Assembly: GCF_000143415.4 (NCBI RefSeq)
Contig: NW_003314342.1
Location: forward strand, 395,569-459,568
DNA: 64,000 nucleotides
Source: Selaginella moellendorffii
Taxonomy: Eukaryota; Plantae; Lycopodiophyta
Direction: 5' to 3'
The notes under the pieces are model-generated. The model was not told the origin of the DNA, did no database searches, and was given only the letters and a program-made list of their open reading frames with translations. Positions 1-64,000 of the stretch are shown here, in pieces. Each line of letters begins with the position of its first letter. Within the stretch, counting starts at the first letter, position 1. Position numbers and translations under genes: made by a program.

Positions 1-1075
1 ATATTCTTCTCCTAGCTCATCCATCCGAGAGTTCTATCCAATAATGCTGGCTGGCTGAAGATGGATCGAGTGATGAATGAATGAATGGAAGAAGAAGCTT
101 CTTACGAAAACTATAAGAGGACGTGTGTAAGAAAAGAAGGAGAGATCAAGCGAACCTCTGGAAAATTCCAAACATGATTGATCCTTGCTGCGTTTGAGTT
201 GGCGTGCCTATCCATCACCTCGACAAAAATTTAAGTGAGGACAACAAGGAAAGAAGAATTGACGAATAGAACGTACGGTTGAATGTCTTGAGAGTTTTGC
301 TCCAACGATGAAAGCTGCCGCTCAACAAACAGGGAATAAAGCTGCGTGCTGCGTGCTCAAATCGTCAGAGTTTGTCTGATGGGAAGAAGCTCGCGAATTC
401 TGTTCATGCATGCCGAATGCTCTAGATAGATGCGGAATCCAAGGCTGAGAAGACGAAAGTTCGAAAGGTGATCTTGTAAAAGAATCTGTGGAAGAAGAGG
501 TATGAGTAAATATCCAAGACCACGACAACGTACGTACGTATCACCGAAGATGGTCGATGTTTTGCCGTCGCTTTCCCAGTCAGAAGACGCTGTTAAAACA
601 AACCAAAGAGAATATTTTATGCACCAATCAGTCCTGTCCTGATCACCAAACCCACGCTTGAGCATCGAAGAAGATTAAAAAATGTCCTACAACACACAGC
701 AAACAAAAAACAAAGAAATGAGAATTTCGGTAGCTAACAAGACTCGAAAGCAACAACCAAAACCGACCTTGATTCTTCATCGTCAACATCTTGACTCGAA
801 AAACAAAACTCTAGAACTTTCGAACTTGGACAAGCATCGCTAGGCCCATACCTGTGGATTCCACAAAACCAGCTTAGACCCGGTGCTTCTCAACTTAATA
901 TCACCTTACCAATGCCAGAACTCCACCTCCCAGAGCAGCTTCATCGCCATCCCAAACTACGTTAAAGGCTTTCCTGAATCCGACAATTATAAAGCTAATC
1001 TAAGGCTAGACCTCTGGTGGTCGAGTTTTTCCACTTTGTTCCACTTGCCGCAAACGTGAAGCAATTGGATCCACA
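1..1075 (-). CDS. Probable multi-exon gene of unknown function, likely running off the left edge
   Basis: Several short GT..AG-bounded coding-like segments on the minus strand (e.g. DWESDGKTSTIFGD, DSFTRSPFELSSSQPW). No family recognised and boundaries uncertain. Confidence 0.3.
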
Positions 1076-1362
1076 GGAATTCCAATTCTTCCATTTCCTT
1101 CTGCGAAAAAGAAATACGTCAAGCAAAGATCAAACGTAAAATCAATGGACGTACCTTCACTAGTGCGCGAAGGCTCGAGAAGTCAAGAGATTGTTTCCTG
1201 GACAAAGAAAACTGGAGAAACACAATATACATATATAAGCCGACACGATTCACAGATATCATCTTTATACGCCTCAAAAAATGGTGTGAAGTGTTAGCAT
1301 ACTTAGCTACATAGAAACGCCGCATGGTCGATAAGACAGCTGAAGAGCTCACTGCTGCTTCT

Positions 1363-3147
1363 TCAGTGTCCAAAGTTGCACATCTGAACTAATTCCATGT
1401 CGTAATCCACGTACCTCGTCCAAAACTCCCGGTACTGGTTCATGGCTAGATCCAGCCACGGCTTCATATTCCCGTTGAAGTGAATCACCGCTGCGCTCCT
1501 GATCTTCTCCAAGCTGATGCTCGGGTTGTATCCCAGGCCCAGGACGTGCCACGATTTGTCCAGAGGCTTGGTCGTCTTGTAGAAGGTGATGAGCCCCGGC
1601 GGCAGGGTTCCAAGCTTCCAAAGACTGCGGTTCTCATTCTGCAAAGAACAAGCTGGGTACATTCAACGATATTTTTTTTTTTACCTTGGATTGCCAGTAA
1701 TGATACTCTTCGGTGCACTTCTCTCGCCTCCAAGCATTCAAGTCGAAGAAATTCATCCCGTATGCCCAGCCACAAGCCTTGGGATTGAATCGGGACGCGA
1801 TGAGAGGGTGCGAGAAGTTCATGTACTTGTCATATCTGTGGAAGGAACCAAAGCACGTCTCCACCGCTCCATTCACCTTCCCGTCCATGTCGATCTCCCA
1901 CAGCCCTGTCAGATCCTTCTGCACCACCACGTCGTCGTCGAGGAAGAGTATCCTGTCCAGCTTGGGATACATCTCCGGCAAGTAGAAGCGGAGATGGTTG
2001 AGCATCGACAGATACTTCGGGTTGCGAAACTTCATATTGGTCGCGTCCTTGGTCGCGTTCTCCATCTTGTTCTCAAAGTAGAAGCGCTGCAAGTTGGCCG
2101 ACTCGAGCTGCTTGAGCACCGGTACGTAGGACGAGTTGAGAAACTTGTAGTCCTCCACGGCCTTCACTTCGATGTGAGCTTTCTCCGGCTTTCTCATCGT
2201 AAACCACACTTTCATGGCTCCCAAGTTCATCTTATCCGTCACCACGTGAAATACGTGCTTCTCGGGCTCTCGAGCATGCTTCACGGCTGAGTTCACCACC
2301 ACCGACGCCGCGATCACGTTGTCCGAAAAGATCGCATAGTGGAACAGCGATGGATCTTCCAGCTCGGGGGCAGGCTCCGGACCATCAACGTAGCGCTCCG
2401 GATGTGAAACTCTCTCCTCCATGAGCCTCATCGTCAGGCAATGCAAGCTCTTGGGCACTGACTTGGCAGCAATGAGGCTCGCGAAAGCTCCCTGCTTCTT
2501 GGCTCTCGTGAGCTGCTCGTTCACCTGGAAGATGGTGTCCTTAAGCTTCTGGATCTTGAGCTGGTTGTCAAAGAGCTCCTTGGAATCCATCATGAGTTGC
2601 CGCGTCACCCGCAATCTCTCCCTCAAATCCCTCTCGAAGGCCCTGAGAGCTTCCGGATCCACTGCGCCGCCATTGCTATCTATCAAACCCCGGTTCTCTG
2701 GCCTCGCCAGTAACTCCGTGTAGTTCCTGGCCTGATCCGTGAAGATTCTCACCTGTCTCGCCACATCAAGCTTGCCTCGCCTCGCGTACGCGGCGTAGGC
2801 ATTCACCACCGCCAGCTGATCCTTCGCTTGCTTGACAAGACTCTCCGCCCTCGCCCGGAGTGGATCTTGTCTCGATCTGAGCGCCAAGATCGTGCGCTTC
2901 ATGTAGAATCGCAAATGGCTGGGGTAGGCATCGCTCGCCTCGGCGCTCACCTGGATTCCACCACAGATTTGAGCGCGCTCCCCAGATTTTGCAAGAAAAC
3001 GACAGGATCACTCACCGCATACGATGCCGGGGTCTCGCCGTAGATCAGCGCCCCGGTTGTGATGAAGAGAACCACCAGCATTGTTGGAACGATCGCTCGG
3101 TAGGCCAGAGGCTTGACTCTGTTCATCCGAAGCCCCCGCCCCGCCAT
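1363..3147 (-). CDS. GAUT8: Galacturonosyltransferase (GT8), GAUT8/QUASIMODO1-like. Exons 3147-3016, 2950-1685, 1638-1363
   Basis: N-terminal TM anchor; motifs KSLHCLTMRL, HYAIFSDNV, FRNPKYLSMLNHLRFYLPE, ILFLDDDVVV, WKLGTLPPGL, HFNGNMKPW. Two GT-AG introns of 65 and 46 nt restore the frame. Confidence 0.93.
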
Positions 3148-3433
3148 TGCAGCTCCAAGCGCCGGAATCTCACCGAGGGAAGAATCTTGCGTCAATCCAA
3201 GCTACATCGGTGCGAGAAATATCGCCTGCCGCGGCAACGCTACTCGCGGCGCCAAGCAATGCTCTTGGACGCCATAGCCGCGTAACAGCGATCAACCTAG
3301 CGTTCGATACCTGGCAGCTAAAACATTAACTGACAAGGTCGCCAGTTCGAATACTGTAAAAAACAACATTTCCATTGCATCCAAGCCGTTCGAATCTAAC
3401 GGTAGATGCCCAGAAAAGGCAATTGCTACCATG

Positions 3434-5218
3434 TCAAGGAACCTCTATTTCGCTGGCAAAGGAGCAAACGTTACTAAGCAGAGAATATGCGGCCGAGTTA
3501 TGGGAATCAAACTCGGTCACTCTAGATGCCACCAATGCACCAGTGCGAATATCCCCTTGCGTCTTGGAAGCTCCAAGCAATGCCGTCCATTCCACTTCCA
3601 TGGGATTGTACGGAAGGCTCTCCACCAGATCCATGGCATCTTTAATCTGACCAGCCCGTCCCAGCACGTCAACCACGCAGCAAAAGTGCATTGCCGAAGC
3701 TGGGATGCCATGGTCCCAGACCATACTGCCAAAACAGCTTCGGGCATCCTCCAGGCCACCGACATAGCTAATCCCGGCAAGGACCGAAGCAAATGTGGTC
3801 TGGTTCGGCCTGATTCCAAGGAGGTTCGACTGGCAAAGGAATCGAGATATCTGGAGCATATTCCCGGTTTGGGCATATACTTGTAAGACGGCATTGCAGC
3901 ACAGTACGTTTTGATATGGCATTTTGTTGAAAAGATTGATTGCTTGACCTACATTTCCAGAATCACCCACAAGCAAGATCAAGATCGACCAGGAGAACTC
4001 ATCGTGCTGAGGCATACTTGTAAAGACACTGAAAGATTCCTCGAGATTCTTGGTCCTGGCATATGCATCAAGAATAACATTCCACGAGTGTGTGCTGCGA
4101 TATGGCATTTTGTCAAAGAGGTCTTTTGCTGTTGTTAGATTCATCGCATCTCTGTAAGCTTTGAGCATGGAGTTCCAGGCCATGGTGCTGTGCTGGGGAA
4201 AATACCCAAGAATCTTCTCTGCCACGTCGACACGCCCAGCGTGGGCATATGACATCAGCAGGGTATTCCACGTCACGCAATTCCTCTCTGGCATCTTTTC
4301 AAAGAGAAACCTCGCTTTTTCAAGATACCCAGAGCGGGCATATGCCGTAACAATGGATGTCCACGTCACCACTGAGTGTGCTGGCGATTTTTCGAATACC
4401 CCAAACGCTTCTTGGATCAGACCAAACTCTGCGAGAAACTGGAGCATCGCATTGACAGCAACAACGTCCCATTGGAGAATTGACGAGATGACGCTTTGAC
4501 CCCGATCAAAATCACCGACAAGAGAAAATCCAGAAATCACGGACGTGCAACTCACTGCATTGTGTGCTGGCATTCTCTCAAACAAGTTTGCTGCTTCCTC
4601 AACGAGCTCCCAATCCACGTAGCCTTGCAAAAGTGTGTTCCATGAAACTATATCTCGATGGGACGCACTCTCAAATAGATCTCGAGCCTTGTCCAGGTTG
4701 CCATTCTGCAAAAACACCCAAATCAAAGCATTGCAGGTAATTTCGGAATTGAATTTTTCAAAATCCATGAAATCAAGCATATGCCCAGCTTGGGTATGTG
4801 CTGATACGATAGAATTCCAAGTGGCACTGTTCCAGGCAGGCATTCTAGTAAACGTATCTAGAGCCGATTCTAAATCCTTGTATGATTCAAAAAATGTGAT
4901 TAGTGTGGTCCAAGAGTATATATTTCTTTCGCTCATTTGATCAAAAAAGGACTTTGCAGAAACAATATGCCCGTTTTGGGCATATGCAGTAAGCAAAATA
5001 GTTGTCGAGAAAACATTTGGTTCTTTAATGCTCTCAAAAGCGGCTTTTGCCTCTCGCATTTGGCCGCACTTTCCGTACATCTCCACCAAGAGATTTGCAA
5101 CGAGACGATCATTCTCGTGATGCGTTCCTCGGATTTGGTCGTGGATCTGTTTGGCCAGGACGGGATTTCGCGCATTCCCGCAAGACTTCACCAGCTGGAT
5201 GCAAGTTGACACATTCAT
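3434..5218 (-). CDS. PLS-class PPR protein with E domain, no DYW
   Basis: Intronless ORF of tandem PPR motifs (LVEMYGKCG, SWNTLL) ending HFCCVVDVLGRAG..WTALLGAS..SAAYSLLSN. First ATG is at 5218; the ORF-track start at 5290 is GTG. Confidence 0.92.
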   Translation of the reverse strand: MNVSTCIQLVKSCGNARNPVLAKQIHDQIRGTHHENDRLVANLLVEMYGKCGQMREAKAAFESIKEPNVFSTTILLTAYAQNGHIVSAKSFFDQMSERNIYSWTTLITFFESYKDLESALDTFTRMPAWNSATWNSIVSAHTQAGHMLDFMDFEKFNSEITCNALIWVFLQNGNLDKARDLFESASHRDIVSWNTLLQGYVDWELVEEAANLFERMPAHNAVSCTSVISGFSLVGDFDRGQSVISSILQWDVVAVNAMLQFLAEFGLIQEAFGVFEKSPAHSVVTWTSIVTAYARSGYLEKARFLFEKMPERNCVTWNTLLMSYAHAGRVDVAEKILGYFPQHSTMAWNSMLKAYRDAMNLTTAKDLFDKMPYRSTHSWNVILDAYARTKNLEESFSVFTSMPQHDEFSWSILILLVGDSGNVGQAINLFNKMPYQNVLCCNAVLQVYAQTGNMLQISRFLCQSNLLGIRPNQTTFASVLAGISYVGGLEDARSCFGSMVWDHGIPASAMHFCCVVDVLGRAGQIKDAMDLVESLPYNPMEVEWTALLGASKTQGDIRTGALVASRVTEFDSHNSAAYSLLSNVCSFASEIEVP

Positions 5219-5284
5219 GCTAGACAAAGCTGTCCAGAACACGAGAACACTGGTGTACGGTAGACCATCTTTCTCGAGCAGAGA

Positions 5285-6886
5285 ATGCACGCAATCAGGC
5301 GTGCCAAGTCCAAGGCGATGTTCCTCCCGGGAAGTCCGTACCAGCTAGAGCTCGAGGAGGCAGAAAAGAAGCTACGATCGATCGAAGAGGTCACCGCTTA
5401 CACCCAGATGCTCCGATCGTGTCGCGACTCGACCCGAGCGAGAGAAATCCACGCAGACATCACAAGATCCGAGCACGCCCACAACACATTCCTCGCCAAT
5501 CTCACCGTGGAGATGTACGGCAAGTGCGCCGAGCTTGATCTCGCCCGCGAGGCGTTTGATCGGATCTTTCAGCCGAATCTTTACTCCGCGACCATCATGC
5601 TCGACGCATATGCCCGCAACGGGCATATGCTTCAAGCCCAGCGGATATTCGACGCCATGGAGGTTCGCAATGTGGTCGCCTGGACGGCCATGGTATCTGG
5701 ATATTCTCGTTCAGGGCATCTTGCCCAAGCTAGGTGCGTGTTTGATAGAATGCCGTACAGGAATGTGGTCACGTGGAACGCCATTTTGGCGGCATATTCG
5801 GCGGACTCGGATCTTTTCGCGATGGAGTGCTTGTACGGTGAGATTCCAGAACCCGATATTTTCACTGGAAACATTATAATATCCGCATATGCCCAATCAG
5901 GGAATCTTGCATCTGTCGAAAAAACACTTGATACCATGAAAACAAGGGACGTATTTACGTGGAATGGATTAATCCTTGCGTGTAGCACTTCTTGGCACAT
6001 CCAGGAAGCAAAGCGGATATTCGAGCTAATGCCAAAGAGGGATCTAGTATCGTATAATACCGTGCTTTCGGCATATGCCCTTTTTGGGCATCTTGACGAG
6101 ATTCACGAGGTGTTTGTGACGATGCCAAGCCGGGACGTTGCCACGTGGACGGCCCTGATCGCGGCGTACGGGCAGGCCGGCTACGCGAGGGACGCATCTG
6201 AAGCGTTCAATCGCATGCCTGTGCACGACATCGTCGCGTCCAACGCTCTCCTTCATGCATTTGCCCAGAACGGGCATCTTGACGAGGGAGAAGCGTTCTT
6301 CAATCGCTCGAGGGATCGCAACGTCGCGACGATCAACACGATGATCTCGGCGTACGCGAGCAGGGGCCGTTTGATTCCGGCCAGGACGCTTTTCGAGGCG
6401 ATGCATCATCGCGACATCGTGTCGTGGAACGCGATGATCAAGGGCAGCGCGCACAGCGGCGAGGGGCTGTGGGCGCTGGAGCTCTTCCGGGCGATGGAGC
6501 TGGAGGGATTTCGCGCGGACGAGACGACGATGGTGGGCGTGCTCATGGCGTGCGCTCGGGCGGGTCTCGTGGAAGACGCGCGGATCTACTTCGCGGCCAT
6601 GGGCGAGGATCGGCGATTGCGCCGCCAGGAGGAGCACTACTGCTGCATGATCGATGCGCTGGGCCGATCCGGGCGCACTGGCGAGGCCGAGGAGCTCATC
6701 GATTCCATGCCATTCGAGCCGCGCGGAGTGGCGTGGTCGACGCTGCTGGCCGCGAGTAGAGCTCACGGCGATGCTCGCCGGGCGGATCGAGCAACGCGAT
6801 GCCTGGCGAAGCTAGAGAGCGCGGATTCCAGCCCCGCGGTAATCGATCGAATCGAGGAAGTGCCACTCCCGCCCAAGAAGCTCTAG
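5285..6886 (+). CDS. PLS-class PPR protein with partial E domain, no DYW
   Basis: Intronless 533-aa ORF with PPR motifs and HYCCMIDALGRSG..AWSTLLAASRAHGD. The start could be 5285 or 5318. Confidence 0.92.
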   Translation: MHAIRRAKSKAMFLPGSPYQLELEEAEKKLRSIEEVTAYTQMLRSCRDSTRAREIHADITRSEHAHNTFLANLTVEMYGKCAELDLAREAFDRIFQPNLYSATIMLDAYARNGHMLQAQRIFDAMEVRNVVAWTAMVSGYSRSGHLAQARCVFDRMPYRNVVTWNAILAAYSADSDLFAMECLYGEIPEPDIFTGNIIISAYAQSGNLASVEKTLDTMKTRDVFTWNGLILACSTSWHIQEAKRIFELMPKRDLVSYNTVLSAYALFGHLDEIHEVFVTMPSRDVATWTALIAAYGQAGYARDASEAFNRMPVHDIVASNALLHAFAQNGHLDEGEAFFNRSRDRNVATINTMISAYASRGRLIPARTLFEAMHHRDIVSWNAMIKGSAHSGEGLWALELFRAMELEGFRADETTMVGVLMACARAGLVEDARIYFAAMGEDRRLRRQEEHYCCMIDALGRSGRTGEAEELIDSMPFEPRGVAWSTLLAASRAHGDARRADRATRCLAKLESADSSPAVIDRIEEVPLPPKKL

Positions 6887-6896
6887 AAGTTCTAGG

Positions 6897-6912
6897 CTAG
6901 GGTTTATGGGCC
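6897..6912 (+). promoter_or_regulatory. Telo-box-like (CTAGGGTTT) plus site II (TGGGCC) motifs just upstream of RMI2
   Basis: ctagggtttatgggcc lies directly before the ATG at 6914. Similar telo-like motifs occur near the NDUFAF7 (~14367) and ATG18/PPR (~51409) starts. Confidence 0.4.
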
Positions 6913-6913
6913 A

Positions 6914-7300
6914 ATGGATTATAGCCTCGCGGCGCCAAAGCTCTTGGTCAGCGATCTCGCAAGGGCGAGCACGGGCGCTAGCGCGGCAAGATCTCCCATC
7001 ACCACCATTGGAGCTCTTCGATTTCAGCGTGTCTGGATCCAGGTAGTTCCCCATGGATGAATCGCGATGCTAGAATCGATTTCCAGGGCGTGATCGTAGA
7101 TTGGAGAGGAAATTCCTTGGCTCTCGACGATGGCAGCGCGATTGTGGAGCTACATTTCCCGGATGCCGAGGATAAGCGCTCGTCAAAACCTGGTGAGCTT
7201 GTTCTACGTGCTCTTGGAGTTTTACTTGGATTTTTTTTACCAGGCATGTACATGCTCATAGCCGGGGCTTACAATCCAGCAGAGAAGAAGATCACGGTAA

Positions 7301-7341
<41 letters not shown>

Positions 7342-7542
7342 GGTAATGTGATCTATCTCCTTGAGTTTTCTCGAATCGTTTTGATCATCTCTCTCTCGAT
7401 CGATATCGATCTAAACTTTGTCTTCCAGGTTCACAAGCTCGTGGATCTCTCCTCCTCGCCCAACGCCGAGTCCTTCTGGAGCTTCGAAGTGATCGAAGCA
7501 TACCATATGTTTTATAAAAGCCAAATGGACGAACCAACCTGA
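6914..7542 (+). CDS. RMI2: RecQ-mediated genome instability protein 2 (OB fold). Exons 6914-7042, 7087-7192, 7244-7296, 7429-7542
   Basis: Spliced product MDYSLAAPKL..RFQRVWIQGV..LDDGSAIVEL..GMYMLIAG..VHKLVDLS..FWSFEVIEAY matches plant RMI2 as recalled. Three canonical GT-AG introns. Confidence 0.88.
7303..7338. repeat. (TC)n microsatellite in RMI2 intron 3
   Basis: Direct reading of the TC run. Confidence 0.95.
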
Positions 7543-7739
7543 AGAACACCAAGAAAAGAAGAAGGTGCGTTATCTTTTACAGAGGCCTATCTTTTACAGA
7601 GGCCTGCTGGCGGATTGAAGTTATCAATCTTTCGATCTATATACTTCCGATGATCGCTGCGAAACAGAAAGAAGACGATCAATAGAAATCAAATCAGTGA
7701 AGCAAACAAAGCCCTTACCTTTAGTGATCGTATAAGCAC

Positions 7740-9300
7740 TCATTGCTTGAGCAATGCCGTGCTCTTCTTGCGTACTCGCTCCGCGTGTGATGTTGCTGTA
7801 ATCGCGCACTCCACTATGCCCGCGCATTCGGCCACTTCTTCTTCGTCTTCTTCATCTTCCTTTTCATCTTGTGCTTCGTCTGGAAGATCTTTGAGCTTTG
7901 TGGAGTGAGGGGAATGGAGGTTGCCGCGAACTTGGCAGGCCTTCATCGTCTTGCAGTGCTCCCATTCGTCTTCTCGGATGTTGACAAACACGTCATAGAG
8001 ATTATCTGGATAAGGATTTTCCGCGGTGATTAGCGATAGAAAAACCAAAGTGGTAGACTTGATAAGTACCGACTCTTGGCCGTCGTGTTTCAGGAAGCCT
8101 GTCTGTTTGGAACTCGTCTGGGAACAGGACGCGATTTTTAGAGACCTGGACAGTTTTGAGACTTTGTCTACTTACCAAACATGTAAAGGTCGCCTTTCGT
8201 GTAGTAATCCACGGCAACCTGTGGAGCGGGAAGCTTCTTTAGCTCCTCTGCGCAAACGAAAGACAGCATTGGGATTATTTTGGAAAACTGTGAAGTTTTT
8301 CTTGACAGTACCTCCATGGGCCTTGATGAACTTGTCGTAAGTTGAGAACGCGTGTTTCTCCACGCATTCGGAGAAGTGATCTGCCATGCAAGTCAGTTCT
8401 AGCTAAAAATTCACGTCTAGATTCTTACATGCCATGCGTGGACTGATGGTGTACATAAGCGAAGTGAGGAAGTAGTAAGCTACGGCGATGTGTTGAGCGA
8501 GGAAGCGATCAAACCATCGCTCATCTCCACCCAAAGCCTGGATGAATCTCAAAGAAAGAATGGTGATTTTAAGCAAAACTAAAACGCGAGAAAAGATCTT
8601 ACCTCCATGACGAGTAAGTGATGGAGCTCATTCCAGCTCTCAGCGAAATGTACTTTGAGATAGTCTGCTCGTCTCCACCACCCGAAACTCTCATACATGT
8701 GAAGAACAGACACAAAAGCTAGGAAACTTATCATCAGAAAGAGAGGGAAAAAAGCCACGAAAAAATAAAATACCGAAGTAAGGAACTCTTGCGATTGTTT
8801 CGAGAACGTAAAATCTTGCGTAGTCCCGGTCAGCATACAGTCGATCTAAGATTGCTATTACAAAATCCTGAAGAAAAGGAACGATCGATCACTAGAAGAA
8901 AATAAATCGGGACATCGGAGGAGTTTTAGTACCGTAGCGAACAGATTGAAACCTTGCTCCACCCGAATGATCCACGACTCGGGCTTGTCGGAGCTAGATG
9001 AGCTCGAGCTGCTCGCCAATCGAGCTTCTTCCTGTTGTTCTTCATTCCCTGGCAAAGATTCTGGCTCCTGCGATGCTGGCGCTGGCGAATTTGGCTTCTC
9101 TGTCAGCAATGTTGCCGAAATTCTTGCCGATTTCCTGCGATTGAGCGTGAGAGAGGGAAATATTACACGGAAGAACACAACCTCTTGCCGGCGATGAGCA
9201 AGGGAGAACTTCCCCGAGCTGGACGAAGCTGCGAGACGCCAGAAGAAGATCGTCCCAGCGCGAATGTGGCGCTAGACGCAGCGGCGGCAGTGGCGGCCAT
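7740..9300 (-). CDS. PTOX: Plastid terminal oxidase (PTOX/IMMUTANS), multi-exon
   Basis: Ser/Ala-rich transit peptide MAATAAAASSATF; diiron motifs YESFGWWRRADYLKVHFAESWNELHHL, HFSECVEKHAFSTY, NIREDEWEHCKTM. Confidence 0.93.
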
Positions 9301-9390
9301 CGCCGCTTTGCGACGAAGAGAACAAACTTGATCTTCCAAGAAGGAATATGCAAAGATATTTTTTTTAGGGTTCTAGCGATGGACAAGACA

Positions 9391-10543
9391 ATGGCGAGAG
9401 CCAAGCATGCGAGCTCTCGGCGGGGGCGACGCCGATTCTCGAGGGGCCATCGCAGCGTTCCCGGCGAATCGCAGCCTCTGGTGAGTCCGAGCGCCTGGGT
9501 TGGGTACGAGGATGTTCTTCCGCTGGAAGGAATCGTCGATGACGACGAGCAAGGGACGAAATCTAGGAGCCAGGGGCTGGATTACGCGGAGCTTCTAGCA
9601 CAGGATCCAGTGATCGGCACTGGAGACTTCTCAGGAGGTAGCAAAGAAAATATTTCTTTGTAGCTCGCTGCAAGACTGGGTTGTGTTTCTTTCCAGTGTT
9701 TTCTCGTGGATTGGATCCTTTCGAGGACGCATTCGCGGACCTCTACGCGTTCGACGATCCGGAAACCAGCACGGTATTCTTTTCCTTTCTAGTTTGATTG
9801 AAGAGACCATTGCTCTTCCAGGCTCCGTTTCTTTCTTTGGATTTAGAGCTCCTTGGCCAGCGCCTTGCCAAAGTGAGCTTGAAAAAAAGGCTCTTTCTCG
9901 ACGATGAGACGCTGCCTTCCGAGCTGGTACGCTAGTTCTTTGCTTCTTTTCTTTTTCTTAGTGTTTGATCTGACCGCCATTCTTGTAGCTCGTCTCGGAC
10001 GAAGAGGACACGAGTCCTAGAGACGGTGGTGACGTTCAAGAACAGGGAGCTACTTCTTCGCGGATTGACAAAGTCGATTCTCGGACAATGGATTTTCAAC
10101 GGGAGAACGTAGAAGGTACGAGAACTGAGGTCGAGGACGTCAAGAAATGGCTCGACACCGCATTGCAAGATCCCGAGAACGGCAGAGCCTTGTCGTTCAA
10201 AGACACGGTCACAGAGCAATCTTTTGTCCCGCAACGAGATGAAAGAGAGGCCGAACTGGATGCGCTGCTCGACTTGCTGGACAACGTCGCCATAGAAGAT
10301 AAAGAAGATGGTGTCAAGCTTGGCAAAGTCAGTGGTGGTGGCCTAGAGTTTCAGCTGGATGGGGATGAGCAAAGCTCCACTTTCATGTCGCAGAAAGATC
10401 TCGAGACTTTGCTGTGGTCTCCTCCCGAGCATGCGAAGCCCGATCCCTCCACCAGCGTATCATCTTTGGAGACGGAAAAGCGTGGGGTGACACCACCAGC
10501 TTTGGAAGAAGATTTCGACGCTTGGCTCGACTCGTTCGACTAA
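9391..10543 (+). CDS. CER16-like / Aven-like protein, multi-exon
   Basis: Basic N-terminus, PSAWVGYE..SQGLDYAELL (cf. PSNWDRY..KSKGADY), EAELDALLD, and C-terminal EEDFDAWLDSF. Confidence 0.6.
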
Positions 10544-10636
10544 GACGAGGTAGAATTTCTCACTTTCATGTTCTCTAGTATGTTAACTTCACTGTACAGG
10601 AAAGCTGATGTACACTTCGCGTTTCTTTTCGTCTTT

Positions 10637-13600
10637 CTAGAAGATGGAGTCGTATTCTTCCGGAAAAGAGCTCCTCAGGATGGCGATCTGGCCGTCTTTC
10701 TCGAGGATCTCTTCTTCCAGCTGCTGGACCTTCCACCTCATGTCCCCGGAGCTCTGGAGCATGCTGAAAACATCGTCGCAACTCTTGGTTCCTCGTCCAG
10801 CTTTGGTGTCGAGCCCCTCGAGCAGTCTCAGATCGTCCTCGATTTCCTGCGCCTCCATCTTCGTCAGCTTGATCCGGAGATCGTGGACGACCACCCTCAA
10901 CTGGTGGATCTCGTCGTCTTTCTTGGCGGCCTCGAGCTCGGAGGTTCTGAGCTTTGCTCGTAGCTGCTCGGCTTCCTCAGCGTTCTTGTCCTGGATTTCA
11001 ATGGTGGACGAGAGCTGCGAGCTCAATCTTGAGAGCTCGTACTCGGTGTCTGCTAGCTTTGTACGCAGGGGATCGGATTCTAAGTTAAGATCGTCCTTCT
11101 CTTTAAGTTTCTCGGTGGCCTGCGTGACTGCTGCTGCCAGCCTCCCGTTTTCTTCTTGGAGAGCTTTGATTTGCGCAGAGTTTGACGCGACCTGTAAAAC
11201 GAAAACTCACTTTAGAGCTTGGATCATACAAAGGCACCTCTGCTTCTTTCCCTTGAGCAAAGACTAAAAGCTCGTCGTTGATCCCGACTAGCTCGTCTAT
11301 CCGTTGCTTTTGATCATTCGCGTCTCGCTTGAATTCGTGCACCCGCTTGACAAGCTCGTACTTTTCAAGCAGAGCTTCATCCGCTTCCTTCTGTATCCCA
11401 CACATTTTCTTTTTTACCTCTTGAACTTCCGAGTCTTTGCCGCTCACAGCGTCTTCCAGCACCGCTACTTTTGACTCGCTCTTTTTCAAGTCTTCTGCCA
11501 GAGTCGCCCCTTTGCATACGCTCTTTGTCAAGTCTTCTTTCAATTGCATTATCGTTTTCTCTAACAATTGTATCTGTCAGGCAAAAAAGAGGTGTGAGAA
11601 CAAGCTTATCGAAAAGCATGAAACTCACGTCGCCTTTGCTTTCTTCCACCTCGGCCTCCAGCGATGTCTTCAGATCAGTGCAGTGAAGTCGAAGTAGCGA
11701 AAGTGCCGTCTCGGTTTTGGACATTTCACTCGCTAGCTGCTGGTTTACTTCCTCGGCGTGGTGGAGAGCTTTTTCTTTTGCCTTGACTTCTTCAGAAAGC
11801 TCTGAAACCTTGAACTCGTTCCCTGCGTTGTGTCTGTTAGTCGCATCCTGTTTTTCCTGTGAAAAGTGAAAAAACAGAATAAGAAACCGGAAACACGCAG
11901 GAATAACTTCAGACCTCTTCAATGTCACAGTTTAAGTCATTGACATGATTTCCTATTTGCTTCAAAATCGTCACGTAGTGCTCTCGCAGATGTTTCACGT
12001 CATGCTGTTCTTTGTCACAGTCGCCAAAACTGAGATTTTCAAGCTTTTCTTTATGCTCTTGACAAACCACGCTAAGATTCTGCACAGCTGTTTCGAGGTC
12101 GCGCAGTTCACCTGATTTGAAACAGTGTAGAAAAACGAGATGGCTAAAAAAGAGCAGATGTCACCTTGTTCTCCTGCCACAAAGGATTTCTCCAAGTTAC
12201 GATGATCCGGTTTCTCGAGTGAATAATCCTTGTCTGCATCCTTATGGCTTGAACTTGTTCTATATCGGTCATGATCGCTGTAATGTCTTTGTTCTTCATA
12301 AACAGGAGATAAATAAACGTTGGAATAACCATTGGGAGCACAGGACGAATTGTTTCTTTTCGATTTTTGTTCTGGTTGATCGTCGCAACTAGCTGGCCTC
12401 TCGTAGCCACAAGATTGGAAGGCCAAGTCATTTTTTGTTTCCGGAGTCGGCTTTCTAACCTCCGGTTTATTGACGAGTCCCGTTTTGTTTCCGCTCTGTT
12501 CTGTTGAGCAACCGTTGTCGAGAACAGACTCAATTGCTTTGGTAACTTTTACGAACATCTCCTCTTTCAACTTCTTGTCCAGAAGCTTGCTGAAATTTCG
12601 TAAGAGATCATTGAGATCGTTTTCAGCATCATTAGAACGGCCTTCCATGACCGTCTTACTTTCAAGACTCTCAGAGCCTTTTGATACATTTTCGAAGGCC
12701 TGAAATCCACACACTTTGTTAGAAAATAGCAGAGAGCTTTCACTTGTACCTTGCCGGAGCTTTTTCGGGAATCACAGCTCCTAGGAGTATCGTCGCCTGA
12801 GGGCGTCTGTAAAATAACATAGATTAAATTTTGACTTTCTTGTCATACTTAGTACCTCAGGTCGATCATGAACATGATTCTTCTCTTCTTTCGTTGTTGA
12901 ACGCGGTGTTTCATGTTTTTCTTCCTGCATTTCCTCGGAAAGTGCTCTGTACTTTTTTTGAACACTTAGCAGCTGATTCCGGTACGCGTCCCCTTTCATC
13001 TTTTCATGTGCCAGCAACTGTTGAAGTCTCAAAGTTTCCTTTTTTGTTTCCTCTTCATTAAGATTAACGCTATGAACCCGCGGTTGTGCCTCTAAAGCCT
13101 AAGAATGGACAACAAAACTCAGAACTAGCGTAAAATGACAACAGGAAAACTTTAGAAACCTGAGGGAGGTGTTCAAGCCTTGCGTTGTCCTCGACAAAGA
13201 GATTGTTCTCCCGAACATTCATCCGACTGATTGCTAGTTCTGCTCTTGGAATCGACCGTCTCATCACGAACTGACCAGCACCAAGTTGCTCGTGGTTTAT
13301 TCTGCAAGTCTGTCCAACTCAAAGATTAAATCAGAATCAACAATAAAGTAAACCTAGAAAACATACCGGTGAAGGGCTGTTTCTAAAGTTGTGCTCCGGA
13401 ATGCTGGGTTCGTCATAGTCTGAGCGCGAGCAGGTGTCTACTCTGGATTCACAGCTCCAATCCGGACGTGAACCTATCGTCGGATTCTGCTGTTCGCTAG
13501 AGTGTTTCTTCCGCTTGACACTCGTCGCTACTCGCTCGGTCTTGGACGACGACATGTAGTAGTGACTTCCATAGTCGGTCTCTGTGCCAGAATTTACGTC

Positions 13601-14077
13601 CCACTCCTGTAGTAGAACCGGGTTCCCTCTGCTAGGCGGCACGTACCCCAAGGTGCCGGTGTTATAGTTCGTATCCGCGTAAGCAAGAGATTCCATATCC
13701 CTTCTTAAGATCATCTCCTGATGGCAGCTATTCTCCTCTACAAAGAACTCTGCCTTTGGAGCATCCAGAAGTGCCTCACTTTTTTTCGAGCTCTTGTCTA
13801 TGTCTGCTAAGTTTCTGGAGCCTGGCTTGTCCATGTAGTGGTGGTGGTGGTGATGTAAATGGAGCTCCAGTGGTCTGGAGTACTGAGCTTCAAGATTCTA
13901 ATCACAAAAAGAAAGTGATTGAGAATGACACAAAAGAAAGAATAAAGCTTACCTTTTGCCAAACATGCTGGTTGTATTTTATCTCGTGTGGATCGAATCC
14001 GAGGTACAAACAAGCCGCGACTTGAGCTTGTTGTGCCAGATCGAGCGTTTGCTTTCTGGAAGCGCAGCGTTCTCATG
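10637..14077 (-). CDS. Uncharacterised long coiled-coil protein, many exons
   Basis: Chain of E/K/L-rich heptad ORFs on the minus strand separated by short GT-AG introns. Start codon uncertain. Confidence 0.65.
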
Positions 14078-14375
14078 AGCGATCTAAGCAAAATTTCGAT
14101 TCTAGAAAATCAAAAGATACCTCATTTCGGGACGAGCCCGCTCCGTGACGCGATCATCACTGCGCAATGGCGCCAGGGAATTCTCGATGTGCTCGCGTAT
14201 CGCGAGCGCAGCATACCTGGCGCATTGTCGGAGACGATCGATCGCTGCGAAAAGGGAGCCAGGATTCTTGGCTCTTTTGCCCTAAAGATCCGACGATGCA
14301 TTCGCGCTCTCACATCGTAGCTGCTCGTTGCTGTGACCGTTAGTGCCGATCCGACGGCTCTGGGTTTTAGGGTTT

Positions 14376-16333
<1,958 letters not shown>

Positions 16334-16514
16334 TTTCTAAATTTGAAGAGAGCAATGACAAGAAGAAACTCGAGATCATCACATGCCTGTGGAGAGACCA
16401 TTGTGAAACTTTGCTATGTAGCTTCTTCACTTGCGAGAGATTTTGGAGAACGGGTAATAACGTCGAGCCAAGCACTTCCGTACCTGCTGTGTTTAGTGTC
16501 GGATTTATAGAAAA

Positions 16515-16516
<2 letters not shown>

Positions 16517-16544
<28 letters not shown>
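16517..16544. repeat. (TA)n microsatellite at the left edge of the AT-rich block
   Basis: Direct reading. Confidence 0.95.
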
Positions 16545-16548
<4 letters not shown>

Positions 16549-16794
16549 CATCAAAAGGTAAATACACTAATTATAATAGTGCAGCATATGAATTGGGATC
16601 TTCATATATATGAATTGTGCAATTGAGATTGAATCTGGTTTATCTATTCTTGTATATAATTTGTCTCAATCAATATATTTATTCTCATATCTTGAGCACT
16701 CATAAAACATAAAAGAAAATATATTTTAAAATTCTAAGTTGTTTAATGTTTTAAAATAAAATATATTAAATATATTTTTAAAATCTATATTAAG

Positions 16795-17237
16795 TTATAA
16801 AGAAAAGAATTCAACATGATATGTATTATTTCTAATATAATTTCCCATAAATGCCCAATTTTGCCATCCATACCAACCACTTGTTTCAAATATACCACTA
16901 CCCTTAAATGTTACACCAACAAAAAAAATATCATGTAAGAAAAGTTCAAACTCATTATAAAGTTTATTTTTATCAAAACTTCTGATTTTGAAATTGTTAT
17001 ATGCCTGTGATAATACGATATTCCCATATGTATTATACTTTGTTAATGCTTGAATCATATCAGACTTCCAGTCATAATCATCTAAACTCTGATTTTTATT
17101 ATTACTTATTATCTTTTTAGGAAGATCATATTTTTAAAAAAATTCTTATCTGAGAGATAAATAGATGATAAAGATCTTTGGTAGGTAAAATTAATTCTTA
17201 AAAAGATACATAATATAAAAATAACTAATAACTTCAT
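16795..17237 (-). pseudogene. Copy A of a small secreted-protein gene, frameshifted
   Basis: ATG at 17237 gives MKLLVIFILCIFL. A 1-nt loss in the A/T run near 17131-17142 shifts the frame; the C-terminal part (ORF 16795-17058) is open. Confidence 0.75.
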
Positions 17238-17849
17238 TCTTAATCTGTTTCAAGTGTATCACTCTAGATGTTTAATCATAAACACTATCACTCTCTAATG
17301 CTCATCCTATTTATCCTATGCAAGGATGCATTGATAAGCTAGAGAGAGTTAGCAATAATTCAACCTAAATATTGAAAAATGTCAAAGTTGTCATTTTCTT
17401 GTTTCGCCAAATTAAAATAGAAAATAATATGTAAGTATTATTGTTTGCCAATTCCAAAGATGAATTATAATGATCCTATAACAACGAAATGCTTGTTTTT
17501 TATAGTAAACCTTAATTTAATGCCTCCTAAGTTTATAGATTTTAAACTTAAACTATGTAAATCTTGTTATTGTCCTGTTCCTCCAAATTAAAACAGAAAA
17601 TAATATGTAAGTATTATTGTCTGCTAAACCCAAAGGTGAATTATAATGATCATTAGCACGCCCAGCAAATGCTGGGCTGTGCAAAAACTTCTGTCATGAT
17701 GCAAATGGTGTGTATATAAATGGTGTATGCATTATCAGATTTAATTTTTTGACAGTAAACTATACTAACACTTAATAAAATTATTAATCAAACCCATATT
17801 ATCTGAGAGAGAGCACGGGCAAATTATTTCCGGACAGAGAAGAAAGAAC

Positions 17850-18780
17850 CTGGCTTGGACAGCATTTGGGCATGGCACTACCCTATGTCATTTCTTTGGG
17901 TCCATAGCTCACTCCAGACACTAACTATTGTAGTGGAAAGAGGCTTTCAAGCTATAGAACAGAAGTTTTTTGGGACAGAGTTTAACAATGATAGTGTACA
18001 TTCTTTAAACACTTGAAATAAAAAAAGCTCGACACTCATAGAAGACTTTAGAGTCCAAATGTGAAATCTTGTTTGCAATTTTCTTTCCCAGCTTCAAGGC
18101 CTGATGTCTAGCCTTTATTTCAAAGAGCAGAACCTCAGTGGCGGTGGTGATAACCAAGTTCCGCCAGCCACCGTCACTGCCAAGGTGAGAAGAAGAAGAC
18201 ACAGCTCCATCTCCAGCAGTGAATGACGTGGGAAACCGAGCAGTGCCTGGTGTGAGCATGATAATCCAGCTCCCCATTCCAAAGATTCCCATGTAGCGCG
18301 AGACGCACCACCACCACATATCAATCATACCCTGGACAGACAAACATGAGAAGAAAAGCATTACAGCTGCGACAGCCCAGCTGTAGGAAAAGAGAATCTC
18401 CCAAAGTTGAAAATTTTTTCTTCTCCCACTCAGGAGGTAGAAAACTTTGTGACTGTTTGATATGGAATTGCTCTTGTTTTGTATGGAGATGATAAGATTA
18501 CTGGATCACAGCATTCAGCTCAGCCAGAGAACAAGACGTTGGACCCAAACTGGACGAGCTCTTTCATCACATCAAGAATAGGGAGATCTTACCTCACATA
18601 GCATTTCGTGCACTCCATCAATGCTCCCAAGCCCACAAGATCTCTGACTACCCACATTCCCGCTCAATCTCACCAATCATATAAATATAGTCCCATGCTC
18701 AAGTTGAACAAAGCCCTTAGACACTTCTCATATCAGCTTGATTTTTCCTGCAACCATGTTTACTGAGGTTAGCTCAAGCC
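17850..18780 (-). pseudogene. Degenerate exon-like fragments of an unidentified, possibly membrane-protein gene
   Basis: Higher-GC island between two AT-rich repeats, with splice-like sites and hydrophobic peptides (WEILFSYSWAVAA, MWWWCVSRYMGIFGMGSWII). Confidence 0.3.
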
Positions 18781-19159
18781 TTGGATCCAATGCCCAACGA
18801 CTTTATTGGTTTATATTAAATTTTAACTTAATAACTCTTAAGTTCTGAATGTCAAAGTACTATCCAATTTGGATAGGATCCATACTTCTATATCAGTAGA
18901 GCTTATTAATGTACCTATTCTTATATCCCAACAAGAACTTCTGATTTTCTTTATAGACTATTATCATTTAAAATTTTGTAACTTCTTAATCAAATTAAGT
19001 TAATAATCAGGAAAAACTATCAGCAGCTCAAAAGGCAAATGCAAGTAAAATATCTTCCATAAAGTTTAAGAAATAATACTACTCAATTTTAGAAAATATG
19101 TTTTAGTGTCTATAGTGCTTTAAATGGTAACTTTTTTTTTCTTAACATTTTATGTAAAG

Positions 19160-19603
19160 TTATATAGGAAAGAATTCAACATGGTATGTATTATTTCTAA
19201 TATAATTTCCATTAAATGCTCAATTTTGCCATCCATATCAACAATTTGTTTCAAATATTCCATAACCTTTAAATGTTACACCAAGAAAAAAGAATTCATG
19301 CAAGAAAAGTCCAAATTCATTATAAAGATTATTTTAATCAAAACTTCTGATTTTGAAATCTTTATATGCATATGCTAAGAGGATATTCCCATATGTATTA
19401 TACTTTGTTAATGCTTGAATCATATCAGACTTCCATTCATAATCATCTAAACTATGACTTTTATTATTACCTATGGTCTTGTTATGAGGATAATATTTAA
19501 AAATCAAATTCTTATCTGAGAGATAAATAGATGATAAAGATCTTTCATAGGTAGAATCAATCTTTAAGAAGACACATAATATAAAAATAACTAATAACTT
19601 CAT
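19160..19603 (-). pseudogene. Copy B of the small secreted-protein gene, with premature stops
   Basis: 444 nt collinear with copy A. N-terminus intact; TAA at 19334 and two TGG>TGA changes further downstream. Confidence 0.75.
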
Positions 19604-20140
19604 CCTTAATCCATGCTTAAGTGTATGTAACTCTAGATGTATAATAATTACAAAGACAATAACTCTCCAATGCTCATCCTATTTATCTGAGTTTTGAATG
19701 CAAGAATGCATTGACAGAAATATAACTAGAGAGAGTTAGCAATAATTCAACTTAAATTATAAAGCTTAAATGATGTCAAATTTGTCATTGTCTTGTTCCT
19801 CTGAAATTAAATAGAAAATAATATATAAGTATTACTATCTGCCAAATCCAAAGGTGAATTATAATGATCATTTTGCACTTTTGATTTTTGTATATATTAA
19901 ACCTTAACTTAATGCCTCTTAAATTTATAGATATTTTAAACTTAAATGATGTAAAAGTTATCATTAAAAAGTTAAATAATATGTAAGTATTATTATCTGC
20001 CAAAGATGAATTATAATGATCATTTTGTGCCTTTGATGACAAGGTGCTAATGCTAATGCCTGTAAAGTTCTAAATGTCCACCAGCCAGACTTACTATATC
20101 TAATTAAGGCTTTTCATTTTTTAAGAGGGAAGATTATAAA

Positions 20141-20151
20141 TGTGTGTGTGT

Positions 20152-20207
<56 letters not shown>
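20141..20207. repeat. Compound (TG)n(TC)n(TA)n microsatellite
   Basis: Direct reading. Confidence 0.95.
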
Positions 20208-20526
20208 TCCAGAACTTATTAAGTATTTCTAAATGGAAAATAATTTTTTCCATGACAAATGTGGATGTTATTATTTACAGATGGTTAGACTGATTTTAAA
20301 AGTTCTTAATCCTATGAAGTTCATAACCAAGCAAAACTATCAATTTGTATTGCAATTCAAAAGGTAAATACAGTGAATGTTTCATAAAATTCGAGAAAGA
20401 ATATTACTAAATTTTAGAAAACTTAAATGAAAAATAAAGAAAACATGTTTAAGATGGTGAAATAAATTTTAATTTTAATTAAAAAATTGTATAAAACTGC
20501 ACAGCGGCTGCGTCGAAAGCAAATAC

Positions 20527-21974
20527 CTAGCTATCTCTGTACACCTCTGGCTTGTGGCCTTGCCAAAACCAGTTTGCTCTATACTTACAGTTACGGGACT
20601 TGGCCTCCGTGTTAAGTATGAGATTGACGAGTATGGGCTCTTGCGTCGGATTGACTATGTTGATCCACATCTTTTCCTTGACTCCTATTTGCACCATTTC
20701 GAATGACAGCGCCTGTCCAGGAATTAATGTTGGCTCGTTTTGATTTGCAGCCAAACCCGGCTTTTCGGATATCTCGCTGTCTCAACAACGTACGTACAAA
20801 GTTGGCCGCTGGCTTATTTGAGTTTTAAGCTGCTAGCTTCAGAGTTACCTTGAGGAGTGCTTCCACCATTCTAAGTGCCATCAAATCGTTGGTTTGTACC
20901 CAACTTCCTGCTTCATTGTCCTGCTTTGCAGCCTTGGTCACTTATGCTGCAGCTACTGACGATTCTTTTTCGCAAGTCCCTGACAGTTCCACGTTAGGAT
21001 TGAGAGCGTAGTCATGGAGCAACGTATTTCCAGGAGAATACCGTGTTATCCACGGATCGTCCAGCCTCTCCGGTGAAACTAGCATTCCGTGCGAAGCATA
21101 CTTTTCGTCCTTGTTTTCGAGAGAATTGCCGAGGGGAAACCATTTGCGAAGCAGCTGGAGACTTTATCCGTTGGTGACGACTCATCAGTTGCCGACGAGC
21201 AGAGGGCTTTCTTGTGAGAATCTCCAGGCCAGACATGCAGTTCCGTAATTTCGATGGCCTCTTCGTCCGGGTTGTAGAAACTTAATGTTCTCTGGATGAG
21301 CTTGCCTTGGACTGCTTCAGTATCTTCCAAGCTCGTAGCCTGATGAGAATTTCCGACAGCTTCGCCAATCACCAGCGTTTCGAGGCCTCCAGCACTGGTC
21401 TGGAAGAGGATCTTCCCGCTGGCTATTCCAGTCTTCCGGGGCAAGAACACAACTGCCACTGTCAGATTCTCGCCGGGAGCTACGACGCTTTTCTCGTCAA
21501 GAGCTTGGATAAAAAACTGCTTGTCTGTGCTGGTAGCCTGAAGAATTTTGATCCAGGAGCTGTTGTCAGTGTTCAGTATCGTCAGAAACTTTATCGACGG
21601 AGAGAAGAGGGCCTGCTGATTAAACTCCAGACTTCTGGGAACGACTGCGGCGTTGTCATTCCGCTGCTCCTCCAGAGCTAAAACTTGACACTCTTGCTGC
21701 GTCGGTGAGGCATACTGAAGAAATGATGCCAGCTCTGGAGGTTCCTGCTGCTGCTCTACTGAAGTGGTGCTACTGCTCTCTCCTGAGAATTGTCTGCACA
21801 CGTGATGGCAGCATCCAATTGTGATGCACACTTGCATCTGGACCTGTTTATTACGGTTGCAGAAGAGAAAGAAGTCCCTGCTCCTCTGTCGAAGATCTTG
21901 TGCTCTGCCTGCAGGGGAACCGGGCTCTGCACAAGAAGTAGCAGCAGCAGCAAAAACAGGTGTACAGTAGACAT
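20527..21974 (-). pseudogene. TMEM131-like gene, internally deleted and 3'-truncated
   Basis: Signal peptide MSTVHLFLLLLLLL; TMEM131-like Ig domain (PRSLEF..LTILNT..VAPGENLTVAVVFLPRKTG..LFQTSAGG). It then jumps to a much later segment (LSFEMVQIG..WINIVNPTQEP), with stops in between and no C-terminal half. Confidence 0.65.
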
Positions 21975-22903
21975 TCTTTTCGGGAAATCTGGCTTCTCAA
22001 CCTGAAACAAAAAGATTTGTAGATTCAGGACGAGCAGCACGACACGCAGACGCGGATTAAGAGAAAGACGGTGGTTGGTACTGCAAACTAAACTCTGAGA
22101 AAAATTCACGGGCAGGTGCAATGCATCTAATGTGATGACTCGTACTGGAGGGGATCTTATACAAAAGAATTGATCAGGCAGGCCAAGAAAAAAATCAACA
22201 AAAATGCCGCTCGAGGTACATGCAAACTCAGTTGACATTGTTAGAGTATGAGGAAAACTAGAGACTAGAACATGCTGCTGCCATCATACCTTACTGGTGG
22301 CTTACAACACGTACATCCAGCGCTCCAATTCTATAAGAACCACGATTAGAGAGGTACTGGAAAACGAAGAAAAAAAACTCAACTAAACCGGAGGAGGCGG
22401 CCGGCGAGGACCTGTTAGCTGTAACAATCCCAAAACGAAGCTGCTCAAACTGACAAGCCTGTCGGTAATGAAATACGGTTTGAAGTTTATTCCCTGTCAT
22501 CCTGATGAAAGCCGAGCATCATCCACCACTAGTCATCGATTGGATCAGCAACTCGTTTTTCCTTCCGAGTAGAGAGCGAAGGGACCAGCTGCTTTTAGGA
22601 GTCTTAGGACTGACGTGAGAACAGGAGACTTGCAACCTGCGATGCAAAGATTTCAAAAGAACAATTAGAAACGCCTCCACGCATTTCAACCTCGATTTGG
22701 CTTTTGCTACGGAACATACAAAAGTGTTTTTCAACCTGTAAAACAAAAGCACAAAGTAAAACCGGCTTCAAAGAACTCTAGCGTTTCAACCTCGATAGGA
22801 TGTTGCTCTCACTTACGGCACTTGCTAAAAGTTAAGAAGAAGATGTCACCTTTGTTGAAAGGTAGGAGAGGTTACTTGGCCTTCTTTCACATTATTCGAT
22901 CAG

Positions 22904-24200
22904 TCAAAATAGTTGCTGGGAAACGCGAATGGCCACCACTGGCCCGCCGACCCCAGCATGCATGGCATAGAACTTGACTTGCAAACCTGCACAAGTGTAG
23001 TTTTAATTCTCTACAACATCATAAAAGTCTTTTGCTATACGCACCGCCATTCTTTAGAAGATTGGTACATCCAGCCGCACCGAAGGGAGAGACGCGGCTG
23101 GTCGGTTGATAGTTCCCGTTCTCCGCGGTCCATGATTTGAAATTGAGAATGCCTGTGGCCCGCAGTAAACATCTGACAAAGAAAAAAAGAAAAGAAAGGA
23201 TACCTGAATTGGCAGTGTCTTTGTCGATCAAGCGCTTGTAATCGAACACTGCTCCAGCTGCGACGTCACAGTTTTCACGGATGTTCCTGACTCCGATTTC
23301 TTTAAAGGACCATGTTCTGTTCTGGTACTCTTCGTGCAGGAACAACTCCCAGTTGCGAAAGTCCAGTGTCTGCATTGTCCCTGCAAACAAGGCTTAGCTC
23401 ATCTACGAAGATAATGAAAATGTAAGTATTCTCCCAAACCAGGGCATGCAGGCAAGTTACAAACGGGGCAGCACATCATATGAAGATCTAGAGGGAAAAA
23501 AAAAAAAAAAACGGCAAAATGAAAGCGTCGTAAGAATAGATGAAGGGAACCTTGAACTGAAGCAAACCTGCGATCCAGATGCCAGGGAGCACGTTTGGCA
23601 CAAGGCACAATGCCGAGCTCTCATCGAGTTTTATCCTCTTTGACTTTGAGATTCGTTGCCAGAGCCTGCCAGCAGCGAGCGCCTTGCCGGAAACGAGCGT
23701 AAAAGCACCTATTCGCATCCAATCTAGAACAGGAAAACGTAACCATGGAATGAAAGACTGTATACGTAACGAGTACCTCGATGTTTCTCGCGTTCATGGA
23801 TGCTGTAGCTATGGCTTCCAGTGACTGCAAGAGACCGATCGCGTTAACATGGACAAGAATCTGTGAGACAACGAGTACATACCAAATGACGATCGATAGA
23901 GCTCTCTCCAGCTGAAATGCGGCCGAAATTTCGACGCCTCGCTGCCGATGCCGATCTCGAGCCGCTTGAGCGACAGCGCTTTCCACAGTCGCTCATCCAT
24001 GGCTATCGGCACGAAGAACCGCGCCGTGAGGGCGAGGCGCGCTAGATCGGCCGCATCGAGGAAGGTCGCGATGCACTCCCAGATGTCCGCATTGTAGCTG
24101 GAACAATCCAAGAACGATCGATTTCCAGAAATCGAGAGAGATTCACTCACAGTTTCTCCTGGAACGCGAGCTCGGCGCGGCGCTTCCTCGTCAACACCAT
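22904..24200 (-). CDS. F-box protein, RMF (At3g61730)/ZYGO1-like, multi-exon
   Basis: F-box DIWECIATFLDAADLARLA, FSWRELY, WMRIGAF, TLDFRNWELFL, and C-terminal LQVKFYAMHAG..VAIRVSQQLF. Confidence 0.8.
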
Positions 24201-24292
24201 CGCTGCTACGACGATAGGTTTACATAAGAGAGTTTAAACTTGGCCACGGGCGGGACAGGAAGTAATCCGAGCCGTTCGTCGGGCCGGCTGCA

Positions 24293-26715
24293 TTAACGGA
24301 CGAGATCTTGCATTACTTTGCGCTTCTTTTCTATTGGCTCCTTTGGGAAGCTCCAGCCCGCAAACTCTTCATTGTTGGAAAACAATGCGTTTGGGACAAC
24401 CTTGTAATAAGCTAGAGGAACTTGCTTTAATCTTCTCTTTGTCTGAAAAACCTTCATTAGCCACGAAAAAAAGCTACGCGCGAACACACAAAACTTACCT
24501 CCTCGTTGAAGATAGTAGAGTAGGATCCAGAACAAAAATCGGTGATTTGAACTTCCGTGGTCTTACTCTTGACGGTAAGATCAGCTTCCAGCGTGCTCAC
24601 AAATCTGGAAAAACGCTAGAGTTTGGCAGTTCTTTCGTTAAAGGACACTTCGTTACCTTGACACAGCAGGGCAGTAATGCCTTCGAAGTGTTTCTATTTC
24701 CCACAACGAACTCTCTGCAAACACAGAAAAGAAATGTAAAGCAATCACGAGAAAAAAGAAGAGCATTACCCAGAGCGCGGCAATTAGATGTCTTTTCGTT
24801 CGCAAGGTAGGGATCTCTTCCAAGCTTTGCGTCCGAGACATCTTCTTCACCTTTACTAGCAACTCGCAAACGAGAACTCTACAACGTGAGCGATCGAATG
24901 GTTAGTCTAAACTTTAAGCTGGAGTTAATACCTGATGAACAAAGCAATTTATCGAAGGATGCCGCCGAAGAAGATTGTGAACCATAGCTATCACCACTAG
25001 TGATCCTGCTGGCGATGCATGTAGTGACAAGCGACTTAATTTCTTGACAAACGCCGCGGCTAGATAAGCTGGCAAGAGTGGAGACTTCAAGCAGCTATCC
25101 ATCAACTGCAAGAATCTATAAACATTCCGTCGACGATAAGGATACTTTACGCGACATACCTCAAAAAATCGAGACCGGTACTTTGTGAAAAACATTGATG
25201 GCTCCAACAATGCGTACAGCTTCTCATAAAACTCAGGATACTCCAGTCCATACTTTGTCATCAGAATATGCAGGCTGTCTAAAGCCAAAACGCTGTAAAC
25301 CCCACCAAGATAATACCACTTGGTAAGAAAGTCACTGAGACAAACCGAGTTAGTCGATGTAGAAAAAAATAAAGTAAAATAGCATGGGGAAACCTGAGAC
25401 GTATTGGATTCGAAATTATAGAGAAAACGACCTTGGACATGTTAGCAAGCACCTGCAGCGAAAAGAAACTTTGTTCAAGGGAAGAAAAACTAGCAGCACG
25501 CACCATCTTATAGAAGTCAAGAGGTAGCGGAAGCTGTAAGAAATTTAACCACAGGTTTCTGACTTTAGATTTGAATCGATTGAAGGTAAACTGTCATAAT
25601 ACATACTGCTGATTAGTCCAAGGAAATTCTTCCAGAACTTGCTTCTTTATCCAAAGCGTTTTCAGTGATCTTCTTGTCTGGACAAACAAGCTCAGCCACG
25701 AAATCCAAGAAACAGTGTCCTTACGAGTGCTTAGAATTTCTTGAACGGAGGGCGAGAGACGTGAGATGACTCCATACACGTTACGGGTGAAGGTATCGAC
25801 ACTGCAAAAAGCTTCCTCAAGTAGCAACTTAATACGTTCACGCAACGCTACCTGACGCTCTTATCATCGTCGCTGGACAATGTAGCATCCACTCCTGACA
25901 ATTTATAGTGTCAGAGCTGCTACAGAGATACGAAACCTCTTTGGGACGTTTGAAGGCGAGCAGCCACAAGCTTCTCAAAGTTCTTCACAGTATAGAAGCT
26001 GAAGTAAAAGTTACTGTGTGGTTTCTAGCAAAATACTATGGGAAGCATACCAGAGAGTCGCATCCTTGCAGTGCTCAGTCGCAAACGCATCGAAAACAGT
26101 CTCACTCGATTTCCTTGTCAAAGCCGAGCAGAATTTGAAGTAGATTCCATTGTCCACACGACCATCCTTTGCTTGAAGCAACTCCATCAAAGAATCCAAA
26201 GCCGCATTCTACGTCCGAGAACAGCAGTTCTATGAAGAATGAAGAAGAAAAATACAACAGAGTGAAAACCTCGAGGCGATGTTCTTCGGTCCCAACCACG
26301 ATCGCAATGAGAAGCTCTATGAGCTCCTCAAACTTGTCCTTGAGCCAAGCTCTGTAGATCGCCTCGGCAGTCTCCGACGGTGCCGAGACATCACCGTCGC
26401 TCTGCGGCTTCCCTAGAACGCCCTGGGACGAGAGAATGGGCAGAAAGATCGAGCACACATTCCACAGACGAGGACGATCCAGCGCCGCGCTTGCAAAATG
26501 CGGAGACGATCGACAGGAGCGTGGAGCAATTGTTGACATTGGCCCTGGAGACGAGGAGCGCGCCCTCACCTCCTCCACTTTCATCAGGGAAGGCAAAAAC
26601 CCTAACTGGGGTTTATGAAAGATAGATGGCGGTGAGGAGGTAAAAGCAGAAGCCTTATGAGGAGGTAAAATCTTCAAAACTTTTCTTCTTTAGTTTTTCT
26701 TCGTTCGGAAGCCAT
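24293..26715 (-). CDS. NOC4: Nucleolar complex protein 4 (CBF/Mak21 domain), multi-exon
   Basis: [62 protein letters not shown]. Confidence 0.9.
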
Positions 26716-26742
26716 GAATCCAAGTTCTTTTACTTGTCGCAG

Positions 26743-27173
26743 GCGTTTGAGGCTCTGTTCAATGCGCTGGATCGCTGCGAGGATATCCTCTCAAAGCAGA
26801 GGTATCTGTGCGGAAACGTTTTCACCGAGGCAGATCTCCGGCTCTTCAAGACGCTGATAAGATTCGACGAAGTAAGCTCTGGGGTGTTTTTTTTCTTGCT
26901 TTCTCTCGAAGTTTTATTCAGATTCATTACCTATGCCAGGTTTATGTTGTTCATGTCAAGTGCAACAAGAAGCTGATCCGTGAGTACCCAAACCTCTTCA
27001 ACTTCGTCAAGGACGTGTACCAGATGGATGGGATCTCGGACACCGTCCGCATGGACCACATCAAAAAGCACTACTACGGAAGTCATCCCTCCATCAATCC
27101 GTATGGCGTCATCCCTGTTGGAAGCGTCATCGACTACTCCACTCCACACGACCGCCACAAGTTCAACACATGA
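26743..27173 (+). pseudogene. Last two exons only (26743-26871, 26940-27173) of a glutathionyl-hydroquinone reductase (GST Xi / YqjG / ECM4)
   Basis: [66 protein letters not shown]. It begins at a splice acceptor 27 nt from the NOC4 start codon. Confidence 0.9.
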
Positions 27174-27950
27174 GTTTTAGATTCCCAGTTATAATTGTCA
27201 CCTTCGATAATATATTATTCGTTTCTCATTTCTGCTTTCTCTCTTTTGCTTTTTACGCTTTCACGATGCAGTGTCCTAAGGATCAACCAATGCCAGATCC
27301 CATGCAAGTGGATGTGCAACTAGCCAACCAGATGTACTTCAGCAATCTTCAACATCTTTGTGATGGTCTTCTGAGATCTTGGAGATAATATGAACCATTG
27401 GTTTTGATTCCTTTCACTCTTGTAATCAGTCTTGTAGATTCTTGAATTAATCTTCAATTATTACATGCTTTCAAGGCATTAAACCACAATGTAAGTGATA
27501 CAAGTTGATTTGCTTGTCACTCTTGGTCCCTCTAGTCTTGCAGCATTATGCAATTGTTTCTTATGTTGATGTATTTGTCACAAAATCAAATTTTTATATC
27601 ACAAGAAAGTTGAGCTTGATACATTATTTAGCACAAAAGGCACCCAAATAAAGAAAAGCCTTTACCAAAAGGGGTATTAGATCATTAAAACCTTTTCTTT
27701 TTTAGAGAATATACTAAAAAGGATATTAAAGAGAATTTAGCTAGATGGAATGCAATGTTGAAGAATAAAATTAAAGTGTTACGATTATATAGGAGATATA
27801 TTATACTACATATGAAAAAATTATATTTAAAATTTATTATAAAAATGTAAAATTGATAATTTTATTATTTATAATTATTATTAAATTATTTAATGCCTGC
27901 TTGTTTTCTTTAAATATTCTAGGTTTTCTTTTGGGTTGTGTGCAAGGAAA

Positions 27951-28784
27951 ATGGCTGTGGGCTTTCAAAACCAAGGGAATTCTTGTTCAGCCAACAGTGC
28001 TTTACAGTGCGTTGCTCACACGCCGGAGCTCTCTAGCTTAATCGAGTTTAGGAAAGTGGTGAGGGCGATTTGGAATAACGCAAGCAAGTCTGTAAAACCA
28101 GGGCCAAAGCTGACAAATCCGAGCGTCCAGCAGGACGCACAGGAGTATCTCGATTTTCTTTTGGGTGCCCTGGATCAAGAATTCAAGAAGCAAGATAATC
28201 CTCCTAAAGGAAAAAAGGTGCGACCAGAGCTCCCCTCTCCAGTCGCAGATTTCTTCGAGGACCAAACCAAATCCACAGTGAAATGCCCCAAGTGCTCCAA
28301 CATGGTCTCCTCCACGCCTGAATCTTTCACCTCTCTCTCGCTGCCAGTCCATGAGACGGCGCAGCCGGTTTCTCTGGAATCATGCATCCGGGAGTACACC
28401 AAAGACGATGTTTTGGACTCCTGGCACTGCCCAAAGTGCAAGAGAAACCAAAAGGACGCTGTCAAGAAACTGGAGCTTGGGAAGCTCCCACGGAATTTGA
28501 TCCTCCATTTGGCAAGGTTTAAGTGCGATTCTTCGGGGAGTGTGGAGAAGATCGACACCACGGTGGAGTTTCCACAGATTTCGACACTTTGGGAACAGGA
28601 GTACAAACTGTATGGATTGATTAACCATATGGGAGACTCCGACTATGGGCACTACACGGCAACCATCAAACTTCCAAATGGAAAGTGGTACAGCTTTGAC
28701 GACGAGGTGGTGGAAGAGATTTTTGAGCCATCGAGGTGCTCGAGCGATGCATACATTTTGTTCTATCACAAAACAAGTGTGTGA
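27951..28784 (+). CDS. Intronless minimal ubiquitin-specific protease (peptidase C19)
   Basis: Cys box GFQNQGNSCSANSALQC, QQDAQEY, two CPKC zinc-ribbon pairs, LPRNLILHLARF, His box GLINHMG..GHYTA, WYSFDD, AYILFY. Confidence 0.9.
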   Translation: MAVGFQNQGNSCSANSALQCVAHTPELSSLIEFRKVVRAIWNNASKSVKPGPKLTNPSVQQDAQEYLDFLLGALDQEFKKQDNPPKGKKVRPELPSPVADFFEDQTKSTVKCPKCSNMVSSTPESFTSLSLPVHETAQPVSLESCIREYTKDDVLDSWHCPKCKRNQKDAVKKLELGKLPRNLILHLARFKCDSSGSVEKIDTTVEFPQISTLWEQEYKLYGLINHMGDSDYGHYTATIKLPNGKWYSFDDEVVEEIFEPSRCSSDAYILFYHKTSV

Positions 28785-28800
28785 GAATTACAGTACATAT

Positions 28801-30312
28801 TTACACGATATCTTGGCTTGCGTCTTCTTGTCGCGCTGCTCTTGTTCTACAGCTCCAACATTCCAGGAGGAGAGCATTCACGATCATGGACAATCCGAAT
28901 CCCGCAAAACCGGCCAGCGAAATCGACAAGATTGGGTTCAACTTCATCTGGATCATGGATTGAAATAAGAGCTAAAAAAGTTTTAAGAGAGTGATCTTAC
29001 CCAACTGTAGAAAACATGCGCAAATCGTATGACAAAACCGACCTGAAAGATGGCAAAGAGCCACATACAACGCCGCCTCACTGTGCGTCGAAAGAATCTA
29101 TTGTTACAAACAGGAGCTCGAGAGAAAGAGAGAGAAACGAAATCTTACCAAGCGTTGATGCTGTGATGGCAGTGAGCATTCCAAACATGACGGCGAATGG
29201 CAGAGCTAGCATCAATGCTCGAGGGCCCTTTCGTCTCACTTGTAGTAGGCAACAAAGAAATCCATCCAAGAACTTCGCAAATCAATCGAAATCATCAGAG
29301 AATTATCACCAGTAGCTGCTCGAGGAGGCAAAAGTACGTGAGCATGCTGATCATGACGAGCACGGGAACGTCATGCCAAATCCTGGAAGAACACCATGGA
29401 ATCTACAAAACTATAGAGCGAGATGGACGAATCTACCTGTTGAGAGCACTCATTTGCGCCATTTGAGCTTGCTGGAGAACTTGAGTTTCAGCGTTGATAT
29501 TGTTTTGGTTTTGCTGGAGCCTGACGAGCGTGACGGGGAGATTGACGACCTCCTGGCCACAAACATCGCACTCGCGGTTGCCTCGAATCCCAAACCACTT
29601 GAGAGCGCACTCCTCGTGAGCCAGCGCCAGCTTCCATTTGCAGCTACACTCGAGCTTGAGCGTCTTGCCCTCCTCGCCCAGATCGCACAGGCAAATGCGG
29701 CACACTGCTTCCTCCTCGGGGATCTCCTCGTCCTCGCCGTCTAAAAGTTTTGAAACTTTCAGATCATGGAACCATGGTCTCCATGAACTTGATCATAGGA
29801 AGCTTACGTACCTTGGGTGTCGTTGGCATGGTCAGTGTCTTGGGCTCCATCGTCTGCTTGTGAAGTTTCCCGGGGACAAGGACGAGGAGTGGTCGGCTTG
29901 ACGAGAAACGTTCCGGAGTAAAGCCGGGTGAGCTTCTTCTCCTTTTGGTGACCATCGAGCGCCGACTTGGAGCGTTTGATCTGCTTGCCCTGCGAAGACG
30001 AGATGACAAAGTTGACGATGAAAGAAAGAAAGAAAAGTTCTACCTTTGATGACGAGATCAAATTTTCTCTGATGCATCTGGACTCACTGCCCCGGCCCCT
30101 GTCGACGAAGAAAACGACGGAGACGCGGACGAAGAAGACGATAGCGTGAATCGCAATGGAAGAGACACTATTCTTGCGGAGCGGGGCGTGAGGAGCCGCA
30201 TGAGCGAGAAGTTTGATCGGGGTGTTGCTGCTCCTGGCGTGTTGGAGATGGATGGCGGTGGCGACGGCTGCGGCGGAAGACCATTGACGCAGGAGTCAGC
30301 TAAGCTATCACC
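28801..30312 (-). pseudogene. RING-CH (RINGv/MARCH-type) membrane E3 ligase lacking its 5' exons
   Basis: [26 protein letters not shown] plus TM exons (WHDVPVLVMISMLTYFCLLEQL). It starts at an acceptor with no ATG exon, has CKWKL where CKGEL is expected, and has a probable frameshift near 30060-30110. Confidence 0.75.
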
Positions 30313-30334
30313 TGAAAGAGATAAACAAGCCAAC

Positions 30335-31249
30335 CTTGTGACAAGTAGATATAAAACCACGGGAACGGCCGTAAAGCCTCGTTGGAGAGCAGCAAAATTG
30401 AGAAGCGATGGTGCCAAGTGACCAGCCATTTTGTCAAGGCTGCAAAGAAAATGGAGCTGAGAAGCCATAAATGAATCTCAAAAAAAACGAACCTGTTACT
30501 TATGCTCAGTAACGCTGCAACACCCAGCATGAGGAGCGTCCCCTCTTCCCTTTTGCAAACTTTAGAACAGGAAAAGCAAAAAAAAAAGAGAGAGAAAATC
30601 TTTACCATTGAATCTGTGGCCACCAGGAAGAATTCCCTCCAGGAATCGCCACCGGAGGGGAGTTGTTCTCACTGAGATCCAGCACGACACCATCGCCATC
30701 GGTGGAAAACTTTGGGACCTTGTCACAAGCCTTGGACGAGTTCCAAGGAAGCAAAGGAAGAACCGAGACGATCTTGCCCGGGGGCTCGTCGGATTTCTTC
30801 ACCTCCACCTCCGCCGGGTGATCCAGCGCGAGGAAGTAGCCGCCGAGAGTGACCACCACGATTCCCATGAGCCCCTGCGAGCTCGGGAGCTCGTTGATGA
30901 TCACATAGCTCGTAAAAACCAGAAGAACTGGAGTGAAAGCTAGATAAGGAACAGTGACCGAGAGAGGGGAGACGTGGAGAGCACGCTGGTACATGAACCC
31001 CACCAGAGCCTTGATCGCCGCGGTGACGAGGAGCGCGGCGACGTACTCGGTGTCCAGCCGCGTCAAAGAGAAGAGATCGAAGCCGCCGGAGAGGAGCGCC
31101 ATGGAGGAGAGGAGCAGCGCGTCCAGGAGAGCCACCAGAGCTACGAGCTCGCGGTCCGAGAAGCGCTGGGACGCCCATTTCCTGCTGGCATCGATGCAGC
31201 TGTGGCCGATCGCGGCGCCCGCGGCGTACGCGAATCCTGCCCAGATCAT
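30335..31249 (-). pseudogene. EamA/DMT-family transporter lacking its 3' exons
   Basis: Multi-TM ORF with YQRALHVSPLSVTVPYLAFTPV..NELPSSQGLMGI. The second EamA repeat breaks off after LDKMAG..VVLYLLVT. Confidence 0.75.
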
Positions 31250-31578
31250 TTCTCTGCTCTTCTCCGGAGCGAGCGATCGATCGATCGATCGATCGCTAGG
31301 ACGATCGCTGCATTGTCGGCGAGGGCGCGATTGGTGCCACCAGAATACCTGCTCGGTTGACAATCACAGCATCGCGGCTCCTCTGCCTCCGGGGACGACC
31401 TTATGGAGACCTAATTCGCCCTAATTTCTTTTTTTCTCTCTTTCACAAGGGATGGGTGAGTCTTTTTTCATGAAAAACTCTTCACCGAATAACAAATAAT
31501 GTAATGAACTTGTTCCAAAAACAAAATTACTTCTATTCACTAATGCTTTTCATTTATCATCCATTTTTTGCTGATTGA

Positions 31579-32595
31579 TCAGCATTTAAGAGTTTGAGCA
31601 CCTCCAAAACCAATGTGATTTGTGGTGAATGTGAGATTGTCTTGATTTCGAATTTTACGCACTTCGTCCTTCCATACAAGCATTGCTTGTTTCTTTTCTG
31701 TCATAGATGCTTCCTCAATTTCCCGCTCCAACTCCATGGCGAAATCATTCTCCTCATCTACTACTGGGATGGGAAATTCTTCCTCCATTTGCCGCACCAG
31801 CTCCATGGCAAAATTGTTTTGCTCCTCGCCCAAATCGAATCGGGTGCCCTGGCCCTGTGGGTTGCTGAACTCCCCGCTGAACTCCTCAAGACCCAGTAGT
31901 AAATCTAGATCATCACCTTCATCGACATTGAAATCCTTGAGAAAGTTCTTCTCCTCGTCCTCCACGGAAGGACCCTTGTCCTCCAAATCCATTTTACACC
32001 ACAATTTCTCAACCTCCTGGAAGATCTCCTCGTCTTGCACGTATCCCTCGAGGTCACAGGCGTTGACTGGCAACGACTGATCCCGGACCACGAGTTGACT
32101 AGGGCATTGACCTGTAGTGCTTGGTGATGGCCTCGGCGTTCTCCTCGAAGCTCCGGGACTTGCCCTGCGCGGGGATGCACAACCGCGACTCCCACTGGTT
32201 GCGGCCGATGGAATCATCGACGAAGGCAACATCTCGCGAGGAAGACACTGCCCCCTTGACTTGTTCTGCTGCTGCTCCTTCTTGGGTCTCTTCCTTGGAC
32301 GACCGCCATCTTCTTTCTTGGCTCGTTTCGCTCGTATTGTGCCACCCAGGGTGAAGTGCCGTTTGCACACCGTGCACTTGTAGCGCGGCTGGATCAGCAT
32401 GTGGTTTTCGAAGTAATCAAACTTGGTGAGTGCCGAGCTATCGCAGCCGTGTGGGCAGAGTGGGTGCTGCTGTCGCAAGAAGGCCATGAGCTCCCCCACG
32501 CTCCCAAACGTAACAAAAGCCTGCTGTGATGTCTGTGAACCAAAGACTGGGTAGTTTTGGAGATGATGGATGTCCTTGACTAGCACGTCTCTCAT
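31579..32595 (-). CDS. Divergent Dof-type zinc-finger protein, intronless
   Basis: CPHGCDS..TKFDYFEN..QPRYKCTVCKRHFTLGGTIR aligns to the Dof consensus. Followed by an NLS (RPRKRPKK) and an acidic C-terminus. Confidence 0.8.
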   Translation of the reverse strand: MRDVLVKDIHHLQNYPVFGSQTSQQAFVTFGSVGELMAFLRQQHPLCPHGCDSSALTKFDYFENHMLIQPRYKCTVCKRHFTLGGTIRAKRAKKEDGGRPRKRPKKEQQQNKSRGQCLPREMLPSSMIPSAATSGSRGCASPRRASPGASRRTPRPSPSTTGQCPSQLVVRDQSLPVNACDLEGYVQDEEIFQEVEKLWCKMDLEDKGPSVEDEEKNFLKDFNVDEGDDLDLLLGLEEFSGEFSNPQGQGTRFDLGEEQNNFAMELVRQMEEEFPIPVVDEENDFAMELEREIEEASMTEKKQAMLVWKDEVRKIRNQDNLTFTTNHIGFGGAQTLKC

Positions 32596-32649
32596 TTCTC
32601 TCTTCTTACTGACTTACCAAATAATCTAGGTATGCTGTTAAGGGCGATG

Positions 32650-32722
32650 AAAATATACTTTACATTTAAACAAATATTCTGATACGGTACCAGAATATTT
32701 GTTGGAATGTAAAGTATATTTT
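32650..32722. repeat. 73-nt near-perfect palindrome with 36-nt arms
   Basis: Left arm aaaatatactttacatttaaacaaatattctgatac vs reverse complement of right arm aaaatatactttacattccaacaaatattctggtac: 3 mismatches. Confidence 0.9.
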
Positions 32723-33391
32723 ATGAGTAAAATCTGCGCAAGGCCTCATGGCAATGCACAATCCATGAGGCATTCTGTTTTAACTTAAACTTCTCTGAAA
32801 AACTTTTTAAGGCTTTAGTACGGAATGATGACTCCGAGACTTTAGGCCACTTAATCCATGTCACTAGCCCACTACAAGATTATCTGCTGGATCAGATTTC
32901 CTGCTGATCCATATTACAACAAGGGCAAAATCTATTTTGTTTTTGTCGTGCAGGCTAGCACAAATTCGTGCTGGGCGGAGCAGCAAGAGCAAGCTGGTTG
33001 TGGCGAAATTCAGCTTAAACCAAAAGAGGTGGATTCCTGAGAGATGAGGAGAGGTGAAACTTTCAGTGACTGGCAAGAGGTGACCTTTTCGTCTGGTTTA
33101 AACCAAAACTAATCTATTGTTTATTCAAACCTTTATGGAGGTAAGACTCTTTAATATTTTAGAAACTTTTTCAAATGTAAAGTAAAAGTCATGGCATATT
33201 TATTTTCTACCTTATACATTGTGGTGAAAATATGCTTTACTAGAACGACGTTTTCTCTTTTTTCTCTTTAGGAGCGAGAAACGTTATTCCTTTAAACTAG
33301 CAAGGCGATGGCGGCAAGCATTCTAATTCCCTTTCAGAAGAATTCCCAAAAGAGGGAAAATCCTGCATTTCTGGGATGAACAAGCTGACAG

Positions 33392-33984
33392 CTAGAAGCT
33401 CCTCGTCCAAAACTCGCTAAAAAACCTCTGAACCATGGCTCGAAAGACGGGGCAATTGAGCAGCATATAGTAGCCCAGAAATTCCTCCAAGTCCACCAAA
33501 TCATCAAAGCTGTCCGCTACAACCATCTCCACCACTTCGTCCCACCTCGATTTGAGCTTCATAGCCTCACTGCGCTGCACGCCAGGATGCGGTGACAAAA
33601 TCTCCTTGCCTTTGCCATGCCCAAGGTTCTCCGCATCATTCTTGAACGAGAAGCTGCTGGACGAAGCCTGAGAGTCCTCTAAGTTGCGGTGGACGACTTC
33701 CTGGCGATCTAAAGCTTCCGTGCAGCTATCACTGTTCTTGAGTTTGCTGTGCTTCCCGACTTCTTGAGCTTTTGCTTCTGCTGCTGCCTGTATGCAAAGC
33801 TCGCTGTCCAACTGATCCTGTGCTTGTTGCTGCTGCTCTTCACCAGCACCCCACGAGTTGACGACCTTCTACCGATGAGTTTCATCCGCTTCAAGAGATT
33901 CTTGCAAACGCTCCGGAACTTAATGCACCAAGGAAAAGAAACCACCCGTAGCGTCCCATCGGCAGCCGTCATTTCATGAACCAT
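33392..33984 (-). CDS. OVATE family protein-like gene, possibly frameshifted
   Basis: C-terminal VVEMVV..DLEEFLGYYMLLN..MVQRFFSEFW resembles the OVATE domain. The ATG-bearing ORF (33709-33984) is in a different frame from the domain ORF. Confidence 0.55.
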
Positions 33985-34292
33985 CCTCCTCTGCTACTGA
34001 CCAAGATGTTGATTCTTTCAGGAGAAACGTTTAAGTAGGTGGCCTGGCACCTCTGACTTCCCCCACTCCATTTTTTAGCTCACATCGTCGCATGAAAGAG
34101 GCCTACATGATCAGCTTCGTGCCGTCCACGCACATTGATCCGATGACGGTCCTGTGCATGGAAACAAGTCAGTGCTGTTGCCATTTATAATAGAACACTC
34201 ACCTGACGTTCAAACAAATGCTTCCAATTGTCAACATCTGACACGGTAAAAAAAACATAGGAAGAAAAAAAAACAGTGAAACTTATGGGTAG

Positions 34293-36068
34293 TCAAGCTG
34301 CTGCAGCTTTGAGCGACGCCAAAGCGCTCGCTTCGTGCTGCATCTTGAGCGCATTCACAAAAATTTCCAGACCAATCCCCTCCATAATTTGCTCAATCGC
34401 GTGTTGCGTCACTCCCACTCGACGATCAGTTACCCGACCTTGGGGAAAGTTATACGTTCTTATGCGCTCCGATCTGTCGCTTGAGCCGATCTGGAGTGAC
34501 AATTTATAAAAATGGAAAAAATAACGTTCTGCGACAATAAACTGAATTACCTGATCTTGTCGTAATTCAGACCGACTTGCCGCTGCTCGGGACCGCTCGA
34601 GCTCGTACAGCCTAGCATATAAAATACTCAAAGCTTTTGCTTTGTTCTATACAATCTCAGCTCAGTTGTAGCAAAGCACGCGTGTTGAAGGGCCTACCTT
34701 GTGTTGAGAGCGTTCGTCTTGGATTGCGACCACGATACCTGTTGGAGCGTGGGTAACTCGGACTGCGCTGCAGGTAGTATTTACATGCTGTCCACCGGCT
34801 CCACCAGCTCGGTAAGTGTCTATCTTTATCTCGTCATTACGGATCTCGACATCAATCTGTCAGCATAGTCAAACTTCAGCAACAGAAAAACGAGAAAAAG
34901 AAACATGTATCAATGGTCTATGCAAGTGCAAAGGTTTAGTAAACCTGGAGTGAACCTCATTCGCTTCGGGAAGAATAGCGACTGACGCAGTACTTGTGTG
35001 TATACGCCCAGCCTTCTCAGTGACAGGAACACGCTGCACACGGATGCATATAAAAAAATGAAACCACGGTAATTACTTTCGTACCTGGACGCGATGAACG
35101 CCACTTTCGAACTTAAGAGCTCCATAAACACCATCTCCAGATATTGCAGCACTAGCCTCCTATAAAAACAAGCTTAGATACGCCCGTGGAGAACCGGATA
35201 GTTACCTTGTAACATCGGGTGTCGGTGGTAGTAATGCTCAGAACTTCAAACCTCCATGAGTTGTTTGCAGCATATTTCTCATACCTGAGAGCATTCATAG
35301 AAATCTAATAAGCATTCGACATGAACCAGAAAGACGTGCCTACATCTTGAAGAGATCAGACGCAAAAATTGACGCTTCGTCACCTCCAGCTCCTAAAAAT
35401 TAGATAAAACATATCAAACATCAAGCACATCAGAGAGCACTTGCCTGCTCTGACTTCGAGAATACAACCTCTGCTATCAGCTTCATCCTTAGGAATAAGC
35501 TCCAGGAGAACATCGTGCTGAGCATCTCTCACTTCTCTGGTGGCCGTTTGAAGTTCTCCAGAGGCCAGCCTACGCATTTCTTCGTCTTCAACGGACTCTT
35601 TTACCAATTCTTTCAAGCCAATTACTTCCTGCATTCAACCAAAGAGTCTCTTTTTTCCAAACTTTAGACGTCAAACCTTTTCTTTGGCTCTCAGCGCCTT
35701 GATCATATCCACGGAGTAATCCAGATTGCGAAGCTCCTTGTTCATCTTGATGAGCTTTTCTGACGCAATCCCAGGCTGAAATCATTCACGATCGTATTTT
35801 CAAGGACGAAATCCGAATCTACACTTTACCTCTAGAAGCGCTTTGGAAAGACAAGCATGGCGGTCTTCAATAGAGCTCATTCTCTTCTCCAAAATTCGCA
35901 AAATATCGTCGGGAATGGGCGCATGCTTGTCTGGAGATAGAAAATCCATGTCTCCAATCCACCTACATTTCGCAAGAACATACCCATGAGCGTGGAATAC
36001 AAGCTCCTGCTTCCCAGATTCCACGCCGGGAGACGCCATCGCCATCGCCGGGCAGCTCCCAGCATCAT
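34293..36068 (-). CDS. prfA: Organellar (probably mitochondrial) peptide chain release factor 1, multi-exon
   Basis: [30 protein letters not shown] (PxT motif), [25 protein letters not shown]. One GC-AG intron with its donor near 35444. Confidence 0.92.
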
Positions 36069-36238
36069 AACCCTAAAAAACAGAGCCCAAAGTAATCCAA
36101 ATCGAAGTAGAAAAGAAATGCTTGCCACGTTGCGGGCAACAGGAAGTCAATCTGGCGGCTCTCTCCGTCGGGATCGCCAGAGGATCACTGAGATTTGCCG
36201 CTCAGATCCAGAAGAGGCGATTTGGAGCTGGACGAGCG

Positions 36239-36451
36239 ATGGGAAAGACGGCGATCGATGAGACATCGACGGATGGGGAATTCAAGCGCACCGAGTCATC
36301 GTTTCGCAGCTGGATTTCTAGCAAAGAAGGGTGTGATATTCCGGCCGTGGCCGATAGGTACCATCTCTACATCTCGTATGCGTGTCCCTGGGCTTCCCGG
36401 TGCTTCGCTACGCTCAAGCTCAAGGGCTTAGACCATGCTATTGGCGTCACG
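36239..36451 (+). pseudogene. First exon only of a glutathionyl-hydroquinone reductase
   Basis: MGKTAIDE..GEFKRTESSFRSWI..RYHLYISYACPWASR with the active-site CPWA. Donor at 36452; the expected following exons are absent. Confidence 0.9.
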
Positions 36452-36872
36452 GTATGTCAAAGAAATTTCCTTCTTTCTTTTGGAAGCTAGAAGTGATGGA
36501 GTGCCAACCACAGAGACAATAGACGACGATATAGAGCGAATAAAGAGGAATGGGAAGCTCTAGAGCACCCTTCGCTGGAACTTTTCTCCGTGAATTTACC
36601 TCTGTGTAGCTGGTATAGTATATATATAACGAAAACTCATGGAAGTCGAGACTCCATAGTTGAATTCTAGTCTTCTACGTTGCTAGTGACCCAGGGTAGT
36701 CAGCCAAAGGCCACCTCGGGATCACTCCATAGCTATAGCTTTCTAGAGGTTTTTAGAGTAATATTAAGAACTTGGGAGCTCAGGCAATCTAGCGATCCAA
36801 AAGAGGACGCACACTAAAGAACACTGGAAGTTTCTTAAAAGAGTTTCTTCCCTCTGTTCTTCGTGATTGACA

Positions 36873-37466
<594 letters not shown>

Positions 37467-37496
37467 TGACGGCCCATCCAAATACTTGGAACTTGA

Positions 37497-39170
37497 ATGG
37501 ATTTCTCTCTTCTGGCGAGGGAATGCGCGAAGGCCAGGGATTTGGCACAGGCGCGGCAGATTCTGGCAGCAATCCAGCTCAATCCATATCGATGCCTGGA
37601 TCAGGACACCCGTCTGGGAAATCTTCTCATCGACATGTTTGGGAAATGTGGCTGCACGGGCAATGCGATTGAGGTCTTTGATCGCAACATCGCGTCCCGG
37701 AATGTCTTCTCCTGGAACATCCTGCTCGCGGCTTTGAGCCAGAATGGAGAGCTCCACAGCGCTCGGTTCCTATTCCAGCGAATCCCCTGCCACGATCTCG
37801 TTACCTGGAACACGATGCTCAGCAGCGAATCCTCATCCGCCAGCGCCAAATCGCTCTTCGATCAAATGCCTCAGCGGAACCTCCTCTCCTGGACAGCCAT
37901 GATCATCGCCGCCGCCGCCGCTGCTGCCGATTCGTGGGAGATTTTCAGTAGACTCCCCGAGCGTGATGCCATGGCATACAATGCCATCATTAGGGTTCTT
38001 GCGCGACATGGGCAATTAGCCCGTGGCGAGAGGATCTTAGCCCAGATGCCTAATCCCGAGGATGTGACGTGGACAACGCTAATCCAAGCATATGCCCAGA
38101 CTGGGCATCTGGAGCATGCAAAGGAACTGTTTATATCTTCTGGCTTCCAAACCAATCTCATCTCAACGGCCATGATACAAGCTTTCTCACACAGCTACCG
38201 TCTGTATGACGCAGAGAGAGTTTATAGTAAGCTCTCTAGCCCAGATTCTCTGGCATCGACAGCGATGCTAACCGCATATGCCCAATGCGGGCATATTTAT
38301 AAAGCCCGCATATTCTTTTTAGCGATGCCCAAGAGATCCCTAGCTTCTTGGAACGCGATGCTCACGGGGCTCTCGCAAAAGCACGAGCTGATAGAAGCGT
38401 TTAAGACTTTTTGTTTGATGCCACGGCGTGATCTCAAGTCGTGGAACTTGATCTTGTGCTCGTTCTCTCACAGCGATCGCCTGGAGGATGCCAAGAAGCT
38501 ATTCGAAGCAATGCCGGATCGAGACGCGGTGTCCTGGAACTTGATGCTCGATTCGTGTGTGACTTTCCGGGACTTGGATCAAGCACTGGCTTTGTTCTCG
38601 AGAGCGTCGAGCCGGGACGTTGTAACTTGGACTCTTGCTGTCACTCTCGCTGCTCGAGTTGGCCACCCAGATCAGGCATCGCAGTTCTTCTCAAGGATGG
38701 CGCAGCACGATCTCCTGGCACTGAACACGATGATCGGAGCCTACGCTCACGCCGGCCAGCTTGAGAGAGCTCGGAGGATCTTCGAGAAGATCGAGAGCCC
38801 CAGCACCGATTCCTGGAACTCGATGATTACTGGCTACGCACAGCATGGGCGGGCCGACCAGGCTCTCGGTCTCTTCACTGCCATGGAGCTCCTTGGGGAA
38901 AGACCAGATGAGCTGACCTTCGTGGGGATTCTTTCGGCTTGCAGCTACCAAGGACAAGTGGACGCTGCTCGTGAATACTTCGTCTCAATGCAAGGTGACT
39001 ATCGCGATGTGGAAGTCACGGTGGATCACTACTGCTGCATGGTGGACACGCTTGGGAGATCCGGAAAGCTTGCAGATGCTAGAGAGCTGAGTAGAACGAT
39101 GCCGTTTGAGCCCGACCATGTGGTTTGGACCAGCTTGCTGGGCGCTTCTCGAATTCATGGCAAGCGATAG
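37497..39170 (+). CDS. PLS-class PPR protein ending early in the E region
   Basis: 557-aa intronless ORF with PPR motifs, ending HYCCMVDTLGRSG..WTSLLGASRIHGKR*. Confidence 0.9.
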   Translation: MDFSLLARECAKARDLAQARQILAAIQLNPYRCLDQDTRLGNLLIDMFGKCGCTGNAIEVFDRNIASRNVFSWNILLAALSQNGELHSARFLFQRIPCHDLVTWNTMLSSESSSASAKSLFDQMPQRNLLSWTAMIIAAAAAAADSWEIFSRLPERDAMAYNAIIRVLARHGQLARGERILAQMPNPEDVTWTTLIQAYAQTGHLEHAKELFISSGFQTNLISTAMIQAFSHSYRLYDAERVYSKLSSPDSLASTAMLTAYAQCGHIYKARIFFLAMPKRSLASWNAMLTGLSQKHELIEAFKTFCLMPRRDLKSWNLILCSFSHSDRLEDAKKLFEAMPDRDAVSWNLMLDSCVTFRDLDQALALFSRASSRDVVTWTLAVTLAARVGHPDQASQFFSRMAQHDLLALNTMIGAYAHAGQLERARRIFEKIESPSTDSWNSMITGYAQHGRADQALGLFTAMELLGERPDELTFVGILSACSYQGQVDAAREYFVSMQGDYRDVEVTVDHYCCMVDTLGRSGKLADARELSRTMPFEPDHVVWTSLLGASRIHGKR

Positions 39171-39359
39171 CAGAGTTTTATTTGCTCGATCAAGTCCCTG
39201 GAAGGAAGATCAAACGAGCACGAGCTTAAACGGATTGAAGCATGAAAGCATTGGCAACTTACCGATCTAGCTTTATGTTCCTGGAAGTTCGAGTTTTATC
39301 AAGGAAGGATCACACATCTGGGATGAAACTTAGTGAAGCTATTCTACCTCCGGGATTCG

Positions 39360-39660
39360 TCCTGAAGGTATGATCTTGTTTCTCTAAAAATGTGGGATCG
39401 ATATAAAGCAATAATCACGGTGAGTTTTTCTCTTTTCCTTCTTGTTTGGTTCTTTCATGATTTTGGCATGCTAGTTTCGTAGTTTGGATCGACAATTATT
39501 GATTCCAGGTCTAGGCCTGTCCAGGTTTGGAGTTCCTTCCATGAGGTTAAGAACAGCAGAAGCCAGAGAGATTTGAAAATAACGTGTGGTGGTTCTTGGA
39601 TCTAAAAGACGTTCCTCGAGGAGGTTAGTTGCCTTTTGGTCTGTTTTCTTTTGTTGTTTT
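39360..39660 (+). pseudogene. Degenerate, deleted fragments of an NDUFAF7 copy
   Basis: Matches 14541-14582, ~14647-14728 and ~15251-15358, including intron sequence. Confidence 0.8.
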
Positions 39661-40450
39661 TTGAGAAACTTTTTCATTGGTACTAATCTCTTTCGGATTT
39701 TTATAAAGCTAAGCTAATGGTATCATTCCCAGCCCCGAAGGAGCCCACGATACGAGCTATATTACATGTTAGCACAAGTGGTCTTTTACGGTCTACGCAA
39801 AGCAAGAGTTCCCGGAATCTAGCGATTACGAAAGTAGTTGTGATGGCAGTAGCAGCTCAGTGAGCAGTAAACACGAGGAAGGGATAAGCCGAGTCGCAAG
39901 TTTTTCTTTGTTATCTAAACTTTTGATCCAGAGAGACGAGTGCAATGATCTTGCGGAATTCGGCTCCCCACCTTCAAACCAATACTCCTTCAGCAATTTT
40001 CGTTCAAGGTGATGAAAGTTCTTGGCGCTCTCAGACGATCATAACAGAACGCACAGCTCTTTGAGAAGATATGGTGCATCGCTTCAAGAACGTCGTCGAT
40101 CCTAGCGATTCAAGCGCTGGCATTTCCAGATCCATCGCTGGGAGTGTGTGAAAGAGATGCTATTGTACATATATCACACCACCCTTCTATGTTCCCTGTT
40201 AAGTAGTTCTCTGCTCTAAAGGAAGACGGGAAAAAAGGAGTGTCACTCCAGCATGAAATTTTCAAGGCTTTGGCAGATCCTTTCCACTCTGCTGCAGCAG
40301 CATATCATAGTTAAGGGATACTAACTGCGAGAGATTCTGCGAAAGCCAAAAAAAGAAAAATCCCAGTCGGCCAGCACCATCGTCAGTCAAAACAGGACTT
40401 GGATTTGATATTCACAGACATTTGCTTTGTCATTGTTTTAAAACTTTGAT

Positions 40451-43148
40451 CTAGCTATTGACATTGTTGTTCCTTTGCGCGGCCAGGACTAGAGACATGC
40501 CGCTACGACAGACCTGCTCTATAGCTCTGCCATTTTCCACTGTATCAACTTGTTGCGGGCGGTATCGTGGCCTTTCGGTCTTGCAAAAGAGCCAGTCGAG
40601 TCCATTCAGCACCATGAACGTACCAATGCCGCCGATCAAGCCATAAGCAATGGAGTACGTAAGAGGCATGAGGATGATGGTAATGAACGCCGGGATGGCT
40701 TCTCTCATGTCATCCCAGTCAATCTCCTTGACGGACTTCACCATCAAAACTCCGACGAGAACAAGCGCCGGTCCAACTGCCCAAGGTGGAATAGAAGCCA
40801 GCAGCGGTGTGAAAAACAGCGCCAGGAAAAAGTACATCGCCACAGCAAGAGCAGTAATCCCGGTTCTCCCACCTTCTCGAATTCCCGTGGACGACTCGAT
40901 GAAAGCGGTGACAGGGGAAGTTCCAAGTGCCGAGCCGACCACGATTGCTGCATCGCTCATGAAGCATCGCTCATCGCTCGTCGGCTGCAGGGGAAGTTCC
41001 AAGGCCTGTTACCCCAGAGTTACTCACCCACTCTGGCGGTCCCTGCGGCATCTCGGACTGCTCGCTGGTCTGCTCCAACGCCACCATCCCGGCACAGCGC
41101 TGCTCGGGCCTCACTCCCGGCGGTACACCGCTCACTCTAGTCAAGCCAGGTGCCGAGTGCAAGGACCCAGGGGCCCAGAACAAAGGATACTCCGACTGCC
41201 TGGACCAGACGAAGCGTGATCTCATCGTTGCCACGGCAGCTTCCTCGCTCATCGGCAGTGTCATCATGGGAGTCTTCGCAAATCTCCCGCTCGGGCTGGC
41301 GCCTGGGATGGGAGCAAACGCCTACTTTGCGTACACCGTCGTCGGCTTCCACGGCTCCGGAAGTGTCTCCTATGGTGGAGCTCTAGCGGCTGTGTTCGTC
41401 GAGGGACTGATCTTTCTCGGGCTGGCAGCACTCGGCCTCAGGACTCGGCTGGCCAAGGCCATCCCTCGCCCCGTCCGCATCTCCAGTGCGGTTGGTATCG
41501 GTGTCTTCCTCACCTTAATCGGCTTGCAGTCGAGCGAAGGCGTCGGGCTCATCGTCTTCAGTCCGTCATCTCTGGTGACGCTGGGTGGATGCCCGGCAGT
41601 GGACCGAGTAGCGGTAGCACCGGTTGTCACCAACACCACAACCGGTGTCTCCCGTCTCATGCCCGGCGGTACCATCTCCTCTAACGTCCTGTGCACGCGT
41701 AACCGGATGGAAGATCCCACTCTCTGGCTTGGGGTCATCGGCTTCGTCATCATCGCATATGCTCTCGTCAGGGGTGTCAAAGGTGCCATGATCTACGGCA
41801 TTGTCTTCGTCACCGGCATCTCCTGGTTCCGGGGAACGAAGGTGACGTACTTCCCAAATACCGACGCTGGTAACACGGCCTACTCGTACTTCCGCAAGGT
41901 GGTCGACGTTCACACCATCAAAGGCACCGCTGGAGCTCTCTCCTTTGCTGAAATGGGCAAGAGCCAGTTCTGGGTGGCGCTCATCACCTTCCTCTACGTC
42001 GACATACTGGATACCACCGGAACTCTCTACTCCATGGCCAAGTTCGCCGGCTACGTCGACGAGAATGGCAATTTCGAGGGGCAGTACCAGGCCTTCATGA
42101 GCGATGCTGCAGGGGGATGCTGCAGGGGAAGTTCCAAGTGCCGAGCCGATGAGCCAAGCCTTCATCACTCATCACTCATCACGTAGATCATGGCACCTTT
42201 GACACCCCTGATGAGAGCATACGCGATGATGACGAAGCCGACGACCCCAAGCCAGAGAGTGGGATCTTCCATCCGGTTACGCGTGCACAGGACGTTAGAG
42301 GAGATGGTACCGCCGGGCATGAGACGGGAGACACCGGTTGTGGTGTTGGTGACAACCGGTGCTACCGCTACTCGGTCCGCTGCCGGGCATCCACCCAGCG
42401 TCACCAGAGATGACGGACTGAAGACGATGAGCCCGACGCCTTCGCTCGACTGCAAGCCGATTAAGGTGAGGAAGACACCGATACCAACCGCGCTGGAGAT
42501 GCGGACGGGGCGGGGGATGGCCTTGGCCAGCCGAGTCCTGAGGCCGAGTGCTGCCAGCCCGAGAAAGATCAGTCCCTCGACGAACACAGCCGCTAGAGCT
42601 CCACCATAGGAGACACTTCCGGAGCCGTGGAAGCCGACGACGGTGTACGCAAAGTAGGCGTTTGCTCCCATCCCAGGCGCCAGCCCGAGCGGGAGATTTG
42701 CGAAGACTCCCATGATGACACTGCCGATGAGCGAGGAAGCTGCCGTGGCAACGATGAGATCACGCTTCGTCTGGTCCAGGCAGTCGGAGTATCCTTTGTT
42801 CTGGGCCCCTGGGTCCTTGCACTCGGCACCTGGCTTGACTAGAGTGAGCGGTGTACCGCCGGGAGTGAGGCCCGAGCAGCGCTGTGCCAGGATGGTGGCG
42901 TTGGAGCAGACCAGCGAGCAGTCCGAGATGCCGCAGGGACCGCCAGAGTGGGTGAGTATGCTGGCGTTCACCGCGAGGATATATGCCATCGTGAGGAAAG
43001 TTGCTGTGCCGGCTCTCACCTCTCGAGTGAAGCAAGAGTTTCGCTCCTCCAGCTTGAAATACCTCCCGACTCTGCTCCGAGCGACTGCCATGTTGAGGTG
43101 ATCTATGCCTGAGTTCCATTGCTCGCTCAATCTCCTGATAGAATCCAT
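40451..43148 (-). pseudogene. AZG1: AZG-type adenine/guanine permease (NCS2/AzgA) broken by an inversion-duplication
   Basis: 5' part 43148-42182 (-): [35 protein letters not shown]. Middle part 41021-42112 (+): DILDTTGTL. 3' part 40964-40451 (-): [30 protein letters not shown]. Confidence 0.9.
41021..42958. repeat. Inverted repeat, arms 41021-41797 and 42182-42958 (777 bp each), 384-nt loop
   Basis: Arms are reverse complements with about 7 mismatches by eye. The ORF track shows mirror ORFs on opposite strands. Confidence 0.95.
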
Positions 43149-44056
43149 TGTGAAAACTTTGAGCAGCCTAAAGGGGAAGTCGGCAAGAAAAGGATGTTGA
43201 GCTCACAACCGAAATCCAAATATGTGTGATTATTTATATTATACATGCAAGAACAATGATTGTCCTAAATGACGTTGTAAACTTGTGGTGTGCAAGAGGA
43301 AACAATCTCCAAAACCGTTTCCAGATCCAGTAAGTTCTACTCTGCGAGCTCTACACTCCGCAAAGGTTCTACAGAACTGTTACTTGTTTGTCTTCTTCAC
43401 GCAGATATCTCTCGTCTTACCACCCCAGAGTTTTATGTGCTCGAGTTCCTGGAAGTTCGATTTCATCGAGGAACGATCACACATCTGGAATGGAACCTAC
43501 CGAAGTTATTCTTCTAGCTGGAAATCTTCTGGGTTATCTACGTCGATCGGCTGCTCGGGCTGCTCAGAGACAACCTGGTGTTTGATCACAGCACTTGCGA
43601 TCATTCAAGCGTAGTTATTAAGCTTACGATTCTCGCTGGGGAGCGCAAGAGAAGGTAGTCCTCGAGCTCGTTGTCGTGAAGCTGGACCCTTGCGTCCATG
43701 AGCTCCAGCGCTCGCTCCAGATTTTCCACAGACGGCTGCGACAGCGCGCGTCCTAAAAGCGAGAGATTTAGCGATCCATGGCCTTGGCACACGATATTTC
43801 GCAGCCATTCTCACCCGATGCAGTCGTCAGGCCTGGAATGTCGTGCACGGACGGAGAGGTTTCCAGCAGAACGGCCGTGTACCTGGACTCCCTGATGATC
43901 CTTGCATCTGGAGCTAGCGATTCTCCCGTGAGACCCTGGCGAAACAGAAATGCCGCATAGCTTACCGCGCCTAGAGCGCTCGTCCGCCATGGCCCTGTTT
44001 TTAGGGTTCTTGGGGGATTTGACCAGTTGGCATAACATTAGGGCTTTAGAGAAGCT

Positions 44057-45624
44057 ATGGCGATTCTTTGTTTGCCGCCACCAGCGCCAGACAGGGCGGC
44101 CGGCAAGGATTTCGAGGAGGCGGTGGAGCGGCGCTGGAAATGGCTGCAATGCGTGGAGGATCTGGTGAGGAAGATTGTTCTAGGGGGCGAAGGCCGGATG
44201 TGGCTGTGCGCGGCGCTGGGATCTCTTGATTTGCCCCCGGCGGCGCAAAGAGCTGCGTTTCTAGGGCTCGTCTCGAAAGATGGCGAGGAAGGGCGCAGTA
44301 TTCGGCAGCGCGTCATCCGGATGCTGTGCGAGAACAGGCCCGCGTGGGCAGCGAGGGTTCTCGCTCGCGACGATCGACTTCTAAGGCGATTCTTCGAAGG
44401 TAAACCATCGAATCTCGCTTCATGGATGTGATTCATGGGTTGCTTGCGCAGGAGATTCACAGAGAATACTTCAGTGGTTTGGGAAGTTCTCGAGCGGTGG
44501 CAACAGCGATCACCAGTGGGGTGCTCGAGCGCTGGCTCGATTTACTTTCGTCCATCGTGAATCCTGCTGGCATGAGCTCGATTGGAATGGCAAGCACGGC
44601 CAAGCTCCGGCCACGGTCGCGTCAAAGCCACATTACTTCCTCGAGCTTGATGTGTTGCGAACAGTGGACAACTTCCTCGACAAGGTGCCATCCTTTTGGA
44701 GGTCTGACGAGCTCTGGGACTCCATGAAGAATGGAGAGTTTTTGAGCCTCGACATAGACTTCTTCATCAACGCGCTTGAGGAGAAGATGATGGTGGACGA
44801 TTGCCCAGAGACTTGGAATCTCGTGGAAGACTACCTCGCGGAGGAATCGCTGTCCAAGCTCTCCAACTGCGTGCTCCATCTCCTCTCGGAGGAGAGCCTC
44901 TTGACTTTCGTGAACGAGCTCGTCTTCCAGATGAGCAGCAAGGGACCGAGAAAGAACGAGAGGAAAGGTGGCGGCCGGGAAAAGCAAAAGACTTGGCTGC
45001 AAGAGGTGATTCTATCCGAGGAAAGGTGCCCGACGCTCTACGATGCTATCGTTTGCAACGCTTGTGCCAACCACAGGAGACAGATAGTGAAGATCGTTGG
45101 GGATGAAGACTACGAGGAAGAAACAAAGGTTTTGAAGCGACTACTTGGTGAGGCCGAGTGTGATCCAGCGGTGGTGTGGGCGGTGAGGAGGCAGAACTTG
45201 AAGCTGGATAAGTGGAGTTGCTTGAAGTTCCTGGGGCTGGAAGCACTGATGCTTTATTGGTATCTCACGGAGAATAGCGGTCAGATCTCCTATCCTCTTC
45301 TATTCAAAGAGAACGGGATACGTTCCGACGCGGCTCCAGTAACCCCGAGGAAGAGGAAGAAGAGGAAAAGTCGGAAGAGCCGAAAGGATACAGAGGATTC
45401 AAGTAATTCTGGCTCTGACGATGGTGAAAGCAGCAGTATGGAGCACAAGTCGTGGAGATTGTGCACGGACAACTTTCGGTTTTTGTGGAGAAAGGTTTGC
45501 GAAGCTGTTTTGTTTTTTTACTGACAAGATGATTTGCTCGCTCCAATTCCAGGAAGATCTTCCCGAACATCTCTCTGGTTACGCGTTTGACGAATGGGTC
45601 AGGTGGACGGTCGCGCATTGGTAG
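44057..45624 (+). CDS. Conserved uncharacterised plant protein (At5g48340-like), 3 exons
   Basis: EGRMWLCAAL, RRFFEG|DSQRILQWF, ELDWNGKHGQAPATVASKPHYFLELDVLRTVDNFL, and NLS RKRKKRK. Confidence 0.75.
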
Positions 45625-48552
45625 AAGAGTTCATGGAGTCAAGTCCTTTCTCTGTACTGAAAACTCCACATGCTTCCATGTTTGACGAAGAGGTACACGC
45701 TTTACAGTCCGAATTTCTTTTCTTTTCTTTTTCCGAACCAGATTTTTTATTTTTTATTTTTTTCAGATTTTCTCGTATGAAGCAGCTCTTTCGATAGGTT
45801 ACATTCTACGCGGCAACCTCAAGAATGAGGGTAAAGAGTTCTTTACTCCATCAGCAATGTTTCCACTTAATCATGCACCGTTTCCTTTTCATTGTTCTAT
45901 GTAGGCGCTCTTTCCATTGCGGTTTGGATTCGTTTTAAAGCAATGGCTGACAAAAACAAGAAAATAAGCAAAGCGCTCGTGTAAGATTCGAAGTTTTTTC
46001 TGTTTAGACAGTTTTTACTGTATCAGAGATCGATGCCGGTAGTGATTCTTGATCTCTGCCAGTGGAAAATGTGCGTGGTTCCTTTCTTTTGGTTTCTTTT
46101 GTTCTCGCTGCTGCTTGACTAACCATCCATTGGTTTCCTTCTTCGTCGTTGTTTTATGTAGGTGCTCTTTGCATTGCGTGGTCCGGGCTGGCATAAAATT
46201 GACGACAATGAACGATAAGAGCAAGGACATGCTGACAAGAAAACAAAGGCAGGAGAGAGAGAAAAATAGTTTGACAAGATAAAAATTTAAAAAAGAAAAA
46301 GAAAAAGACCAGGAAAACGGGAGCGAGCGAGCAAGCAACAGTGACATAAAGTAAAAGCGGGTGTAGATTCTAAGTTAAAATAATAAGTTACCAGTTTTTT
46401 TTTCGTCTTTTATTCGCTCTCGAAAAGACATTTAGCATATTTAATCTAAAATCCCTTCTAGAAGACCGTGATTGAGGTTTTTTTCCTCTTTTTTTTTGTT
46501 TTCTTGCACCTACTACACTCAATCAAAAGATGAGAGAGTAATAAACTGATGGAAAATACTTATTGCTCAAATGATCCAAAAGAATAGTATTAGGCACCAT
46601 TGTTTCGTTGTCATTAAATTATACTAGTCTTTCACGTGGCCACTTGAGAACAACAAACTAATCCAAAGCTGCGTGCATTTTTCTCTACTTTTTAAGTCTT
46701 GGAGGCTACCGAGTCGTAGTCGATGCATCCAAAAGTATGATTAGATGCTGCACTTAATATGCTAGTGTCTTAGCTATTTTTTTTTCCTATTTTTTCATAA
46801 ACTCCGGAATCCACTCATGTTGTTAGTTATATTTCAGATCAGGGCATGTGCAACAGGGTATTTCGAGATCTACAAAATAGTATTTATTTGCATTGTTTTT
46901 ATTCCAACACGTAGTGCCTACGTTTTAAGGCATCTTTCCACTAATGGTAAGAAAATGGTAGAAAGGTGGCGGCATTCAATTCAAACTACAACTTTCCGCG
47001 ATCAGAACCCTTTAAACTTTAGAAATTTTACTATTGAACTGTGTTTTTTCTTTGCCAACTTTAGCTCGAAAGAAAGGTGGCGAAGCTCGGTAAAACCACA
47101 CCATACCTTGTACACGCAACTCTACTCGTACACCTACCTCGCAACAACTTTGCACCTGTGACCTTTGATTTTTTATTTAGAAAATACTAAGAAAATAAAA
47201 AGTTACAATATTTTTCTTTGGGAGACGCACTCACCGTTTTTTTTTCTATTTCCGTGTATCTTATTTGGATTTTGTTACAAGCACCAAGCTTGGGGCCAGT
47301 AAGTTATACAAAAAAATTCTCCCCACCAAACCAGCAATATATAAGCAATTGAGTAAACAATTACAACTGTTTTGAGGAAAAAAAGGGAAGTTTTTTTAAT
47401 CTCTGGCATTTTGTGTTGCTTCTCCTTTGGGATGTGTTTGTTGACAGGCATGGCTTTTTCCTGCTCCCAACAAAAAAAAACCACACAGAACTGCACACAC
47501 AGATCCAAGGGAAACCTACAGGAAGCAAAGGTGTGTTTTTTTTCATCATCTTTTCGGCTTTGGGTACCTTTTTTTTTTTCCTGGCTAAGTTGTTGTTTGT
47601 CCATTGCATCTTTGCTTTGAATCCAATCCTTCCTGCTCTCCCTTTTTTTCTTCTTCCAGCTCTTTTTTTTTTCTTTTAGGTCCTACCTAGCTGCTAGGCT
47701 AAGCTAAAGTAGTGGCATGGCATTCTGTGTGATTTTTTTTTTTTTTCCTGCCAAAGTTTTTTTTTTTTTTTTTTCATTTCTTATGCTTAAAAATAAGGCA
47801 ACCCAAAAGCTTGTGAGCACCAAGCTCTTCTTGGCTATGGCAGTAGCAGCAGCAGCAACAACAAGAAGAAAAGATGGCGTAACAATTTTTTCGTGATCAA
47901 GGGCTCCGATCTCTGGATTTCCCTGTGCATTTTTTTCTGCTTGGCTACATAGTGTGTTTTACCTTCTTCTTCCTCTCCTCTTTTTTTTTCTTTGGAGTTG
48001 GAGTTCCTCAAGAAATTTCATGTGGGTTTGCGCTGTGCATCGCCATCGCGCCCTCTCGGCGGCTCGCAAGAACCAGGGGCCCTGATTGACATCGCCAGTG
48101 ATCGATCCATCCATTATCTCGTTCGCCCAGGTGCGTGAATCGCGGCCTTAAAACCTCGGGCGCCCGTGTGATTGTCTTTCTTTTTCTCGTTGTCTGGAGA
48201 GATTAGGGCGACTCCTGTTGCTGGAGATCGATCTCCTCCATCCTTTCCTGCTTGGTTTGATCGGCTTCTCCCGCCCGCTAGATCGACGCGCAGAGAATGC
48301 AGATCCTTGAATTCTCTCTCCATTCTTTTTGAAAAATACCTATGTGCGTTTTGCTCCTTTGAGAGTTTAGCGTGTTCTTTCTTCCATCAAAGTTTGAAGT
48401 GTGTGTTCTTCCTCTCCTCCAAGTGTGTGTGTTCTTCCATCCAAAGTTCTCGCTTTCTTCCTTGCTTCCTCGCTCGCTCGCTCTCTCTCTCTCTCTCTTA
48501 ATCTTTCCTCTCTTTTATTAATGCGAGAACTTTGCTCACAGATCCAGCGCGC

Positions 48553-49759
48553 ATGATGGATGATACGCAAAATGTGGTATGTTCTCCAAGTTTCTTGGAT
48601 CGTTTGCTTGTTTCCTTGCTTTGTTCTAGCGAAACAAACTTCATCTCTTCTTCTTCTTTGCCAATTGAATCACAACTCTTAAGAGAAAATTTCGCTTTTG
48701 CCACAGCACGAAGATAGCAAGGAGTCGCCAAAGCTGCTCGAGACCTCCAACCTCGTTCGCCTGGATCAGCAGCAGCAGCAGCAGCAGCAGCAAAACCTCC
48801 ACCAGCAGCTCGCGAAATCCATCCAGTTCCACTCCAAAGTCATGGACGTGCTCGTCGCCTACGGCGCGTGCAAGCGCAACCAAAACCACACCTCCGCCAC
48901 CCCGGTGCTCGACGGCTGCATGGAATTCTCCTCGAGCTTCAAGGGCGAGCGCAAATGCGAGGCCTGCGGCTGCCACCGGAGCTTTCACGAGCGGATCATC
49001 CTCATGCGCGATCAGAACGGCACGATCAGCTGCGCCTCCCAGATGGTTCCTCCGGAGATCGGAGCTCCCTTCCAGCGGAAAGAAGCGGATCATCCTTACT
49101 TAACCAGCGCCGCGGCCGCGGCCGCCGCTGGCATGATCAACGTAAACTCTAACTCCTCCGCTGCCGCCAGCAAGAGGAGGAAGCTGGACGAGTTTTGCAG
49201 CGACGATGGCGGTGGCTACTCGGATCTCATCCGCTCCACCTCGCCGCCATCCTCCGGGGCGATCATTCTCAACCCGAGCCAGCAGCCACTGCCGCTCCAG
49301 AGCCTGGAAGTGATCGATGGCGAGGTCAAGAGCAGCAGTGGCTGGCTGTGTGAGGCCGACAAGGAGAAGCTGCTGGGATCGTCCTACAAGAAGATCCACC
49401 ACCACGGCGACTTGGGCTTCGCCGCGGCCGCCAACCCGGCCGCCCCGCCCGAGAAGCTGGCCTCGTTCTTCGAGAGGCTCCAGAAGGAGCACCCGGAGTC
49501 GCCGCTCAAGCTCGAGTTCGTTGATGGAAGCTGGCGGGTCTTGTGTGGAGTTTGCGCGAGGTATTTGCGAGCGGACAAGAAGGGGGAGACGCTACACAAC
49601 ATCCAGAAGCAGCACTTCGTCACGCCCAAGCACATAAGCAACCTCAAGGCCAAGCTGGAAGCTCCCGACGAGATGGAGTTTTGGCTCAAAAGGATGGCCA
49701 AGTTGAGGGAGAAGCGAGCGCAGCAGCGAGCACAGCCTCGTTTCATCACTGCTGGGTGA
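48553..49759 (+). CDS. Atypical ZF-HD dimerisation-domain protein without a homeodomain. Exons 48553-48576, 48707-49759
   Basis: YGACKRN..VLDGCMEF..KCEACGCHRSFHER, poly-Q and poly-A tracts, and a C-terminal CxxC..H..H motif. Confidence 0.75.
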
Positions 49760-50163
49760 TCGATCAGGGATGGATGATCTTCCAGAGATTTTTTCTTCTT
49801 TTCCTTTTTGAATGATCGCGGTTAAAGGTTGCAAGCTTTGCTAGCTTCCTAGCTCTTCTTTTTATCACCGCCCATCGCCCAGGTAGTGTTCTTGCTCTTT
49901 TCCTCTTCTTGTGCTTACGTTGCTGGTAATAGTTATAATAATCTTTGGACTAGATCACTTGTTTTGGCTCTCCAGATCCGATCCAATCCATCCAATACCA
50001 ACATTCTCATACTTGTTTATTAACCCAAGATTAAGTTAAAAAGGATTTCTTTCGCCCTCGTATCATCACATAAAGAACGAAACGGTCAATGTATAGATAG
50101 AATTTACATTTCACAGTTAGACTCAATGATTTGCTTGTTCTCTTCTCCTTGTTGTGTTCTTCG

Positions 50164-51350
50164 CTATACCTCAGGGAAAATGCAGTATTTCTCCTGTTTC
50201 ATTGTGCCGCCGAAGGCAGGATCAAACTTTAGCTTGTAGAAAGTGGAATTCCGGCAGGCGACGAGAATGGTATAGGGTTCTTTGCTGCTGAAAGTTACCA
50301 CGGCGTGGGACTTTGTCTTGAGCTGAAACTGGGCAAACGACCACTGGGAGCTAAAGTAGCTCGGGAGAACACCTGCACGGACGTGATCAATACTTGTACG
50401 ACAGTGAAGTTTCCAAGATGATCTTACCTCTCATGAAGGAGAGTGACGAGGTTGGATTCGTGGCTGTGACTTCGTGATTTGAGGCGGTCGAAGAGTTTGA
50501 AGTCGTGGAAGAATCCGGGACGTTTACCTTGAATACGTGAATTGTGCATTTGTCACTGGTGAGCGCTAGCCAGTGATTGTCCGGAGAAAATGCCATGCTC
50601 CAAATCTCGGCTTTGTCTTTGCCTCTTCGAAGCTGGAGAAACCACAAAAAGAAAACTTATAAGTTGCCCGCCAACTCTTTCATGGGACATGTTTCTTACC
50701 TCTTGAAGCTTCTCCCCCCAGCCAGTGGAGATCGAGTAGATCTTCACGACCGTCCCCTTCACGCTCGCAGTGGCGAGGAATCGACCATTCTGGCTGAGTG
50801 CCAAGCACGAAAGTGTGTTTGCATGAGCGTTGATCGAGAAGGGATGCCTGTGAGCAGCGTGAATACGAACCTCGCCCTCCGAGAGCCCCGGAATCGCGAG
50901 AACGTATCCGGGGCTTAGGGCACACACTCCTCGAAGGTTGCAAGTGGTGACGCTGCTGTATATCCTTGAGGTCTCGTTTGCCTTGACGTAAACATGTAGC
51001 TCCACCTTGTTTTGCATCACAATCGCCACAGCATCGCCCGAGACCTTGATCGCCAGGACTTGAGACGCGCAATTGTACGATTTTGAGGAGATTCTGCCCT
51101 GGACCTCGTCCCAGATCACCACCCTTTTGTTGTCATCCAGTGGGAACTTGCCGCCACCCAAAAGGAAGAGCCTCAGATTGTCCTCCATCTCAGCGATGGC
51201 GAGACCCTTTGCAAGCTTTGGGTTCCTCCCAAAAGCGAGTTTGAGAGGATCACAGTCGTAAACCTCGACACCATCGTTGCAAGCGCAAACAAAGCGAGTG
51301 CTATCGTGATTGAATGCAACGTGTTTGTAGTAATCGTCCTTCTCCCCCAT
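50164..51350 (-). CDS. ATG18: ATG18/WIPI (PROPPIN) WD40 protein, 3 exons
   Basis: FNHDSTRF, VYDCDP, VVIWD, INAH..LSQNGRFLATASVKGT, LRRG..FSPDNHWLA..SDKCTIHVF, LPSYFSSQWSFAQF. Confidence 0.85.
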
Positions 51351-51507
51351 AATCTCCTTTTTCAAAAGATGTTTCTAGGGTTCCTCCCTTAAATACAATA
51401 ATTTAGGCTTAGGGTTTAATATGCCATGTGGATATATGTCACTGCTGGCAGTCACGTGTATAGCAGCGAGGCTTGACACGTGGCGGATGGAGGTTTAGGG
51501 TTCTTGG

Positions 51508-54500
51508 ATGCGAAGAAGGGCATTCTTTGCGAGGTTTTTCGCGACAGAGAATCGGGGCTTTGCGCCGGAGCGATGCCTCAAAGAGGAGATGCTGGGTGTT
51601 TACACGCGAGCCAGCGGGCGGTTGGGGGATCTGGAGGGAATGATGGGCGGCGCTGGGGCGGCGGAGACGGTGGTGCCGTGGACGGCGATGGTGGCCGGTC
51701 TTGTTCGCCAAGAGCTCTTCCGCGATGCCATTCTCGTGTTCCGGCAAATGCAGCTCCAGGGTGTAGCGCCCAACCGCGTGACGATCATGACGGCGCTCAC
51801 TGCCTGCCTCGATCTCGCGTCCCCGCCGCTGCTCCGCCTCCTCCACTCCATCGCCGCCGACGCCCAGCTCGCCACCGACATCGCTATCGCCACCTCGCTG
51901 CTCAACATCCACGGCAAGATCGGCAGCCTCGCCGCGGCCAAGGCGATCTTCCACTCCATGGAGATCAAGTCCGTGATCGCCTGGACAGCGATGATGGCCG
52001 CGTGCGTCCACCACCGCGAGAATCGAGAGGCGCTCGTGTTCTTCCGGAGAATGCTGCTGGAACACTCGATCGCCAACACGATCACCTTCGTCACCGTGCT
52101 CGGTGCTTGCGGCAATTGCCGCGAGGGGGCATCTGTCCACGAATGGATGATCGAGTCTGGGGTCTCTGCCAGCAGCGTTTTCGCGAGCACCGCAATCGTC
52201 ACGATGTATGGACGATGCGGTAGCGTGGGTCACGCCAAGGAGGTGTTTGATTCGATCGTGGAGAAGAATTTCATCTCGTGGAACGCTATGGTGGCAGCAT
52301 TTGCCCAGAACCGGCATTGCGCTCACGCTTTGGCGATGGTGCGCTCCATGGATCTCGAGGGACTCCACCCCGATCGAGTCACCTGGCTGAGCGTGCTGGG
52401 CAGCGTCGCGGAGATCGATATCCGTGATGGGCGATGGATCCACTCGCGGATCCTGGGCAGCGGGATCGAGCTGGATTTCGCGCTGGGGACGGCACTGCTC
52501 AACATGTACGCCAGGAACCACAGCCTCGAGGAGGCGCTGTGGATCTTTCGCCACGAGATGAGCTCGCGGAGCTCGATCTCCTGGAACACAATGCTGGCAG
52601 CATCCGCGCACATCGGCGACGAGGGAGTTTTTCTCGATCTCCTCCGCGAGACGAGGCACGAGGGAGTGATTCCGAGCGAGGGGGCGATCGTCGCGTGTCT
52701 CGGTGCTTGCGCCAGCACGATCGGGGAGGGAGAGATCGTTCTCTCTCACGCGAAGGAGCTGGGGATTTGTATGAAGAGAGCTCTTCCAGCTACTGCAGCA
52801 GTGACGTTCTTCCGGAGATCTGGGAGGCTGGCGGCGGCGAGAGAGATCTTTGATGGTGTGGAGGAGGAGGAGAGGGATTTGCCGCTGTGGGGGACGATGA
52901 TCGCTGGCTACGCCGATGATTTCCAGCTCCGCCCCGCGATGGCACTGCTGCGAAGGATGCAGCACTGCGGTGTTCTTCCCAGCAAGGTGGTGATCGTCGC
53001 CATGATCAACCTCTGCGCGGCAGTGTCGGATCTTCGCCAAGGCGAGATTTTCCGCGCTTTGTTCGTGGAGTCCTGTGGGATCGATCGAGAAAACTCGGCG
53101 GTGGTGGCCAACGCGCTTGTAGATATGTATGGGAAGTGTGGAGAGTTGTCGCTCGCGAGAAAGCTCTTTCGAGAGATCCCGGAGAAGGACTCGGTGTCTT
53201 GGAACTCAATCGTATCAGCGCTTTGCGATCACGGTCGGGGACGAGAGGCTTTGGAGCTCGTCCGGGAGATGATGCTCGAAGGCATGGCATCTAGCAGCGT
53301 TGGATTCCTCGCGGTGCTGAGCTCCGGATCTCTGGAGCTTCCGGAAGTGAAGACTTTCGAGACGATCTTGGTGGAGCTCGGCATGGATGAAAACGCTGCT
53401 ACCTCGCTCGTCACCGGCTATGGGAAGTGTGGAAACTTGGCAGACGCGAGGAGGGTGTTTGAGGAGACGATGATCGATCACAGGGTGGTGGCGTGGAACT
53501 GTTTGATATCGATCCACGCTGAGAACCGCGAGCTCCAGCGAGCTTACAGGACGTATCTCGAGATGCTTCTCAGCGGAGTGGCTCCCGAGAGGATCACCTT
53601 CATTGTGATCTTGAGCGTTCTCGTGGAGAGCTCCGGACAGGATTTGCGATCGCTGGAGCTCGTCCGCGCTTGCATTGCCGAGGCCGGCCTGGAGACCGAG
53701 CTCGTTGTTGGAAACGCTCTCATCAGCGCGTTTGGAAAGTGCTCCAGCCCCGGCAACGCTCGAGAGATCTTCGACGCTATGATCGAGCGCAACAAAGTCT
53801 CGTGGACTGCGATCATCGCTGCGTACGCTCACAGCCACTATGGCGCCATCGCCAAGCTGTTCTTCCGGCGAATGCTGCTCCAAGGCGAAGAGCCCGACCG
53901 AGTAACCTTCGCCACCATTCTCTCCACTTGCACCACCGCCGCCGCTCTCGTCGAAGGCAAGCGCTTCCACGCTTTGCTCGCCGAGCGCCCGGCGATGGAG
54001 ATGGATCCCGTGGTGGTCTCGGCGCTCATCCACATGTATAGCAAGTGTGGAAGCCTCGAGTCCGCGAGCAAAGTTTTCGATCGTGGACGGAGCTTCTTGC
54101 TGCAGGAGAACTTGCTGGTGTGGACGTCCGTCATCTCGGCCTATGCTCACCACGGCGATGGCGAGAGAGCTCTCAAGCTCTTTGCGCGGATGCAGCAGGC
54201 TGGATTGCGAGCCGACGGCGTGACGATACTGAGCGTTCTCTCGGCCTGTGCCAAGGCCGGGATGCTCGAGACCGGGATCCAGTTCTTCGCGTCCATAGCT
54301 CGGGATCACTGCCTGGAGGTGACTCTGGAGCACTACAGCTGCTTGGTTGATCTTCTGGGACGAGCGGGAGAGCTCAGTGCTGCCCAGGAGCTCGTCCGGA
54401 GAATCCCCAACGCCAGAGCTTACGTGAGCTTCTTGAGCTCGTGTAGTGTTCAAGGAGATGTTGAGCTGGGAAGAGCGGCGGCGGAGAAAGTGAGTGTTTT

Positions 54501-54564
54501 AGATCCAAGCATCCCCGCTGGCTACGTTGTTCTGTCCAATTTGGTATCAGGGAAACTGCCATGA
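51508..54564 (+). CDS. Large PLS-class PPR protein with E domain, no DYW (1018 aa)
   Basis: Arg-rich presequence, many PPR motifs, HYSCLVDLLGRAG..PAGYVVLSN. Confidence 0.93.
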   Translation: MRRRAFFARFFATENRGFAPERCLKEEMLGVYTRASGRLGDLEGMMGGAGAAETVVPWTAMVAGLVRQELFRDAILVFRQMQLQGVAPNRVTIMTALTACLDLASPPLLRLLHSIAADAQLATDIAIATSLLNIHGKIGSLAAAKAIFHSMEIKSVIAWTAMMAACVHHRENREALVFFRRMLLEHSIANTITFVTVLGACGNCREGASVHEWMIESGVSASSVFASTAIVTMYGRCGSVGHAKEVFDSIVEKNFISWNAMVAAFAQNRHCAHALAMVRSMDLEGLHPDRVTWLSVLGSVAEIDIRDGRWIHSRILGSGIELDFALGTALLNMYARNHSLEEALWIFRHEMSSRSSISWNTMLAASAHIGDEGVFLDLLRETRHEGVIPSEGAIVACLGACASTIGEGEIVLSHAKELGICMKRALPATAAVTFFRRSGRLAAAREIFDGVEEEERDLPLWGTMIAGYADDFQLRPAMALLRRMQHCGVLPSKVVIVAMINLCAAVSDLRQGEIFRALFVESCGIDRENSAVVANALVDMYGKCGELSLARKLFREIPEKDSVSWNSIVSALCDHGRGREALELVREMMLEGMASSSVGFLAVLSSGSLELPEVKTFETILVELGMDENAATSLVTGYGKCGNLADARRVFEETMIDHRVVAWNCLISIHAENRELQRAYRTYLEMLLSGVAPERITFIVILSVLVESSGQDLRSLELVRACIAEAGLETELVVGNALISAFGKCSSPGNAREIFDAMIERNKVSWTAIIAAYAHSHYGAIAKLFFRRMLLQGEEPDRVTFATILSTCTTAAALVEGKRFHALLAERPAMEMDPVVVSALIHMYSKCGSLESASKVFDRGRSFLLQENLLVWTSVISAYAHHGDGERALKLFARMQQAGLRADGVTILSVLSACAKAGMLETGIQFFASIARDHCLEVTLEHYSCLVDLLGRAGELSAAQELVRRIPNARAYVSFLSSCSVQGDVELGRAAAEKVSVLDPSIPAGYVVLSNLVSGKLP

Positions 54565-56748
54565 ACTCAAAAGATCGTCTTCGCCATAGAGCAATCACCG
54601 ATGTCGATCGATTCTACTTGCCTCTGGAGCTTTCTCCGGCTCCGGTCTTGTACCGGTCTTGATTCCTAGAAATCCTTAGAGCATCCACACTTCCATTCTC
54701 TTTACTGTTCAATCTTTCTCTTTCACCAACACTGGTCCGATACCCGCGTTTCTCCTTCAATTCCGACATTTCAAGGATTAGGTGGAAGATTGTTATTACT
54801 ATAAAATGTAAATGTTAGCTTTATAGTATCTTTTATTTTTTATTTTGAAATATTTACTTTAGGTTTACATTATATATAACTATTGCAAGTATGCCTAAAC
54901 TTTGAAGGGGGACTCCATTCATTTTTTTTTTGAAAGGCTGAGATTAAATATTCATTTCATGTTGCAAGGTTTAAATAAAAAATAAAACTTTTTAAGAAAA
55001 ATAGAAAATATTTTAATTATCAAAATAATATATATGTCAGTTTATTACATTTTATAGTGGATTAATTTATGATGAAAATATAAATAATTTTTTAAAAGTA
55101 CATGACATTGTATTATTTGATAGAAAATATATTAAATTTTTTATATCTAAAATCTGCTAATTATAATGTAGAACCACACATTTATACTACTATTAAACAC
55201 ATAAAGGTTTACCATTAAATTCAATCACTTATTACCCTTCAATTTAATGAAAGTTTTGAAAGTAGCCACTTATTTTTGAATGTTTTCTTTATACATTGAA
55301 TATTTTAATGAAAGGTCACTCAAACTTTTAGTATTTCTTTAATAATATCTGAGAGCGAGCGGAATTTAGTTAAGAGAGTTTTAAACTACTTAAAGAAATT
55401 TTAAATTACTTAAAGAGCAGTTAAAACTTTTCTGAGTATAGATCAAGTCGTTTTTGAAGGTATTGGGAGAATGAAAATAGTGTCCCTTTTCAAAATGGAG
55501 AGATAGTGATATACCCATTAAAGAGGATTGATGGGGAGAGATTTGAAAAGTTACTTGAAGAATAGAAATTTGAAGATCTGTATGTTTTGAGATTTTTTAT
55601 CTACAATAGTAAATCTTTTATCTATCGAATGTTGTTGGAACAAAGTCCTTATAAATAAAATATTTTTATACTATTATTTCACAATCAGTTAGGTTTTAAA
55701 AATCTTTTAAATTTATTTAAGAAAAAATAAAATTAGATGATGGTCTTATCCTTTTAAATATTTATTACACTATTTAAAACATTTTTAGAAAATTAAAATA
55801 TTGGTAAATTTTTTTTTTTCTAATTAAAGCAACTTGGAATTATTACACTATAATTGATATATAAATCTTATATATATGACTAATTAATTTAAATAACATT
55901 AAATATAAAGTTTCATTATAAAAAATAGGTTTTAGTGAGTCCTTCCTCGGCAGCAGGGTTTAATAAATAAAAGCAAAAGTGAGTGATGTGCCTTGTCTAA
56001 AATATTTATTTTGAAAATTGTTGTTTATAAAATTAAAATTACTTTTATATTTACAAAATAAAACATTATGTAAATTAAAAAATACATAGAATATCATAAC
56101 AAAATATTAATTTTTTTCTTGCATTTTACTCATACTAAGTTTAATAATCATTTGATAACATAAGAAACATATGATAAAAAGGATATCAGCAAAATTGCTA
56201 ATAATATAAATATAATTATAATTAATTATTTGTATATATTAGTAAAACTTATATTACAATTAAAAGAAATCTTCAGTAATATAAACATGCCTATATAGGC
56301 TATTTTATAATCCTAACTATAATAGCAATAAAACATTTCGATTATATTATTACAAAATAGCTAATCATTATTAGTTATGCATTTTATTAATTTAATACAT
56401 TTCAATAAAAATTAGAAAAATTTATTTTTAAAAATTATATATTCCATTGATAAATTAATTTTGATAATATTAATATTTTAAATTATTTTTGAAGTTGTAA
56501 GGACTCCATAAGCCACACTATATGAACTTATTTTGTTTTTAATCTTCTTTATTTATTAAAGGCAATAATATCAGAAAATATCTATATATGAACTATAATT
56601 TTCTCAAGAATATTTATATTTTTTATTTTGTATCCAGAATTTTTTTGATAATATTTTGGGTTTTTAAAGAATATAATTACCCCATTATCAAAATACATTA
56701 TTAAAATGTTCATTATACTCAATTTCAAAATGAACTTTAGGTTATAAG

Positions 56749-56909
56749 TATGAGTGCATGGAATATGCAAATGGAATATAGAAAATACTTATTAATTAGC
56801 CCAAAAAGTTTAGCTTATAAATAAGAGCAATTGGCCTGGATTTAAACCAATATGACAATTATTAAAATCCCATTATATTAATATTAATATACAACATCAT
56901 AGCTATACA
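56749..56909. repeat. Left (3') LTR
   Basis: Collinear with 61221-61382 (tattaattagcccaaaaa..taatattaatata..atagct.taca). Confidence 0.75.
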
Positions 56910-59900
56910 CTTGACGTCATATCATCCTCTCCTCTCGGAAGGATAAAAAGTAGTTAGAGTTCTCTAGTTAATAAACCAGGATTTGGAAGAACATTAGAAG
57001 GAGGTTATAGTAGATTGTAGATGGTATCAGTTGTTCCTGAACCCTTTATATGAAGCATTTCAGTTATTGCACATATATAATTTCTAGAGGATTGGTCTTT
57101 TGAATATCATGCCGAACCTTATAAACTTGCGTCTCACTTGCCACGACAATACAGTCTCTTCTATTGAGAAAAGAGCCCCTTAAACAAATCATATACCATA
57201 AGATTGAGAAAATGGATTAACACTAAATTATCCACTATATATTGTGTTGGTGGATGATGATAGCTATTGTAACACCTTTGTTATCCCACTTAAATATGGC
57301 CTAAGTATTTAGTAGATTCCATTTGAACAAATGGAAGAATGTTCATTAAATATTGTTCTTAAGATTTAACATCAGTAGCTCATGGCAATTGCAAAGGTAA
57401 ATTCAAATCTGTTAGCAATATTGGATCATGATTATATAGGAGTTTATATGGTGAAACAATAATAGAATTATGTACCTTATGACATATGTATACCAAAGAG
57501 ATTGTAAATAACCATCCCAATCTAAATGCTAAAAGTTTATATACTTTACAATCATTTTTTTGAAGATCTGAATAAATTGTTCCACTAAATCATTTATTTG
57601 TGAATAATAAGCACTTATGAAAGTGTAGTATATCCCTAGCTAAGATGTTAAAACATAAAATACCTTAGCCATAAATGCAAAACTATCCTTCGAGAGAATC
57701 TACTCTGACCAGGAATGCTAGAACACCACTTGATTGAGAAGCAAACATCCAACAATAATTGCAAATGCATTAGCAAGGATATCAACTTTCACTTAGTGAG
57801 TTAAGAAGCAATAATAATATACTTATTACCAATAGTTGATTGTGGAAAATGTCTTATTGGATCAAATGCCATAAACTCAAATAAACAAAAAATTATAATT
57901 AACTCCAACTATCCTTCTGCAACAGAAAGGGAAGTATTATGAGCTTGGCATCAAATGTAGTTAAGCATATATTAGACAACATGACATTACATCTATGAAA
58001 TTTATGCAACTTCTTAATCACACAATAATGTCCTATATACCCATCTAGAATAGGGGAATCATGATAGAGATGGAGAAACTCTGGAATAAAAACTGAAGGC
58101 ACCATCAGCAGTAAATAATCATTAAAATTAGTCCTTATAAAATAAAGAAGTCATCCTCAAGGTGATATTAAGAATATAAATGCCGAAATGACAAGTCATC
58201 AATAAGTGATGTAGAAAATTTTAAATCTATTACAAAGCCTTTAGATCCATAATTTAACCTTTTGAGCCTTATAAACCTTATTAAACAAAGGTAAATTTTT
58301 TTTTGCACTTTATGGACACTAAACATTATATGTAACAACTGCCAATAGTACAAAATCATTATTCAGAAAATCCATTGATGCTAGAATAACAAGCTTATTA
58401 AAAATAGGAGAAGTGAGTGAAGAAGGGAAAGGAGCTTGAGAAAAAGCATTAGCATCAGCCATAGAACTCCCCAAATAAATAACCTCGAGATCATATATCA
58501 AAATCATATATTTAAAGCTTTAAGGCCCATTAATACGACCAACTAAGTTTTATTGGTTCAATAACAAAGTAATTGTAGCATAATCACCTTTTAGTAATAT
58601 TTGAGAACCATACAAATATGAATAAAAGTTCTTAAAAACCCCAAATTGTTACTGAGCACTCCTTCTCTATTATGGAGTAGTTCATCTCTACTGATTGTAA
58701 TATATGGTTAATATATGCAATGAGATGACATTAACCAGGCACATTCATACTCTTTTGCATCAAGACACTATTGAGACTAATATTAAAAACATCTACACAC
58801 AAAATGAAAAGTTGAGTGTAATTAGGATGTGCCAAAATTAGAAGAGTAGTTAACAACTCTTTGAGATTTGTAAAGGCTTGTTCATAATCTTGATGACTAA
58901 ATGAAAAATGATGTTAATGACTTTAGCAATGCTTGCAATGGTGCAATACGATCAGAAAGATGATCAACAAAATGACTGAGATGATGCATTTTACCTAGGA
59001 ACTGGTACATATAATTCACACACTTATGAGTTATTTCGACCACTTCAACTTTAAACTAACTTCCTACAGCTGATTTAACACTTTACGAACATCATGGATG
59101 TGCTTTTCACATGTTCTCTCAAAGTGAATCAAGACATCAATAATGAAGTTAGTAGTCACCTTTGGCATATTGTAAACAACCTCATCCATTATTCATTAGA
59201 AAGTTGCTAAAGCATTGTTCAAATTTGTTTTCAGATCTAAAGACATAACTTACTTGAAGTATTATATTTTTTGTAAAGGTTTGTAAATTGATTTGATAAA
59301 CTTGTTCTTTTGTATGAAACACAGCTTTAAGAACATCTTTTTCAGCTATCAACATTTGCTAGTACCCAAAAGCAAAATTTAACTAGGTGAATTAACAATT
59401 TCTCCCTAGACGATTTAAAAAATTAACAGTGTGAGGAAGAGGGTACACATCCAGGATAGTCACATTATTTAACAGATAATAGTCAATGCAAAAGTGAATA
59501 ATGACCTCATATTATAGGTCAAAGTGAAAGAAATTGACATACTTGAGGCAATCAACCGCTGAGATACAAAGACCATTGGAAGGATTTGAAGAGGGAATAA
59601 AGGAATAAGATAGAAACATAGAAGGAAATAATGGAGAGATAAAAGTGATAAAAGCAAAGGTAAACATAAAGGGTCGATGATGAATAGAAATGGAATAAAT
59701 ATAAGGAAGTATGAGATAAAGGAATAAACCTTAAAGTCACATTTGACATAATTGCACTGCAATTAATCTATACTAAAGATAAGGTCAAAAGTTTGACTTA
59801 GTGCCACTCACAACAACTTTAGCTCAAGTTTAAAATTGCCCACACACACAATTAAGTTCACCTCATCCCATGTATATGTATGTATATAGTTATTGCCATA

Positions 59901-61220
59901 AAGAATAAAAATTGGCTCTACTACATGACACAAATGTAGATTGTGGCAACAAGTTGAGCAATAGAAAACAAACTCAAGCTTGTATCAGCCAACATGGAGA
60001 GAATAATAAGAGATATTTTATCATAAAAACAAGCTTAGAAATTAAATACTAAATGAATTGGTGCTAAGTGACCCCTTGATGATACTCTTAAAAGAAAGAT
60101 AGAGAGTCATTGGCTTATTTTCCAAGAAACCTCCACTACTCACACAACTCTTTATTTCCCAAAAGCATCTTAATGTCTAAACCTTCCATTGTAGCAACAC
60201 TAACAAAATGATGTTAATGCCAAGGTCTTCACCCAAGAAATAGAGGTTACCAATTTGAAAAACATTGACCACGCTGATATGTGTAGTTAATCTCATCACA
60301 CACCCAGTAGTGGACATCACAGCCACAACCACGTCCTTGCCTTTGTTCTTGAACATGAGCAGTAGTAACATTAACCTCCATCAAAACAGAACCATCTCCT
60401 ACAGTAAGTAGGGTGAAGGATGTACAGTAAGAAGAGGCAATATCTCATAATGTTATATTAGTCAAAGAGTATCATTAAAGGTTGTTGGAACAAGTGTATG
60501 TATTAGTCTCACAAAATCTTGACGAAGTGTTAGCTATAACATTCTTAACTTCATCCATTTTAATATATTTGGCTTTACATGAAGCAAGAGGCTTAAGAAG
60601 CAAACACTAAATTACATTATTGATTCATATGACTTTTGACAAAAACAATGCAATTATTGAAAAATATCATCATAATCATTAATATGTCTAGATGCACATT
60701 TGAAGATATCTATGAGAATGCTCTAACCTGCATAAATGGTTATACTTAAACCATTATACCATTGTAATGCCATCCCTTGCAAACATGTGGGAAACTCAAG
60801 CAAACACTAATCATCATTCTAAGAATAGTAAATGGTCATCACCATAAAGTGATTGAAATAATGGTATATATCATCTTTAAGATTTCCATAGAAGAACTTT
60901 GGCCAGATGTGAGAATTAGTAATAAAAGCAGGAGGAATTGTACCTCGCATCATAAATACCATTATTAATTGAGTCTGATTGTTCAATTACACCCACATAG
61001 CATCAAATAATTATAATAACTGTTACTCTAGAGTCAAAGAAGGAGGAGGCTGTTACTTTACCATGAAACTGAATAAAAAGGAAAAAAAAAACAAAAGAGA
61101 AGAAATTAAATAAATTATAAGGAAAGTGAGATTTAGATAATGCAAAAGTTAAATTTAAACTAAAGGCCCAAATCTAAACACTCTTCAAGGACAATCAAAA
61201 TTGCCACTCTCTTTCACCAA

Positions 61221-61382
61221 TGTGAATATATACAATATAGAAATGAAATGTAGAAATGTATATATTAATTAGCCCAAAAACTCTAGTTTATATATAAGAG
61301 TGAGCGATCTGGATTGAAATCAATCCGACAGTTATCAAAATTCCACTATACTAATATTAATATATGGCATTATAGCTGTACA
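61221..61382. repeat. Right (5') LTR, TG...CA termini
   Basis: Begins tgtg and ends gtaca; collinear with the left LTR. Confidence 0.75.
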
Positions 61383-62084
61383 TAAAGAGTTAAATTTAAA
61401 TTTAATTTAGTTTTAAAAATATTATCATTACTAGAATGAAAATAAACTTTTTCACACAAGAAAAATTACTTATATATGAGGCCAGTAATAATCTCAGTGT
61501 TTGTGATATTAGCCAAAGACTGATCTCAGTGTATATGAAAACCATGACTTGGATGGAGCTTTCAATTTTTTTAATTGTATTTCTCACATATATAAGATCC
61601 CTAAGGTTGATATATATAGATTAGAGTGGCAAACTTCTCAGTGTAGAGATTGCTTGAAGTAACAACCAATTTTTCTTTCTTGCGATGAAGATTTCTGAAG
61701 AGCATGTTTTTTTTTCCTTCTTGTCCAGGAAGAGCTCCACTTCGAGATGTCGCGTTCTCAAACTTTTCCAGAGAGAAACACAGGAGATGATTAGATGATT
61801 GCAGACGTCTTCACTGTGCACACCTCGAAGCATGCCTGGAATGAAGAAAACACTTGGCGGAGGGAAAAAAAAACGAACGGATGAACAATGGGCTGCCAAA
61901 ACATGTTTTACACTCTTTTGTTCTGGGCTATGGCTGTCTTGGCTGAGGGGGAGTGTTGGGTATAGCCAAGAGAACGGATATATAAGACAGAGAATGGAGC
62001 ACCAAGAAACAAGCAAGAGTATATAGAGGGAGTGGCCAATCGACAAAACAGAGGATATTCTCGAGAATTCTAGGTGCGTTGGGC

Positions 62085-63273
62085 ATGGCGGGGACATTGC
62101 CTTTGCCGCATTTTCCAAATTCTCCGGCACTTGGTGGAGCTTCTACGAGGTAGAGAATGGCATTTTGTTCCTAACAGACTATAAGAGCCCAAAGTTGATT
62201 TACAGGCTATGCTGCCAAAGGAGGGATAGTGTTTCCAGATCCTCCATTGATACTCCTGCCAATGCCAGACTTCTCACTGGGTGTAGAGATTCTTTCAATC
62301 AGCAGCCAAATTTCTATCTTGTCCGCGAAGCACGGTCCGATGAAGATTTCTGGGTAAGTGTTTCTTGGAGCAGCCTATGTCTAAGTTTTTTCCTTCTTTG
62401 TTTTAAACATTTCCAGACAGCTTCCTGGCTGCGTTCTGAATGCTACTTTGAAGATCAAGGCTCTGATCGGTACACTACATTTCAAAAGAAAGAAAAAACA
62501 CCAAATGTTCTCTTTGCTTTTTTTTTTTTTTTCCGCTGTGGCAGCTTCGTCCAAAGCTACAAAAAGAAATTCTCCGAACAGGTGATATAGTTTATAGCCA
62601 TTGTTTCTTGAAGCTTTTGTGGCAGGAGTTCATAACTTTGAAGCGACGCTGCGCTGGAAGATATGGTAACTGCTTACGATGCACCTGCTTGTTAGCGGTA
62701 AACTCTAGAGCTCTTTCGTTCTAGCCTGTATGTAAGTATCCTCTCATGCCAGGTCCTTAACGATGGATCATCCCTGCTCAATCGGGTCATTGGAACAACG
62801 GACTTAAGCTTGCGTCAAGCTTTGCCAACAGCACAGCCCAGAGTACTGGATCCGTTCTTCTCCTATGTGTGTGATTCCTTGTTTGTTCCCAGGATGACTC
62901 GAGGACTCTTGGCATTCAAACCCAGCCTTATGGCTACATTGCAAACGTATGCGTGTCGAGAAGCCATCGGAGAAGAGGAGTTGCCTCCAGTTTGCTTGAA
63001 TCCGCTGTGCAAGTAGCCAAGTTTTGGGGTTGGATCCTTTCTTTCCTCCTGCTACCTCATAATTCTTCTTCTCGTTCATCTTTCAGGATTGAAAAGAGTG
63101 TATGTTCATGTCGATTCTGGTAACAAAGCTGCAAGGCTGGTCTATCATCGCCAAGGATTTCAGGTAAATATTGGCTCTAGTTTTTCACTTCTTTTCCCAA
63201 ACTACAAACTTTCTAGCTTGTACAAGCGCGAAATCCCGATGATCACATCTTGCTGCTTAGCCTTGAGCTGTAA
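62085..63273 (+). CDS. GNAT N-acetyltransferase (plastid GNAT-like), multi-exon
   Basis: FWTASWLRSE, YKKKFSEQEF, VIGTTDLS, YGYIANVCVSRSHRRRGVA (acetyl-CoA motif), VYVHVDSGNKAARLVYHRQGF. Confidence 0.85.
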
Positions 63274-63506
63274 AACTTGAGGTAATACACATACCATAAA
63301 CTTGAGCTTTCTCTCTGCTCTAACATTGTTTTTCAGTCCAGTAATGTCACATCCAGTCCATCCATTCGAGATCATCTCGCGGCTGCAATGCCTCCACGTA
63401 GTCGTAGGAATGAAATAGGGCGCGGATGTAAATTTCTCGCGTGGAGAAGCTCGCGTTTTCGTCAGATCCGATCTGAAGAGTTTCCAGCAGCTCCAAAAAA
63501 TTCCGG

Positions 63507-64000
63507 ATGGTTGTTTGCAAATGCCGAGCGGTAAGCTTTTGATCCTTCTCTCTTTTGATTCTTTGTAGCTAAGATTTATAGATGCTTGATCGATTTGATC
63601 GCTTTGGTTCGTTTCAGTCGACCAGGCTCTATTGTTTCGTCCACAAAGTTCCAGTGTGCTCTCAATGCATTTGCTTCCAGCAACATCAGCTATGCGTTGT
63701 AAGTTTCTAGCTTTTTTTCTTCGCAAGAACGAGCAACAAAACAATTTTTTTTCTCGTCGAAGGTCCGAACTTACGCGGAATGGGTTGTGGATGGAGATTA
63801 TGATTGGCCTCCTCAGTGTAGTCTCTGCCAGCAATCGCTACTCGGTGCCGAGGGAGACGTGATTCGTCTCGGTTGCTTGCGTAAGACTTCTCTTTTTTTC
63901 TACGATCGTATCGCTCTGATGCTCTTCTTCTTTCGCAGATCTGCTGCACGGAGCTTGCCTGGAAACGCTCTTGACGAGTGGCGACTTGCATGGTTCTTCG
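63507..64000 (+). CDS. ZFPL1: Zinc finger protein-like 1 homolog, 5' part (runs off the window)
   Basis: Spliced MVVCKCRA..LYCFVHKVPVCSQCI..HQLCVVRTYAEWVVDGDYDWPPQC..RLGCLHLLH. Confidence 0.85.

Follow-up and report, generated by a model that had tools for sequence, protein, structure and literature searches.

A permuted seven-gene block in Selaginella moellendorffii and its collinear tandem duplication at the donor locus

Introduction

Movement of plant genes by double-strand-break patching is described by Wicker et al. 2010 (as cited in PMC6097286), and filler sequences at plant repair sites mark TMEJ or SDSA (PMC10923293, PMC3706897). Duplication mediated by extrachromosomal circular DNA (eccDNA) is reported for cattle KIT colour-sidedness (Durkin 2012), for a Zygosaccharomyces segment in wine yeast (Galeote 2011) and for human cases, all summarised in PMC7188851. 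It is recognised that tandem duplications can mimic the signature of a circle, and cases near a tandem duplication are dropped as false positives in PMC7188851, although the example drawn there differs, being a deletion after duplication.

The window analysed here is a stretch of 64,000 nucleotides, positions 395,569-459,568 of NW_003314342.1, that is, of the Selaginella moellendorffii scaffold GL377646.1. The genome of this species has undergone no recent whole-genome duplication. In a sequence-only reading of the window, the order of the genes in one block was taken as the signature of insertion through a circular intermediate, and a slice copied across a tandem-duplication junction was mentioned as an alternative.

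Results

The inserted block (26644..36493, unstranded) has an intact donor in the same genome. At this locus on GL377590.1 (L002) the seven genes are all intact and stand in the order EamA-Dof-OVATE-RF1-GHR-USP-RING, which is the donor that had been predicted. Blastn matched window 26644-30285 to L002 7953-12372 and window 30287-36493 to L002 861-7282 with an identity of 95-96%; that is, the window copy is circularly permuted relative to the donor. Gene order and strands within the block were as first read and Pfam supported all seven identities (GST_C, GST_N, UCH, RINGv, EamA, Dof, Ovate, PCRF), the Ovate score lying slightly below the cut-off. The junctions noted near 26720, 30320 and 36470 are placed by blastn against L002 at 26644, 30285/30287 and 36493. 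GHR, RING-CH and EamA are indeed the three broken genes. Both GHR pieces map to one gene in L002 and are of single origin, and the missing middle of this gene corresponds to 670 bp of the donor (L002 7283-7952), comprising most of intron 1, exon 2 and most of exon 3. There are no N gaps in the window copy. Five copies of the USP gene were found, on four scaffolds.

The block opens with the 3' part of GHR (glutathionyl-hydroquinone reductase, an omega-like GST; 26644..27173, + strand), which begins 21 nt before the end of exon 3 and continues with exon 4 (26724-26871) and exon 5 (26940-27173); the intron between the latter two, 26872-26939, was found spliced in the RNA-type run X6 (Logan contigs). 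The single-exon USP ORF (UCH family, 277 aa; 27951..28784, + strand) has suffered a 12-aa in-frame loss unique to the window copy, despite which the Cys and His boxes are retained. The 3' part of RING-CH (RINGv; 28801..30285, - strand) is broken within exon 2, so that the first 66 codons are absent, and has a further 1-nt loss at 30073. It is joined to the 5' part of the EamA transporter gene (30287..31249, - strand), which comprises three exons from the start of the gene and 48 nt of the intron that follows. The Dof zinc-finger gene, identified by Pfam and ORF, is an open frame of 338 aa (31579..32595, - strand). The OVATE-family gene (33300..33984, - strand), a 244-aa ORF in L002, is frameshifted in the window copy by deletions of 22 bp and 16 bp. 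The copy of the peptide release factor RF1 gene (34293..36066, - strand; upper coordinate approximate, mapped from the donor) precedes GHR exon 1 with the first 42 nt of intron 1 (36239..36493, + strand), where the block ends on a 1-nt (G) microhomology to the host.

The internal RING-EamA join (30285..30287, unstranded) reads CATT-G-ACGC, with one extra G. It had been placed inside introns of both genes. This holds for EamA, where the join is intronic and lies 12 nt upstream of the intron's acceptor; on the RING side it falls in coding exon 2 instead, after codon 66. The genome yields a spliced chimeric EamA-RING transcript, which may come from any of three join-bearing loci; one RNA-type contig of run X6 splices over the join (30267->30335, the shorter side being 28 nt). 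The 67-nt chimeric GT-AG intron (30268..30334, - strand) uses the EamA donor site and, within the RING exon, a cryptic acceptor, and the product is out of frame, with a stop after 32 codons. With three genes cut, OVATE frameshifted and the chimera out of frame, no new function of the block is evident from its sequence.

Neither transposon ends, as first read, nor tandem repeats or a target-site duplication were found at the block borders. Gene-capturing transposons (Pack-MULE, Helitron, CACTA) move gene fragments to new sites; the block does not qualify as such an element, as terminal inverted repeats and a target-site duplication are lacking and the ends of the dispersed copies are unrelated. 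Judged by intron loss and poly(A) tail, a retrocopy was also ruled out, the block keeping introns and spacers with genes on both strands. The similar motifs AAGCAGAAG and AAGCTAGAAG at the two block ends were considered as a target duplication and rejected, because both are donor sequence and both are missing in the empty allele. Mobility genes are absent and the block is no mobile element, and the dispersed copies are now in decay.

An empty allele of the insertion site (L007, GL377608.1) was recovered by a search with NOC4 exons, a PPR-based search having yielded no allele. Comparison with this allele revealed that the insertion replaced 70 bp of host DNA, with a 16-nt filler at the left (26628..26643, + strand, absent from both L007 and L002), 1-nt microhomology at the right and no target-site duplication, that is, the combination by which break repair was to be recognised. 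To judge from the sequence, these scars appear to have been left by break repair of the synthesis-dependent or polymerase-theta type. The last 11-12 nt of the filler duplicate window 26658-26669, within the insert's own left end, and the filler start together with the host end agrees at 14 of 15 nt with window 30246-30260 in the RING exon. The left host flank (20500..26627, - strand) is a decayed dispersed copy of NOC4, F-box and TMEM131-like genes, the intact originals of which are on GL377604.1 and GL377685.1, and the right flank (36494..37461, + strand) is a 5' remnant of a class III peroxidase gene, the neighbour of NOC4 in the originals. The host region is thus a dispersed copy too, though not a permuted one, so plain linear capture of gene slices occurs at this very site.

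On the other donor haplotype, GL377568.1 (L008), a unit of 11.5 kb (11,512 bp) is duplicated in situ, head to tail, within sequence that is gap-free over 42 kb; the unit count of two, like the presumed intact EamA upstream of unit 1, is based on the USP cluster, in which GL377568.1 is represented by two proteins alone. From end to end the window block is collinear with L008 5310-18570, a single HSP covering L008 9876-18570 and window 27827-36493, so a collinear chromosomal template is present. The join of the array (L008 12372) is base-identical to that of the window, extra G included, as is that of a second dispersed copy (L003, GL377599.1; position 12362), and the join occurs in three scaffolds and also in the independent run X6. 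A join missing from the donor locus would have been the mark of eccDNA, whereas the array holds the identical one. Thus permutation fails here as the signature of a circular intermediate, and the array called for by the alternative is present in the genome.

The second dispersed copy lies at an unrelated site and is a shorter slice of 6.6 kb (57% of a unit), the ends of which differ from those of the window copy. In the donor the outer ends are 670 bp apart for the window copy and 4.9 kb apart for L003; the window slice amounts to 10,842 of 11,512 bp, 94% of one unit. An empty allele of the L003 insertion site was searched for and not found. L003 is no direct copy of the present window block, since it keeps stretches of 36 bp, 63 bp and 670 bp that the window copy has lost; it is possible that it was copied from an earlier state of that block. 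An OVATE frameshift common to the window copy and unit 2 was rejected, the deletions being different (22 bp versus 7 bp). Dating was tried with LTR elements, which both units carry in the GHR-USP spacer; each has its own target duplication and their insertion points differ by about 45 bp, so they were inserted independently and are uninformative on the order of events.

In the RF1-GHR region the window copy diverges by 1.2-1.3% from the array units and by 1.9% from the single-copy haplotype, and all copies bearing the join are about equally diverged (1.2-2.9%). At four RING sites adjoining the join the window, L003 and unit 1 stand together against unit 2 and L002, which matches the expectation for a single origin of the join. 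The informative sites in RF1-GHR divide 5 versus 5 between the units, whereas a linear slice should have unit 2 ancestry in its right half. Along EamA-GHR the unit ancestry alternates, a comparison weakened by homogenisation of the units: 15 SNPs and 5 indels unite the two array units against the dispersed copies, indicating that the array has been homogenised since, so that a direction of copying can be proposed on grounds of parsimony. Later exchange between the units has erased the ancestry test, and per-segment ancestry fails to separate a circle from a slice.

Discussion

Since the source locus already holds the scrambled join in a tandem duplication, a circle is not required. We regard it as the best reading, and as slightly more probable than not, that the tandem duplication came first and that slices of it were later patched into breaks. 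The first step, seen at the donor locus, is the head-to-tail duplication in place of the 11,512-bp unit reaching from an EamA intron to RING exon 2, with one new RING-EamA join and a single added G, the mark of end joining or of homology-free replication restart. An unlinked double-strand break between the NOC4 and peroxidase remnants would then have been patched by a continuous 10.8-kb copy spanning the join of the array; this route is suggested by the structure of the insertion. At the left end several short microhomology priming steps could have produced the templated filler, with loss of the 70 bp of host DNA, and the right end would have been joined through the 1 nt of homology. A slice that starts in GHR of unit 1 and stops in GHR of unit 2 appears circularly permuted against the single-copy haplotype. 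A second break, on GL377599.1, presumably took the 6.6-kb slice across the identical join. The collinear array with its identical join, the different ends of L003, the scars in the comparison with the empty allele, the closeness to the array units, the grouping at the four RING sites and the non-permuted dispersed copy that forms the host region were counted for this reading. Counted against it were the slice length, near that of a unit, which is expected for a reopened circle and not specially for a slice, the presence of the join in both dispersed USP-bearing copies found, and the even split of the RF1-GHR sites together with the homogenisation of the array.

That two unlinked breaks heritably took up a seven-gene circle of 11.5 kb, either shed by the array or formed de novo and itself the origin of that array, is a serious possibility, though on balance a doubtful one. 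In its first form, which by itself we consider unlikely, recombination between the two 11.5-kb direct repeats of the young tandem array released a one-unit circle, which was opened in GHR, trimmed by 670 bp at its ends and taken up into a break, the join being inherited from the chromosome. The length of the slice agrees with this, plant tandem repeats do shed circles by homologous recombination (PMC2543021), transposition of genes by this route has been proposed in Arabidopsis (PMC2869330), and filler and deletion are as compatible with a captured free molecule as with copying (PMC10923293). However, L003 would need the loss of 4.9 kb from an 11.5-kb circle, and the sites along EamA-GHR alternate where ancestry is expected to change just once, from unit 2 to unit 1. 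The window insert is also without a flanking direct repeat of the PMC2869330 type, and reinsertion is termed exceptional in that paper itself.

The second form extends the model of the sequence-only reading: a circle arose de novo from the single-copy donor, the same lineage inserted in the window and in GL377599.1, and reintegration at home by homologous recombination gave the tandem duplication. The near-equal divergence of the join-bearing copies would suit such a near-simultaneous origin, as the blunt join with one added base would suit circularisation by end joining and the slice length a molecule of about one unit. We hold it to be improbable, because a transient molecule that does not replicate would have had to integrate heritably three times, whereas an array in the chromosome persists as a source; moreover, the window copy should pair throughout with one or the other unit, changing partner once, and the 15 SNPs and 5 indels pair the units with each other.

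It is very improbable that a single complex template-switching repair made the join while patching the window break (from the host end to the RING end, then to GHR, through to RING and by a jump to EamA), the array and L003 being derived from it or made in the same cell. The match of the left filler start to the RING exon lies 25-40 nt from the internal join (0/100 shuffles), but it is post hoc, its 10-mer core recurs by chance at 49205 and matches of 10-11 nt to the unit are common in other flanks; in addition, an in-situ tandem duplication made from a dispersed copy requires two more template switches, and L003 retains sequence lost from the window copy. An assembly chimera, in which reads of the array and of the NOC4 region were merged, is extremely unlikely: no contig shown (Logan contigs) bridges the left junction and one assembly is the source of all loci, but substitutions (1-3%) and disabling indels of its own set the window copy apart from all the others, there are no gaps, the filler is in neither parent, the empty allele shares a derived 1.1-kb host deletion, and the internal join recurs in other scaffolds and in the RNA-type run.

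The locus is a worked example that a permuted multi-gene copy is not proof of a circular intermediate; a check against the single donor haplotype alone would have let it pass for a textbook case of eccDNA insertion. The spread of a gene block is here on record in one genome, with donor, array, two recipients and empty allele. If the circle were true, this would be a rare heritable integration of multi-gene eccDNA in plants and a lycophyte counterpart of the serial cattle KIT translocations, with source array, single-copy allele, two recipients and empty site together in one genome.

In comparison with the known systems, both ends of the window block can be matched to donor genes to the exact base, unlike those of Pack-MULE, Helitron or CACTA captures. 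Like the circles excised from tandem duplicates and inserted elsewhere (PMC2869330; PMC2543021), the block has a tandem source and a length near that of a unit; that model involves homology-based insertion and flanking direct repeats, whereas the window insert is without repeats and has end-joining scars. The eccDNA-mediated duplications share with it the efghij-abcd order against a single-copy donor, one common novel join and different outer ends, but at the present donor the identical join stands in a tandem duplication on the chromosome, and the case is known from chromosomal copies alone. With plant double-strand-break patching (SDSA or polymerase-theta end joining; PMC3706897, PMC10923293) the locus has in common the unlinked multi-gene slice with arbitrary intragenic ends, the host deletion of 70 bp, the templated filler, the 1-nt microhomology and the lack of a target-site duplication or transposon termini. 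It differs in that the template would have been the join of a tandem duplication, hence the permuted look, and in that this join was exported at least twice.

Donor locus and gene order

The gene names of the sequence-only reading were backed by Pfam, which placed GST C-terminal and N-terminal domains (the two GHR pieces), UCH, RINGv, EamA, Dof and PCRF in the block (26644-36493), with the Ovate domain slightly below its cut-off (24.1 bits against 25). USP (UCH) is a single exon at 27951-28784 and is on record on the 890,268-bp scaffold GL377646.1. The predicted donor with the order EamA-Dof-OVATE-RF1-GHR-USP-RING is present on GL377590.1 (L002), where EamA, Dof, RF1, GHR, USP and RING are annotated whole in this order and a 244-aa OVATE ORF is sited between Dof and RF1. 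In the alignments, window 26644-30285 corresponded to L002 7953-12372 and 30287-36493 to L002 861-7282, each at about 95% including gaps; the 670 bp between L002 7282 and 7953 were absent from the block. Since the match is made of two swapped parts, the permutation is real and, as had been proposed, both GHR pieces come from one gene. The assembly GCA_000143415.2 holds both haplotypes of one heterozygous plant; substitutions between allele pairs here (1.5-2.6% over collinear genes) fit a two-haplotype assembly.

Three genes of the window copy (GHR, RING, EamA) are cut; RING has also lost 1 nt, OVATE carries two frameshifting deletions, and the frames of USP (12 aa shorter) and Dof are open. 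Upstream of Dof, a 73-bp near-perfect palindrome (32650-32722; 36-nt arms, 1-nt loop) is retained in every copy. In the Dof of the single-copy haplotype (L002 2410-2683) a 90-bp (30-aa) acidic repeat is present three times, against once in all other copies.

The RING-EamA join and the tandem array

The RING-EamA fusion inside the block reads CATT-G-ACGC, that is, the RING side, one extra G and the EamA side. The ends had been thought to meet within introns of both genes; this holds for EamA, broken in a 60-nt intron 12 nt upstream of the acceptor, but not for RING, where the break lies in exon 2 after codon 66. Contigs of four sequencing runs were compared with window 25600-31500. In run X6 (2019, a separate study), probably RNA-derived because its contigs skip introns, a GT-AG joint from 30267 to 30335 connects the EamA donor to a cryptic acceptor in the RING exon; its shorter side is 28 nt, slightly below the 31-nt rule for joints. 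This chimeric joint can only come from a join-bearing copy, and any such locus fits. The predicted EamA-RING product is out of frame, with a stop after 32 codons.

On GL377568.1, where two USP proteins map, the donor locus of the other haplotype has donor 861-12372 (11,512 bp) duplicated head to tail, seen from unit 1 onward. Its three pieces (L008, L010, L001) overlap exactly, 42 kb without N. L008 has the order Dof-RF1-GHR-USP-RING part, then EamA part-Dof-OVATE-RF1-GHR, and L001 extends the array beyond an LTR insertion through USP, a whole RING and RPS8. The array join is base-identical to the window join, extra G included, and collinearity with the block extends over L008 5310-18570, of which L008 9876-18570 is covered by one alignment against window 27827-36493. 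The block can be derived from the array without any rearrangement. The sequence-only reading had allowed that a slice copied across a tandem-duplication junction would give the same pattern, and such an array, with the identical join, exists at the donor locus.

Most of OVATE (donor 4169-4764, at L008 2158) is missing from unit 1 and unit 2 has a frameshift in its OVATE, which may leave this haplotype without a functional OVATE at the array locus. An LTR-type family (TG...CA ends, terminal repeats of about 175 bp, 4-bp target duplication) is found at window 56742-61382, at L008 6932-9777 and in L001 up to 9830. Its insertions into the AT-rich GHR-USP spacers of the two units were independent events, 45 bp apart, and the unit 2 element carries a nested younger one (1,151-bp repeats, 98.5% alike). 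Loose contig ends of the same family at window 27732, in runs X1 and X2, suggest a third insertion there.

A second dispersed copy (L003, GL377599.1), among unrelated genes, has donor 8817-12372 connected to 861-3903 (6,599 bp) by the same join. Its span is nested in that of the window copy; an origin from the present window block was rejected, since L003 retains stretches gone from the latter. An empty allele of the L003 site was sought and not found. At four sites in RING next to the join the window goes with L003 and unit 1, which shows a single origin of the join whichever model is followed.

Insertion site

The allele of the window site on GL377608.1 (L007) is collinear with the window for about 20 kb on both sides of the block and lacks the block. 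Since both carry a derived 1.1-kb deletion that is not seen in the intact NOC4-peroxidase loci (L005, L006), L007 represents the pre-insertion state. By comparison with this empty allele, 70 bp of host DNA are missing where the block is inserted, with 1 nt of microhomology at the right end, 16 nt of filler mostly copied from 14-25 nt inside the block at the left end, and no target-site duplication. A deletion combined with templated filler has been described as the trace left by polymerase-theta end joining in Arabidopsis (PMC10923293) and by SDSA-type repair in barley (PMC3706897); such a trace reveals the mode of end joining, not whether the template was chromosome or circle. At 14 of 15 positions the host end with the start of the filler agrees with RING exon sequence lying 25-40 nt from the join (0 of 100 shuffles), a match found post hoc, and chance matches of similar length also occur.

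The host region (20500-26627, 36494-37461) is a dispersed, decayed, non-permuted peroxidase-NOC4-F-box-TMEM131 copy on both haplotypes, with different deletions in the window and L007 and intact originals at L005 and L006. The block is therefore an insertion within an older insertion. Scattered pieces of the NDUFAF7-like methyltransferase gene (14343-16333) at 39360-39660, with a 93-bp repeat (89%), are another piece of captured gene DNA, also found in L007. Also shared with L007 is a direct duplication of 2.3 kb (16777-20040), AT-rich and containing 176-bp repeats. At 41021-42958 a 777-bp inverted duplication (99%) disrupts an AzgA/AZG purine permease; since the L007 allele (5178-6920) is intact (580 aa), this rearrangement is specific to the window haplotype or to the assembly.

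Origin of the block

The weights given to the competing readings are judgement, not computation. The block is somewhat more probably a linear slice of the array than anything else; its left half would derive from unit 1 and its right half from unit 2. The lasting collinear chromosomal template, the absence of flanking repeats at the block and the size of L003 (only 57% of a unit) favour the slice, as does linear capture evident at the same site, in the host region. A circle excised from the array and then captured is rather unlikely, even though the window slice amounts to 94% of a unit, both dispersed copies contain the join and tandem repeats shed circles in plants (PMC2543021, PMC2869330). 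It would be expected to leave a single change of unit, with the same unit supplying the two ends of GHR. Divergence among all copies is 0.9-3.2%, in a near star-like pattern, and the RF1-GHR sites split 5 to 5 between the units, alternating, the units being apparently homogenised. The 15 SNPs and 5 indels that pair the two units against all other copies we read as sequence exchange between them after the dispersed copies had left; given such exchange, unit ancestry does not separate circle from slice.

That a circle formed de novo seeded all three loci is improbable, and a single complex switching event very improbable. X5 and X6 contigs have loose ends at 26644 running on into intact GHR, the donor form, and no contig bridging the left junction was among those listed for the four runs (window 25600-31500). 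It is hardly credible that misassembly produced the block, as some substitutions and indels occur in this copy alone, the filler is present in neither parent and a matching empty allele exists.

Comparison with known systems

The case is real and unusually complete, and its mechanism is ordinary unless a circle is demonstrated. The block resembles the eccDNA-mediated duplications summarised in PMC7188851 from cattle, yeast and human. Unlike the cases accepted there, its pattern is accounted for by a tandem duplication near the donor, an explanation with which a case fails as eccDNA-mediated in the test of that work; the permutation, taken earlier as the signature of a circular intermediate, thus loses that meaning. 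The most suitable class for the block is break-repair gene movement, of which it would be a new instance with a tandem-duplication join as template.

Follow-up and report, generated by a model that had tools for sequence, protein, structure and literature searches.

The locus considered here raises the question of whether a long inverted duplication within a permease gene is a nascent regulatory RNA locus or simply a broken gene, since inverted gene duplications are a textbook starting point of plant hairpin siRNAs and young MIRNA genes. To our knowledge, the founding duplication is rarely seen beside its unrearranged allele. The stretch analysed (the window) comprises 64,000 nucleotides of Selaginella moellendorffii (contig NW_003314342.1, positions 395,569 to 459,568) and contains a gene for an AZG permease, a family whose members transport purines and cytokinins (PMC11992111). 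A first-pass annotation had proposed that this gene carries a 777-bp inverted duplication and is a candidate young hairpin-RNA or proto-MIRNA locus. Indeed, a repeat search of window positions 39000-45000 recovers exactly this structure as a single inverted pair, 41021-41797 and 42182-42958, with arms of 777 nt that are 99% complementary and spaced by 384 nt. Base-by-base comparison of the arms gives 7 mismatches and no indels, and the similarity breaks off sharply beyond both arm ends.

The assignment of the gene to the AZG permeases is equally upheld. The open reading frames define an intronless AZG1-type permease on the minus strand, whose three pieces, searched separately, all match the Pfam profile PF00860 (Xan_ur_permease), with E-values of 2e-9, 1e-5 and 3e-17, the last being that of the C-terminal piece; the middle piece scores 24.6 bits, slightly below the cut-off of 27. 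Compared with AZG1 proteins of angiosperms and lycophytes, the identity of the pieces is 63-69%; the plant AZG1 permeases belong to the PF00860, NCS2/AzgA family. In the protein search, a stop-free frame of 407 aa that runs across the left arm and the loop is 96% identical to SELMODRAFT_419549, in whose 90% cluster the other Selaginella AZG1 proteins are also found.

The ancestral intronless gene can be described as four consecutive segments, A (codons 1-63), B (64-322), C (323-427) and D (428 to the end), which on the minus strand are now arranged as A-B-filler-rc(C)-rc(B)-filler-D. Segment A (42959..43148, minus strand) is present once in its native orientation, and contains the start codon and the first 63 codons, including the first transmembrane segment; its ATG (43148) lines up with that of the intact paralogues L003 and L004, in agreement with the earlier claim that the 5' end of the gene is retained. 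It is followed by arm R (42182..42958, minus strand), which is segment B in native sense orientation, and by the 69-nt filler of junction 1 (J1, 42113..42181), made up of short copies, in both orientations, of the sequence around the C/D breakpoint. Segment C (41798..42112, plus strand) is inverted and constitutes most of the loop, and arm L (41021..41797, plus strand) is the second, inverted copy of segment B. The 56-nt filler of junction 2 (J2, 40965..41020) then leads into segment D (40451..40964, minus strand), in which the C-terminal 170 codons and the stop remain in native orientation with an open frame. The loop thus has the length of 384 nt initially described, but it is not plain loop sequence, as it consists of 315 nt of inverted segment C and 69 nt of filler.

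The consequences for the coding capacity are clear. From the ATG at 43148 the minus-strand frame proceeds through 322 AZG codons and five unrelated codons to a premature stop located in the J1 filler (42165-42167), which terminates a truncated ORF of 327 aa. On the plus strand, a frame re-reads the same 258 codons and then the next 105 codons of the protein, passing from B to C without a stop; the 392-aa gene model listed on the opposite strand is simply the inverted gene copy, and calls for an annotation correction. In contrast to plant AZG1 permeases, the frame of this copy ends after about half of the protein, with C and B following in antisense, so that no uninterrupted frame covers all the transmembrane segments and no full transporter is encoded. 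Since the frame stops after 322 AZG codons, the allele carried by the window haplotype at this locus (locus 2) is a pseudogene.

An unrearranged counterpart of locus 2 is available for comparison. Window positions 31008-52186 (around 21 kb) are 100% identical to GL377646.1:426576-447754, and the rearranged locus is found at around 436.0-438.7 kb of that scaffold, where window 41021-42958 corresponds to 436,589-438,526. A second scaffold, GL377608.1 (sequence L001), is 95.5-97.8% identical to the window in a collinear arrangement and shares its neighbouring genes; within 6 kb around its AZG gene we found no direct or inverted repeat. We read GL377608.1 as the second haplotype, kept by the assembly as a separate scaffold, and the lack of the repeat in L001 indicates that the sequenced plant is heterozygous for the inverted duplication. 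On each scaffold, a further AZG1 locus (locus 1) lies around 135 kb away and encodes intact AZG1 proteins, L003 and L004, with lengths of 579 and 580 aa, its sequence being 92% identical to the arms. The locus-1 genes are annotated as SELMODRAFT_426188 and SELMODRAFT_419524.

The fact that this 2011-era Sanger assembly keeps both haplotypes as separate scaffolds leaves room for the suspicion that the repeat is an artefact, arising from a chimeric clone or from the mis-joining of haplotypes or paralogues. We regard this as very improbable. Both arms have in common 8 derived substitutions in respect to L001, L003 and L004, and a 7-bp block that is missing from L001, and because of these shared features the arms must come from the same haplotype, with no mixing of haplotypes or paralogues; neither arm can have been borrowed from L001, nor from locus 1, given the low identity to the latter. 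Further, the 7 differences between the arms are all C-to-T changes at CG or CHG sites, a pattern that would not result from sequencing errors or from growth of the clones in E. coli, and the junctions contain a structured, templated filler, with a second inversion nearby. An artefact or a haplotype mix was thus rejected on the basis of the common haplotype-specific changes and of arm differences restricted to CG and CHG.

The junctions themselves are informative in respect to how the repeat was formed. The fillers are a patchwork of copies of L001:11227-11282, each 10-27 nt long and lying in either orientation. The J1 and J2 fillers have one chimeric 20-mer in common, and the 20 nt corresponding to L001:11227-11246 were kept twice, once where C ends and once where D begins (segment C matches L001:10932-11246). 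The presence of templated filler at both junctions points to template-switching repair and not to an assembly error. Fold-back or DUP-INV variants are attributed to template switching (FoSTeS/MMBIR) or to theta-mediated end joining with templated insertions, and they resemble the present locus in having an inverted segment beside the original, a short spacer, local filler in both orientations and a second small inversion close by. Here, too, the inverted copy adjoins the original and is absent from the allelic chromosome GL377608.1, and templated insertions occur at both breakpoints; on the other hand, the junctions have only short microhomology, and part of the filler has no clear source. A template-switching mechanism is a proposal inferred from the junction sequence only.

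A distinct possibility would be that a mobile element carrying an AZG fragment had inserted in reverse orientation, and it could be taken in its favour that locus 1 contains AZG fragments in either orientation. What speaks against such a transposon-mediated capture is that the inverted block corresponds to the B and C segments of the gene itself, from the same haplotype lineage, that C is not duplicated, and that the filler was copied from within around 1 kb. As no foreign sequence, terminal repeats or target-site duplication were found at the boundaries of the inverted block (41020/41021 and 42181/42182), and the insert is the gene's own B and C, the capture hypothesis was rejected as having very little likelihood.

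The second inversion (segment X, window 40042-40367) is a 326-bp piece of the 3' flank that begins 84 nt past the stop codon, and it is inverted in respect to both L001 and a decayed AZG copy located beside locus 1. Because this decayed copy has the L001 orientation, the inversion of X is the derived state, and occurred in the window haplotype. The J2 filler holds the 10-mer GGGGTAACAG, which in 21.7 kb of L001 is found only at the ancestral junction between the D flank and X, and part of which is deleted from the inverted X of the window; the number of 10-mer matches expected by chance between the filler and the 2-kb gene region is around 0.2, and far fewer would fall on a breakpoint. These results are suggestive, not conclusive, of a single complex event with several template switches as the origin of both inversions. 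The two inversions may instead have been produced by two separate events, considering that the single-event reading draws on the filler patterns and on one 10-mer. If the event was indeed single, it would correspond to one replication or repair accident in which several template switches took place, such as fold-back replication, MMBIR or theta-mediated end joining.

The allele of the other haplotype is not intact either. Alignment of the 5' ends evidences a GTG in L001 at the position of the start codon, which is ATG in the window and in both locus-1 genes, and L001 lacks 7 bp (CTGCTCG) at around codon 78, resulting in a frameshift. The public model SELMODRAFT_419549 takes an out-of-frame ATG as its start and comes back into frame only past the 7-bp deletion, for which reason residues 1-66 bear no relation to AZG and the predicted protein is missing the conserved first transmembrane segment; this model is listed as a 580-aa AZG1 protein and, with its N-terminus out of frame, requires an annotation correction. 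The L001 allele thus appears to be crippled or null, although a product initiated at an internal ATG, or at the annotated out-of-frame one, may retain some activity. Locus 2 thus bears independent disabling lesions on its two haplotypes and is in the course of being lost; at locus 1, by contrast, the AZG1 genes of both haplotypes are intact.

This loss is a recent one. Counted piece by piece and then summed, the divergence between locus 2 and locus 1 corresponds to dS 0.196 and dN 0.044, and the resulting omega of 0.22 argues that locus 2 evolved under constraint during most of its existence. Comparison of the raw divergences places the arms (0.9%) below the alleles of locus 1 (dS 2.75%) and far below the paralogues (dS 19.6%), and by this measure the repeat arose after the two haplotypes had diverged. 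The variant is a young and heterozygous one, which disables a redundant AZG1 paralogue.

Downstream of the intact locus-1 gene, older AZG fragments are observed in both haplotypes, and among them the 5' UTR with the first codons occurs in one sense and one antisense copy. The older fold-back at locus 1 is predicted to form an imperfect stem of around 260 bp, with a folding energy of -544 kcal/mol compared to -282 for shuffled sequences (z=-29), and it keeps few perfect 21-mers to the genes. AZG-derived fold-backs have thus arisen at least twice in this cluster, the older one illustrating the course of their decay.

The changes accumulated since the duplication have a marked signature. At each of the seven positions that distinguish the arms, the same C or G is found in L001, L003 and L004, and T or A in one of the arms, so that the differences are derived C-to-T changes; six occur at CG and one at CHG, and five are on the inverted copy (arm L) and two on the sense copy (arm R). 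The share of CpG transitions is significantly higher in the arms (6/7) than among the allelic differences in nearby genes and flanks (47/200, the sum of 6/18, 8/30 and 33/152; Fisher p=0.0013), and, with CpG bases making up 18% of the arm, at least six CpG changes out of seven would hardly be obtained by chance (binomial p=2e-4). Of the four loop changes derived on this haplotype, three are also CpG transitions, as compared to only one among the eight changes older than the duplication. Angiosperm-type gene-body methylation has been reported to be absent in S. moellendorffii (PMC5410703), as has CHH methylation in aerial tissue (PMC5569507). Taken together with the lack of gene-body methylation of the angiosperm type, the C-to-T pattern at CG and CHG suggests that the repeat became cytosine-methylated after its formation, a reading inferred from ten substitutions (seven in the arms and three in the loop). 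It would follow that, once formed, the sequence was recognised as a repeat and probably silenced.

We have then considered the RNA that the locus could give rise to. In the predicted fold of a read-through sense transcript, extending from 60 nt upstream of the ATG to 100 nt past the stop, 773 of the 777 arm bases are paired with their cognate partner, and the minimum-energy fold of the hairpin alone is predicted at -1958 kcal/mol; the earlier expectation of a dsRNA of around 780 bp is thus well matched by the predicted stem of 773 bp. The long, near-perfect and self-folding inverted repeat that characterises hairpin-RNA loci is present. Among the 757 21-mers of an arm, 131-192 match the locus-1 genes perfectly and 571-585 do so with two mismatches or fewer, while in respect to the other locus-2 allele 470-507 are perfect and 715 (arm R) have at most two mismatches. 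With such matches to the intact genes and to the other allele, the locus has the sequence features required for silencing in trans. If transcribed from either side, the RNA would have to fold into a dsRNA of around 775 bp, which Dicer-like enzymes could possibly cut into siRNAs matching the intact paralogue.

On this basis the locus could be an active hairpin-RNA locus, in which the retained AZG promoter transcribes both arms and Dicer-like enzymes yield 21-nt siRNAs that silence in trans both the other allele of locus 2 and the intact AZG1 genes of locus 1, a dominant knock-down that might eventually become a MIRNA. We consider this possible but rather unlikely. In its support, the 5' end and the sequence upstream of it are undamaged and match the other haplotype collinearly, the predicted stem is long, many arm 21-mers match their potential targets perfectly, an older AZG-derived fold-back adjoins locus 1, and orthologues of DCL1, DCL3 and DCL4 exist in lycophytes, S. 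moellendorffii included (PMC5569507). Natural inverted repeats of genes are also known to silence paralogues in trans, as does the soybean I locus (PMC3804491, PMC3859349), and the methylation-type decay of the arms could be a trace of silencing triggered by dsRNA. However, cytosine methylation usually accompanies transcriptional shut-down, and the premature stop followed by a 1.7-kb tail would be expected to expose the sense transcript to decay. The L001 copy of segment B has no sign of methylation in trans, with 3 changes in 770 nt since the split of the haplotypes and none of them at CpG, which makes this a very weak test; in addition, S. moellendorffii has no DCL2 and no clear 24-nt small-RNA peak (PMC5569507), Rfam has no matching family, and a 777-bp perfect stem falls outside what is accepted as a MIRNA. 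The mutations acquired since the duplication would accord with silencing of the repeat no less than with an active regulatory role.

Protein databases add little in this respect. An exact look-up of the truncated 327-aa product returned no protein record, which says little about expression, and a word search with the 183-aa C-terminal piece returned no near-identical fragment (best match 84%), from which absence of expression is not implied; the 392-aa model and the paralogues were found on NCBI genome scaffolds only. A still stronger version of the regulatory hypothesis, in which a heterozygous hairpin locus has been caught at birth, its siRNAs already down-regulating the only intact AZG1 genes in trans and having drawn methylation onto the repeat, appears improbable. 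In that version, the older fold-back beside locus 1 would further mean that the dosage of AZG in Selaginella, and with it the import of cytokinins and purines, has repeatedly come under the control of hairpins derived from the gene itself.

The proposal of a proto-MIRNA found no support. A MIRNA is defined by the precise excision of one miRNA/miRNA* duplex from a short imperfect hairpin, and a 777-bp stem with 7 mismatches would instead give mixed siRNAs. A search of Rfam 15 at the gathering score gave no match on L002, which includes the inverted-repeat locus, or on L003, and a known RNA family was discarded on account of this empty result. The locus is at most a candidate for a long hairpin RNA. 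Allen et al. in 2004 reportedly introduced the model in which MIRNA genes are born by inverted duplication. In this model, which has since been updated (PMC3237417), the present locus would correspond to the earliest stage, a long and near-perfect fold-back of the future target gene, and its stem is raw material at most.

Natural inverted-repeat alleles with documented silencing offer a useful comparison, and they include rice Lgc1, Arabidopsis PAI1-PAI4 and maize Mu killer. The soybean I locus (GmIRCHS, an inverted repeat of CHS1-3-4), whose siRNAs silence CHS7 and CHS8 in trans (PMC3804491, PMC3859349), is likewise an inverted gene or pseudogene duplication near other family members, with paralogues close enough in sequence for siRNA targeting. 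In these systems small RNAs, dominance and a phenotype have been demonstrated, whereas the Selaginella repeat is a candidate; it also differs from them in lying within a single gene, in being heterozygous in one sequenced plant and in belonging to a lycophyte without a 24-nt siRNA peak (PMC5569507).

Altogether, the locus is very probably a real complex inverted duplication in one haplotype, which has broken that allele of locus 2, has subsequently collected mutations of the methylation type and is a possible source of hairpin RNA. For this S. moellendorffii cluster it means that there is probably one working AZG1 locus and not two. As both haplotypes are at hand, they give a direct view of the breakpoints, of the filler and of the earliest mutations that followed; if the single-event reading is true, the templated junctions would show that inverted gene duplications can form in a single step. 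Should small RNAs be found, the locus would be a natural system in which hairpin silencing could be examined cleanly, in a plant without DCL2 and without a 24-nt siRNA peak.

The inverted duplication that interrupts the AZG1-type permease gene of the window (locus 2) carries a gene model of its own, P0220, predicting a protein of 392 aa on the plus strand (window 41008-42186). This model is no more than segments B and C, two pieces of the ancestral AZG gene, read on the plus strand from their inverted copy, and is therefore an annotation artefact of the rearrangement. The locus-2 allele of the other haplotype, on contig L001, is covered by a public 580-aa 'AZG1' model, SELMODRAFT_419549 (EFJ18930.1; L001:9973-11743 of GL377608.1), whose N-terminal 66 residues are out of frame. 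A GTG occupies the true start-codon site of this allele and a 7-bp deletion shifts its frame, and it is probably a pseudogene annotated as a gene.

In the 3' flank of the window gene, a 326-bp segment (window 40042-40367) lies in the orientation opposite to that of the other haplotype, with small deletions in the regions of both its ends. This inversion is derived in the window haplotype, and may have arisen together with the inverted duplication in one event. Regarding the fillers at the two junctions of the duplication, J1 (within window 42149-42181) and J2 (within window 40965-40985) have in common an 18-nt stretch that differs only at three CG, all of which are TG in one of the fillers; this could reflect either further C-to-T decay or error-prone filler synthesis. 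The whole AZG locus is bracketed by a 52-nt direct repeat (83% identical; window 39294-39345 and 43461-43512, 4167 bp apart), which may have arisen by chance or may reflect the way in which the locus was copied. The tail-to-tail neighbour of the AZG gene is an intronless gene for a 557-aa PPR protein (window 37497-39170, plus strand), conserved in the other haplotype (L001:13036-14709).

At locus 1, an older AZG-derived fold-back is found in both haplotypes (L003:12405-13214 and L004:12586-13407), around 700 nt downstream of the intact gene. Here the AZG 5' UTR and the codons at the start of the gene are present in both sense and antisense copies that are 86-94% complementary. The stem predicted for them measures approximately 260 bp (z=-29), and a 101-aa gene model has been called across the fold-back. 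Both contigs also contain a decayed partial AZG copy, comprising the mid part and the 3' UTR (L003:14520-16241; L004:14683-16358), and the sequence beyond this copy shows homology to the locus-2 3' flank (window 39723-40367). This suggests that locus 2 and the decayed copy share a common duplication history.
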